From positions 10,008,254-10,072,253 of the forward strand of contig NC_069000.1 in the NCBI RefSeq assembly GCF_001194135.2: DNA of 64,000 nt, given 5' to 3'. Origin of the DNA: Octopus bimaculoides. Lineage: Eukaryota. Positions within the stretch are counted from its first letter, which is position 1, and each line of letters begins with the position of its first letter. Positions 1 through 64,000 of the stretch are shown here, piece by piece. The notes beneath the pieces were generated by a model, which had not been told where the DNA came from, did no database searches, and saw nothing but the letters and a program-made list of their open reading frames with translations. A program made the position numbers and the translations under genes.

Positions 1-19
1 ATATATATATATATATATG

Positions 20-50
<31 letters not shown>

Positions 51-121
51 GTCTGTATATATATATATATATATATATATGTCTGTATATATATATATAT
101 ATATATGTGCGCATATATATG
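1..121. repeat. (TA)n microsatellite with periodic GTCTG interruptions; representative of dozens of (TA)n, (CA)n, (GA)n, (TATG)n, (AAT)n, (GAT)n and (GGT)n tracts in the window
   Basis: Directly visible. A larger compound tract lies at 27463-28100. Confidence 0.95.
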
Positions 122-258
122 TGTATGGTGTGTTTGTATACACACAGACATATAGAAAGATGGAGAGAAAAAGAGAGAGATGAGGTTAGAAATGGTTAGA
201 GGTGGAGGAAGGAGGGAGGGAGGGGTAGAATTAAAAGCGATTCCAATTTGTAACTTAC

Positions 259-382
259 TTTCCATTAAAGCATCTTTCAGTATTCTTGTGTGACACGGCA
301 TTTCCCAGAGAGGTTCGTATGCACTTTTAATGTCTTTACACAGCAGGTCAATGACCATACGGACATGCTCTACAACAACATT
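259..382 (-). CDS. NUGGC: Exon 19, [41 protein letters not shown]; the gene continues beyond the window
   Basis: Not in the ORF track. TTATTGCAG acceptor, GTAAGT donor at 258-253, 124 nt open, phase 0/1. Confidence 0.85.
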
Positions 383-3300
383 CTGCAATAAGTAAAGAAA
401 ACGGCTAAATTAAATTGGTTCTGTCACAAAGATAAAGCAATGTTAAAGATGATGATGATGATGATGATGACAATGAAGATGATGATGGTGGTGGTGGTGG
501 AAGTAGTAGTAAGTAATGAAAATATTGAGATTTGTGAATTAGAGTTTATTTCTTTATGTAATTATTTGATGATGCTATTAAATTAGACAGCTTGGACCAA
601 TATTGGCTGAAACCTTATCTAAGTGTTATTTCTTTACTACCCACAAGGGGCTACACACAGAGATGACAAACAAAGACAGACAAACGGATTAAGTCGATTA
701 TATCGACCCCAGTGCGTAACTGCTACTTATTTAATCGACCCCGAAAGGATGAAAGGCAAAGTCGATCTCGGCGGAATTTGAACTCAGAACGTAGCGGCAG
801 ACGAAATACCGATAAGCATTTCGCCCAGCGTGCTAACATTTCTGCCAGCTCGCCTTATCTAAGTGTATAAATTTATGTGTAAAGGTACCCAGCCTTGCTG
901 TAAAGAAGATTTTGTTGTTTTTGTTATTTCTTTTTATTTAAATTAAAAACCTCAACACCCCAATAGTTGATAAGCAGGCATTCAAGAAGTAGAGTCATTA
1001 TGATGCGCAGCCAACTTAGACTTTCCCCAGGCTTTGTCTACTTCATATATAATTTTATTATTGAATGGTTTCCATTCTCTTCTTTGGGCACCGACACATA
1101 AAGAGTACTGTTTACTGTTCACAAGTCTGTCTACAATACCCTGTGTGATATGAGGAGGTCAATTTGGCGTGGCTGAGTGGAACATTCAACCTGCTTTGGT
1201 AGTGGAGACAAACACACACACATGCATATGCACACAAAAATATATACATATGGAGAGAGGGGGTGGGGCAGAAAAGAACATTACAATTTATTAATTGAAT
1301 GTGACTGACAAAAATACTTTTCCTCTCCTCATACACATAAGGTGAAATACACCCACACACATAGAGGAGAGAGAGAGAGGAAGGGTGAGTGTGAGACACA
1401 TCAAATCAGTGATGCCAAATAAGCAACACCAAGATGGCTGAGCCAAAATGTCTGATACCCCACTTTGGGCTACTTTATGAGGGAACCCCGATGTGGTCAT
1501 TAAGCCTTTCTAGAAATAGCAACCAAATCACCATCAAATCACATCATATTGTCTTAAACAACAATAGGATACATTGGATGATGCAGTTCTATGTAGCACT
1601 AAAAAGGCAAGGTGGTCATGGCTGGAATGTCTTTGATCATAGGGATAAACAATACAGCAATGAAGGAAGTGAGTACAGTCTGCTGTCGAGGCAAATGATA
1701 GAATGGCCAAGATTTTCTTTTCTTCTCTTCTTATATATAGGCACAGGCATAGCCATGTGGAAAGAAGCTTGCTTACCAACCACATGGTTGTGGGTTCAGT
1801 CCCACTGTGTAGCATTGGGGCAAGTATCATCTACTATAGCCTCAGGCTGACCAAAGCCTTGTGAGTCGATTTTGTACATGAAAACTGAAAGAAACCTATC
1901 ATGTGTATATATATGTAAATATAAATATATGTATGTGTGTGTCTTTCTGTCTGTGTTTGTCCCGCCACCACTGCTTGACAATTCATTTTGGTATATTTCT
2001 GCCCCCATAACTTAGCAGTTCAGCCAAAGAGACCGATAAAATAAGTACCAGGCTTAAAAACATAAGTCCTGGGGTTGGTTCATTTGACTAAAAATTCTTG
2101 AAGGTGGTACCCGCAAATGGTCGAAGTCAAATAAGTGAAATAAATAAAAAAATATATAGAGAATGGTGAAATTAGTATGGTCTGATGCATGTGCAATAAA
2201 TGATGAGTATGGTGCGATGGATATGCAATGCAAGCATTGAGCGAGAAATTTTAACTGATTATGTAACGAAAATATGGAACCAGTTTAATATGCAACTGAC
2301 TTAAATAGATCAATTTTATCTCTATGTTTAATTTATTGAAAAAAAGAAATAAATAAATGAAATAAAAGAAGTAAAAAATGGCTTTGTAGCAAGATAAACC
2401 ACCAGCCCTATATTGCTGAGAGAACCAACAGGGAAGATATAGAATAAATATGTATTTATATTGATCCATATCTTCCTATATCTCAAATAGCTGTAGATTT
2501 ATGCAATGATTCCCGAATTAATGTGTAACCTACTTTCTAGTGTAACAATGGGCATTATATTTGAGAGAATAATACCAGAAACAACACTGAGAGCAGATAG
2601 TGTTTTAAAGAAGGCTTAACGGAGTCAGAAATGGAAGAAATACCTAGTTGAACTGTAACTGATATGTATGTATGTATGTATGTACACACACGCACATGTA
2701 TGTATATGTCCATATATAAATGTATATATGTGTATGTATATATATATATATCTAGATCTATCTATTTATACACACACACATATGTACATATGTGTATGTA
2801 TGTATGTATGTGTTTTAGAACAGTCTGAATTCTAGAAACTGCCATATAGCATTATCCATTTTTCAAAACTCCTTCAGATCAGCATTAACCACCACCACCA
2901 CCACCACAACAACAACAACAACAGCAAAAATAAAAATGACGACAAAGACAGTAATGGTGAGCGGGAGAATTCCCTAATAGCATTATTTGTCAGTAATTTA
3001 ATCCAGTCACCATCTCTACTAAGCCATATCCCAAGCATTATAGCTTAGCGAAGTAGATATAGAAAGTAATAACCAGACAGTGAATGATAATCTGCATCAT
3101 TTAAATATTGGGTCATAAGAAAAGACAATTGGAAAGAACTAGGATTAGAAACAAGGATTAAGGAAAAATCAATCTACATTTATGTGGCACAGAACAAAGA
3201 TAAGTTTCTAATTAAATTGGAATCTTAGAGAGAAAATTCTAAGAGGTTTGTTGTAAATCTTGGTAGGATTAGGATTATGAGATTTATATCAGCAGAGTTT

Positions 3301-3701
3301 AGTAGGTATGCAAGAATGAAGGTCAAAAATTAGGAACGAAAAACAGGGCTTCAGATATGTCTGACATGACGTAGATGCAGCAAAGCAGCTGATGGGAGAG
3401 TTTTAAATCACATCAGAGACAGATTTTTTAAGTGGATAATATGTACAGGAAACATTCAGAAATAATTGAAAAGACACACAAGTGAGTTTGAAATAAATTT
3501 TTGAATTTTTATTATATAATTACAGAGACTGTCTAAAACCCATGATAGAGAGAGAGAATGGTGTTAGGAAACATATTTAGTTGCGAAACTGTTCTAAATA
3601 TTAATGGAAATGTCTGAATAAAGAAGTACAATGGAATGACATGAAATACACAACAGGGGAAGCGATGTTGGTTGAAGAGCTGACAAGGGAGATAAAGCAA
3701 G

Positions 3702-3739
<38 letters not shown>

Positions 3740-6092
3740 TGTACATTTTTAACTCTTTTACTAAACATCTGGCATATGTAAAGAAATGGGGTTGGAGAAG
3801 GGGAAAATGCACAAGACAGGAGCTTATAATGGTGAAAATTGAAATAAAACACATGGTATGGGTTAATTCAATGTTACTCAATACAATATATATATATATA
3901 TATACATACATACATACATACATATATATNNNNNNNNNNNNNNNNNNNNNNNNNNNNNNNNNNNNNNNNNNNNNNNNNNNNNNNNNNNNNNTATATATAT
4001 ATATATGTGTGTGTGCGTGCATTCACATTCACACACCTGCAGAAGGAAAACAGTGAGATGTGAAAAAAAGAAAAAAAGAAGAAATAAGAAGAATAAATAA
4101 AGTTAATAATAAATTAAATATATATAATAATATAGGAATACACTAGTATGAATAGAGAAATATTACACACAAACAGATACGAAACACATAGACAAAAAAT
4201 GCAAACCTGACAGTGAGAGAAGCACACATATACACACACATGGACACATGAACACACAAAACGAGAGAGATGGGGTGGGGTGGGGAGAGAAAGAGAGTGA
4301 ATGAGATGAAATTCTGGAGAAATGTAGAGACACCCAAGATGCAAGCTACATACACACAATAACATGCAATTTATTTAGATTCATTCATCCTAATTGAGTT
4401 GAAGTGAAACCATCTAAAACCACCGCCACTTGCTAAACCATTCAGATGTGAATTAGCAAATAATTCAAGGTGTTCCACAGATAGTCACAGAAAATCAGTT
4501 TTCCATACATTCTAATGAAGCTAATTCCTTCTTTAGCAGCTTTTAAAAGCGGAACCATAAATCCCAAAGAAGATTCTATTATCAGACATTCTAATAATAC
4601 TTGCCATTTTAGCAATGGTGGCTGTTAAGGATTCTGGTGAAATATTTAGTATTTTAAGCAATGGTAGATTAATGATTGACTGGTTATGAAAGTCTGTCAG
4701 ACAATTGATAGATCCCTGGTAGATTTGATCACATTGACTGCTCCCTACAGCAAGCATCTTCTACTATAGACTCAGGCCAATACAAGCCTCATAGTCACCA
4801 TCATCATTTAACACCTGATTTCCATGCTGGCATGGGTTGGACGCTTTGACAGAAGCTGGCAAGCCAAAGCACTACGCCATGCCCCACTGTCTGTTTTGGT
4901 ATGGTTTCTATGGATGGATGCCCTTCGCAACAACCACTTCACACAGTGTACTAGGTCTTTTTTACAAGACACCAGCAGGATCAATAAATTAAGTACCATT
5001 TGCGTACCGGGGTCGATCTAATCGACTGGGCCCCCTTCCCCAAAAATTTGGGGCTTTGTAACTAAAGTAGAAAAGAATAATAATAGTCCAACAGATATTA
5101 GTTTCAAGGTTTGGCACAAGGCCAGCAATTACAGAGGATGGGGGTGGTAAGTAGATTATACTGACCCCAGTGAAGGCACATGGCTTAGTGGTCAAGGCAT
5201 TGGACACATGATTGTAAGAGTGTGGTTTTGATTCCCAGATTGGGCAACACATTGTGTTCTTGAGCAAAACACTTCATTTCATGTTACTCCAGTCCACTCA
5301 GCTGGCAAAAATGAGTAATCCTGCAACAGACCAGCATCCCATCCAGGTGAAGAATTTATATGCCATGAAACCAGCCCTCATGAGTCAGCATGACTCGAGA
5401 CGGTCCCTTTACAGTGCGCGACTGGTACTTATTTTCTCGGTATTTGAAATCAGAATGCAAAGATGGATGAAAAGCTGCAAAGCATATCGCCTGGCATGCT
5501 AACGATTCTGAAAAACTCGCTACCTTATTGACCAACCAATATTACGTACCAATATGTATTGGCCAGCTGTTTCTATGTATTAATATGTATTACACTCGAG
5601 AGATGATGTAATACAAGATACGACCAACATTCTACCTCCTGCCCCACACCCCTCCGCCTCCCATGCCTGCCAGACTTTATCGTAGCACACTGCAACAGAA
5701 GAGTTTCTTCTTATATAATCAGGCACTTAACAGGTATTCAGCAAACAGAAAATGTTAATAAATAATTAGGAAGACGTCTGTGTGCAAAAGTGTGTGTTTG
5801 TACATGCATAAATGTGTGTGTAACTCTATATATAAGTATACATGCATGTGTGTGCATATTTATGTATGTATGCATATATGTATGTATATATGTAAGTCTG
5901 ATTGGTTGCAGGATTTTGTTAGGTGTGTTCATGTGTATGTTTGTGTCTCCCTGTATGCATAACTATGTGTACATACATACAAAAGGGAGAGTGTATGTGT
6001 GTGTCTGTGTCTTAGCATAAATATGTGTATCTACATGTGCAAGAATGTGTATGCGTTTGTGTGTGTATGTGTACGCATGCGCATGTATGTAT

Positions 6093-6140
<48 letters not shown>

Positions 6141-8890
6141 ATGTGCAGATATGGGAATATTAGACAAAATCTAGTAATGCCGCCTTTCTAGGAGGAGATT
6201 ATATCTTTGCAACATTACTTTAGATAACTTTGTAGAATGTAATAGAAGTGGGTTGATTGGATAGATAGAAGATATGGGAGAACTGGATGCTGAAGATAAT
6301 GGCTAGCATGATGCTAGGAAATTGTTTTGGAATGGAATAAGAACAAAACAAAAACAACAATATAACAAACAACAAAGTGTTTCCTTTAAATTCCTACAAG
6401 AGAGAGAGAGAGAGTGGTAGAGAGAGAGGTAGAGTGCAGGGGAGTGAGTGAGTGGAGTGGAGTAAGTTAGTGGCGTGCAAGAAGTGAGTGAGTGAGAATG
6501 GGTGGAGTGTGTGGAGTGAGTAAGAGTATGTTGAGTGAGTAAAATGAGTGGAGTGAGTGAATGGAGGGATAGAATAAAAGAGAACTGAATTAGGCTGATA
6601 AATTTCATCCCAGTAACTTAACTCATAACATGGTATATCAGCCTCTAGTATCTTTCATTAGGGAAAGCTTATATAGACTTTTTCCCCTTAATAGTTTACA
6701 TGGGGTAAATTCCCACATGGATAGTATGATGTAAAATGGTAAAGCACCAGATTAAATAATTCCTGGCAACAACAGACAGCAGGAGTAAGAGGGTGACACA
6801 AGGTAACTAAGTCAGAGCATGCAATTTTCAACAAAAACCAAAGCTGTATAATTGAAGAAGGATATATATAAGGTGTGGTCTAGTGGTTAGGGTGTTGCAC
6901 TAACAGTTGTAAGATCACTGTTTCAATTCCCAGCCCAGGTGGTGTGTTGTGCTCTTGAGCAAAACACTATTTTCCATTGCTCCAGTTGACTTCCTTTTGT
7001 GACAGACTGATATGTTAAGGGAGAAATGTTGCGATCTTGGTCACACACAAGCCATGAAAACCATGTAACAGGCCTTAGGACTCAGGACAATATTTACTTA
7101 CATGTAGCATGTGTGTCAAATGTAAACACCCTCTTTCTTGTATTTCACAAAATTGTAAGACATACATTAAAATCTGGTTTGTTATTAACATTCATTTGTA
7201 CATCTTAGGAATGCCTGGCATGATTAGCATTCATGCAGGGAATGCCAAAGCTTCAATGTTCTTTCTCTTCCTAATGCCACACATCCATTTCTGTATTTGT
7301 ATCACATCAACCATCAACCAAGCCTCACATTCTATGCCACCCTCCACCGCCCACTGTTGGTAAATTAAAGTAAAGTAAGCCTCCTTAACATTCAAAGGGG
7401 ATTGGTTTGATCAGTGAATTACAGCCACACCTCTTTAACTGATAGACTTCTGGAGAAGCAAAATGAAATCAGTATCTACATGGCGTTCCAGATAACTCTT
7501 CTACCATGTTGACCTAAATAGATAGAACTAGAAGAAAAAATAATCAATAACAGTTTTCTGCAGAGTGATAGACATATATTTACACCTGCCTCATCAAATA
7601 TAATGAAGATTCCAGCCAAGAGTTGAAGTCGTGATGACCCAGTTTTGGATCAGGTCTTCTTTTTTAATTATGAGTATTACACCGAATTAGATTAAAGAAT
7701 ATATGAATATATGAATATATATATATATATATATATATANNNNNNNNNNNNNNNNNNNNNNNNNNNNNNNNNNNNNNNNNNNNNNNNNNNNNNNNNNNNN
7801 NNNNNNNNNNNNNNNNNNNNNNNNNNNNNNNNNNNNNNNNNNNNNNNNNNNNNNNNNNNNNNNNNNNNNNNNNNNNNNNNNNNNNNNNNNNNNNNNNNNN
7901 NNNNNNNNNNNNNNNNNNNNNNNNNNNNNNNNNNNNNNNNNNNNNNNNNNNNNNNNNNNNNNNNNNNNNNNNNNNNNNNNNNNNNNNNNNNNNNNNNNNN
8001 NNNNNNNNNNNNNNNNNNNNNNNNNNNNNNNNNNNNNNNNNNNNNNNNNNNNNNNNNNNNNNNNNNNNNNNNNNNNNNNNNNNNNNAAGTGTCTTCTACT
8101 ATAGCCTCGGGCCGACCAAGGCCTTGTGAGTGGATTTGGTAGACAGAAACTGAAAGAAGCCCGTCTTATATATGTATATATATATATGTGTGTGTGTTTG
8201 TGTTTGTCCCTCCAACATCGCTTGACAACTGATGCTAGTGTGTTTACGTCTCCGTAACTTAGCAGTTCGGCAAAAGAGACCGATAGAATATGTACTAGGC
8301 TTACAAAGAATAAGTCCTGGGGTCGATTTGCTCGACTAAAGGCGGTGCTCCAGCATGGCTGCAGTCAAATGACTGAAACAAGTAAAAGAGTAAAAGAGTA
8401 ATGTTTTACACACATCACAAACATTTTTACCAGAACAAAGTATATTGACCCATTAAACAGTGATGAGTCTCTCCTCACTTGTGTGTGTGTGCATTTGTGC
8501 ATGTACACACACACGCAGACATACACACACACTCACTCACATACATGTATCATGCACAGTAAATATTTATAAAAAGATTTATATATATTTTATGCCATAA
8601 CAAAGAATCTTAGCTTTCACTCAAACAAAGATTGTTAGAGGTAAATAATGTTTTAAATCTGAAGAATATGGTAGGAAAAAAAAAAAAAAAAAATTATTAC
8701 AAAAAGGAAAAAAAAAAGAAGTATTCCGAATGATTATAAGTAATGAAAGCAATGAATTTCTAATGTGGACAATAACAAATAGAATTAGCTACTACATTGC
8801 AAAATGATTAGTACTAAATATTAAAGTGTGAGCGTGGGTAGGGGATACAGATGCACTAGAAAAATCATAGCAAAACATTTATGTGTGTAA

Positions 8891-8929
<39 letters not shown>

Positions 8930-9325
8930 TGTATGTGATAGTAAGTGAAAACATGCATGCATGCGTGCGTGCGTGTGTGTAGTCAGGCGCACCATCAACA
9001 AGACATGAGACGGAAGACAAATTGGCAATGACATTTTGGCTGAATGAGAGAAGAGAAACAGGTAATGAAATGTAAGTTGACCCACCTGCAAAATGCGCAT
9101 TTGGCTAACGAGAAGTTCAGATGCATTATCGAACATAAACATCCGATTGGTGTCTATTCCTTGATTTACGATAGTTTTGACTCTTTGGAACATGCCCTTG
9201 CCTTTTGCTTCCCCACAGTCAGAATATATGTTGATCATCGACTCCTGCAACACACACGCACACCACAGTAGTAAGTAGAGTACAAAAACTAGAAAGATTT
9301 TTACCAAACAGATTAAGGTTTAAAA

Positions 9326-9360
<35 letters not shown>

Positions 9361-10725
9361 AAAGGATTAAATGTGATAAAATATCTTTAAAAGAAATTGT
9401 TTATAAATAGTTCTTTAAGAAAAAAAAATGTTGAAATGTTAACAGAAAGGAGCGTGTTGGGATAGAACTCTCTTAGGATTATGAAACCCAAATAACTTTG
9501 ACCATTATTAAAACCCCTACTGAATATAAGTCATATATATGTATGGACATACTAACCAGATGTGACCCAAATATTTATGCTGAAAAATTATAACTACACA
9601 CACACACACACAATATCTATATATATATATAGGGGTAAATGCAATGACAAGCAAATTAGGGAAGTCGATTTACACAGAATATTAGATACATTTAATACAA
9701 AAAATGTGAGTATGGATATAAAATAGTCCAACTTACACAGAATATAAATATCAGGAGTTGAATGGCTTGAGTTTTACGAGTCTAACAGCTGTTTCTGGGA
9801 GCTTGGTGGTCCGGAATAATGACAGTTACTTGGTTCTATTATCGAATAACACCGCCTCCGCCTTCAGGAGAGAGCTTTACATTTGAGGTGTTGACAGGAT
9901 GGAGTTTAAAGATGGACAAATGGAGGCAGTGTTATCTGATAATGGAACCAAGTAACTCTCATTAGTCCAGACCACCAAGCACCCAGAAACAGCTGTTGGT
10001 CTCATAAAACTCAACCCATTCAACTCCTTATATCATTTATATTTTGTGCAAGTTGGACTGCTTTATATTCATACACACGTACATTTTTTTGTATTAAATG
10101 TATCCAATATTCTGTATAAATCAACTTGCCCAACTTGTGCTTACATTTACTCCTCTACTTCCTCAATTTCAAATTTCTTGAGGACTTTGGAGTGGATTCT
10201 ATATAGAGAACATCTGTCTTTAACCTCTTTCTCTCTCTCTCTCTCTATATATATATATACAAACACACACTGGACACAGGTAAAATATTAGATGAAAATC
10301 TTTACTAGCACAAGGTGTATAGATCCATTCATTAAACAATAGTGAACTCTCTCACTCTCCCTAGTGTGTGTGTGTAAAACAAAGGTTCAATATGTATTAC
10401 AGATTTATTCTGCTTTCACTCAATGGAGATTGTCAGAAACAATATCTCAGGTAATTCAAAAAGATGCATACCATTATTGAAATAAATTCCAGCATTAACA
10501 TATTAAAATAGTATGGTTAAGATGGTATACATCCATTTATAATTAAAATTTAGACAGAAAGAAAGAATAAATTCATGAGGAAGAACAAACCTGCAGTAAA
10601 CAGAGAAAGGAAGACTCAAATAGAGAATATTATTAAATAAAAGTAGCTCGTGAATCATGTGGCACGATTCAATACCATATTGGTTTTACATACTAATGTA
10701 CATATATAGACATATACACAAATAC

Positions 10726-10768
<43 letters not shown>

Positions 10769-13700
10769 NNNNNNNNNNNNNNNNNNNNNNNNNNNNNNNN
10801 NNNNNNNNNNNNNNNNNNNNNNNNNNNNNNNNNNNNNNNNNNNNNNNNNNNNNNNNNNNNNNNNNNNNNNNNNNNNNNNNNNNNNNNNNNNNNNNNNNNN
10901 NNNNNNNNNNNNNNNNNNNNNNNNNNNNNNNNNNNNNNNNNNNNNNNNNNNNNNNNNNNNNNNNNNNNNNNNNNNNNNNNNNNNNNNNNNNNNNNNNNNN
11001 NNNNNNNNNNNNNNNNAAGTCAGTTATGTAATAACATGAGATTAGTTACAAAATAGTAAAAGGGCTTTTGTGCATTCCTAGAGAGTTCAGGGGTGCTAGT
11101 GTTGGTATATTCGTGAATAAGTCACTAACTGAAATAAGTGGATCTATTGTTTAGGAAAATACTATTTACGGTTTGACTGAGGACTGGCGAGCCAGATGGC
11201 TGCACCAGGCTCCAATCTGATCTGGCAGAGTTTCTACAGCTGGATGCCCTTCCTAACGCCAACCACTCTGAGAGTATAGTGGGTGCTTTTACGTACCATT
11301 GGCACAAGGGCCAGTCAGGCGGTACTGGCAATGACCACACTCAAATGGTGGTTTTTAAGTGCGACCTGCACAGGAACCAGTCCAGGTTAATGTAAGTATG
11401 TACACATGTGAGTGTGAGTGTGTCTGTCTGTCTATCTTGCGGGCTTGTAGGTACAGGGGCCACACAAAAAGCACCCGTGCCAGTGCTGTGTAAAAGCACC
11501 TGGTACACTATGTAAAGGGGCTGGCGTTAGGAAGGGCATCCAGCCATAGAAACCATGGTAAAACAGACAAGNNNNNNNNNNNNNNNNNNNNNNNNNNNNN
11601 NNNNNNNNNNNNNNNNNNNNNNNNNNNNNNNNNNNNNNNNNNNNNNNNNNNNNNNNNNNNNNNNNNNNNNNNNNNNNNNNNNNNNNNTATATATATATAT
11701 ATATTTAGTACAATTCAGGTAATAACCTCATAACGTGCATTAAAAAGCTCCTATACTGCCACTCTTCAGCAGGATCTTTTCCAAGGCTGGATAAACATGT
11801 GAAACTCCACTATTTTAGAGGATTAATATCAGAATAATATCACACGAAGATGGGAAAGAGCAGGCTTTAATACCACAATAATGTGTGTCACACAGAATCT
11901 AATGAACTTATTGGTGGAGAGTAATAGACATGGTATGTCTGAGGAAACTCAAAGAAATCCGACAGTACTTAATAGCATTCCACCTGAGGAGGCACCTACA
12001 CACAACTGTCGCTGAAAAATATTTAATTCTGTAGTAATTATAAAAGATAATCTTATACATAATGATATATAAATGTAAAGTCAGCAACTTGACAATGGTG
12101 TCTGGTGCAGAAACAAATGAGATTTTCTATTAAAGCTTGCATTTACACACACATATATATATGCACACACACACAGACACACACATATATATATATACAC
12201 ACACACATATATATATACACACAAAGTAAAGAGTAAAAGAGTCAAAAGGAAGAGTAAGTACGGTTAGGCAGCTTTTTAATGATCACTACAACTATATATA
12301 TAATCCTTACTATTACTATTATTATTGTGTGAGAGAGCAGTGCATGCCATCAAAGTGACACTGGGGTAAAATATTCAAAGCCCAGTGTACCCATCATGAT
12401 TACCCATCCAATAAGAATATATCAGGCACATGCATCACAACCATATGTTCATGACATGGTGATCTCATATCAAGATGAACAACACATGACCTTGCAGGTG
12501 GAGCCCAGTTAGAATTTTCTTCAGGTCAAGTACCCATTCCGTTCAAAAGGTCCTTGAATAAGTGTCATTTAAGGATGTTGAACAAAATACCCATGTTTCC
12601 AGAGGTGAATTATCCAAACCCCAAAGAATTCCTCTCAACACGTGGTTATGATGCTCCCCAACTACTTCTGCTCATGATCAGAGATGCACATATCGTCAGC
12701 CACTTAGGGACATGCTCAACTGGTTAAGGTCAAACAAATGACAAGCAAATCTGTGGTATTGAGCAGAATATTTGCTGTAGGCCATCTTTTATACGAACAC
12801 AAAACAATGTACATGATAACACTTCCAATCAATTAAGATCAGAAGCCATGAGAGCCAGTGCCTGGTATTGCTTTATTCTTATTGATCGATAAATTAAGTA
12901 CCAGCTAGGCTCAATCTAATCGACTAGCCTCCTTCCCCAAAGTTTCAGGCCTTGTGTCTATATTAGAAAGAATTATTATTATTGTTATTACTATCTATTC
13001 CTGTACAATTTTTTCCATCTGAGAATATGTATATAGATATATCTCTATGAAATATTACGATGGTTATGAATTATAAGTCGCATGATTCCCAGTCTCTCTT
13101 TTACCCTTTAGCAGGTGATGTTGGTTTGACTCATTCATTGTCTGTTAGTCATGATGAATTCTTTCATTAAAATTTATTTGTTCTTTCTGTCTTTCTAAAT
13201 TTGGACTATAAATGGATGCAAAATGCCTAACTATACTGTTTTGATATATCATGTATTAATGTCTAAATTTATTCTAATATGGTACAAATGTGTGTGTGTA
13301 GTTATTTACTGTTAATTTTAAAGCAATTTTAAGAATAACAACAGAACATTTACTGATGAGGAGTCTCAATGCTAAAAGGAGATTAAATTTTAAGTTTCAG
13401 CACATTGCTTATTTAACCAACCATCATAATCATCATCATCCTCATCATCGTTTAACGTCTGTTAAATGACCTTTAGTCAAACAAATTGACCCCAGAACTT
13501 ATTCTTTGTAAGCCTAGTACTTATTCTATTAGTTTCTTTTACCAAACCACTAAGTTACAGGGATGTAAACACACCAACATCGGTTGTCAAGCGATGGTGG
13601 GGGTGACACACTCAGACACTTAAGCATATACATATGCACACACACACACACATTATATATGTGTGTGTGTGTGTGTGTGTGATAGGCTTCTTTCAGTTTT

Positions 13701-14675
13701 GTGTGTCTGTGTACAAGCATGTACACACACACACACACTCCTTTTGAGCTGGGAAATGAATGGAATGCTTGGTGTGTGTCTTGTTGTGGCTACCTCCTCC
13801 TAAAAAAAAAAAGGGAATAGGCCTGGGTATATGTTTGTATATGTTCTTTCAGTTTTCATCAACCAAATCCACTCACAAGGCTTTGGTTGGCCTGAGGCTA
13901 TAGTAGAAGACATTTACCCGAGATGCCATAGAGTGGGACTGAACCTGGAACCATGTGGTTGGGAAGCAAGCTTCTTACCCCACAGCCATGCCTGTGCCTA
14001 TTATATACATATATATATATGTCCAGCCAAAAGGTTGACTGAATGAAAACTTGGTTCTGCCAGAGATAATTTACTCAACAGATGGGAAACGTATAAAAAA
14101 TATCCAGTACATTTCTAGCACAGTCGTATATCATAAGCCTTTGTTTTTTATCTACCAGAAGATACACACAAATGATGCATTTATCCACACAGACGAGGAG
14201 GACAATGTGCTGCCTGGTCTAGGCAGTGGAACCCATGAAATTGTGATCACAAGTCGAACACTTCCAGCCTTTAAGCTTTACACACACACACACACACACA
14301 CACAGACATCCATACACACACACACACGCACACAGAGACATCCATACACACACANNNNNNNNNNNNNNNNNNNNNNNNNNNNNNNNNNNNNNNNNNNNNN
14401 NNNNNNNNNNNNNNNNNNNNNNNNNNNNNNNNNNNNNNNNNNNNNNNNNNNNNNNNNNNNNNNNNNNNNNNNNNNNNNNNNNNNNNNNNNNNNNNNNNNN
14501 NNNNNNNNNNNNNNNNNNNNNNNNNNNNNNNNNNNNNNNNNNNNNNNNNNNNNNNNNNNNNNNNNNNNNNNNNNNNNNNNNNNNNNNNNNNNNNNNNNNN
14601 NNNNNNNNNNNNNNNNNNNNNNNNNNNNNNNNNNNNNNTCTCTCTCTCTATATATATATATAAATATATATATAC

Positions 14676-14706
<31 letters not shown>

Positions 14707-15718
14707 GAGGCACATGCATAATAGATAATATATTTACCAGCACAAAGTCTTTTTTTTTTTAAACACAAACTATCTTTGTTCACAAAAAACCCTAATTGGC
14801 AGCCAACAACCAGTTATTGAAACAGAGGTAGATAATAATGTGTTTCAGGAATTTGTGAGTGGAAAACGTGTGCAGATATGCAGACAAGATGAGATGCACA
14901 CACAAACATGTACACACACACACACACACACAGAGTATGGTAGAGGCACAGAAGGACATGGTGTAGAGAGCCTGACACAAAACAGCTTATACAGGTGTCA
15001 CACTCACACAACTAACATGCAACCATCAATATGCTTATCCAGGTAATATTTACAAATATTTAAGCATGCAAATATTTAATTATAATAAGTGTTTGTACAG
15101 TCACAGAATATATACGCATATGTGTGTGTGTGTGTGTGCATGTGCGCGTAGTTAAGGACTTCAATCTTCCATACAATCAAACATTGAAATAATTCTCTAA
15201 TACCTGAATTCAGATTGCAAAGTGACTCATGGAGAGCTATTACACACCATGGAATGAGCCATTCTTCAAAGTCTGGCAAAACCATTTCAAGAGGATCCCA
15301 TTAGATTTAATCGGTTTAATACCAACTCTAATCAACTTTCAGATACAGGCATGATACAGTGTAAACAGCTCTTCCTTCCATAAATTCTTTAACTTTATAA
15401 TGGTTGTTATTGTTTAATAGTTCTTGATGGCTTCCGATGTTATGCTCAAGTAAGAGGAAAATGGCAAACTTGGATGAACTCTAAAGATTCTTTATGATTG
15501 CATTCTTTTATTTGTTTCAATCATTTGACAGTGGCCATGCTGGAGCGCACCACATTGGAGGGTTTTTAGTCAAACAAATCGACCCCAGGACTTTTTTATT
15601 TTAAAGCCTGGTACTTTTTGCAGAACTCCTAAGTTACGGGGATGTAAACACACCAGCATCAGTTGTCAAGCGATGTTAGGGGTGGGGGGACAAACACAGA
15701 CACACAAACATATACATG

Positions 15719-15791
<73 letters not shown>

Positions 15792-18700
15792 GACGGGCTT
15801 CTTTCAGCTTCCGTCAACCAAATCCACTCATAAGGCCTTGGTTGGCCCAAGGCTATAGTAGAAGACAATCGCTCAAGGTGCCACACAGTTGGACTGAACC
15901 TGGAATCATGTGGTTGGTAAGCAAGCTGCTTACCACACAGCAGCTCCTACACCTATGTCTACTTGATGTCTACTTTTCCAAATTGGATCTGCACAATTCA
16001 ATCACACCAAACACACACCAACTGAGAATAAAAGGGCATGCATGAGGCTGTCTAACCTGCTAGAAAGAACTGTCAAATCTACCTTAAACGACACCTTACA
16101 TTCTTAAGAATAGACACAAACGCATCAGACAAAGCAATACTGAATATAAAAATAAAAACGGAAAGGTCATGGCTGGAATGCTTTTGTTCATATATCTGGG
16201 CAATCAGAGCCGACTCAGATGAAACAACATCATATAAAAGAGACAGAAATATCCAAACACCAACCAGGGAAACAGAAATCCTTGCTTTGGTAATTGGACA
16301 TCTCCCAATCTTCAAAGAGGGGAATGTCATAATTCTCTGCAGTAATTATGGCATTCCTCTCTTTGAAAGCTACAACACAATACAATTATTCGATGTCATT
16401 GGGTATCAGCACTAGAATTAGCAACATTTAATTAGTTAAGTGTAATTAACTCCACGTAATTGGTTAAGTGTAAGAATTCTTTATATAAATGCCATAAATG
16501 TTTTATTTTCTTATTTTTTTTTTATACAGAGAAAAGTGATGGGTAAGGGACAAAAAAAAAGAAAGAAAAAGAAAAGGTATTTGCTTACAGGACATCCCAG
16601 AAAGTCAGTTTTGTACATGAAGAACAGTCTTCCAAAAATAAACTAATATGGCAAGGAGATCGCCCCCAAGTCTAAGACAGCAACTTTTCTTGAGCTGGTG
16701 AATATAATATAACTGTAACTAACAATTTTCGTTCCTAACAGTAAGAACCAATATAGAGTGAAAGAAGCAACAAGCATAGAAAAATGATTTCCGAAGAGCT
16801 GGTGATCACAGCTGAAAACACCAAGCTTGCACTGCCATAACAGTTGATAAAAGGAAGGACATATACTTGCATAGTGGAGGCACATAGCCTAGTGGTTAGA
16901 GCAGTGAACTCATGGTCATGGGTTCGAATCTCAGACTGGACGATGTGTGTTTTCATGAGTGAAACACCTAAGCTCCACGCAGCTCCAGCAGAAGGTAATG
17001 GCAAACTTATGCTGACTCTTTCGCCACAACTTTCACTCACTCTTTCCTCCTGCATCTAGCAGCTCATCTGTGACGGACCAGCGTCCCGTCCAGGGAACCT
17101 ATATGCCAATGAAGCCGGAAAACCAGCCCTTATGAACCAAGCATGGCTCGAGAAGGAACAAATAGTTGCATTAATACCTGTCACCCATCGTTTTCATAAA
17201 CAGAGTGCATATTATTGAGATACAAGACGCCATCACAACATTGAAAATAAAAAGTAAAGACTATCAAAAATACATATCATGGCTACAATTTATAAAGATG
17301 AAGGGATGATGATGTCGAAAAAAATGACAGCATTTGTCATTACCATCATCTACTGTCCATTTTTCCATACTTGTATGGGTCAAACAGTATTTGCCGAGGC
17401 AGATTTTCTATGGCTGGATGCCCTTCCTGTCATCAACCCGTGCCAGTCCCCAAACAAGGTAATATTTCCACATGACCAAACATGTTTTTCACAGAAGACT
17501 GGAAACAAACAACACTGCTATTATGATGATGATGATGATAATAATGATGTTTGTTTACAATCACTAAGTGCTTGTTTTTCTTTTTTTTTTTCAGTTTCTG
17601 TCTACCAAATCCACCCATGTGGCATTGGTCAGCCTAGGGTCATAGCAGAAGAAACTTACCCACACAGCCAAGCCTGTGCTTAATGATGATAATGATCCTG
17701 GCAGGTCAAAGCCGAATCTTCTCCTTTCAAGAAAGCCTAGGGTTATAACAGAAGAAACTTACCCAACGTGCCACACAACAGGACTGAACCAGAGACCACA
17801 TAGTTAGGAAGCAAGCGTCTTACCCACACAGCCAAGCCTGTGCTTAATGATGATAATGATTATGGCAGCTCAAAGCTGAATCTTCTTTCAAGAAAGCGTA
17901 GTTTTTTTTTGTATTAATACACTTAGTAAGTTAGCCATGGTCAAACAATGAATGTCATTAGATGGTCATCTCATGGCCACTGAGACAACTAGAAAGACAG
18001 TTTAGTATTATTGCATGTCATCATCATAAGTTGATTATATTTCTTCGTTTAGTAACTTCCCAAATGAGTGTCTGGTGTACTGTTTTTATTGTCTCCTCCT
18101 CCTCCCACCACTAATGATCATAATTACCAGCCAGCCAGCAGGTCAGAGAGAGAGAGAGAGAGAGAGGGAGGGAGAGATAGTCATTGCAACAAAGAAGAGG
18201 AAAAGCAGAAGCAGCTAAGAACGGGGTGTGGGGTGGTGCAGTTGAGTAGAGATAAGGTGGGAGTCGGAGGAGGAAAAGAAGGGAAACTAATGATAAAATT
18301 ATATCACAATCATACAGAAATGATCAATGAGACGATGATATTAATAACGTAAAATCATATGCGGTTAGATAAAAGGATACCAACGATTACGACAAGAAAT
18401 AATATAAATGATCAAATTAATATCCACCAAATTCCCAAGATGGTAGCACTTAAAGGCCAAGTTTAGTTATATTACAAACAGCATTGCATCTCATGAAGAG
18501 CTCTGTGTGCAACCCTACCCCAGTGAGCAGAAATTTGCAGTAGTCGTCATTCGGTCTCTAAACAAAGAGGAAATTTTTCGGTAAATTGCAATTTACAGAG
18601 ATTCGGTGATTTTGAAAATGTAATTTAATTACAGAGCTTTTCATTAGAAATAAACTAATAAAATATTTCTAGGCAAATAAAACAAAAAATTAATTATGCA

Positions 18701-18831
18701 ACAACAATCGATAGAAATGAAGGTTCCAAGTTTCCTACATTAGCAAAACAGGGCCAGATTCTCAATAAACCCCAAAACTGGCAGATGTTTTAAGCACAAA
18801 CACCAATATGCAGCATGAAATTCAATAGATT

Positions 18832-18866
<35 letters not shown>

Positions 18867-19301
18867 CATAATAATAACAACAATCCTTTCTATTATAGGC
18901 ACGAGGCCTGAAATTTTGGGGGAGGGGGTTAGTTGATTACACCAACCTCAGTGCTCGATTGGTACTTATTCTATCGGTCTCTTTTGTCGAACCGCTAATG
19001 TTACAGTGACGTTAACACACCAGCATCGGTTGCCAAGCGATGTTGGGAGGACAAACACAGACACACACACACACACACACATANNNNNNNNNNNNNNNNN
19101 NNNNNNNNNNNNNNNNNNNNNNNNNNNNNNNNNNNNNNNNNNNNNNNNNNNNNNNNNNNNNNNNNNNNNNNNNNNNNNNNNNNNNNNNNNNNNNNNNNNN
19201 NNNNNNNNNNNNNNNNNNNNNNNNNNNNNNNNNNNNNNNNNNNNNNNNNNNNNNNNNNNNNNNNNNNNNNNNNNNNNNNNNNNNNNNNNNNNNNNNNNNN
19301 N

Positions 19302-19340
<39 letters not shown>

Positions 19341-22300
19341 ACAAAATTTATACAAAAATAACACAACTAAAATTCTCATGCAATGTACAGATTTGTTATA
19401 TGAATAGTCAAAGTATTCTAGGTGACAGAGCGTAGCAGTAACTAAACGTATAAGAATAGGCACCAATTGTAAATGGAAGGAATAAGAACATATATAAGGC
19501 ATTGTGAATGTAATGTGGTGTTGCACAACCACCCAACCTATCGCAGGCAGCATAGGAGAGAACAGACATTAAAATAATGACAACATACTACACACACATT
19601 AAGTTATGTGAACACTATGACTAATCTGTAGATATGTTAGACTTGGCTTAAACAAAGGTCCCTTTACATAATGGCATGCAGACCAAATTAATCTAACTAA
19701 TTAATTAATTAATCAATTAATTCTTAGCTCCCTGTCATTAAGTTTGTATTCTTTTCTTGCTTTCTTTTTTTTCTGTTTTAACAATTTTTGTGTTTATTTT
19801 TCTTTCATACTGTTGGCTTAAAGATAATAGCTAAACAAAATAATGTAAGCAAAGAAAAAAAGATAAAAAGATTATAAAGAATCTAACGAAAAATAGAAAA
19901 GAAAAGAAACAGAGGAAGGAAAGAAATTAAGCCTTAACAACAGGGAGTAAACAATTAATTAAATAGATTAATTTGGTCTGCATTGCTAGAATGTGGCAAG
20001 CAGAGTGGTGTCTATTGCCTAAGAATTCAAAACTAGCTCTGTTAGGAGATTTTGAATATGTCTACAAAGTTGTTCACTCAACCAGCCACTCCTAAATGAC
20101 TTTTACAAGTAAATGAAAAAAACATATGTTAGCATTCCACAGCAAAAACGATGAAAACCCACAGATCAATCAGTATCAATGGTTCTCAACAATCTTTTGC
20201 CTATGGACCTTTTGGACTCCTATTTTACACTACTGAAACCTCCACAGCCATTTACTGTATATAAAATAAATTCCTGTTTTTATAATTAAATATTATTAAG
20301 AATTGCATAAAAAATTTTTTTTTTATATTTTGAGTATTGTAGAAATATAACCAATTTATTGGACAATAAATTTTAACAACAACAAAAAATCTTATATGGG
20401 GTCCCCCAGGGGCCATCTGAACCCTGATTGAGAAGCACTGCTCTATATCATTACTGGTAATTTATCCCAAGCAAAGATATTGAGGAGGAGAGATTTAATC
20501 CCTGTAATTTCTGAAATACTACTACCAACATATAAAAGCCTTCGTCCTTGAAGATAGACAGGCTGCTTGGCCATAGAGTAACTACAGCCTCAAATAAGCC
20601 CCTGTTTAACCCAAACTGGCATTGGAAATATGGACATTAAATGGATACACATACACACATATACATAAACATGCCTATACACATACAAGCTCTGCACTGT
20701 TTCCATCTATCAAATTCCACTCAGACCGTACTGGTCAACTCGACATAGGTTATTTAGTATACTAAATGTGTTAGTATTGATTATAAAATATTTAATCAAG
20801 GATGATTAATTGCACTAATTCCATCAGATCTTACATTTGAATTCAATCAGCAACACTTCTCAGTCTGACTGAATTTTTGCTTTGTAAATTAACGAAGCTG
20901 AAGGCTAATCATTTAAAGTAACAAATCTGAAACTTGTCTCAGAGGTGCTCTAGATTAGAAAATTACAATATACACACACATATACTTATTCAAACAGCAT
21001 TAATTGAAACCTTTTCTTTCCAGAGAAGCATGAAATTATTTACTGCGACAGTGTTTTGTTTCGGTTGAAATATACCTTAAGAATATTTATTAGTTAGATG
21101 CTTCAGAATTTGTCTCAAAATACTGCTGGGCAGTTTTGGCGCTGACATTTTAATACATGCCAGATGATATATATAACCGGTCTTTCAAGAATGCGTATAG
21201 CACAGCTCTACATTGCAAACTGGTTGTGTATATCACCTGCGATATTTGTTGTTAATCTGGGCAATGAAGGGTTATTGATGTCTGTGTGTGTGTGTGTAGA
21301 TGGATGGATGGATAAATTACCTTCAGAATATTCAAGGAAATTTAATTAAAATTTGAGATGAAAATTACCCAGTTGAAACACTTTTAGAAAACAGAAACTC
21401 TTAAATCTCTCTCCTGCTTATCATATTCATTTAATCTTTAACCCTTTAGTGTTTAAACCGGCTATATCCGGCCCAAATATTCTACACATTTAATGCTCAA
21501 ACTGGCCAGAACCAGTATCTCTAACCTGTCCTACAATGTCATTCTAAAAATAAGCAATTACATCTTTCAACTCTTGAAGCTACAAGATAATACCAGATTA
21601 ATTTTTTAAAATTTAAATGAATAAGGATTACTTTTGACATATTAATTTGAATGCTAAAGGGTTAAATATAAATATTCAAAAGTATTATATTCAAATACAG
21701 TGCAATTTACCTGTGACGACTATTACTGTATTGAATATAATTGTATATTATTAGACATGTCAATATTTAGCACAGCTAAGGTAGTGAGCTGACAGAAATG
21801 CTGGCACACTGGGCAAAAAGCTTAGTGGCACTTTGTTCATTTTCACATTCTGAGTTTGAATTCCACTGAAGTTGACTTTGTCTTTCATCCTTTCAGGGTC
21901 AATGAAATAAGGCTTTGGTTCAGCTCAAGGCTAAAGCAGAAGACACTTCCCAAGGTGCCACAGGGTGGTGGTGGTGGTGGTGGGGAGATGGTGATATAGC
22001 ATGGAGAGATGCAACACAGGAGTGCTGGTGATGCTCTGACAGAGTTGTAGAGATGCACAGTGGCTCTGATGGTGCATAAATTGATGGCAATGCAGAAAGA
22101 AGGAAGGGGCAGGGGATATAGTACTGATTTGTGCAGAATGGTGATGGTGGTGGTGGTAGTGGGGGCAGTAAGAAGTGGTGGTGAGGTTGGAATTCTGTGG
22201 AGGAAGAAATCAGAAATGTGACAAAGTTCTTTGTTGAAAGCGACATTAAGCAGTAAGCATAATTTATTGCACCAGCGCACAGTAGTTGTCACTTAACAGT

Positions 22301-24611
22301 GAGGCACAGTGTGACATAGTGTGACATAGTGTGATGTGGTGAGGTCATTTGGTACATTTGATGTCATGGAAAGTAATGTCATAACCTCATTTAGTGTTCA
22401 ACCCAAGGCCAAGTCTGGATATGGTCAAAGACATTCCAGCTATGATAATCCTACCTTATTTTCAGACATAGTACATCTAAGACTATATTATCTAATGTGT
22501 CCTTCTTTTATGACAATATGATGTAATTTGGCTGCTGTTTCTAGCATGCCCAAAACCACAAACAGGCACTCATGTTGGACCATCATAGGTTCCAAAGCAG
22601 AGTGGATCACATGATCTTAATTTTATTTCTAGACATAATACATTTGGGACTACATTTTCCAATATGTCCTTCTTTTAAGAAAGTTGGATGTAACTTGGCT
22701 GCTATTTCTGGCAAGTCTAGCAACCACAAAGAAGCTCCCTTGTTGGGCCATCATAGTCATCAAAGTAGAGTGAATCAGATGATCTTGTTTTATTTCCAAG
22801 AATACATTATCCAATATAGCCTCCTTTCAATACAGTAGGATGTAATTTTACTGCTGTTTCTAGCAAGTCCAGCGACCACAAACAGGCTCCTTTGTCAGGT
22901 CACTATAGTTTCCATAGAAGAGAGGATCAGAAGGAACTAGACTCAGCCTAAGAAACAGCGAAGATGGTGGAGCTGGGAACGGTGGTGACAGCCGATATTA
23001 GAATAACTGAACAATTTTAATAGCCCAGAACACAAAAGACAGTAAATAATAACCTAGATGTCGCACTGTCACCTTCCCCTCTCTTTGGCCACTGTCATTA
23101 GATAATGGGTGTCCATAAACCATCAAAGTATGTGTCAGGTGTCCCACCAACAAAAGTTAATTTTTAATTTACGACACGAGAATATTGCTGGAAATACAGT
23201 TTATGACTTCGGCAGGTTAAGGAGATACACGGCAGCAGTGGAAACTACGATGATGGCGGCGCTGTTGAAGACCTGCTCTGTTTGAAATGGTGCCGAAAGA
23301 ATGGGTAATGGAGAATAACAAGACACTGAATGAGTTTTAATGGGTATTTTTATGTATATTTTTAGTGAGAAAGGTATTAATGCTCAATAACAATAATAAT
23401 AATGATAATAATAATAATAATAAGAAAAAGAAGAACAACATACATATTTACACGCACATTTACAAATATATATATATACACATACACACATACACAATAT
23501 TATCTCCCTTCCATTCAACCTCTTTTTTCCCAATCATTCACCATGTTGGACTACTAAACTTGCGTTTGTTTTTCAGTCTCTCTTTATTTATTTCCTCTTA
23601 TTCCTTTCTGCTGAAGAGCAGAGGCTCGAAACGTTGCCAGTACCGCCGGACTGGCCCTCATACCGGTGGCACGTAAAAAGCACTCACTACACTCTCAGAG
23701 TGGTTGGCGTTAGGAAGGGTATCCAGCTGTAGAAACTCTGTCGAATCAGATTAGAGTCGGGTGTAGCCATCCGCTTCACCAGTCCCCAGTCAAATCATCC
23801 AACCCACGCTAGCATGGAAAGCGGACGTTAAATGATGATGATGATGATATATATGAATACATTGAGGGTATCATACGAACATTTACAAATACAAGCACAC
23901 ATAGATGGAGGTTAATAAACCTTCTACATAAAAACTGCAAATGCCTTTAAATAATTGCCAGTGAAACAAAGGAAGAAAGCTAAATTATTGATTCTTCTAT
24001 TTAAATACTCTCAAGTGAATATGATCAAATTGGGATGTAACTATGGTCAACTTGGCGCCACACCACCACCAGACTAATTATACTGTTAATGCAAAGTTAA
24101 ATGGTGCTACTATGACGGTAATGATGCCATAGCAGTGACGATGGACCTATTACTGGACATTAAATTCTGTTACAGTAATTAAACTAATGTAAACTGAAAA
24201 TTAAAAAAAAAAAATAAACGCCTTGCCTTATGATTGTATTAGAATACCATCGAAAGATCTATCAACAGACAATACTATCGTTATAGCAATAACTTCAGAC
24301 TTATTACTAACAGTAGATTTATACGTTATAACGACTACAGAGGTAGTATAAATAGGCACAAGTATAGCTGTGTGGTTAAGAAGGCTGCTTCCCAACCACG
24401 TGGTTTTGGGTTCAGTCCCACTGCTGCAATATACCTCAGGCAAGTGTCTTTAATAACAGCTATGAGCTGATAAAAGCCTTGTAAGTGGATTTGGCAGATG
24501 AGATCCCAAAGAATCCCATTGTATTTCTACATTTTTCTCTGTGTGTGTGTGTGTTTGTATGTAAGTATATATATGAGTGTATCTGTGAGAGTGTGTGTTT
24601 GTGTGTGAGAG

Positions 24612-24647
<36 letters not shown>

Positions 24648-27600
24648 TGTATCTGTGTATGTGTGCACGTGCATGTGTGATACCTTGTCTTGACATTGCA
24701 TGATAGTTCTGAACAAGTGTCACTGCCATACAAACGGTGTCATTCATTTCCAATCTTCCACAAAAACATGTCTGATCATGGGGAACTATTATTACTTTGC
24801 TTATGGATACTCAGCTGTAGAAAAATCTACCTTGCCCAATGAAACATTTAAACTATTGCGATGATGATGGTAATTACTTCCTTTTGTTTTAAATGGATTG
24901 GTCTGGAATATCCCATAGACTGTGCAGTTCCTCCAAGACAAGTAAACCAAATGTGGTTGGTAAAATCATTAGAATATCAGACAAAATGCCCAGCAGCATT
25001 TAATTATAAACCTTTTATGTTCTGAATTCAAATCTTGTTGAAATCAACTTTGTTCTTCACGGTCAATAAAATATAGTTCCAGTCAAGCACTGGGGAGAAA
25101 TGTAAGCTCTTTTAATGCATCCAAAATTTAAATGGGATTATAACGGAATACAAGAGAAAACAACAAAATAAAGTTGAAGCCTAAATGAAGACTGAGCTTG
25201 CTGGGAACACAGGAAATCTTAGCACTTGTAACAAATATCATATATAATGTGGAGTAAATGTTTGCCTGATGATATTCATACCGTGACGGAAATAAATTTT
25301 AGGAACCAGGAACGCACTATAGTCTCTGAGACTGATTTTGGGAAAGAGGGGACTGGGAGTCATGGGTTATAGGGCAGTCATGTATTTTGAGTTTGAAGGA
25401 CTGCCTAAAAATACACAACACATTATAGAAGTTTGTCTAACAATCGTATTATCAGAGGCATGAAACTGATAGTAGCTTGCATTTAAACCCTATGTATATT
25501 AAATTATACATCCATACAAATATATATATATATATATATATGAAATCAAATACAAAACACATCATCAACAAAAATTCAAGACATTCACAGTTCATATTAT
25601 TCAGTTGATACTCAAAGTAGGAAAAGAATTGAGTAAAAGTTATAAAGTATAACATTTTGGACAAAACCCTTTGTTGTATACTAGAGAAACATCCAAGCAA
25701 AGAAAAGGAAGAGAAGAAAGGACATAAGAAAAGAAAAAGAGAGCCAAAGAAAAACGAAAACAACATAAGTTAGGTTCAACCTCTAGTATGTATACATACT
25801 TACATCTGCCCTGCAGATATATCTCTTTGCAAATCAAAGTAAAAGAGGATATCTATAGACAACTGCTTTGAAACCTGCAGCTTCTCTATCCAGACTATGA
25901 ATTCATATTCATACCAATAATAACTGGAGCACTAGATTTTGTTAGTAAATGCTTAAAGGAGAATCTGGATAAACTGAGGTTGTCAGAAAGAGAAACTGAC
26001 CGGCTGATTCGTGCATTACAAGTGCAATCTGTGAGTGGAACAGTAAAAATATGCAACACTTTTCTCAAGTTCCAAATGTGAATTTGTCTATGTTAACTAA
26101 ATCCCAAAGAAGGAGCCTTGTATCTTTGTTGGAAACTGGTGCCCTCCTTGGTGGAAGATTTATAATAATTAAAAAATAGGAGAGACATACATACACATAT
26201 ATGATACACAAACATTCGACTATTAGTTTAGCAGACATGGTTGTAAGCTAATGAAGTTCATGACCTAGTTTCTTATTCCTTTGTCATTTTAATTTCTTAT
26301 TACTGATCTATACTTGACTGACACTTTGTTCTAAAGCATGAGTATACTGAATTATAACACCAGGTTATCAGTATTGCTAAACCTAAGTGAAATTATATAT
26401 NNNNNNNNNNNNNNNNNNNNNNNNNNNNNNNNNNNNNNNNNNNNNNNNNNNNNNNNNNNNNNNNNNNNNNNNNNNNNNNNNNNNNNNNNNNNNNNNNNNN
26501 NNNNNNNNNNNNNNNNNNNNNNNNNNNNNNNNNNNNNNNNNNNNNNNNNNNNNNNNNNNNNNNNNNNNNNNNCTTATAGATAAAGTATATATAAAATATA
26601 TATAGTTTTAGGGAAAATAACCAATTTTCAAGAACTCATCGATGAAAATCCACTATCACATATAGAAAAATTAATAATTAAAAGCACAATAAATGAGTAT
26701 AATATAAAGTAAAGTAAATATCATAAGATAAATATAATAAATATAATATATATATATATATATATATATAGTAAAAAAGAAGGGATCAATTACAGTGACA
26801 ATTGATAAATCCCTTAACCCCTTGGCGGTCGTTGGGGCAGTGCAGCCTTGCAGTGTGTCTAGGGCGAGAAAGCCTGGCAGAGCTCATCCCTCTCCAGGCT
26901 AAACTCATTTCTACAGCTTAGTGGACTGGAGCAACATGAAAAGAAGTGTTTTGCTCAAGAACACAACAGATGTCTAGTCCAAGGATTGAAACCACAATCT
27001 TACGGTCATGAATCCAACACCCTAACCACTAAGCCAATTAAATTAGATCAAAGTGAATCAATAGTAAAGCACACTTGATGTTTTGGCTGGACAGTTTATG
27101 CCAAATATCCCTGGTAATATGCTGTGTTTCCAATAAATTCCTCTAGAAGAGAGACTAAATTATCAATGTCTGTCATGAAAGGGAAGTCATTTTACTAAGG
27201 AAAAATTATATTTGGGAATGAAAAATAGTTTAACAATGAAGGGTCTTTTCCATAAGTGTTTTAGGGGTTCATGGAGCGCGCAAATGGTGAACAATAATTT
27301 GATATTTGGCCCTTGATGGTTAGCATAGGTATATAAAGGGGAGCGATAGTGAAGTGGTAATAGAGAATGGAGACACAGTGAAGGTGAAACAAAGAGAAAC
27401 ACAGGCTGAAGTAGGTACAACAGCAGAATAAAGATAGATTTGGTGATGGGGATTGTGAGACTATGTATGTGTGTGTGTGTGTGTGTATGCATATGTCTGT
27501 GTGTGTGTATATATATATATATAATGTATGTATGCATATATATATATATATATATATGTATAATGTATGTATGTATGTATATATATAATGTATGTATACA

Positions 27601-28055
27601 TATATATAATGTATGCATGTATGTATGTATGTATATCTATCTATCTACTTATATATCATATGTACATATAATGTATCCATGTATATAAATATACATGTGC
27701 GTGTGTATATACATACATACATTATATGATATATATATATATATAAATATATATATAATGTATGTATGTGTGCGTGCATGCATACATATACATACACACA
27801 CACATATATATATGCATATATATATATGTGTGCATACAAATATATTTATATATGTATATATATAATTGTAAATGTGTGTGCCTATATATATANNNNNNNN
27901 NNNNNNNNNNNNNNNNNNNNNNNNNNNNNNNNNNNNNNNNNNNNNNNNNNNNNNNNNNNNNNNNNNNNNNNNNNNNNNNNNNNNNNNNNNNNNNNNNNNN
28001 NNNNNNNNNNNNNNNNNNNNNNNNNNNNNNNNNNNNNNNNNNNNNNNNNTATATT

Positions 28056-28092
<37 letters not shown>

Positions 28093-31000
28093 GTATGTAT
28101 GAATGTAATTTGCATGACTTTATTCCATAAAAAGTTGATGAGAATTCAGACCGAACACATGAAACGAAATGAATGGTCAATAAAAATCCAATGAGAAGAG
28201 ATCTGTTACAACGAACGACTCCAAAGGAGATAACAATCCCATTAGAACAAATGTGAGGTCAGACCTATTAGACCGAACGAGAGCTAAAATGAAAGTTAAC
28301 CTTATTCCGGCAAAAACACAACTACCATGTTGTTTTCACAGGATTATTATTATTATAATTATATTCGCCATCATCATTAGTTTTTATAACGCAATACAAA
28401 AGTTTTCACATCTTCACAGGGTAATATGTAAAAATCGATGTAAAACCTTAAGTAATGCCAAAACTGTTGATGGTTAAAACAATATTTACAATATTATTTT
28501 CATACAAGAAATGCTAAAAGAAAAAAGAAAAAAAAAAAACACTAGGAAAGGAAAAACAAATAATACCGAAGAGAAATTCAAGCATCTAATAACAAATAAT
28601 GAGGAACGTTTTATATTTATTCATCCATAAACCATTCTCTGAACATTCACATACACACATTAGTGATGAATCTCTATAGGGTTGTGTGCAGAAGTTGGTC
28701 TGGAAAAAGAGGTAAAAATAATCCAACCTCTTTAAGCTAAAGAGAGTCTAGTCACGGGAGCATGCAGTAAATAAATGAAACAGATTGAATCAGAGATAAG
28801 TCCTTAATACTGTGTGTTCGAGAAACTTTCAGCCTGGGCACTGCTGGGACTTGATGAAGGAGGGAAACTACGAGAAAGAGAAATGAGGGATAGTTCTGTA
28901 CTTACACAAGATACTATTATAATTTATATGATATAGTTTATGTAGTAAAGAAGGAGTAAGGCTGAAGAAGTCTGAAGTAGCAGACTTACCTGGATGTATG
29001 GCGCCACTGCACGAGATATCTCTCTTTGTTTCTCAGTAACAAGATCTTTCAGTTGTGATACCATTTCCCTGAACTGTAAAATAAGATGCCAAATTAATAC
29101 CACTGATTTTCGGTTCACTGTTAGTATCCACATGTTTATTTTGGTTTTAGCTTTAATACAAAAATATATGCCCCCTAGGTTCCCTATAATAAATACTTGT
29201 AACCGTTAGCTAATCTTTATCATAAAAATTTTCCCAGGGGAAAACCAGGGAAACCTGGGTCTCACAAGGAAGGTGCAGATGTAATTAATTTGAACACTTC
29301 ATCGTCATCATCACTAATATCAGTCAGGAGGTAACGGGTTCAATGTTTTGAAGGTAATGGTGTCTCTGGTCTCCGGTTATTATGTCAATGTCATACCTTG
29401 ACATTGTTGTCTTCTTCCTGACCTTAATGACACACAAGATATATGGGCACAATGTGAGGGCACTATGGCCCAGTGGTTAGAGCAGCAGACTCACAGTCGT
29501 AGGATCGTGGTTTCGATTCCCAGACTGGGCGTTGTGAGTGTTTATTAAGCGAAAACACCTAAAACTCCAAGAGGCTCCGGCAGGGGGTGGTAGCGACCCC
29601 TGCTGTACTCTTTCACCACAGCTTTCTCTCACTCTTTCTTCCTGTTTCTGTTGTACCTGTATTTCAAAGGGCCAGCCTTGTCACACTCTCTGTCATGCTG
29701 AATCTCCCCCAAGAACTACGTTAAGGGTAGACGTGTCTGTGGAGTGCTCAGCCACTTGCACGTTAATTTCACGAGCAAGCTGTTCCGTTGATTGGATGAA
29801 CCGGAACCCTTGTCTTTGTAACCAACAGAGTACTACAATGGACACAATATTCGAGCAACTGAGGTTAATTTATATGATTTCACTTCTAGTTATTATATTC
29901 TAACTGCGGGGAGAGAAGAAGAAAACTCCTCATCATTACCACCATCACCACTTGGGCATGTACAAGTTGGATTAGTACAAGATGAATTAGTCATTGTACA
30001 GACAGCAACTGAGAAGGAAAATAAATATTATTCAAAATTTATCCTTGTTTATGTCTAAAAATGTGGGCTGGGTGCAAGGTTTTGTCCTACTTGCATTACA
30101 GAGGTTGTCTTGTGCGAAAGGGTTAAAGTGACCTCTTAATCTTTGTTGGTTATCATTGCACTAATGTTCTCCACAGATGCTTTTGCTGATGTGAGGCTAT
30201 AGCGAATTTAATGGACAGTGAAATTGAACACAGGACTATGTGGTTGTAAGGTGAACTTCTTAACCGCAAAGCCATGCCTCGCACACATACATAAAATTAA
30301 GTAAAATAATTTGTTATATGCAACAGAAGCAGTATTAGATTAAAAAAACCACCTGTGTATCATACTTAATGCATATACATCACAAAAAAGCAAAATCTCT
30401 TAAAGGACACATTGTGTTTAAAATCACAAAACTATATTAGTAGCAGATGAAAATCATCCAACAACAGCAGTAAGAATGCTAGACATACATTTCTGCTTTA
30501 TTGGGCTTCGTCAGTAACATATATCTAGTGCTGATCACATGCTAAGACAAAATCTGTTGCCACTGATATAACAAAAAAACGATGATTTAATAACCACTGA
30601 TATTGCAATTAGCTACTTGGCAGAATAACAATTTGTTATGCGCAACAGAGGCAGCATTAGATTAAAACAGTCATCTGTGTATTATACTAAATGCAGAAAC
30701 ATCATGATTGATATAGTTTTGCGTTTAAACACACAGTACATTCATAAAGGATATTATCCCCAGGCGAATTCTGCAGTTAATTTGCCTTTTGTGATGAAAA
30801 CTTCATTAAGTATAATAGATAGACAGTTATGTAAAATAATATTTTCCTTTTTGATAAAACTGATGCAAAGAATTTGGTGGGCTTGATAATCTTGTTAAAA
30901 CAAATTAATGTTCATAGAACGTGGAATATGGTATAAATTTCTCTTTAATTGGAATAACAAATAAAAAAATTTATAAAAAAATTTAAAGGATGAAACTGAT

Positions 31001-34000
31001 TAATAAAAAAAAAGACCCAAAAGATCTCCTTTTAATTGGATGACAAATTCTCTCTTCAAATTTTCATTAATTTTTTTATGCCTTTCTCTCATACAGGAAA
31101 AGAGGCTACAATTTTAAACTAATAACTATAAAACAAATTACACTGTTAATTTGTCTAAAGAAGGAAACAATTTGATCCTAACAACCGAAAAATACCCATA
31201 ACAAATATTGTCTGCTACACATGTAGGGATAGCTGAGTGGTCAAGGAATTTTCTTTGTAACTATGAGCTCCCAGGTTCACTTCCATTGAGTAGGTGGCAT
31301 CTTGGGTGAGTGCATTTATTGTAGTTTTTGGACTGATCCAAGACTTGTGAATGAATCTGGGCAGAAATTGTAAAGATGCAGGTATGATGTGTGGTTAAGA
31401 AGCTGGCTTTGTAGTCATGTGGTTTTGTCTTGTTAGGGGTATGTAGGACTACATTATCTAATGTGTTCTTGCTTTAAGATGGGAGAAGTGTGATTTGAGA
31501 GAAATTTGACTGCTATTTCTAACTAGTTGAGCAACAATGTAACCGCTGCCTTGTTGGTTTGTGAAGACATTATGAATAAGAGATGTTTCAGTCAACCAAT
31601 ATAGAAATAAAATATATACAATATAAAAACAATATGGTTACAACATAGCTACAATAAAGATATAACATAGATAAAATAAATACAATATAAATGTAACAGA
31701 TACAATATAGGCAAATATATAAACAGAATCTAATTACAACAGAGATATGACATAATCACAATACAGATACAACATAGATATATTATAGACAGAACAAACA
31801 AATCTGGTACAATATAGAAATAATCTAGTAACAAAATGGTACAATAAACACAGATATACTATACAAATAACACAGAAACAATATTAATACAACATCAATA
31901 TATATAAAAGTATATATAATATAGATGCAACATAAATACAATATAGACATAATTTAATGAAAGCAGAATTACAGTATATATGCAGCATAGTTGTAACATA
32001 GATGCAATATAGACACTACATAAAAACAAATATGCATATAACATGGATGCAATATTGATATAATATAGATCCAAGGTAAGTACAATATACTGACAAAGTT
32101 ACAGTACAGTTATAATAAAAATGCAATTAAAAAAATTGATATTGCAAAAGCTTTTGAAGAAATCCAAGAAAAGAATACAAATGAAATATAAATAAAATAA
32201 ATGTTATGAAGTTGCTTACCTTTGTATGAAGGCTTGCCATCAATTGGGCATTTACTCTCTGTACTCGGTCTGTGGCAACCTCAAGAGCTTGTAGCTTTTG
32301 AGAAAGTACAGCCATGAATTGTTGGACACGTAACAAGATGGAATGGTGACACTTATCTAACACTTTCCATAAATGGAACCTGAAGAATAACAAAAATATA
32401 TAAATATGTGGTGCAGGTAATGGCTGAGTGGTTAACGATGGTTTCGGCTTCCGCTTCACTGCATAGTACCTAGGTAAATGTTTTCTTCTATAGCCTTGGG
32501 CCAACCAAAGACTTGGGAGTAGATTTGGTGATCAGAAACTAGAAGAAGCTCATTTAACTTAACTACCTAATATTTATTTCTTTATTGCCCACAAGGGGCT
32601 ACACACAGAGGGGACAAACAAGGACAGACAAATGGATTAAGTCGATTATATTGACCCCAGTGTGTAACTGGTACTTAGTTAATTGACCTCAGCAGAATTT
32701 GAACTCAGAACGTAGCGGCAGACGAAATACCGCTAAGCATTTTGCCAGGTGTGCTAACAATTCTGCCAGCTCGCCACCTTAAACCAATATTTCTTACCTG
32801 TTACCAAGCAAGGTAATATTTGCCCCATAGCTGGAGGACAGGTTTTTACAGAAGATCAGAAGACCACCACTTGTATGATGGTGAGACTCCTTTACAGCTA
32901 TCATGAGATATCAAGGCAAGAAGACACAAAACACACATACATACACAACAGGATTCTTTTGGTTTCCTTCTACCAAATTGACTTGCAAGGCTGTGGTTCA
33001 CCTGATGCTATATTCTAAGACATTTGCCCAAAGTGTTAGCTAATGGAACTGAAACCAAAGGCAAACTTCTTAACCACACATCTATGTCAGAATGTATAAT
33101 AAAAAAAGTTGTTTCCTAAGAATTATCGAAAAATATCTTGAAAATCAATATGGAAATTTCCTTTACAAACAATACAATGAGTCATTTAACCCCAGGCCAA
33201 ACCTGATTGAACAGAACTATGATCAAAAGCAATCCGACTCATTTATAAAAAAGCATTTAATACTATTTTATATAATGTGTCCTTCCTCTTTTGTAAGACA
33301 ATATATGCAGATTATACACACACACATACATACACATATGATCATCATTTAACAGACATTAAATGATGATGATGATGATGTGTGTGTTTGTGTATGTGTG
33401 TATATGTGTATGTTTATATATATATAAAATTATATTTTTACAATAAAAATGATAATTACGAAGAAACTGCCATGCACCTTTAAGAAACCTGAAAGAATTG
33501 ATTGCTTTCCAATAAATAAATAATAGTAATAATAAAAAAAAAAAAGATTCAACTCTTATGATTTTACAAAATAATGAAATAAATACTCAAGTAATTATGT
33601 ATTGTACAGAAACACAGCCACTTAATATTTGGAAACAATAGCTGTTACTGTTTTGATTCTCTTCAAGAAATATTTATTCTTTCAAATGTATTAACTAAAC
33701 TATAGCCCCAGGCCAACCAAAGCCTCGTGAGTGGATTTGGTAGGTTAAAATTGAAAAGAAACCTATTTTGTGTGTGTAATATATACATACAGATGTATAA
33801 TATATATATATATATACTCTTTTACTTGTTTCAGTCATTTGACTGTGGCCATGCTGGAGCACCACCTTTAAAGTCAACCAAATTGACCCCAGAACTTATT
33901 CTTTGTAAGCCCAGTACATATTTTCTATTGGTCTCTTTTGCCAAACCGCTAAGCTATGGGGACGCAAACACACCAGCATTGGTTGTCAAGCGANNNNNNN

Positions 34001-37000
34001 NNNCAAACATATACACACACATACATATATACATATACGACGGGCTTCTTTCAGTTTCCGTCTACCAAATCCACTCACAAGGCTTTGGGCGGCCTGAGGC
34101 TATAGTAGAAGGCACTTGCCCAAGGTGCCATGCAGTGAGACTGAACCTGGGACCATGTGGTTGGTAAGCAAGCTACTTACCACACACTCACTCCTATACA
34201 CACACACACACGCATGCATGTGTGCTTCTCTTTCTTTGTCTTGACATTGATTTCAAATTCTGGCACAAGGAAGGCCAGTAGTTTTTGGGGAGGGGAGGGT
34301 TTAAGTCAATTACATTGACCCCCAGTGTTCAACTGGTACTTACTGACCCTCTAAAAGGATGAAAGTCAAAAGTCAACTTCAGTGGAATTTGAACTCAGAA
34401 TGTAAAGATGGATGCAATGCCATTTAAGCACTTTCGCCTGTCATGCTAATGGTTCTGCCAGCTTGATGACTCTCTTTGTCTTGACATGGCATAATTGCAA
34501 ACAGACATTACTGTCATAAAAGTGGTGCCATTTGTTTGCAATCTCCTATGAAAACATGTCCGGATGAGAGAGGAAATCATTATCTTACTTGGAAACAGGT
34601 TCGGATTAGTGACAGCAGAGTATTTGACTGCAGAAAATCTGCCTCAAACACATCCTGTCTGCCCTATGCAAATATAGGAAAGTAGACATTAAAATGATGA
34701 CGAGAGAGAAATTTAGCTGTTATTTCAAGCAGGTTGAGCGTCCACATACAAGCTCTTTTACTGACTCGATTAACAATATTATTATATCATTGAACAGGTA
34801 TGTAGAAATATAGTGCTTGTTTCCTTGCCAGGTGGTAGTGAAAGATCCATAAAATAGGGATATGGGGTGGAGTTGTTTCTTGGAAAAGGGCAAAGTATCT
34901 TGTTTCTATGAGGCACCCAGCATTTTATGGTTTCTCTCCCCCCCACTTCTCGCTCTAACTGTACACTTTCTGAAACTCTCACACCAATTATTGATCAATA
35001 TATGAATACAAAGGAACTGCAATAGCAATTCCAGTCTGACCTTGGTTAGGATATGTAATTTAACTTTCCATTGACTTCCCAGGATATCGAGCAAGATAAC
35101 AAGATGATATGGCTTAAGAGAGAAGTAACTGTTACACCACAAGACTCTTTCTCAAGAATATATACAGTATTGCTTACTTCTTCATATTGCCATTTTTATG
35201 TTCTTGCACTGGTGTTGTTTTGTTGCTTGGTTTCCACGCAAATGTAGATTAAGAAGGTTTTAACAAAGATTTAAATGTGCATTAATTTGTTAGAGCAAGC
35301 ACTTCACAGCTGGATGTTCTTCCTAGGAGCAACCAATTAAATAGGATTCGGATCTATTAGCTGCTACATTGACCAAGTTCAATGAAATAACATAATTTGC
35401 CTGGAGATAAAATTCTCAAATGTGTGGCTCAATCACCAACACCACACTCTAACTGTCATTTACATATATGACAGGTTCCTAAATAAACTTCTGAAGAATG
35501 TTTTAACAGAGACTAACTACACTAACGTGGTGAAAATCCTTCACTATTGAATAATTGGTACATTCATACCGAGGTAGAGTCATACCAATTGGTGACTCAT
35601 ACCTATTTGATGGTCACTTCAGGCGAAGACAGAAAGTATTTCATGACTAATTATTCTGAAGCATATGTATATGTGTATCATATATGTATATGTAATGTTA
35701 AAAAGATTTTATTATCATTATTATTATTATTATTATAATTATTAATTATTATGCAATAAAACTTATATGAAAATAAAGGTTATAATACAATGAATATTTT
35801 AACGTGAAGTAGATGCAATTTTAACAAAGTTTAAGAAAATTAATGGAATTAAAAAAATTGAAATTAATCAATTTTTCTAATGTGCAGCAAGGTTTATGGA
35901 ATTATAGCCAAGGCTCATCTGAGCTTGACCCAACATTTTGTTGGGTCAAGCACATTTAGTGTTTGACCAATAGACTCTCATCTAACTTTGGACTGTGCAG
36001 ATAATACTGGACTGAGTTGGTGCTTCAACTTAAGTACCTAATTCAACTGAATCTCAATTATAAATGGCGGTGCCCCAGCATGGCCACAGCTCATGAGCTG
36101 AAACTAGATAAAATGAAAAAATACACACACACATACATACATACATACATACACGATGGGCTTCTTTCAGTTTTTGTCTTTCAAATCCACTCACAAGATT
36201 TTGGTCGGCTCGAGGCTATAGTAGAGAACACTTGCCCAAGGTGGCATGCAGGAGAAGACAATCCAGTGGGACAACTAGAAGAATGAAGGAAATGCAATGT
36301 GAGAGAAGTGTTCTTACCCAAACACAGTGCCCCAACTGACACTAACAGTACGGAAAAGAGGTTCAGTCAGCTGTTCGTTGAAATCTATTGGGCCATATGT
36401 TGGAGAGTTGAACTGTCCAGAACGTCTTACTGTAGCCATGTATGTAGCAAAATGAAGGCCTCCTTTTGTCTTGTCATCTCGATTAACCTGAAAAAAAAAA
36501 TGAAGCAGTTACATACTAATAAAAAACAGAAGTGTTTCAAACAGTTCAACAAATGTCTTATCATTTATTTGTTTTAGTCATTGGCAACTGCACTCTCGGA
36601 ATGGTTGGCGTTAGGAAGGGCATCCAGCTGTAGAAACTCTGCCAGATCAGATTGGAGCCTGGTGCAGCCTTCTGGCTTGCCAGTCCTCAGTCAAATCGTC
36701 CAACCCATGCTAGCATGGAAAGCGGAATTTAAATGATGATGATGATGATGATGATTGGATTGTGGCCACACTGGAGCACCAGCTTGAATAGTTTTGGTCA
36801 AACAAATCAACCCCAGTACTTATATTTTGAGTCTGGTACTTATTCTATTTGCCTCTTTTGTTGAACCACTAAGTTACAGGGATGTAAACAAACCAACACC
36901 AGTATGTATACAATGAGCTTCCATGCAGTTTCTGTCCACCAATTTTGCTCACAAGCCACTGGTTAGCCTAGCCCAAAGTGTGGCGCAATGGGACTGAACC

Positions 37001-37607
37001 CGAAACCACATGGTTCCAATGTAAGCTACTTAACCACACAGCCATGCATGCCCACGGTAATATAAAATAGATACAATAGCAAGGTAATATGATCGTTAAA
37101 GGTAGTAAGGATACAAAAGTAATGTTTGTTTAATTGTACAGTAATATAGGATAATGGTACGGTAATGCCATTGTACAATATAATACACATATAGAAAATG
37201 AAAACTTGGAAAGTACTAAAAATGTGAGAGCTTAGTAAGACAGAACAAGACAATCATTAAGAAAATAACAAAGAAACCCCAGGACATTCATTCCTCTGTC
37301 TTTTCTGTATTCTGTTTGTTGTTGGCTCACTCACTACACAAAATCTATTGATTAAGTAGCAGCCATTTCATATAACCCAAGGTCAATCTTAATATGTATA
37401 CAGGACAGCATCATTCACTGCCATTTTTTTTTTGTTTTTGAAGACTGTGGAATTTGATTTGAAGGAGACTGAGCTGCTACTTCTAGCACAGTGACTCTCT
37501 ACCATTTTTTTTTCACTATGGACCCTTATCAGATGGGAAGTCATGATGGGTATACTGGGCTTTGTATATTTTGCCCCAGTGTCACTTTGATGGAATCACT
37601 CACATAC

Positions 37608-37640
<33 letters not shown>

Positions 37641-40432
37641 GAAATTAGCAAAATGTGGAACCTGAAAACTAAAACAATACCTATTGTCATAGGTGCCCTG
37701 GGAATGACAGCAAAACAGGCTGATTACTACCTAGCTCAGATACCAGGAAACCCCAAAATGGCTGAATTTCAAAAGATAGTGCTCATGGGAACTGCCCATA
37801 TCCTACGTAAAATACTGTCTATGTGATCTCAAATTTTAAAACAAACACATAATTTTCTTATGGTTTCTTAAACATTCTTTAGAACAACACTATGTACAAA
37901 TCCAAATATATGGTACCCTAGGCATAACACCTACATGAACTTCTAACTTGTTGTCTCTTGAGGTCTCTGGGTGAGACTTGGATCAAACTTGTACAAATGC
38001 AAAGCAAAAATCAAACATAAAATAATAATAATAATAATAATAATAACAATTCAAATGCTCACCGGTGAACACCATTTAGCAGCAGTATAATTGGAAGTAT
38101 TTTTGGCAGTGTCTACACCTTCGTTCATCTTACAGTAAATCTGACTGTTGAAGAGTTCTTCAATCTCCGAGGCAAGACCCTCCATGATAGGGTTTAAGTC
38201 AGACATGAGTGAATTTAGACTTCCTTCAAACGTAGACCGTACACTTTCCCGAGTACCATGGCTCTGCAACGAAAACAACAGAAAAGAAAAATTAAAATAG
38301 AACATGATCAAACAATGAAAATTGCGTCCACTACAGTATACTCCTCGGTTCAGAGAGTTAAGTTCTCATACTTAAAAGAGATAATTTTTTAGGCTTAAAA
38401 TTCTGAATAAAGATGTAAATTGTCCACTGAAATAAATAAGGTAGCTGCCTCAGTTCCAGCATGCTACCTCAGAGCCAACCACTCTAAGAGTATAGTGGGT
38501 GCTTTTCATTTGCCACTGGCATCAGCCACATTCGGATGGTGTTTTTTACGTGGTACCGGAACAGGAGCCAGTTGGGGTGCGAAGGCTGGCAATGACCCAT
38601 GCATGCATGGTGCTTACTGCGTTCCCCGGCACGGGAGCCAGTCAGACGGCACTGGCTAATGAAAATAATAACAACAATAATAATAATAATTATTATTATT
38701 ATGGTTTCAAATTTTGGCACAGCATCAGCAAGCTCGGGGGAGGGGGTATATTGTTTACATCAACCCCAGTACTCAACTAATACTTGTTTTATCAAACCCG
38801 ATATGATGAAACACGAAATTGATCTTGGCAGAATTTAAACTCAGAATGTATAAACAGATGAAATGTCATGATGCATTTCGCCTAGCTTGTTTTAATAAAA
38901 ATAATAACAATAATGAGTGTATATATGCATGTATATCATGAAAGCTGGGATATTAAATGTAATATTTATTTGGAATATAAATAATATATAAATATAAAAA
39001 GACAGCCATATTTACCTGTGTTCCTCCATCTGTGATGTAACTTTCGAGATCAAAGACAAATTGTCCCAAATTCTGGACCAACCGCTTTAAACCAATTTTT
39101 CTCCGTAGATTTGTAGACTTGTGTACAAAATCTCTCAGTTCCGGAATTTCTGATTCTTCCTCAAATGAAAATACCTTAATAGTAGGGGGAAACAAATGAA
39201 AGAAACACTTTAACAACTTACAACAAACAAGAGAAAATACAGACAAAAAAAAAAATAGACGTTATCAAGGAGGTACATGGCTCAGTGGTTTGAGTGTTGC
39301 ACTCATGACTGTGAGAAAGTGGTTTCAATTCCAGGACCAGATGATGCATTGTATTCTCGAGCAAAACACTTGATGCTGCTCCAGTTCACTCAGCTGACAA
39401 AAATGAGTAACCCTGAAAGAGAGACTGGTGCCCTGTCCAGGGTGGAATTTATGTGTCAAAGAATCCATCCAGGAAACTGGCCTTATGAATCTATGACTCA
39501 AAAAGGACTTTTGATCCATTTTTGACCAATGCTTATTACTCAGAAATTGTGATAGAAAATAAAGATATAATATATATTTGAATCTCAATCTTTAGATTGC
39601 TCAAAACATATATCCTGACTCAGAAGAAAGCTTCGGTGTACGTGTCGAACGGAGACCCACAGTACTCTATATTAGAAACTATGCTGTACCAGGGTCATAT
39701 CAGTGGGTCTTCAGCATAAGTTGGGCCCAGAATAAGATGGTCTGGTATGGCTGTTCGAATGCTGATGATCTGGTATGGCTGGACATTCAATCTGTTTCGT
39801 CAACAGTACTTTTTGGCACTGGAGGGAGGCATACACACACACACATGTGCGCACAAAAATATACACATAGAGAGAGAAGCGGGAAGAGAGACATTAGAAA
39901 CTTACCCTCTCCTCATACACATAAAGAAAAATATGCTATCACACACTCAAAGAGAGAAAGAAGTGGGGAGAATGATAGAGAGACATTAATATGTCTGATG
40001 TCAAATAACTCAGCATTGAATCAGTGATACGAAATAGGTGCCACCAAAATGACTGTGCCAAAATGGTCATGCCCAGTTAGATTATCTTGAAACTAACAAC
40101 TTACCTGAGCAGGTCCATCATTGTGCAGTAACTTCTTAAGTTTCAGGTACTCCACAGAACTAACGCAAAATACATTAAGATTTTTCTCATATTCTTCAAA
40201 TTCTTCATTATTACTATTATTGTTATTGTTATTATTATTGTTGTTGTTGTTGTTGTTGTTATTGTTATTATTATTGTTGTTGTTTTTGTTAGGATCGTTG
40301 TCATTGGAATTATTGGCAGCAGAGCTTTCTATATCCTCCTCGTCTTCTTCAGGTAATATCTCCTCATCACTGTCTTCGGAAGCCATTTTAGCTCTCCGCT
40401 TCATTTCCTATCAAAAATAGAAAAGAAGAAAG

Positions 40433-40468
<36 letters not shown>

Positions 40469-43400
40469 AATGGTGCTTTTCAATAAGGTTTAAACCTGAC
40501 AGAAAAATATGCTCTACATTTAGATATGTAAATTGAAGAGCTTCTGAATCAAAGTTTAAAATGATTTAAAAAAATAAACATAATCTAACATTTATGATTA
40601 TCCCAGTTTACATCTACTAATCTATAATTGCCACGGGATTTAAAATAGCAATTTTTTTTTCCAGCTGCTCAATCACAAGTCTGTAGATGAAGCATCTATA
40701 AGATTTTTCTAGAAAACTCTACCCAGAATGAGTCTCAACTGTTTTCTCTGAGTAGATATGGAGCTTGAAAAAATGTTCCCAGAAGGTATTTTCTCACACC
40801 ATATAGGTGACTGTGTGTTAAAGAAGTTCACTTTGCAGCCATGTGGTTTCAAGTTCAGTCCCACAGTGCAGCACCTTGCACAAGTGTCTTCTAACCAATG
40901 ACTCGTAAGTGAATTTGGTAGATAGAAACTCATGTGCTCTAGCATGGCTGCAGTCCAATGATTGAAACGAGTAAAAGGTAACAGACAGTTTCTGTCTTTG
41001 GCACAAATTTATATTTCTTAAGATAGAGGAGTACGTTCAGTTTACATTATGACTTGTCGTTTTTCTAAATGGCCAAATTCCTGACTCATCTCTAAGACTA
41101 AAACTAGGACTCACCTTAAAACACCCCCTGTAATAATGGTTTGTCATATGGCTTATTTTATGACTTACCTTAAGACCAGCTTTGAAATCTTTCTTGATTT
41201 GAGCTTTAGAATATTCATTCCTGGCTTTGGCACAAACTGAAGCAATGTGTTTCCGGTTGACACAGATTTCATGATCTAATTTTAATATCTGGAAATAGAA
41301 AAAAAAGAGTGGTTCAAATTGAGGCAGAAGAGATACAGCAAGAGTGGAGCAATGAGAAAGGTAAGGGAAGAGGAAAGAGTGTGTGTGTATACATATATAT
41401 ATATGCACATACATATACATGAGGGGGTGCTGAAAAGTTCCTGGCTCTGGATTTCTTTAATAATCCTGTGTCACATAAATCTACACATGTAATTTATAGT
41501 TTGAGGTAAATGCTTTATAGCTAAGCTTATTATAACATGATATTGTTGGAGGATTTTAATTTTTTTTCGAAGTTCAGCTCATATCACTTAAAAGTCTATG
41601 GCAGGTAACTGCCAACACATGTTATAGATTTACCATCATTAACTTATAACCACTTTATAGCTCTCTTCTCTTACTCACAACAGTGGAAAGCTTTCATTTT
41701 ACAAGGTGTGTGGCCAGTTTCAATTTCCTTTAAGTTTGTGAAAACTAATCAAATAACTTGATTAATTACCTTTCCTGTTAATTTTTCAGCCTCTTTCCTT
41801 TTTGATGCAAGTTCTTTCTTCTTCTCTTCCATTACTTCAACTTTCTCTTTTGTTTCGGCTTTTAAATCATTCAGTTCATCTTCATTCTAGAATAAACAAA
41901 CACAGAAGAATGATCACATATTAGGCTCTTTCTCTGCCCCTATGCATTTTCTAACGAATTCAGAATTAATTTTTTTTTAAATATAGAAATGGCAAATTTT
42001 CTGATAGTTTTATCAGTATCAAATTTCAAATTGCTATAAAATTTAAAAAAAAACAGAAACAGATATTTTCTGAAACGCAAACATGTAGACAAGATTTTAA
42101 AATAGAAATTTGAACTGAAATTGAAGTTTTCACTGATTTTATTCATATTTTCACTGTTTTAAATAATGAATTTTGAATTTCAAACTGAATTTCAACTATG
42201 GTTGTTTACTTAATCATTTTTATTTTTGCCTTTTAAGAAAAAAATGTCTAAAAGTCTAAAATTCCTAAAAAAACATTTAACCCTTTTGTTACCAACCTGG
42301 CTGAAACCGGCTCTGGCTCTGTAGTACAAATGTCTTGTCATAACGATGAAATTGTATATTTTTAGAATGACATTGTAGGGGTGTCTGTTGGCACCCCACC
42401 CCTATGACTTGACAACTGATGTTGGTTTGTTTAGATTCATTCCTGTGACATAGTGGTTCAACAAACAGACACTGAGTGAGTGAGTACCAGATATTAAAAA
42501 GATCTAAGTAGTGGGGTTGATTTGTTTGACAAAAACCTTTCAAGGAATGGGTGTATTCCAAAGATTGAAATAAGGAAGCTATTAATAGAACAAAAAGAAA
42601 GAAAGAAAGAAAGAAAAAGAAAGGAGGGTCTGGGAAAATCGGTTGTGGTTTTTGTCATCAAAAACAATTCAGCGAAGTTCCAATTGCAAGGTGAGAAAAG
42701 GGATCTAACATTTGAAGAGAGCTCTTTGTCTAAGAAAAAAATGAAAATTTCCAATCCAGTTAATCCTAATTTGTGCACCTTCAACATGAAACAAACAAAC
42801 AAGAAAAAAAAAAGCAACAGAAAACCCCCCAAATATCCTACGAACATCATAGATGTTGTTTTTAACAAATCATCATAAACCAAACATACCTCACTGCTTT
42901 CCGATTCCTCCATTAATGATTGGATCTCAGTTATAGCTTCCACTAGTTCTTTGTGATCCATTCGGATGGCCTTCAAGTCAAGCCGGAGGGTTTTCATTTC
43001 AGCTAAGAGCTTGGCTTTTGATTGTATAATCTTTTTCTTTTCAGCTTCCAGATCAGCAATTGCCTCTTCTTCGGCTTCAAAGGATTCTTCTAATTCCAGA
43101 CTCCTGTTGAAAAATTGAAAAACCAAAATAACAAACCTTCGGAGGAAGAAGAAAAGGAAGAAGAAGAAAAGGAAGAAGAGCAGGGTGACATTCAAACATA
43201 CAATATCTTCTTCTTTTTAAAATCACAAATAATTAACCAGGATTCTTTCAATATGTTAGGAAGGGCAAACACTTTGTGTTCTTCAAGGAGACATTCTATT
43301 GAAGAGATGAGGAGAAAAGAAGCGATGTTATTAAGCAAAGTAAAGTAATACAGCAGCAAACAGGAATGATTATATGCAAGCTGTAGATACAACTCTATCA

Positions 43401-46400
43401 ATGAAATTATCCATAGAACACTCTGATATATACACTCATTGTAGGCACTGGTATTACAATAATTTTTTAATGAGATAGTGCAAATTGCTAGCCAAACCCA
43501 TGATACAGGTTTCAATTCCACTTAACACATTAACTGCTGTGGCCTGTTACTAGGACTTACCACATATTTCAGATCACAATGCATACTGTTTAATTACAAG
43601 GAAATGTAGTATTTTTTTTTTTGCCTTTTTATAATATTTCATAATTAAACTTTAATATTTAGCATTCATGTTACTTAAATATCCTGGAAATCACATCAAA
43701 GATATAGAATAAAATATTTTCTCAAATTATGAAAATGTACCACTGGTGGGGGGCATATGGCAGTCACATGAAGTTTGCAATGAACCACTGGTGGTACATG
43801 CGGCAGTTAAAGTGTTAGTCAAAAGCCTGGAGAGAAATGAGCTCTGTTGGAACATTGTCTATGGCACAGAGCACACAAAGATAAAATGTTGTGACTGAGT
43901 AATCCAATGCTATATTCATTTGAGAGTAACTACACAATTTTCTGAGAAAATTGGATAGAATCTGAAGTGAGTTAGTTTCAAAAGACAAAGACTTACCTGA
44001 TTATCTCTGAAGATGTTAGGATGTCAGATTTAGTGCAGATAAAGGCTATGCTTCCATACTGACCATCCATCATTAACTGACGCCGAAAACTTTCTCCCAG
44101 CAGGTCTTTTGCAGTACGGTCATCGACAGCACGATGAATACTGGACACCACCCACACAGCGTTGCAATTTTTCAGATACTGCATAGTAATAACAACAACA
44201 ACAATAAATGATGATGAAGATAACAACAATAATAATGATTTCAAATTTTGGCACTTGGCCAGCAATTTCAGGGAGGAGAGTAAGTCGATTGCATTGACCC
44301 CAGTACGCAACTGGTACTTGTTTTATTGACCCCCAGAAGGATGTAAGGCAAAGTCAAACCTAGCGGAAGTTGAACTCAGAACGTAAGGACAAACGAAATG
44401 CCGATAAGCATTTCAGCCAGCTCGCCACTTTAATAATAATCATTCCTAATATAGGCATAAAGGCCTGAAATTGATTACATTGACCCCAGTGTTTAACTGG
44501 TACTTAATTTATTGACCCCAAAAGGATGAAAGGCAAAGTCGACCTTGGCAGAATTTGAACACAGAACATGAACGAAATATCGCTAAGCATTTCATCAGGC
44601 ATGCTAACGATTCTACCAGCTCACTGCCTTAATAATAATAATAATAATGAGGAGGAGGAGGAGGAGGGGAGGAGAATGGTTTCAGATTTTGGCACAAAGC
44701 CAGTAATTATAAGGGGCAGGGGGTAGTTGATTACACTGAAACCCCACTTTCAGCCGTGATCAAAAGTTACTTATTTTATTGACCCAGAAAGGATGAAAAG
44801 TAATGTCAATTTCAGGAGAAATTTGAATTCAGCATATAAAGGGCTGGAAGAAATACCACTAGGCATTTTGTCTGATGTACTGCTAATTATGCCAGCTGGT
44901 GCCTTAAGAATAACAGTAGTAACAGCTGGTGTTATTTTCATTGTTACTTACTTCTTTAGCGATTTTATCACGAGCAGCATTTGAATCCCTGACTCCAGGT
45001 AAATCAACAAGGATGGCTCCACTGCTGAGTACATCACTGTTAGGTATGTAGATCTTGACATTCTTGACCACTGGCCAGTACTGATTGCCAGTACCTTTGT
45101 CTGAAGACTCAATGTAATGGTCAATATAGGATTTGAACTCCTCAGCCTGCAAAGCAAATAAAACAAAACCCGTTTTAATCAAGGATAACAGATGTTTTAG
45201 AAAACCTACCCTTTCAAGAACTTACCAAAATCCTTTAAGTCTTAACCACACAATATATTTCATGACAATTAACTATAAAATACATTTTTGTATACCAACT
45301 TTGAGCACCTTTAGTTTTACGATACAAAACTTATTATTTTAAGCCTTTGGCATTCAAGCCAGCCATACCCAGCTCAAATATTCTACCTGTTTTATTTTAA
45401 AACTTGCCAGATTCAGCCTCTCACACCTATCCAACCATGCCATTCTAAAAGTAAACAATAACAATTGTATTATTATTTACTTTTGCTGTAAAAGGAATTA
45501 TCACAACGTTTTCACTATCATAATTCTTTGCTTTATGTTCAGCTAACTGGACTGTTATCTTGCTTTTTATATACAATAATGTCTTCTGCTTTCGTTATGG
45601 CACTTTTGTAACATATTACATTGCACTGCTGGACTGCTTTAAGTATTACATGCTTTTTGATGTGTGAAAGCATTTTTGCCTGAATGTGCACTGCTGAAAC
45701 CAGGGTGTACCAAATATACTCATGCATCTTCTGTGCTTCCAAATATGGTAGTTATTTAGCTAAATCCCTTCAAATTCTTGATTATTCTCAAAATTAAACT
45801 TAATGGTATTTCATTAGAAACAGAGCAATGGAAGGGTTGAAGAGATGATTTGAATTGTTGTTTGTTGTAATTTGCTAAATTTACAAAGAAGAAATCTAAC
45901 CTTCGATGCCTTGATATGTTTGGTTTTGCCAAGCCATGATGTGACTGATGTTGATGTCTTTTTCAAAACATCAATTGTTGAAACTTTACCGTAGACAGCT
46001 TTGATTTTGCTAAATGCCACACCTGTCTCTGACTTGGGGTCAAGATTGCGACTGGAGAAATGAATCTTGCCATCGGAGGACTGGAGATCGCCAAACAGAA
46101 TTTCTAGTTCGTCGTTCCATTCCTAAAAAAAAACAGGAGAGAAAGAGGATATAGTATGGGGAATGTTTTATAAAACTCATATTAATACATTCATAGAATA
46201 TACGCTAATACAGATATAAAAAATAAAAAAATCAACACACATCTGTCTACAGATATGCCCATGCAAGAATTTACATCAACTGCACATTCACAGAAAACAT
46301 GCACACATATGCACACTCGCTAAAAGCATACTGGAATATTTGTATGTGTATATATGTATATATGTGCAAGCATGAATGTCCTTACACTCTCATATCTCTC

Positions 46401-46824
46401 TCTCTCTCTATATATATATCTATATATATATATGTTCTTTTACTTGTCTCAGTCTTTTGAGTGCGGCCATGCTGGAGCACCACCTTGAAGGGTTTTAGTC
46501 AAACAGATCGACCCTAGCACTTACTATTTTAAGCCTAGTACTTATTTTAGCAGTCTCTTTTGCCAAGCGGTGATGAGGGGTGACAAACACAGTTACACAC
46601 ACACGCACATGAAAGAAGCCCACCGTATACATACATACATACATACATACACATATATATATACATAAGCTTCTTTCAGTTTCCGTCAACCAAATCCACT
46701 AAAAAGGCTTTAGTTGGCCTGAGGCTCAAGTAGACATTTGCCCAAGGTGCCATGCAGTGGGACTGAACCTGGAACCATGTGTTTGGGAAGCAACCATTTT
46801 ACCACACAACTGCGCCTGCATCTG

Positions 46825-46900
<76 letters not shown>

Positions 46901-49778
46901 GATATATATAAGTATAAACAAATTCAAAAATATCCCGTCATATACTCTCAAACACTTTCATGTTACTGATGCCCCATTCTAACTTGAGTACACACACACA
47001 CACACAACCTGTAATAATAACTAGCTACAAAACGGGAGGAAATGATTATTAACAGATAATTGGAGCAGTGAGCATGTTTGGTTGGGTTGCAATGAGTCCA
47101 TGTTGTAGACACATACAACCAAACGAAACCAAACCGAACATGGAAATGTGAACAAGAATGAAATATTACATTAGACACCATAACATGAACTCTACCAACA
47201 ACGCTTAATGTTGTTTGTGTAAACTAGGTGATCTGATCTGATTGGACTAAAATCGGAAAAAAAAGACAATGTTTGGATAAATAAACAACATAAACAGGCT
47301 CCATATTGAAACAAGGTTTCCAGCATAAGCAAACAATCATTGTTTACAAAACACAACACACGTTCTCTTTAATGTTTGTATGTGCAAGTGTTTGTTGTTG
47401 TGGTGGTGGTGGTGGTGGTGGTGGTGGTGGTAATTATCATCATCATTATTATTATTATTATTATTGTCATTATTATTATTGTTGTTATTTAAATACAAGC
47501 AAACATACATCAAAACAAACAGTAAAGTTTGAAATTTGGAACAAAGCATTGAAATCAATAATCTTTCCAATCATAATCACACAAAGGCTTGCAGAACCAA
47601 TCACAGGATTCTAAAAACTAATTTACCGAATATATTCTCCACAGAATTCCCACCACACACACACACTCTCTCTCTCTCTCTCCACCATCATCCCACTGCA
47701 CTGTATCACATTCCACCCCACTCCTCCCGCTACATCATCTCCCAGAACTGTGTACCTGAATGAAATTATTACACGCCACAGCCATTAATTAAAACAAACC
47801 GTTTTTCTCCTCTTGAAAGAATCATTTCTCTACAGAATTACTTACCTCAAGAGATAGGAAATCAATATCGGCCTCGTAGCAGTTGGTGCGCAGGTTTTGC
47901 TGCACTTCAACTACTACTGCAGTGCATGCTCTCATGCCCGACGTCGGCAGAATGTTCCCGTGATCCAACAAAGCGTTCAGCAAGCTGGATTTGCCGGCGC
48001 CCGTGTCACCAACCACAGCAATAACTGTCCGCGGAAGTTTCAATTTTTTGTTCAGTTCATTGAGTTCTTCACTAAAATATGGGAGAAAAAGGTATGATAA
48101 AAAAAAAAAAAGCAAAAGAAAAAAGTAGAGTATAAGATAGAGGATGAGTGAATGGGAGAGAGAGTGGGGGTAGCAGATTGGGGGGGGGGGNNNNNNNNNN
48201 NNNNNNNNNNNNNNNNNNNNNNNNNNNNNNNNNNNNNNNNNNNNNNNNNNNNNNNNNNNNGGAACACATGCACAACAGAATATCCTTTTATTCTTTTACT
48301 TGTTTCAGTCATTTGACTGTGGTCACGCTAGAGCACCGCCTTTAGTCAAGCAAATCGACCCCAGAACTTATTTTTTGTAAGCCTAGTACTTATTCTATCG
48401 GTCTCTTTTGGCAAACCGCTAAGATACGGGGACGTAAACACACCATCATCGGATGTCAAGTGATGTTGGGGGGATAAACACAGACTCACAAACATACATA
48501 CACACACATGATGGGCTTCTTTCAGTTTCCATCTATCATATCCACTCACAAGGCTTTGGTCGGTCCGAGGCTATAGTAGAAAATGGGGCAACTGCTCATA
48601 CCACAAGAGAAACAATGCAGTGGCAGTGCTTTGGAGAGAGAATAATCTCCCACTACGCAATGTCAACTGGCCTTCACATTCCCCAGACTTGACTAGCCTG
48701 GATTTTTTCTTGTGTGTATGTGTGTGTTTATTTGTATCCAACAAATGAAGTGTAAACTCACATGTTGATATTTTGAGGGAAGTTGGTTACATCAACCTTA
48801 GTGCTCAACTGCCACTTTATTTTATCAACTCGAAAGGGTAAAAGGCAACATGAACTTCAGAAGATAAAGAACTGGAAGAAATGCCGTTAAGCATTTTGAC
48901 CAGTGTGGTAGCAATAATAACAATTGTAGCAATACTCACAGCCATTTTCGTACTCGATGTAAATTTTTCAAATCCTCCCGATTATCAAGAACTTTCCGGA
49001 TATTCTGTACAATTTCTGAACACCTGAAATGGACCAAATAAATTTGATAAGTAACACTGAATTTTATGAGAAATTGTCATTTCTAGATATAAATGTAATT
49101 TGCTCAACTGGGAATTGAACCTGTACTGCTAACACAACTTACTAATTGAATGTTTAACCTTTGACCCTTTGGATAGAGAACTTTGAAGGCTGCCTGTGGG
49201 ATGCAAACCCACATCTTCTGTAAACAAGACAAACGTCAGCAATATATAAATATACATACAATGCGTTTCCGTCTACCAAATCCACTCACAAGACTTTGGT
49301 TGGCCCAGGGTTATGGTACAAAATGCTATGCAGTGAGATTGAACCAAAAACCAATTGGGTGAGAAGCAAGCTTCTTGACCACATAACCACACCAGCACTT
49401 TTTTGGTTGTTTATTACAAATATATTTTTATTTACTTCATTCCCAATTAACACATTTTACTGACCTGCACTGTTACCTACTTGTGATGACCTCTTCTGTT
49501 TGCTATTTGCTTTTAAATAATTAGGTTATCTCAGACCATTGACCTGAGATAAGTCATTCAAATTATTTTTGTTTGTGACTTATTCTTTTATTTGTTTCAG
49601 TCATTTGACTGCGGCCATGCTGGAGCACCACCTTTTAGTCGAACAAATTGACCCCAGAACTTATTCTTTGTAAGGCAAGTACTTATCCTATCGGTTACTT
49701 TTTGCCGAACCGCTAAGTTATGGGGGACTAGAGAAAGAATCCAACACATATATGCATAGATACATACATACATATACA

Positions 49779-49815
<37 letters not shown>

Positions 49816-52800
49816 ACGTGTGTGTATCTATGTGAGTGTGTATGTTTATGCATCTGTTACTTTTCAACATGATTAGTCCACATTACTCAAAAAGGAGCAT
49901 AGGGCTGCAGTTTCTCTGGTGTATATATTCCTCCCCTGGATGGGATGCCAGTGCATTGCAGGAATGCTCATTTTTACCAGCTGAGTGAACTGGAACAATT
50001 TGAAATGAAGTGATTTGCTCAAGAGCACAACACACTGCCCAGTCCAGCAATCAAAACCACAGTCTTACGATCATGGGCCCAACGCCCTAACCACTAAGCC
50101 ATATGAAAATATAAAAATGCAACAATGAATTTGTATAGAATTTTGACTTTTGACTTCTTTGTGCAGGAATTTTAATGTTATAGACCAGATTCAAAATGAA
50201 GATATACAAAGACAGACAAAAATTTTAAAAAATTGGGATACATACTTTGGTATTTGGCTTGCTTCTTCATCAAGGAGCTTTTGACAAGCTTGTGAAGATG
50301 CTGTCAATTCATCTTCTGGAATGTCTTCTGCATTTTGGTTGTCGTCTTTCGTTTCCATTTCAGGAGGGGACACTGGAACTGTCTTTTTAATCTTTAAATA
50401 CTTTCGCTTCTCTCTTAATTTCTCCAGAAGAGAACGTGCCTTGTCTTTGTCAACTTTTGGTAGTTTCATTGTCTTCTTGCTCATGCCATCCTGAAGATCA
50501 GACTGGCTAGACTCGTCAAAGTGATGTGTTGCGTGGGTACTTGACAAATTACTTGGACTGGAAGAGCCACACGTGTCTGCGGGCTGGTCTTGTTCGTCAG
50601 TTTTTAATTTCTTTGATGAGGAAGCATTTGCAGCTGCCATCGCAGCCTTCCTCTTCCTGATACTGAGCAATTTCTCAGAAATGCGTTGTCTTGCTGGTGA
50701 AATCGTGTCAGTTTTGGAAGCTTTCGTGTTGCTATTGCTTTTGTTATTGTCATTGTTGTCTTTCTCCGATTCCTTTGACAATTCTTTGTCATTACTAGAC
50801 TTCGATTCATTGTTCACTTCATCTGTCTTCTTCTCTTTATTGCCATCACCATCATTGTCAATATCATTGTCATCATCATCATCATCAACATCGTCATCGA
50901 GGTCTTTTAATTTAGTAGACAGTCCCTCTTCAGTATCCTTTTCACTAAAATTTAGGGAGTCTACATCATCTTCATCACCAAATTCCTCGTTAGAAATATC
51001 ATCTTCGTCTTCATCAAAATCTTCTATATCTCCATCTTCGAAGTTATCATTGTCTATATCTTCTTCCTCGTTAACATCCTTTTGTTCAGGTGCTGCCTCA
51101 GAGGAATTACTCTGTGTGAAGACATTCTCCACACGGCTGCTCTCTTCTTCTGCTTGACTCGTTGATGCTGAAGAATTTGCAGGATCAGTAATGGCAGCAG
51201 CAACAGTAGAAGTAGCTGGAGTGCTAGACGAAGAGGTAGATGAAGTAGAAGTGACTGAGGTGGATGCCTGTGAATTATGTTCTTTCGTTGCTGTATGACT
51301 TGAGACATGTGTTGATGATGGCTGCTCAGGAAGTGGTGAAACAAAGACACGATTTTGCTCACTTCCAGTGGAACCGGCAACAGCAGAGTCATAACCAGGA
51401 TCCGACTCTTTCTCAACTTTTATACTGGTCTTGATATCTTTGAAAGTTGTGGATACCCAGTTGTCATTTTCCTGCTCGACATTCAAGTTTGGGTTCTCGG
51501 CAGGTGTCGATGATGGCTCGGGTAAGTAAAACACAATCTCTTTTTTGATATTTTCCTCTAACAAACCAGCTTTCATCGGTCCTTGGTCTTGCCGCCAGTC
51601 TTGTGACGCTACATTATTTCCTTGAGGTATTTGCTCACTTTTGAAAACCATCGAATTACTCTGCGATCCGTTTGTTTCAGTTGAATGCTTTGCATCTTTG
51701 GAGGCAGAATCCATAGAACCTTTTGAATCTACATGCAAACTGTGCTCAGAAGACTGTGGCATATAATATGGAGAGTTGGGGCTATAAAAGTTTGACTCTG
51801 TTTTCACGTTTTCTATTAATTTTTCTTTTACAGAATTGGATTCCCAATTTTGTTTAAGATCTTCATTTGATTGTAACTCTCGTTCCTGTTTCAAAACCAA
51901 TAACTCCCCATCGAGAGTTTTAGGGAGACTTTCACTTCCCTTAGAACAGGGATCAACAGGCGTAGAACTTTTTGATTCCCCTAATGTAGCATCGCTGTTC
52001 GTAGTGTGGGAATCTGGGTCATCTGGCAATGGAGTTATATTGGGACTGAGCAAGAGTTCTTCATCTTCGGTGTTTTCAAGGCTTTTATTTAAATCAACAC
52101 CATCATCATTCAACAGCATATCATCATCAGTTTCATAATCCGTTAAATCACTTTTAACACTGGCCTTAAGCTTAGCATCAGGAGATTCGACTTTGGTCAC
52201 ATGCTGGGGTAGCTTCGTTACAGACGATGTATCTAAAGAAATGAATCAATAAAAGAGATTAGTATATCACTGCCATTATTGTAACTATCATCATTACTAC
52301 TTCTACCAGCATCATTATCATGGATGCGAGTAGTATTATTATTTATAGAATTTTAAAATAAATTCCATCAATTCATAATAAAACAAACGGAAGTTTCTTA
52401 ACATATGCTAGGATAAAATTAACAACTAGAGATAATTTTCAGTAATATAATGATGAGATTTTCATAAGGGCTAAAATAATGTGTATATGGAAGTGAAACC
52501 AAAACTATTTATAAATACAATGGGATACATCTATCAAACAAATTTAAGTAAAGACAAAAATAATGGGAAGGAAGTTCTAAATACGTGTGTGTGTGCATGC
52601 ATGCATGTGGTGTACATGTATATGTATGCACACAAACATGCAAGATTCAACAAGAAGGGAGTGGGGGAAGAGTACTTAATGCTGAATGTAGAGTATTATG
52701 TTTAATGAAACCAAAACTTGTAGGTTCAAAGTTTTCAGTTCTCTGCTCCTCAGATAAAACATGAGGGGATCAAGAAATATGTTATTTTGATTATAGGAAA

Positions 52801-55240
52801 AACTAGGACAATAAGAGTTTTTTTTACTGGGTAACAATTGAAAAGAAGATAAAAATAATGGCAAAAATAGTTTTAGAAGGTTAAAAATAAAGAAAATAAA
52901 ACTTTAATGATAAGAGATAAAACAATAACAAAATATGAGATAAAGATGAATAACAGTTGTAACTATCAAAGGGTTTGAGAAGAGGAGGAGAAGGAAAGAG
53001 TTTTTTGTTTCATTTTTCTTTATATTTCATATTTTACAGGTGCAGTCATTGCTTAAGAATTGTATGTTAAAGCTGAAAGACAAACTGTTATGATTAGAAA
53101 GGGGTTCATGGAATGGTATGTATTATTTACGACATGTGCACACAAGTAAATATGTTCACGCATATACACACATTTGTAAAGAGAGGTGTATAGATGTATA
53201 GACACGACTAAGGCAAACAGAGGTGACATAACAACAACAATAATAATAAATGTCAAGATGGAAACGTTGAAAAATGAGTAAACAACTAGTCTCAGCTGCA
53301 AGATTTACAGTCTTATGAGATCGCACTGCAAGGGAGTGAAAATATGTAAAATCTCAAAGTGAAAGAAACATATTCGTCCTTCTTACGTCTGTTTTTCCAC
53401 GGTCGCATGGGTTGGATGAATACAGATTACTGAGGCACGGTTTTATAGTTGAATACCCTCTCTGTTGTTAGCCCTTTACTTCAAAAAGAAGCAAAGGATA
53501 TTTTCCTTTTTTATTCTACTTGTCTTTGAAAGTGCAGAGGTAGAGAATGCTTTGTTGATAAAAGCATCAACAAATATCTTCAGTTTTAGTTTAATGCTTC
53601 CATGCAAAGATGTAGCATTTACGCATGTGCACACATGCACACACACACACACATACATATATATCAGTTACAAGGATCCATAAAGAATCAACATGAAGCA
53701 TGCCGCTAATTGTGTAGACAAAATCACACAGAGCAGAGAGTAAAGTAATTCGTTATCAGTGCAGAAGGCATTGATGAAGTTAAGACACTGCTGTTGGGTA
53801 ATCTGCAATTCTAATAGAAAAAAAAAACTATTCAACAAAGAATAAAATAAATAGTGTGACATAAATAAGACAATACAAACAGATGGATTTCCGAGTGTTG
53901 CTATGACTGTTTTTGTTAGGGGTTTCTATTTTGATGTCAATATAAATACAGGTATGGAAGCTAACAGATTATGCAATACACTATGCAACTTCTCAAAACA
54001 GAATGGAGTTTGGGAGTTGCACAGTGTATTTATTGCATAACTTGTAGAACTATATTATGCTTATCGTCATCATTTAACGTCCGCTTTCCATGCTAGCATG
54101 GGTTGGACAATTTGACTGAGGACTGGCAAGCCAGCAGGCTCCAATCGGATCTGGCAGAGTTTCTACAGCTGGATGCCCTTCCTAACGCCAACCACTCAGA
54201 GAGTGCAGTGGGTGCTTTTACGTGCCACCGGCACGAGGGCCAGTCACACAGTACTGACAACGGTCACGCGCTAAAAGGTGTTTGTTACGTGCCACCTGTA
54301 CAAGAGCCAGTCCAGCAGCACTGGCAACGATCTCGCTCGAATGATTTTCTAACGTGCCACCAGTACAAGTGCTAGAAGGCGACGCTGGTAATGATTATGC
54401 TCAAATGGTGCTATTTACGGGCCACTAGCATGGAAGCCAGAGGGTTGTCTGCCAACGAACATGCTCGGACAGTGCTGTTAGTGCTCCACTGGCGCAGGTG
54501 CCAATCATCGAGTATGGTTCAATTACGATTTCTATTTGACTTGCCCCAACAGGTCTTCGCAACGAAACAACTGTAGCAACAACCAGAAATCCATTTGTTT
54601 GTTTTTCTTTTATTCTACACACACACACGTTCATATATATATATATGATGGGCCTCCATCAATTCAACTGTCTACATTATAGACACCAATACACACACAG
54701 TCTCTTATTATTGAGTACCAACTAATTTGGGGACTGTTTGACTTCTACTTGGTCAACTTGTTTGCAGACATGATTTGTGTCATAGCAAGCATTATATTTA
54801 TTTGGATTATATTCATATATTTATATTCCAAAACTGGCTTTTTAGAACAACATACTACTGGTCTAAAATATTAGTTCCTTTCTTTTTCTTCTTTTCTTTC
54901 TTAACATGTTTCAGTTTTACTAATAGCGTTTCATGATATGAATGGTTGCAGAAACAAACATGTTTATTACAAGAGAACAACGAGATAAAAATATACACAT
55001 TCTCTTTATATGATAAATCAGTCATTCTTTCTCTTTTATTTTTTTTTCATATAAGACTTTATGTCAAAGCTTTGAGAAAATTTATAATTATATACAATTA
55101 TTCATTGAAGCCTTTCAGCGAATAATATTGTTTTGGACAAGTTGAGGGGGGTACTCTATGGAGTGCATGCGAGTTTTGTTGCCACTTCATGCATACGTAA
55201 ATATGTATGTATGTGTATATGTATGTATATGTGTGGTATG

Positions 55241-55282
<42 letters not shown>

Positions 55283-58200
55283 TGTGTGTGGTCATGTGTT
55301 TATATATGTGTGTGTGCATGTGTGTGTATGTGTATGTATGTGTGTATGTTTTTATACACACACACACTCACTCACATACACAGACATATAATTAACATGA
55401 CTCTTAGTTTTAAATTAAAAAGCTCCAAATGAAATTAGTGAAGCACTAGCATAGTATAAATAAAGACATTAGAGAATTAAGAGTGAGATACCCGAGGGTA
55501 TGTTGTTTGGTACTGCACTGAAAGGAGTGAATGTTGGACAGAAAAAACAAAAAAAACAACTTGATATCCAATTAATTAAATAAGTGCAAGTCCAATCAAC
55601 AGAGGTAAATGAAACAGAACACAGTAAACAATTCAAAATAATGGAAAATTACAATTACAAATAATACAAGTATAAACATCCATACCCATCGGATATTTCC
55701 GTCAACAAAGACAATTGCAGGAAGTTATAAAAGGACATGAAACAAGAGTGCTGTAGAAATAACTGCAATATGTTTGTTTATTGCTTCAATAAAATGGGTG
55801 ACAGAGAGAGAGAGAGAGAGAGAGAAAAAAGCAGATGGGCAGACAGACAAAAAGAAGAGCAAGGGCCATTGAATGCTGAGTTTGAACAAACAACTCCAGT
55901 TCAGGGGACAACATAGAAAATGGCAGAGTTAAAAAAAAAAAATAATAAAATAAAATAAACAAACCTGAAGACCTTATTTGGAGATACTCCGATAATTCAT
56001 GCAAATGTAAGAGTTTGTAAACCCATATTGTCAGAACAGAAAATATGAGAAAAAAAAAAAAACAAAAAAAAAAACACCTACAGAAACAAATGAAACACTT
56101 ACCTAAATTTGAAGGGTCTCGGGAAACATCTTGTTCCAGTATAGGTAAAGATGCAGTTGATTGACTTTCAGACTTTGTGTCATCGAGAAAAGCGTGCTTA
56201 TCATCAGGAGGTCGGTCGTTCTCTCTCTCTGCGGAAGCCGTTGCCGTTGTCACACCAGATGAAATGCATGCATACTGTGTCTGTGAGTCAGTGTATGTGT
56301 CTGAAGAACTGTTGGTATCAGGGTTAGCACAAGAAAGATCATTCTCTTCTTTGATAGTGTGTTTAGTGTCTGGCTCGGATTTCTCCAGCTTCACGTGTAC
56401 CTGCTGATCGCCAGATTCCATTGGTGCATCAACAATGAGATCATGCTTCCAGTCATTACTAGAGTTTGTTGACGATGCACTATGAGAATCTGGCATGGCC
56501 ACCACTACGGAACTTGTAGTAGAAGCTCCTTCTACTACTTGTGACCTGTGAGATGTGGTGGAGCTATCGTTATTGTTATTGTTGTTGTTATTGTTGGCTG
56601 TTGTGTTTGTGTTGTTAGTGTTGTTTGTGGGTGAGTTTTGTACAGTGGTTTCATTGTGTTGTGTTCTAACGGAGGGATGTGTAAATATGGGAGGTGATGG
56701 AGACAAGGTGGTTAGATGTGGTGGTGGTTTTATTATTGTGTTTGGATGAGAATTACCTACAAATGAAGGCATCGCTTTGTCGATGCCAGTTGAGCCAACA
56801 ATTTGTTGTACGTCAGAAGTATCCATTGGACGGCAACTCTGTGATATCATAGACTCTAACGTAGATGCAGCATGAGGTTTAGAAAGTGACAGCTGATGCT
56901 CTGACACCGTTGTATCTGCCTCAACTCGTACGTCCGCTGATGAAGGGACCACACTGGGTTCGGCTGTTGGGACTACTTCTTCGATGCGGCATGTCGAAGC
57001 TACACCACTCTGACTGTCATCCGCAATAGCCACCAAGTTGTGGTCACCAACAAGACCTGCCTTGGAGACAAGTTTATTGTCCATGCCAATTTTGAACTCA
57101 AATTTGGTGACTAAACTTAACTCACTAGAATTGTCCGAGTTCATATTACAAGACACGCGCTGAGAAAAGCCAGACACAGGGGTGATATTTGGATTTTTTA
57201 TATGGAAGGTCCCTTCCATCACTTTTGGTGAGTTGGAAATGTTTACAGAAACATTTGCTTCATCACAGACCTTTTTCTGGGAGGGCTGTTGGTTTGGTGG
57301 AGAAAGCTCAAGCTTTCGTTTGCTGAGCTGGCTGATGTCCACATAACTGGGTTGGCTCAGCAAGGTAGCCGAAGGATTGTTGGTCCCTAGTAAACTATCT
57401 ATAGCAACTGGAATGTTGACATCTTTATGTAATCCACCAGCATGGCCGTCAGCAGGTATAATCCTGGTCACTGGCTGCTGCCGGTTGTCCAAATTAAATA
57501 AATGGTGTTGATCAACGTTGGATGAAATGGCATCTTCAGAGTCTTTTATTTTAACTGTCTGACCATAGTGAGTCCGCACAAAGGTTTCATGAGGATGGCT
57601 TGTTGCTTCGATGGATCGTTGGTTGTGTAAATGAGAGTCGCTTTGTGGGGAGCGGTGGTCAGGTTGAATCGTGTCATCATCGTCGATGATAATGTGAACT
57701 TGTGAAGTGCTGTTGTCAACACTTTGGTCAGGCAGCATGGGCCGAATGCCACTGATCAGAGGGTTTTTGGGGAAAGAGCAACTTACCTGATGATAGTCAT
57801 ATTCTTTTTTGGGGACAATATTTGTACATTCAATGACATCTGTATTTTCTGGCTGCGAACTCTCAACAATCATACTACTACTACTATTACCACTATTACT
57901 TCTGTCGTAAGTCCGAGGGTTCTCAATGACAGATTTATATGCTCGGTCCTTATCTCTGTTATTTCGGCGAGGCACATTACACCGAAACGGTGAATCAGAC
58001 TGCTTGATGTCAATAATTTCAATGTCTGGGTCAGTCTGGTCACTACACGAGGGGTTAGAATGGGGTTGCAGCGGTTTTCGAGAAATATCAGCAGTAGAAA
58101 AACTACAGTTTTTGGTAGAAGACGACGTGGAACTAGGGTATCGACCGAGATCTTCTAGTTCTCGAAGAGTATTAGCCTCAATGCGGTCTAGAGCAGCTAG

Positions 58201-58542
58201 ACCCGATTCTGGTTCATTGTTTGAGTTCTTCACATTCATTCTGTCTTTGTATGAAGGATACATGGAATCTGGTGACTTTTCATATGTGATTTTAGATGAA
58301 AGTTTCTCAGCAGAATCATAACGCATGTTTTTCAAAGGACTTCTTCGATTTGAGCCAGAGTCAATCTCAGCCTGGTCACTGACTTGGTTTTCAGTTTCGC
58401 AAGAGTCCTGCAAATGAAGAAGAAACAATATGAAATTATAAACCAGCAAGGGAATTATTCAATTTGAGTGAATGTAAAGAACAAACGAAATGCTGCTAAG
58501 CATTTTGCCTGGCATGCTTACAATTTTGACTGCTCAGTACCT

Positions 58543-58574
<32 letters not shown>

Positions 58575-59861
58575 ACAGCAACAACAACAATAGAGCAAAA
58601 CCAATTTCAGACAAATTTACTTTTATATCTTTTTACATCTATAAATTCATTGGTGGCAATAAATTTCCAATGGGTAAGTCACTGGTTTATTGCAATTGTG
58701 ATGGTGAGTGTGACAAGCAGATATCTGTGCAACTCAAGCAGAATACCACAAAAGGTAATTTGTTTGATGAAGGTTTGTGGCTTAATGGTTGGGATGTTGC
58801 AGCTTCAATACCTGGAGCAAACAGTGTGTTGGGTTCTTAAGCAAAACGTTTCATTTCCCTTCACTCCAGTTCACTCAACTACGAATGAGTATGATATAGC
58901 TGAACGCCTCAATGCTGTAGATCAGGGATCTGTATAAGATTTTGGGGGGTCCTCACAAGCAAAGTAGTAAATTAGGGATTCACAGTAATATTTTAAGGGC
59001 TCATGAAAATTTTTTGCATTAGATGTATTTATTGCAAGAAACAGCTAGGTTTCATTCTCTGAGATTTTACATATGTTAGGGTGCCGGGTGAAATGCTTAG
59101 CGGTATTTCATCTGTCTTTACGTTCTGAGTTCAAATTCTGCTAAGGTCAACTTTGCCTTTCAATCTTTCGGGGTCGATTAAATAAGTACCAGTTACGCAC
59201 TGGGGTCAATGTAATCAACTTAATCCCTTTGTCTGTCCTTGTTTGTCCCCTCTATGTTTAGCCCCCTGTGGGCAATAAAGAAATAAAATATGCTTCCAGC
59301 CACTGAAACATATTCTTTCAAAAAGTGTTATTAGAAATTCACACAAGTGGAAGTGTGAAAAACGGTGTAGGAATTTTGAAAGAAATATCTATAAAATTAC
59401 TTTTTAATCCTTTAGTATTCGGATTATTCTGCCAAAATTTAATGCTTATTTATTCAAATTGTCTTGAATTAATCATGCATTATCTTGCCGCTTCAAGATT
59501 TTGATGATGTGATTGTTCATTCATAGAATACCTTTATAGGGTAGGCGTGAAAGGCTGGAACTGGCTGATTTGGACGTTAAACAGGTAGAATATTTTGGCA
59601 GGTCATGGTCAGTTTAAATGCTAATAAATAAACATCAGATGGCTAGGGGAGGAGGGGGTCCATCAGAATAAAATGGTAACCAAAGAGGTCCATAAATAAA
59701 ATAAAAAAAAGGGGTTGACAACCACTACTGTAAATGGTAAAACTTACCAAAGTTGTGGTATCAGAAACTGATGAGTTCTGATTCTGTACAGGCTCTTCAC
59801 ATACATCTCTCGGGGTCGTACTGCTGCATTCTACAATGGAGGTTTCTTCACATGGTAATCT
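259..59861 (-). CDS. NUGGC: Multi-exon gene (19 exons in window, partial at both ends): NUGGC/SLIP-GC-like dynamin-superfamily nuclear GTPase with very long disordered N-terminal extension, 2,375 codons in window
   Basis: Exons in transcript order: 59861-59748, 58407-56103, 52232-50246, 49023-48940, 48071-47846, 46122-45901, 45146-44952, 44178-43997, 43103-42890, 41886-41770, 41288-41169, 40407-40105, 39174-39016, 38263-38063, 36487-36318, 32379-32220, 29073-28990, 9244-9086, 382-259. All introns are GT-AG and phases match at all 18 junctions. Family motifs recognised: [142 protein letters not shown]. Confidence 0.9.
627..854 (-). mobile_element. tRNA-derived SINE (family A, Meta-domain-like core) with perfect target-site duplication
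   Basis: On the minus strand: A-box-like TGGCAGAAATGTTAGC, B-box GAGTTCAAATTCC, core CTTTGCCTTTCATCCTTTCGGGGTCGATTAAATAAG. Flanked by CCTTATCTAAGTGT at 613-626 and 853-866. Confidence 0.85.
1740..2140 (+). mobile_element. tRNA-derived SINE (family B, CORE-like, internal (TA)/(TG) linker)
   Basis: Head GGCACAGGCATAGCCATGTGG...GGGTTCAGTCCC, then TTGGGGCAAGT...CTACTATAGCCTC and the shared 3' body. Many related copies occur in the window. Confidence 0.8.
5176..5400 (+). mobile_element. tRNA-derived SINE (family D, V/Nin-like core)
   Basis: GGCACATGGCTTAGTGGTCAAGGC head, GTTTTGATTCCC B-box, CCAGTCCACTCAGCTGGCAAAAATGAGT and GACCAGCATCCCATCCAGG core. Related copies at ~16877-17160(+), 26822-27036(-), 39273-39520(+), 49890-50102(-), 58775-58915(+). 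Confidence 0.7.
6400..6570. repeat. (GA)n grading into degenerate (GAGT)n/(GGAGT)n purine-rich repeat
   Basis: Directly visible. Confidence 0.8.
7740..8086. other. Assembly gap (representative). Others at about 3930-3991, 10769-11016, 11572-11687, 14355-14638, 19084-19301, 26401-26572, 27893-28049, 33994-34003, 48191-48260, 60989-61122
   Basis: Runs of N, mostly flanked by (TA)n/(CA)n, and one by poly-G. Confidence 0.98.
8088..8398 (+). mobile_element. Family B SINE, 3' part next to an assembly gap
   Basis: Close to the family consensus: CTACTATAGCCTCGGGCCGACCAAGGCCTTGTGAGTGGATTTGGTAGAC...GGCGGTGCTCCAGCATGGCTGCAGTCAAATGACTGAAACAAGTAAAAGAG. Confidence 0.85.
9086..9244 (-). CDS. NUGGC: Exon 18, [53 protein letters not shown]
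   Basis: CAG acceptor, GTGGGT donor, phase 0/0; Y-x7-GxGxFxRxK...MFxxA family block. Preceded by a 19.7-kb intron. Confidence 0.9.
9630..10155. mobile_element. Foldback/MITE-like element with ~230-bp imperfect inverted arms and a 62-bp spacer
   Basis: Left arm 9630-9859 is the reverse complement of right arm 9922-10155 (e.g. AACAGCTGTTTCTGGG / CCCAGAAACAGCTGTT). TA lies at both outer ends. Confidence 0.85.
11148..11390 (-). mobile_element. SINE family C (RTE-like 3' tail)
   Basis: Shares TTCTACAGCTGGATGCCCTTCCTAACGCCAACCACT with copies at 23650-23848(+), 36590-36752(+), 38450-38660(-), 54063-54570(-) and 60069-60240(-). Plus-strand copies end in ACCCATGCTAGCATGGAAAGCGGA...TTAAA(TGA)n. Confidence 0.75.
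12325..12870 (-). mobile_element. Unclassified ~550-bp dispersed repeat ending in an (AAT)n tail
   Basis: Its 3' end recurs at 37545-37607(+) (CATGATGGGTATACTGGGCTTTG..TATTTTGCCCCAGTGTCACTTTGATGG), and both copies are followed by AAT/TAA repeats. Confidence 0.55.
15508..15950 (-). mobile_element. Family B SINE, near full length
   Basis: Same modules as 1740-2140 in reverse. Other minus-strand copies at ~13460-13997, 33815-34195, 36760-37050, 46437-46820, 48288-48583, 49585-49730, 61165-61510. Confidence 0.8.
19676..19983. mobile_element. 308-bp MITE-like foldback with a perfect 20-bp terminal inverted repeat
   Basis: ATGCAGACCAAATTAATCTA (19676-19695) / TAGATTAATTTGGTCTGCAT (19964-19983); subterminal CTCCCTGT/ACAGGGAG; pyrimidine-rich left half and purine-rich right half. 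Confidence 0.75.
20177..20440. mobile_element. hAT-like non-autonomous element
   Basis: Ends CAATGGTTCTCAAC / ATTGAGAAGCACTG resemble CAGTGGTTCTCAAC-type hAT TIRs. The 8-bp flanks match only 5/8. Related internal sequence at ~58925-59080. Confidence 0.55.
21442..21661. mobile_element. piggyBac-type MITE (220 bp) with TTAA target-site duplication
   Basis: TTAA|CCCTTTAG ... CTAAAGGG|TTAA (TTAA at 21438-21441 and 21662-21665). Decayed relatives at ~45340-45445 and ~59403-59622. Confidence 0.85.
22456..22932. repeat. Three tandem copies of a 167-bp unit (third copy carries a ~20-bp deletion)
   Basis: Unit starts at 22456, 22623 and 22790. Shared motifs: ACATTATCTAAT..GTCCTTCTTT, GATGTAATTTGGCTGCTGTTTCTAGC, ACCACAAACAGGC, AGAGTGGATCA. 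Confidence 0.75.
24356..24800 (+). mobile_element. Family B SINE head plus a second module, with microsatellite linker
   Basis: GGCACAAGTATAGCTGTGTGGTTAAGAAGGCTGCTTCCCAACCACGTGGTTTTGGGTTCAGTCCC head. Confidence 0.65.
25807..26081 (+). mobile_element. 5'-truncated non-LTR retrotransposon remnant, C-terminus of a restriction-like endonuclease (RLE; NeSL/R4/CRE-type) ORF, pseudogenised
   Basis: CPADISL / frameshift / [82 protein letters not shown]. This matches the CP...K..K...Y...PI..GALG...LQ....GT.KI pattern of RLE elements. Confidence 0.75.
28990..29073 (-). CDS. NUGGC: Exon 17, [28 protein letters not shown]
   Basis: TTTTACAG acceptor, GTAAGT donor, phase 0/0; QREISR motif. Confidence 0.92.
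29455..29835 (+). mobile_element. tRNA-derived SINE, long family D-related variant
   Basis: GGCCCAGTGGTTAGAGCAGCAGACTC...GGTTTCGATTCCCAGACTGGG tRNA-like head, followed by a non-tRNA body partly shared with 16877-17160. Confidence 0.75.
31597..32085. repeat. Decayed ~10-bp minisatellite (consensus ~TACAATATAGA / TACAACATAGA)
   Basis: Recurrent ACAATATAG, ACAACATAG and GCAATATAG words over ~490 bp with strong A skew. Confidence 0.6.
32220..32379 (-). CDS. NUGGC: Exon 16, [21 protein letters not shown]...LMASLHTK
   Basis: CAG acceptor, GTAAGC donor, phase 2/0, helical pattern. Confidence 0.87.
32573..32779 (-). mobile_element. Family A SINE
   Basis: Highly similar to 627-854 with an internal deletion. 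Other copies at ~21775-21915(+), 34250-34465(-), 38703-38885(-), 48770-48905(-), 59083-59286(+). Confidence 0.8.
36318..36487 (-). CDS. NUGGC: Exon 15, [56 protein letters not shown](G)
   Basis: Not in the ORF track. T-run CAG acceptor, GTAAGA donor, phase 0/2; contains the conserved GLHxxTYxAxVRRxG...DFNExLxEP C-terminal block. Confidence 0.95.
37638..38022 (+). mobile_element. 5'-truncated R4/Dong-like non-LTR retrotransposon inserted in a (TAA)n microsatellite
   Basis: 62 intact codons [62 protein letters not shown] (stop 37824-37826), ~200-bp 3' UTR, (TAA)n on both sides (37608-37637, 38023-38046). Confidence 0.8.
38063..38263 (-). CDS. NUGGC: Exon 14, [12 protein letters not shown]...TAAKWCSP (helical stalk)
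   Basis: CAG acceptor, GTGAGC donor, 201 nt, phase 0/0. Confidence 0.9.
39016..39174 (-). CDS. NUGGC: Exon 13, [53 protein letters not shown]
   Basis: AAG acceptor, GTAAAT donor, phase 0/0; S-x-IP-x-L motif closing the G domain. Confidence 0.92.
40105..40407 (-). CDS. NUGGC: Exon 12, acidic/poly-Asn loop followed by [15 protein letters not shown]...DGPAQ
   Basis: TAG acceptor after a long T tract, GTAAGT donor, 303 nt, phase 0/0; VFCVSS (G5 region) motif; 23 consecutive Asn codons. Confidence 0.92.
40216..40284 (-). repeat. Coding (AAC/AAT)23 microsatellite, poly-Asn
   Basis: 69 bp of AAC/AAT codons inside exon 12. Confidence 0.9.
41169..41288 (-). CDS. NUGGC: Exon 11, [40 protein letters not shown]
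   Basis: CAG acceptor, GTAAGT donor, phase 0/0; RNEYSK...DFxAG family motif. Confidence 0.93.
41770..41886 (-). CDS. NUGGC: Exon 10, [39 protein letters not shown]
   Basis: TTCTAG acceptor, GTAATT donor, 117 nt open, phase 0/0, coiled-coil composition. Confidence 0.88.
42890..43103 (-). CDS. NUGGC: Exon 9, coiled-coil insertion (SLELEESF...EESESSE)
   Basis: CAG acceptor, GTATGT donor, 214 nt, phase 2/0, heptad-like E/K/L/I/A-rich sequence. Confidence 0.9.
43997..44178 (-). CDS. NUGGC: Exon 8, G4 motif TKSD (44034-44023)
   Basis: [60 protein letters not shown](R); CAG acceptor, GTAAGT donor, phase 0/2. Confidence 0.96.
44239..44900 (-). mobile_element. Three head-to-tail family A SINE copies separated by (AAT)n, filling intron 7
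   Basis: Copies at ~44239-44428, 44450-44628 and 44683-44900, each with TTGACCCC.AAAGGATG.AAGGCAAAGTC..CCT.GC.GAA.TTGAAC.CAG. Confidence 0.75.
44952..45146 (-). CDS. NUGGC: Exon 7, G3 motif DLPG (45005-44994)
   Basis: [65 protein letters not shown]; CAG acceptor, GTAAGT donor, phase 0/0. Confidence 0.96.
45901..46122 (-). CDS. NUGGC: Exon 6, [14 protein letters not shown]...[12 protein letters not shown]
   Basis: T-run TAG acceptor, GTTAGA donor, 222 nt open, phase 0/0. EWxxELxxL follows FLS-x-E as expected for the family. Confidence 0.92.
47846..48071 (-). CDS. NUGGC: Exon 5, P-loop G1 (GDTGAGKS, 48010-47987) and G2 (RACTA)
   Basis: [75 protein letters not shown]; TAG acceptor, GTAAGT donor, phase 2/0. 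Confidence 0.96.
48940..49023 (-). CDS. NUGGC: Exon 4, (K)[27 protein letters not shown](L), helix preceding the G domain
   Basis: TTTCAG acceptor, GTGAGT donor, 84 nt, phase 2/2. Confidence 0.88.
50246..52232 (-). CDS. NUGGC: Exon 3, 1,987-nt acidic/low-complexity exon ([10 protein letters not shown]...EASQIP)
   Basis: 661 uninterrupted internal codons (ORF 50191-52200 extends upstream to a TTTCTTTAG acceptor at 52233-52235). GTATGT donor at 50245-50240, phase 1/2, joins in frame to exon 4. Confidence 0.88.
53668..53810 (-). CDS. Candidate alternative terminal exon encoding [47 protein letters not shown]-stop (hydrophobic tail)
   Basis: T10-CTATTAG acceptor (53811-53827), phase 1 matching the exon 2 donor, TAA at 53670-53668, AATAAA on the minus strand at 53515-53510. 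No transcript evidence is available here. Confidence 0.4.
54063..54570 (-). mobile_element. Long family C SINE with internally repeated TTTACGTGCCACC modules
   Basis: Complete 3' tail CATCATTTAACGTCCGCTTTCCATGCTAGCATGGGTT; about four diverged ACGTGCCAC repeats between 54216 and 54430. Confidence 0.7.
56103..58407 (-). CDS. NUGGC: Exon 2, 2,305-nt low-complexity S/D/N/P-rich exon (DSCETENQ...RDPSNL)
   Basis: 768 uninterrupted codons in AT-rich DNA (ORF 55786-58449). CAG acceptor at 58408-58410, GTAAGT donor at 56102-56097, phase 0/1. Coding status is strong; membership of the GTPase gene is inferred from phase. Confidence 0.8.
59748..59861 (-). CDS. NUGGC: Exon 1 (in-window numbering), [38 protein letters not shown]
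   Basis: Polypyrimidine tract plus CAG acceptor (59862-59864), GTAAGT donor (59747-59742), 114 nt open, phase 0/0, S/T/E-rich like the next exon. No ATG, so further exons should lie upstream. Confidence 0.6.
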
Positions 59862-60039
59862 CTGCGGAAGAAAAAGAAAACAACAATCCTCATCATCATC
59901 ATCATCAGCATCATATTCATCATCAACATTTACTATATTTTTATAATATTTTCTTCTAGTGTTCTGTTTGTTTTGCTGCAACACATGGGTTGTCTTTGGA
60001 TGGTCCCAGCAGCACTTTTTTTTTTTTTTTTTTGAAATT

Positions 60040-60094
60040 AGATTGGAGCCTGGTGTAGCCTTCTGGTTCAGAAGGCTACACCAGGCTCCAATCT
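60040..60094. repeat. Perfect 26-bp inverted repeat with a 3-nt spacer
   Basis: AGATTGGAGCCTGGTGTAGCCTTCTG-GTT-CAGAAGGCTACACCAGGCTCCAATCT. Confidence 0.92.
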
Positions 60095-62950
60095 GATTTG
60101 GCAGAGTTTCTACAGCTGGATGCCCTTCCTAACGCCAACCACTCTGAGAGTGTAGTGGGTGCTTTTACGTGCCACCCGCACGAAGGCCAGTCAGGCGATA
60201 CTGGCAACGGCCACACTCAAAATGGTGTATTTTACATGAGCCTGAACAAAAAGACAGGACATTCATGACTGGAATGTCTTTGATCTCAGGTCAATGGAGG
60301 CTGAACTGATATTAAACAACAACTTTTTGAAAACCGATAAAGTTGCTGGTATTGTTGCTGTCCGTTTATTACTAACACACAAGTGTGATATGGCAACAGT
60401 ATCAAATATCATATGTTATTATCATTATTGTTGTTGCTACTGTTTTTCATATGATGAGTGTGGCAGAAGTAATCACATAGGTTACCAGCTAACGACTGAG
60501 AAATGAAATGAAATGGAATATGGCTTTGGTATGAATCAACAGAAGATTAATAGATACTTCGTTAATAGGATATCAGCTGGTAGTTCAGAAAATAATGATG
60601 GGAGAAAGAGAAAATAAAAAGACTGACTTTTTCCAAAGACAGGATGAGAAAACAATATTTAGTATAAAAACAAAGAAAGAAAAGACAAAAAAAAACCAAC
60701 TTTGTATAATAAACACTTGTTTGTGACATTCTAAGTGTGACATTGTTGTATTATAAAATTGGTAGTTCCATCATCAACATCACCACTACCACTATGAGTA
60801 TCAGCATCACTTATCACTACAACTAGCGCCACCAACATCATCCACTGCTAGCATCAGTATCATTATCAACACCATCACTATACACATTATCAAACGATAA
60901 GGAAGCCAAGAGACTAAAAGTTATGTAGTTTTTAGCTTCAACTCTGAATGTACTAAGTTCAAATCCATCTTGTTGGTATAATAAAAGTNNNNNNNNNNNN
61001 NNNNNNNNNNNNNNNNNNNNNNNNNNNNNNNNNNNNNNNNNNNNNNNNNNNNNNNNNNNNNNNNNNNNNNNNNNNNNNNNNNNNNNNNNNNNNNNNNNNN
61101 NNNNNNNNNNNNNNNNNNNNNNATTACAAGGATTTGCTGTATTAGTGCATGGCCCTGAAATGTGCAAACACAGGGTTTTAGTCGAACAAATCGACCCCAG
61201 GACTTATTATTTTAAGCCTAGTACTTATTCTATCAGTCTCTTTGCTGAACTGCTGCTATGGGGACATAAACACACCAACACTGGTTGTCAAGCGGTGATG
61301 GGGTGACAAATACAGACACAAAGACACACACACACACATATATATATGATAGGCTTCTTTCAGTTTCCATCTACCAAATCCACTCACAAGGCTTTTGTCA
61401 GCCTGAGGCTATAGTAGAAGACATTCGCCCAAGGTGCCACATAGCAAGACTGAACCCAAGACCATGTGGTTGGGAAGCAAGCTTCTTATCACACAGCTAC
61501 GCCTGTGCCTCCAAATATTTTAATTTGAGAGCAAATATGGGAGACAACTGTGAACATGTTTCTGGCTTATTCAGTCCCACTGCTTGGCACCTTGAGCAAA
61601 TATCCTCTTCTATAGTTCTAAGATGACTAAATCCATATGGGGAAATATGGATAGAAGGAAACTAAAAATAAAAAAAAAATGGCTTTCTTTATAAGTGTGT
61701 GTCTCCTTGTTTTGTCATCATGTGCTAATTGTAAAAAATACTTCCCCATCATACAGTGATATTTCTTTCTAGTCTTCTGTGAAAAGGTATTTGGACCAGG
61801 GAGGAAAATATTACCTTGCTTTTGAAATAGGTGACAGTTAGCAACAGAAAGAGCATGCAGCCATATAAATTCTGCTCCCACAAATATCATCTGATCCATG
61901 CAAGAGAGAGAAGTGTAAAGTATGATGATGATGACTGTCTTACATGATGCAAATTGCTGCAAACAAAGCCTTGCTCTTTTAACTTACTTAAAATTCCTCT
62001 TAAAAGTTCAAGGCTTCCTTTGGGTTTAATCACAATACTTACTTATTCTACACACACATAATGGCAGTATTTCATACCTATTCAAAGCTGACAGGTATTA
62101 TGATTAAACAGAAAGAGAGCTTTCAGCTTTGTACAAGGAAATAAGGCAGTACTTGAGCAAGTCTTTTGTCTCAGAAAGTTGCAGCACTGACGAAGAATAT
62201 TTTTAACTTTTATCGTTCAAACAAGCTGGATATAGACACCATAAACACAGTATTATTTATTCAAACACAACTGTATCTTAACTGATTAACACGTTAGCTG
62301 AATTAAAGCTAACATATTTAATGAGAGATCGATAAAAAGCTAACTAAAACTAGTAAGATTATAATTCTTTAGAATTATGAAGAGTTATAATCTTACTGTT
62401 CACCTCATCTTTGGAAATGAAATATTAAAAAAAAATATTTTACATGTACAGTGCATCTCTATTAAGTTTCAACTCTGATTGTAATTGGGTGTCTTATTCA
62501 TGAATGTAATACAAGTGGGTGAGAGTTATCATGAGTTTAAGGATAAAGAATTTTAGATTGAATCCAGTGTAGTGCTATATAGAAATTCAAGAACAAGCGA
62601 GCCAATGGCGATTGAAAGTAGCAAAAGAAAACCAAACGGAACATTGTAGATATTAAAAAAAGGGTTGCACCTCCAACAATGAGTTTAGTAAATTTGAAAA
62701 CTTATAGTTATATCAACTCAGATATCTTTAATTTTTTATTTGTTTCAGTCAGTGAGTTGTGGTCATGCTGGGGCACAGCCATCATTGGTTTAAGTCAAAC
62801 AAATCAACTCTGGTGCCTAAGTTTTGTATAGGTCTGGTACATAGTCAACTGATCCCTTCTACTGAACTACTAAGTTAGAAGGACATAAATAAACCAACAC
62901 CAGTTATCAAATGGTAGTAGGGGATACACACACACACACACACACACATA

Positions 62951-63115
62951 TGAGGGGGTGCTGAAAATTTTTCCTGTCTTTGGGTAAAGGAAAATACAAG
63001 AGGATACATTAATTATGATTTTATTCAACATATTTCCCTCTTATTGCAGTGGTCCTTCAGTTTTTCTAAGCTCTGTAAAAGAACTCAGAAGGTTGGGCCT
63101 CCAACCAGGCCTTTC
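62951..63115 (+). mobile_element. Mariner-like terminal fragment nested in a family B SINE
   Basis: TA|TGAGGGGGTGCTGAAAATTTTCCTG...TTTTATTCAACATATTTCCCTC resembles mariner ends. The same terminus occurs at 41420-41446. Confidence 0.6.
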
Positions 63116-64000
63116 ACAATACCCTTCTACACAGTTTCCATCTATCAAACTCACAGGGCACTTGGCAATAAAAGATGACACCTGCCAATGGTATAGAGCA
63201 GTGGGACTGAACCTGAAACCACATTGCATAGCAAGCTTCCTAACCACCCAGCCATGCCTCTCCCTACATTTATATATTTTAAAAAACTAATACTAAGTAT
63301 GGGGTCTAGCAGACCACTAACTGTAGAAAAAACACCAATAGTTAATAATTTAATTTGAGAGCAAGTAAGGGAGACAACTCTGAACATGTTTCTATCTTAT
63401 CCAGACTGCGATGGCAAGATTTCAGCCTTCTACCTTTGATAGCAGTAAACAACACAGGGAGGAATCAACTTCTCTAATAGACCATTTGAATTGAATGCAC
63501 TGTCAACGTAGCTAATACCATTAGTAATTATGAATGTTAAGTGGTTGATAAGCAAAGAAAGAAGATGAGGCAGCCAAGTGACACTAGAGGCATTATTTTC
63601 GCATAAAAATAAAGCGACGAGAAAACAATGTCGGGTTAAACAAGTTTCTGGAAAACATTAGTCGGCGTGGAACTAGACAAAAGGCAGTAATGAAACTAAA
63701 GAAATGACACAAAGCACACACACACAACAAAAATACACAAAGACATAAAGTTTTATTCTGTTCTGAAGAGAAGTACTTATGGCTATCATGTGAGATCACA
63801 TGGTTAAAAATATATTTAACACTTTAGTAGTATTTCGTCATCATTATTTTGTCATTACAGTTCTGTAACAGATACATTAGTTATGTCTGGCAGTATTAGC
63901 GATACTGGAATGAAATGTGGATTAATCATTTCACTAACCCATTCCCCACTTACACACACACACACACACATACATACGCATGCACGCACGCACACCTTCT

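Follow-up and report, generated by a model that had tools for sequence, protein, structure and literature searches.

A single minus-strand gene coding for a GTPase of the SLIP-GC/NUGGC type, with an N-terminus lengthened by at least 1,468 residues on one small and two giant exons, is probably present in the window, the 64,000-nt stretch of Octopus bimaculoides DNA analysed here (contig NC_069000.1, positions 10,008,254 to 10,072,253). The reading of this locus as one gene with a lineage-restricted disordered head is well supported by sequence comparison and has a good probability of being correct. All coordinates are those of the window unless a relative is named, and all features described lie on its minus strand. 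The finding is a gene-structure observation from one clade.

Gene model and reading frame

Three exons were found at 59861-59748 (exon 1, 114 nt), 58407-56103 (exon 2, 2,305 nt, 768 codons) and 52232-50246 (exon 3, 1,987 nt), exactly where an earlier note on this DNA had put them. Their splice sites are canonical, with a polypyrimidine tract and AG upstream of each exon and GTAAGT or GTATGT downstream. Exon 1 has an AG acceptor and a GTAAGT donor and runs from phase 0 to phase 0, exon 2 ends in phase 1, and exon 3 enters in phase 1 and leaves in phase 2. When spliced, the three exons give 1,468 codons with no stop, while 65 and 175 stops are present in the alternative frames; in DNA of about 40% GC, this is an open frame far beyond chance. 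The phases of 0, 1 and 2 and the in-phase run into GTPase exons described in the note were both confirmed, as exon 4 and the P-loop exon continue in phase. In total, 14 exons follow exon 3 in phase from 49023 to 28990 and code for 813 aa. The traced chain is 2,281 aa long (1,468 + 813) down to 28990, without reaching the 3' end, compared with the at least 2,375 aa given in the note. Below 28990 a codon-usage scan was uninformative, and two exon-like ORFs had no match in Pfam.

Homology to bivalve SLIP-GC-like proteins first appears in exon 4 (49023-48940, 84 nt), which contains no ATG and has its frame closed 54 nt 5' of the acceptor. The P-loop exon (48071-47846) carries GDTGAGKSS at 47984-48010 and is 62-66% identical to bivalve proteins in tblastx and tblastn. 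The phase-consistent chain continues with GTPase exons at 46122-45901, 45146-44952 (G3, with a 13-residue family signature) and 44178-43997 (G4, with TKSD and RAVDD). Nine exons for the coiled coil and DUF7605 follow (43103-42890, 41886-41770, 41288-41169, 40407-40105, 39174-39016, 38263-38063, 36487-36318, 32379-32220 and 29073-28990). These are colinear with Pecten maximus P0032 at 44% identity, and the exon at 40407-40105 encodes a poly-Asn linker.

An exact look-up of the exon 2 and exon 3 ORFs of the window among recorded proteins gave no record and no product of the window's own species. The evidence for the predicted junctions 56103>52232 and 50246>49023 is the comparison between species.

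Coding conservation and the 5' end

Exons 1-4 of the window were compared with one other genome, represented by L001, a 99-kb contig of a distant relative with saturated synonymous sites that ends 5' of the P-loop exon. The four exons are present there in the same order and with orthologous splice sites, at 9097-9228, 10016-12689, 17542-19159 and 19654-19737, and the joined ORF is also free of stops. The exons are 132, 2,674, 1,618 and 84 nt long in L001 versus 114, 2,305, 1,987 and 84 nt in the window, with identical residues modulo 3. Exon 1 keeps its boundaries and has a length divisible by 3, exons 2 and 3 are both 1 mod 3, and the orthologous acceptor of exon 3 lies two bases before the codon boundary. 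The amino-acid identity of the extension is about 54% despite the saturated dS. The exons stand out against introns and a region upstream of exon 1 that are unconserved. In every segment the nucleotide differences show a bias towards third codon positions (10/5/18 by codon position in exon 1).

Selection, for which the earlier note had proposed a dN/dS analysis, could be measured on exon 2 within the clade of the relative. Between L001 and L002 exon 2 is 91% identical at the nucleotide level versus 71% in introns, six out of six indels are multiples of 3, and substitutions are distributed 47/40/157 over the codon positions. For the whole exon dN/dS is 0.17, with 0.08 for the first 560 codons and 0.30 for the tail. 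Purifying selection acts on the exons, which are real coding sequence. The biased composition, the trinucleotide repeats within the exons and the absence of any Pfam or PDB match could suggest an artefact, in which the long frames, being non-coding, pseudogenic or of low complexity and derived from repeats, are free of stops by chance. This explanation is effectively refuted by the absence of stops from a frame whose alternatives have 65 and 175, the dN/dS of 0.08-0.30, indels only in multiples of 3, the third-position bias, and 54% amino-acid identity kept at saturated dS.

Exon 2 of L001 exceeds that of the window by 369 nt, its exon 3 falls short by 369 nt, and the two exons sum to 4,292 nt in both species. 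Transfer of a block across intron 2 was considered and rejected, since the tail of L001 exon 2 and the extra exon 3 block of the window gave a Smith-Waterman z of only 0.14; the two are not homologous, and the sums agree by coincidence. The genomic ORFs P0001, P0002, P0033 and P0034 (ENA contig ctg108464l, Logan contigs) have the orthologous exons 1-4, with the order, phase and invariant motif blocks of the window. In amino acids they are only about 54% identical to the window at saturated dS, and they have a 369 nt longer exon 2 and a 369 nt shorter exon 3. P0033 and P0034 were considered as cDNA-like evidence and discarded, as both are genomic read-through ORFs.

Such stand-alone ORF calls of exon 2 homologues, although genomic read-through and not transcripts, would fit two adjacent genes, with exons 1-2 forming an upstream gene for a disordered protein, and the GTPase gene starting either in exon 3 or in a first exon that has escaped notice and splices to exon 3 or 4. 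Joining in phase would then be coincidental, and synteny by itself is no proof of co-transcription. However, the donor of exon 2, in phase 1, and the acceptor of exon 3, which needs phase 1, are orthologous and compatible in two species despite the 369-nt changes. Reading past the exon 2 donor yields about 100 unconserved hydrophobic codons, exon 3 is coding from its acceptor on without a conserved ATG, and intron 2 contains no conserved block able to serve as a terminal or first exon. Two genes are quite improbable. Exons 1-3 very probably belong to the GTPase gene, since order, strand, splice sites and phase persist in a relative that diverged deeply, and no conserved ATG is present where exon 3 begins.

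The remark in the earlier note that no start codon had yet been found still holds. Exon 1 contains no in-frame ATG, and because it is coding, at least one further coding exon must be located upstream. In the modelled CDS an in-frame ATG first occurs in exon 2, at MRYD, within a ten-residue motif (58297..58326) that is invariant across all relatives. Coding-type conservation reaches 5' beyond this ATG, and third-position bias was found upstream of every candidate ATG. A search for the ATG exon, in which blastn and tblastx compared 4.1 kb of sequence 5' of exon 1 with the corresponding 9.1 kb of L001, revealed only microsatellite matches. An N gap upstream of exon 1, at 60989-61122, could hide sequence.

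Exon 4 and the P-loop exon have no Met, so translation must start in exon 3 or further 5'. The fallback start at MLLNDDG in exon 3, named in the earlier note, was rejected: its Met is Thr in L001, and conserved coding sequence with third-position bias lies 5' of it (13/9/22 by codon position). In exon 3 the conserved coding sequence begins right at the acceptor.

Beside the long form there may also be a short isoform that makes up much or most of the GTPase, the extension then being optional. Giant 5' exons are often alternatively used. Alternative 5' ends of this kind are compatible with the single gene proposed here and are possible, if rather doubtful. Transcription of the short isoform could begin at an internal promoter or an alternative first exon, either of them within intron 2 or 3, or its translation at a Met further 3', for instance the conserved one in KTMKLPKV. 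The N-termini of the bivalve homologues fall near the start of the 85 residues that end exon 3, and the Met of a ten-residue motif is kept in L001, which both agree with such an isoform. Against it, introns 1-3 have no block conserved between the window and L001 except a weak, AT-rich 38-nt match in intron 3, which was dismissed as an alternative first exon because its ATG is unconserved. The whole extension is also under purifying selection, which argues that the long form is used.

Disorder, lineage restriction and conserved blocks of the extension

The extension of the proposed single gene is rich in S, D, E, N, T and P (15.3, 9.7, 7.8, 7.6, 7.5 and 6.3%, respectively), and hydrophobic and aromatic residues represent 22% of it. 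The mean scaled hydropathy of 0.39 and net charge of 0.08 put it on the disordered side of the Uversky line. No Pfam family was found at E<=1 and no match among PDB sequences. In AlphaFold2, exon 2 reached a mean pLDDT of 32 and exon 3 one of 44, with isolated helices only; the alignments were shallow, with 3 sequences and 1 sequence, respectively, so that such low values argue only weakly against small folded units. An exhaustive HMMER profile search with exon 2 in 1.84 billion proteins gave matches only in the clade of the relative, and two scans of JGI metagenomes gave no relatives. The extension is therefore predicted to be disordered and seems to be lineage-restricted, which agrees with the composition, missing folded domain and lineage specificity proposed in the earlier note; the disorder is not featureless, as about a dozen short, strongly conserved blocks are present.

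In homologues that start with Met the P-loop lies at residues 25-126, so their N-termini are short; in the window protein the P-loop lies at residue 1,519 or later. Everything 5' of the last 85 or so residues of exon 3 has no predicted fold, and no homologue of it outside the clade was detectable in the exhaustive search with exon 2 and in a search with the whole extension that covered 8,000 candidates, a limit reached through low-complexity words. As to the origin of the extension, which the note had seen as added separately or expanded within exons, a change of length within exons is real, with the 369-nt shifts and with trinucleotide repeats that encode poly-N and poly-D (TRF), but no trace of a donor gene was found.

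The only predicted helix of exon 2, in a block of 21 residues at 58138..58200, is invariant in alignment A1 (AlphaFold2 helix 69-86, pLDDT about 50). A block of 16 residues at 57985..58032, invariant in three out of three sequences, has a hydrophobic core with an acidic and Ser-containing flank and, judged from knowledge of such motifs, resembles a SUMO-interaction motif (SIM). A second SIM-like block, IIIDDDDT, is at 57670..57693 and is also invariant. The longest conserved island was identified at 57061..57291 by tblastx and alignment. It has 77 aa, including a stretch of 45 residues, and is 75% identical across saturated dS, with no predicted fold (pLDDT about 28). The poly-Asn/Thr tract at 56566..56625 is an AAC/AAT repeat (TRF) and falls in an alignment gap in the relative, so it represents a local expansion within the exon.

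Exon 3 has a conserved 5' part at 52042..52215, with KLPQHV followed by segments of 12 and 15 residues; it lies partly 5' of the first Met of the exon, itself unconserved. Further features of the exon are an acidic tract, clusters resembling NLSs and, at its C-terminal end, a conserved helical segment that runs into the GTPase. The tract, at 50842..51069, is rich in D and E, including poly-D from a GAT repeat, and L001 also has an acidic tract. A basic segment like a bipartite NLS is at 50602..50691, with 19 residues and then SSSKKLK (predicted helix 512-534), and 15 residues of it are conserved. The most conserved part of exon 3 is at 50248..50475, with segments of 31 and 26 residues, 85% identity to L001 and predicted helices with pLDDT of 75-80. 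In BLASTP this end of the exon aligns colinearly from residue 1 of Mya P0005, so the last 85 or so residues of exon 3 represent the ancestral N-terminal part of the GTPase.

Sumoylation-type psiKxE sites are in excess in the window, with 7 versus 1.4 expected (p about 0.0005), and number 4 versus 1.5 expected in L001, which is marginal (p 0.06); two sites are conserved in position. For the SIM-core pattern as a class no enrichment over shuffles was seen (8 observed versus 10.4 expected), and the three SIM-like blocks are invariant nonetheless.

Family of the GTPase part and possible function

The downstream exons encode a Dynamin_N GTPase, a coiled coil and DUF7605. Dynamin_N (PF00350) was recognized at residues 46-269 of the spliced GTPase part with 63.1 bits against a cutoff of 27 (E 4e-17), and in PDB a weak match to bacterial dynamin-like protein 2j68 was found. 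The motifs G1 GxxxxGK[ST], G3 DxxG and G4 [NT]KxD are intact (13 residues and TKSD) on exons 48071-47846, 45146-44952 and 44178-43997. The family signature of 12 residues around G3 and RAVDD..TAK..LG are both present in the window protein, as are G302, V306, D307-G310, D313, N315-R318, R340 and A341, which are nearly invariant in 30 homologues. DUF7605 (PF24564) scored 30.2 bits against a cutoff of 27 over profile positions 4-128 of 183 when the poly-Asn tract was removed; about the last third of the domain lies outside the matched part. The same domain was found in Pecten P0032 and P0022.

The best matches, from Dreissena and Mya (E 3e-60 to 9e-53), are named nuclear GTPase SLIP-GC-like in NCBI, and these names are automatic annotations. 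Bivalve proteins from Dreissena polymorpha (P0003), Mya arenaria (P0005), Mytilus edulis (P0004) and P. maximus (P0032) are 53-57% identical to the window protein in the G domain and 44% over the C-terminal half, and colinear with it. They have in common with it a motif of GxxGx and 17 further residues, TKxD and DUF7605. Their P-loop is at residues 84-126, and they lack counterparts to exons 1-2 and to the first 575 or so residues of exon 3. The family is broad, with matches from algae, from fungi and among protist-like metagenomic proteins, and no vertebrate sequence was among the matches of the word-indexed protein searches. Membership of the downstream exons in a SLIP-GC/NUGGC-type family is thus supported by domains and bivalve best matches.

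Vertebrate NUGGC/SLIP-GC resembles the window gene in its order of domains, in which a G domain of the dynamin superfamily precedes a coiled coil and a conserved C-terminal region. Human NUGGC has about 800 aa and a short N-terminus. The window protein, with at least 1,519 residues before the P-loop, is likened to it at the level of the broader Dynamin_N and DUF7605 family. According to PMC12107551, which cites Richter et al. 2009 and 2012, mammalian SLIP-GC is nuclear, shows a speckled pattern and supports B-cell genome stability. No literature on invertebrate SLIP-GC was found.

A nuclear, SUMO-linked role, like the nuclear scaffold proposed in the earlier note, is suggested only by motifs, namely the conserved SIM-like motifs, the psiKxE excess, the acidic tract and the NLS-like clusters. 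The extension could tentatively be seen as a flexible tail for nuclear targeting and interaction rather than a folded domain. The NLS-like basic clusters would carry the protein into the nucleus, the invariant SIM-like blocks (30 residues) would contact SUMO, and the excess of psiKxE sites could tie the protein to SUMO-rich nuclear bodies or chromatin, while the acidic tract may bind basic partners such as histones. The GTPase would thereby be concentrated at SUMO-rich nuclear sites, which would fit the speckles for which mammalian SLIP-GC was named. The length of the tail changes by indels and trinucleotide-repeat expansion within exons, and the short motifs stay constant. Nuclear-body proteins with disordered regions rich in SIMs and SUMO sites include PIAS, DAXX, RNF4 and SLX4. 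The extension is like these regions in its hydrophobic cores with acidic or Ser flanks, psiKxE sites, acidic tracts and NLS-like clusters, but as a functional analogy only, with no sequence homology and with the SIM-core pattern not enriched.

SLIP-GC/NUGGC-type GTPases are widespread in eukaryotes and almost unstudied beyond mouse B cells. Gene finders could split this gene in two or begin it at an unconserved Met. The three SIM-like blocks, the 77-residue island and the acidic tract adjoining the NLS-like clusters offer handles on the site and partners of the GTPase. Long disordered extensions are common in animal proteins; here, a conserved, motif-studded disordered head of 1,470 residues would represent an old enzyme gaining a lineage-specific targeting module. 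A bolder and rather unlikely reading is that the clade-specific, apparently cephalopod-specific tail makes an ancient nuclear dynamin-like GTPase a SUMO-dependent organiser of nuclear bodies. In that case a multivalent tail of 1,400 residues with SIMs and SUMO sites would drive association with condensates or chromatin, and the GTPase would give nucleotide-regulated assembly. If true, the protein would act as a nuclear scaffold switchable by GTP, to which vertebrate NUGGC would offer no counterpart.

Exons of the extension and of the downstream GTPase gene

The DNA of the window is AT-rich and eukaryotic, with assembly gaps and many microsatellites. The extension is coded on the minus strand by exon 1 (59861-59748, 114 nt), exon 2 (58407-56103, 2,305 nt) and exon 3 (52232-50246, 1,987 nt), each lying between a polypyrimidine tract with AG and a GTAAGT or GTATGT donor. 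Joined together, they have no stop in the 1,468 codons of frame 0, against 65 and 175 stops in the other frames, and the predicted residues include 15.3% S, 9.7% D, 7.8% E, 7.6% N, 7.5% T, and 6.3% P. Splice sites, stop-free frame, and composition thus bear out the three in-phase, S/D/E/N/T/P-rich exons described in the earlier note. Runs of N are located in intron 4 (48191-48260) and 1.1 kb upstream of exon 1 (60989-61122), and the latter gap could hide a missing 5' exon. A SINE-like dispersed repeat of about 180 bp is present within introns and upstream of the gene in at least eight copies, 71-94% identical and in both orientations (60041-60260, 54132-54291, 11193-11372, 23632-23771, 36587-36675, 11490-11567, 4872-4980, and 38474-38516).

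Using tblastn with bivalve proteins and then phase-constrained splice-site chaining, 14 more exons of 84-303 nt each were found from 49023 to 28990, all with good splice sites and in phase with exon 3. They code for 813 residues with TKSD and a Dynamin_N match of 63 bits (cutoff 27), and the G domain is followed by a coiled coil, a poly-Asn linker, and DUF7605 (30.2 bits vs cutoff 27, profile positions 4-128 of 183). Proteins named "nuclear GTPase SLIP-GC-like" of Dreissena and Mya, together with a Mytilus protein, were the top matches of this part, with 53-57% identity, and along the C-terminal half this part aligns colinearly to a partial protein of Pecten maximus (44% identity). The chained product has 2,281 residues, a lower bound as the 3' end was not reached, compared with at least 2,375 in the earlier note. 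Long poly-Asn tracts from AAC/AAT repeats lie within coding exons at 40207-40290 (exon 40407-40105) and 56566-56625 (exon 2), and a stretch of roughly 25 Asn in the linker of the GTPase masked the Pfam DUF7605 match until it was taken out. Downstream of the last modelled exon, a short open frame ending in TAA (27099-27191, minus strand), with no Pfam support, is a possible terminal exon. At 2-374 on the minus strand, a good acceptor (TTATTGCAG) precedes an exon-like open frame that gave no match in Pfam; this frame may represent a distal 3' exon of the same gene or a piece of the next one.

One gene or two

The protein collection yielded, among the matches listed, only genomic ORFs as relatives of the extension, one of them on L001, a 99-kb ENA contig of a distant relative. 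Exons 1, 2, 3, and 4 were found on L001 by tblastx in the same order and strand as in the window, and all eight splice sites compared (8/8) are orthologous in position. The exons are 132, 2,674, 1,618, and 84 nt long in L001 and 114, 2,305, 1,987, and 84 nt in the window, hundreds of bases apart and equal modulo 3, and in neither species does a stop interrupt the joined frame. Retroelement reverse-transcriptase ORFs (RVT_1) occupy L001 positions 20089-21745, in intron 4 of the orthologue just past exon 4.

Conservation between the window and L001 is essentially absent from introns 1-3 and from the sequence ahead of exon 1, so intron 2 contains no conserved extra exon that would end one gene or start another. 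Synonymous sites are saturated (pS 0.74) and 54% of aligned residues are identical, with differences skewed to third codon positions in every segment, including exon 1 (10/5/18 by codon position) and the parts of exons 2 and 3 that precede their first Met (11/9/19 and 13/9/22, respectively). If the upstream exons were separate from the GTPase gene, the latter could begin at MLLNDDG, the first Met of window exon 3 and the fallback start of the earlier note; L001 has Thr in place of this Met, and the window in turn has Val where exon 3 of L001 has its first Met. Neither exon 4 (49023-48940) nor the P-loop exon (48071-47846) has a Met, and the open frame of exon 4 does not extend far past its acceptor in the upstream direction. 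As neither exon 3 nor the exons after it offer a usable start, and given the conservation, exon 3 is an internal coding exon. It requires an upstream phase-1 donor, and a conserved one is supplied by exon 2. Two separate genes therefore seem improbable, and the extension and GTPase exons quite probably form a single gene, in which an extra short isoform may exist alongside the long form.

Disorder, lineage restriction, and length of the extension

No Pfam family at E<=1 and no match in a PDB sequence search were obtained for the extension, which by hydropathy and net charge falls on the disordered side of the Uversky line. AlphaFold2 gave a mean pLDDT of 32 and one helix of 18 residues for exon 2, from a shallow alignment and supportive rather than decisive, and a mean pLDDT of 44 for exon 3, also from a shallow alignment, with isolated helices only, the best spanning 16 residues. 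When 1.84 billion representative proteins were searched exhaustively with a HMMER profile, exon 2 was found only in the clade of L001, as the genomic ORFs P0002 and P0031, the latter a degenerate fragment of 185 residues. P0031 lies on a 777-nt ENA contig of the related clade and holds, in tandem, two degenerate versions of the stretch of exon 2 around EELDYQVS...SSVG; it is a paralogous or pseudogenised extension fragment elsewhere in the related-clade genome.

The P-loop is at residues 25-126 in homologues that start with Met and hold it, and at residue 1,519 at least in the window protein. In BLASTP, residue 1 of the bivalve Mya SLIP-GC-like protein aligns roughly 85 residues short of where exon 3 ends, so the ancestral N-terminus is the conserved helical end of this exon and the approximately 1,380 residues upstream, by which the window protein is longer, are additional. 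The earlier claim, a GTPase of SLIP-GC type whose N-terminal extension is giant, disordered, and lineage-restricted, appears well supported by comparative genomics.

Length change sits inside the exons (+369 and -369 nt), exon 2 being longer and exon 3 shorter in L001. The poly-Asn tract of exon 2 (AAC repeat) is present in the window species only and absent from the related species; poly-Asp of the extension is encoded by a GAT repeat. No donor gene was found that would mark the extension as added separately, one of the two origins suggested in the earlier note. Taken together, exons 2 and 3 come to exactly 4,292 nt in the window as well as in L001 (10016-12689 and 17542-19159). The species-specific blocks are dissimilar (Smith-Waterman z = 0.14), so the equal sums look coincidental and not like a product of intron sliding.

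Selection, conserved blocks, and putative function

For an unsaturated comparison, L001 was compared with L002, a second species of its clade (5-kb Logan contigs). Exon 2 is 91% identical and the flanking introns 71%; the exon indels (6/6) all keep to multiples of three, and those of the introns come in any length. Exon 2 substitutions by codon position are 47/40/157, and Nei-Gojobori dN/dS comes to 0.17 for the exon as a whole, with 0.08 over its first 560 codons and 0.30 over the tail. These values indicate that the extension is a functional protein and no annotation artefact.

The extension is not featureless, as it has blocks conserved across saturated divergence: short ones of 12, 15, 21, 16, 11, 15, 15, and 30 residues, IIIDDDDT, a 77-residue island, and an acidic tract. 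Three invariant blocks, with a hydrophobic core and an acidic or serine flank, resemble SUMO-interaction motifs and are putative ones; the generic SIM-core pattern is not enriched in the extension. The window protein has seven psiKxE sites vs 1.4 expected (p about 0.0005) and L001 has four vs 1.5 expected, which is marginal (p 0.06); two sites are conserved in position between them. Basic clusters look like nuclear localisation signals and would act as such for the GTPase. Tentatively, from these motifs, the extension might be a multivalent tail for nuclear targeting and interaction that would gather the GTPase at SUMO-rich nuclear bodies or chromatin; the nuclear-scaffold function proposed in the earlier note we only infer. 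Mammalian SLIP-GC is described in PMC12107551, with reference to Richter et al. (2009, 2012), as having a speckled nuclear pattern and a role in genome stability, and the proposed nuclear tail would fit both.
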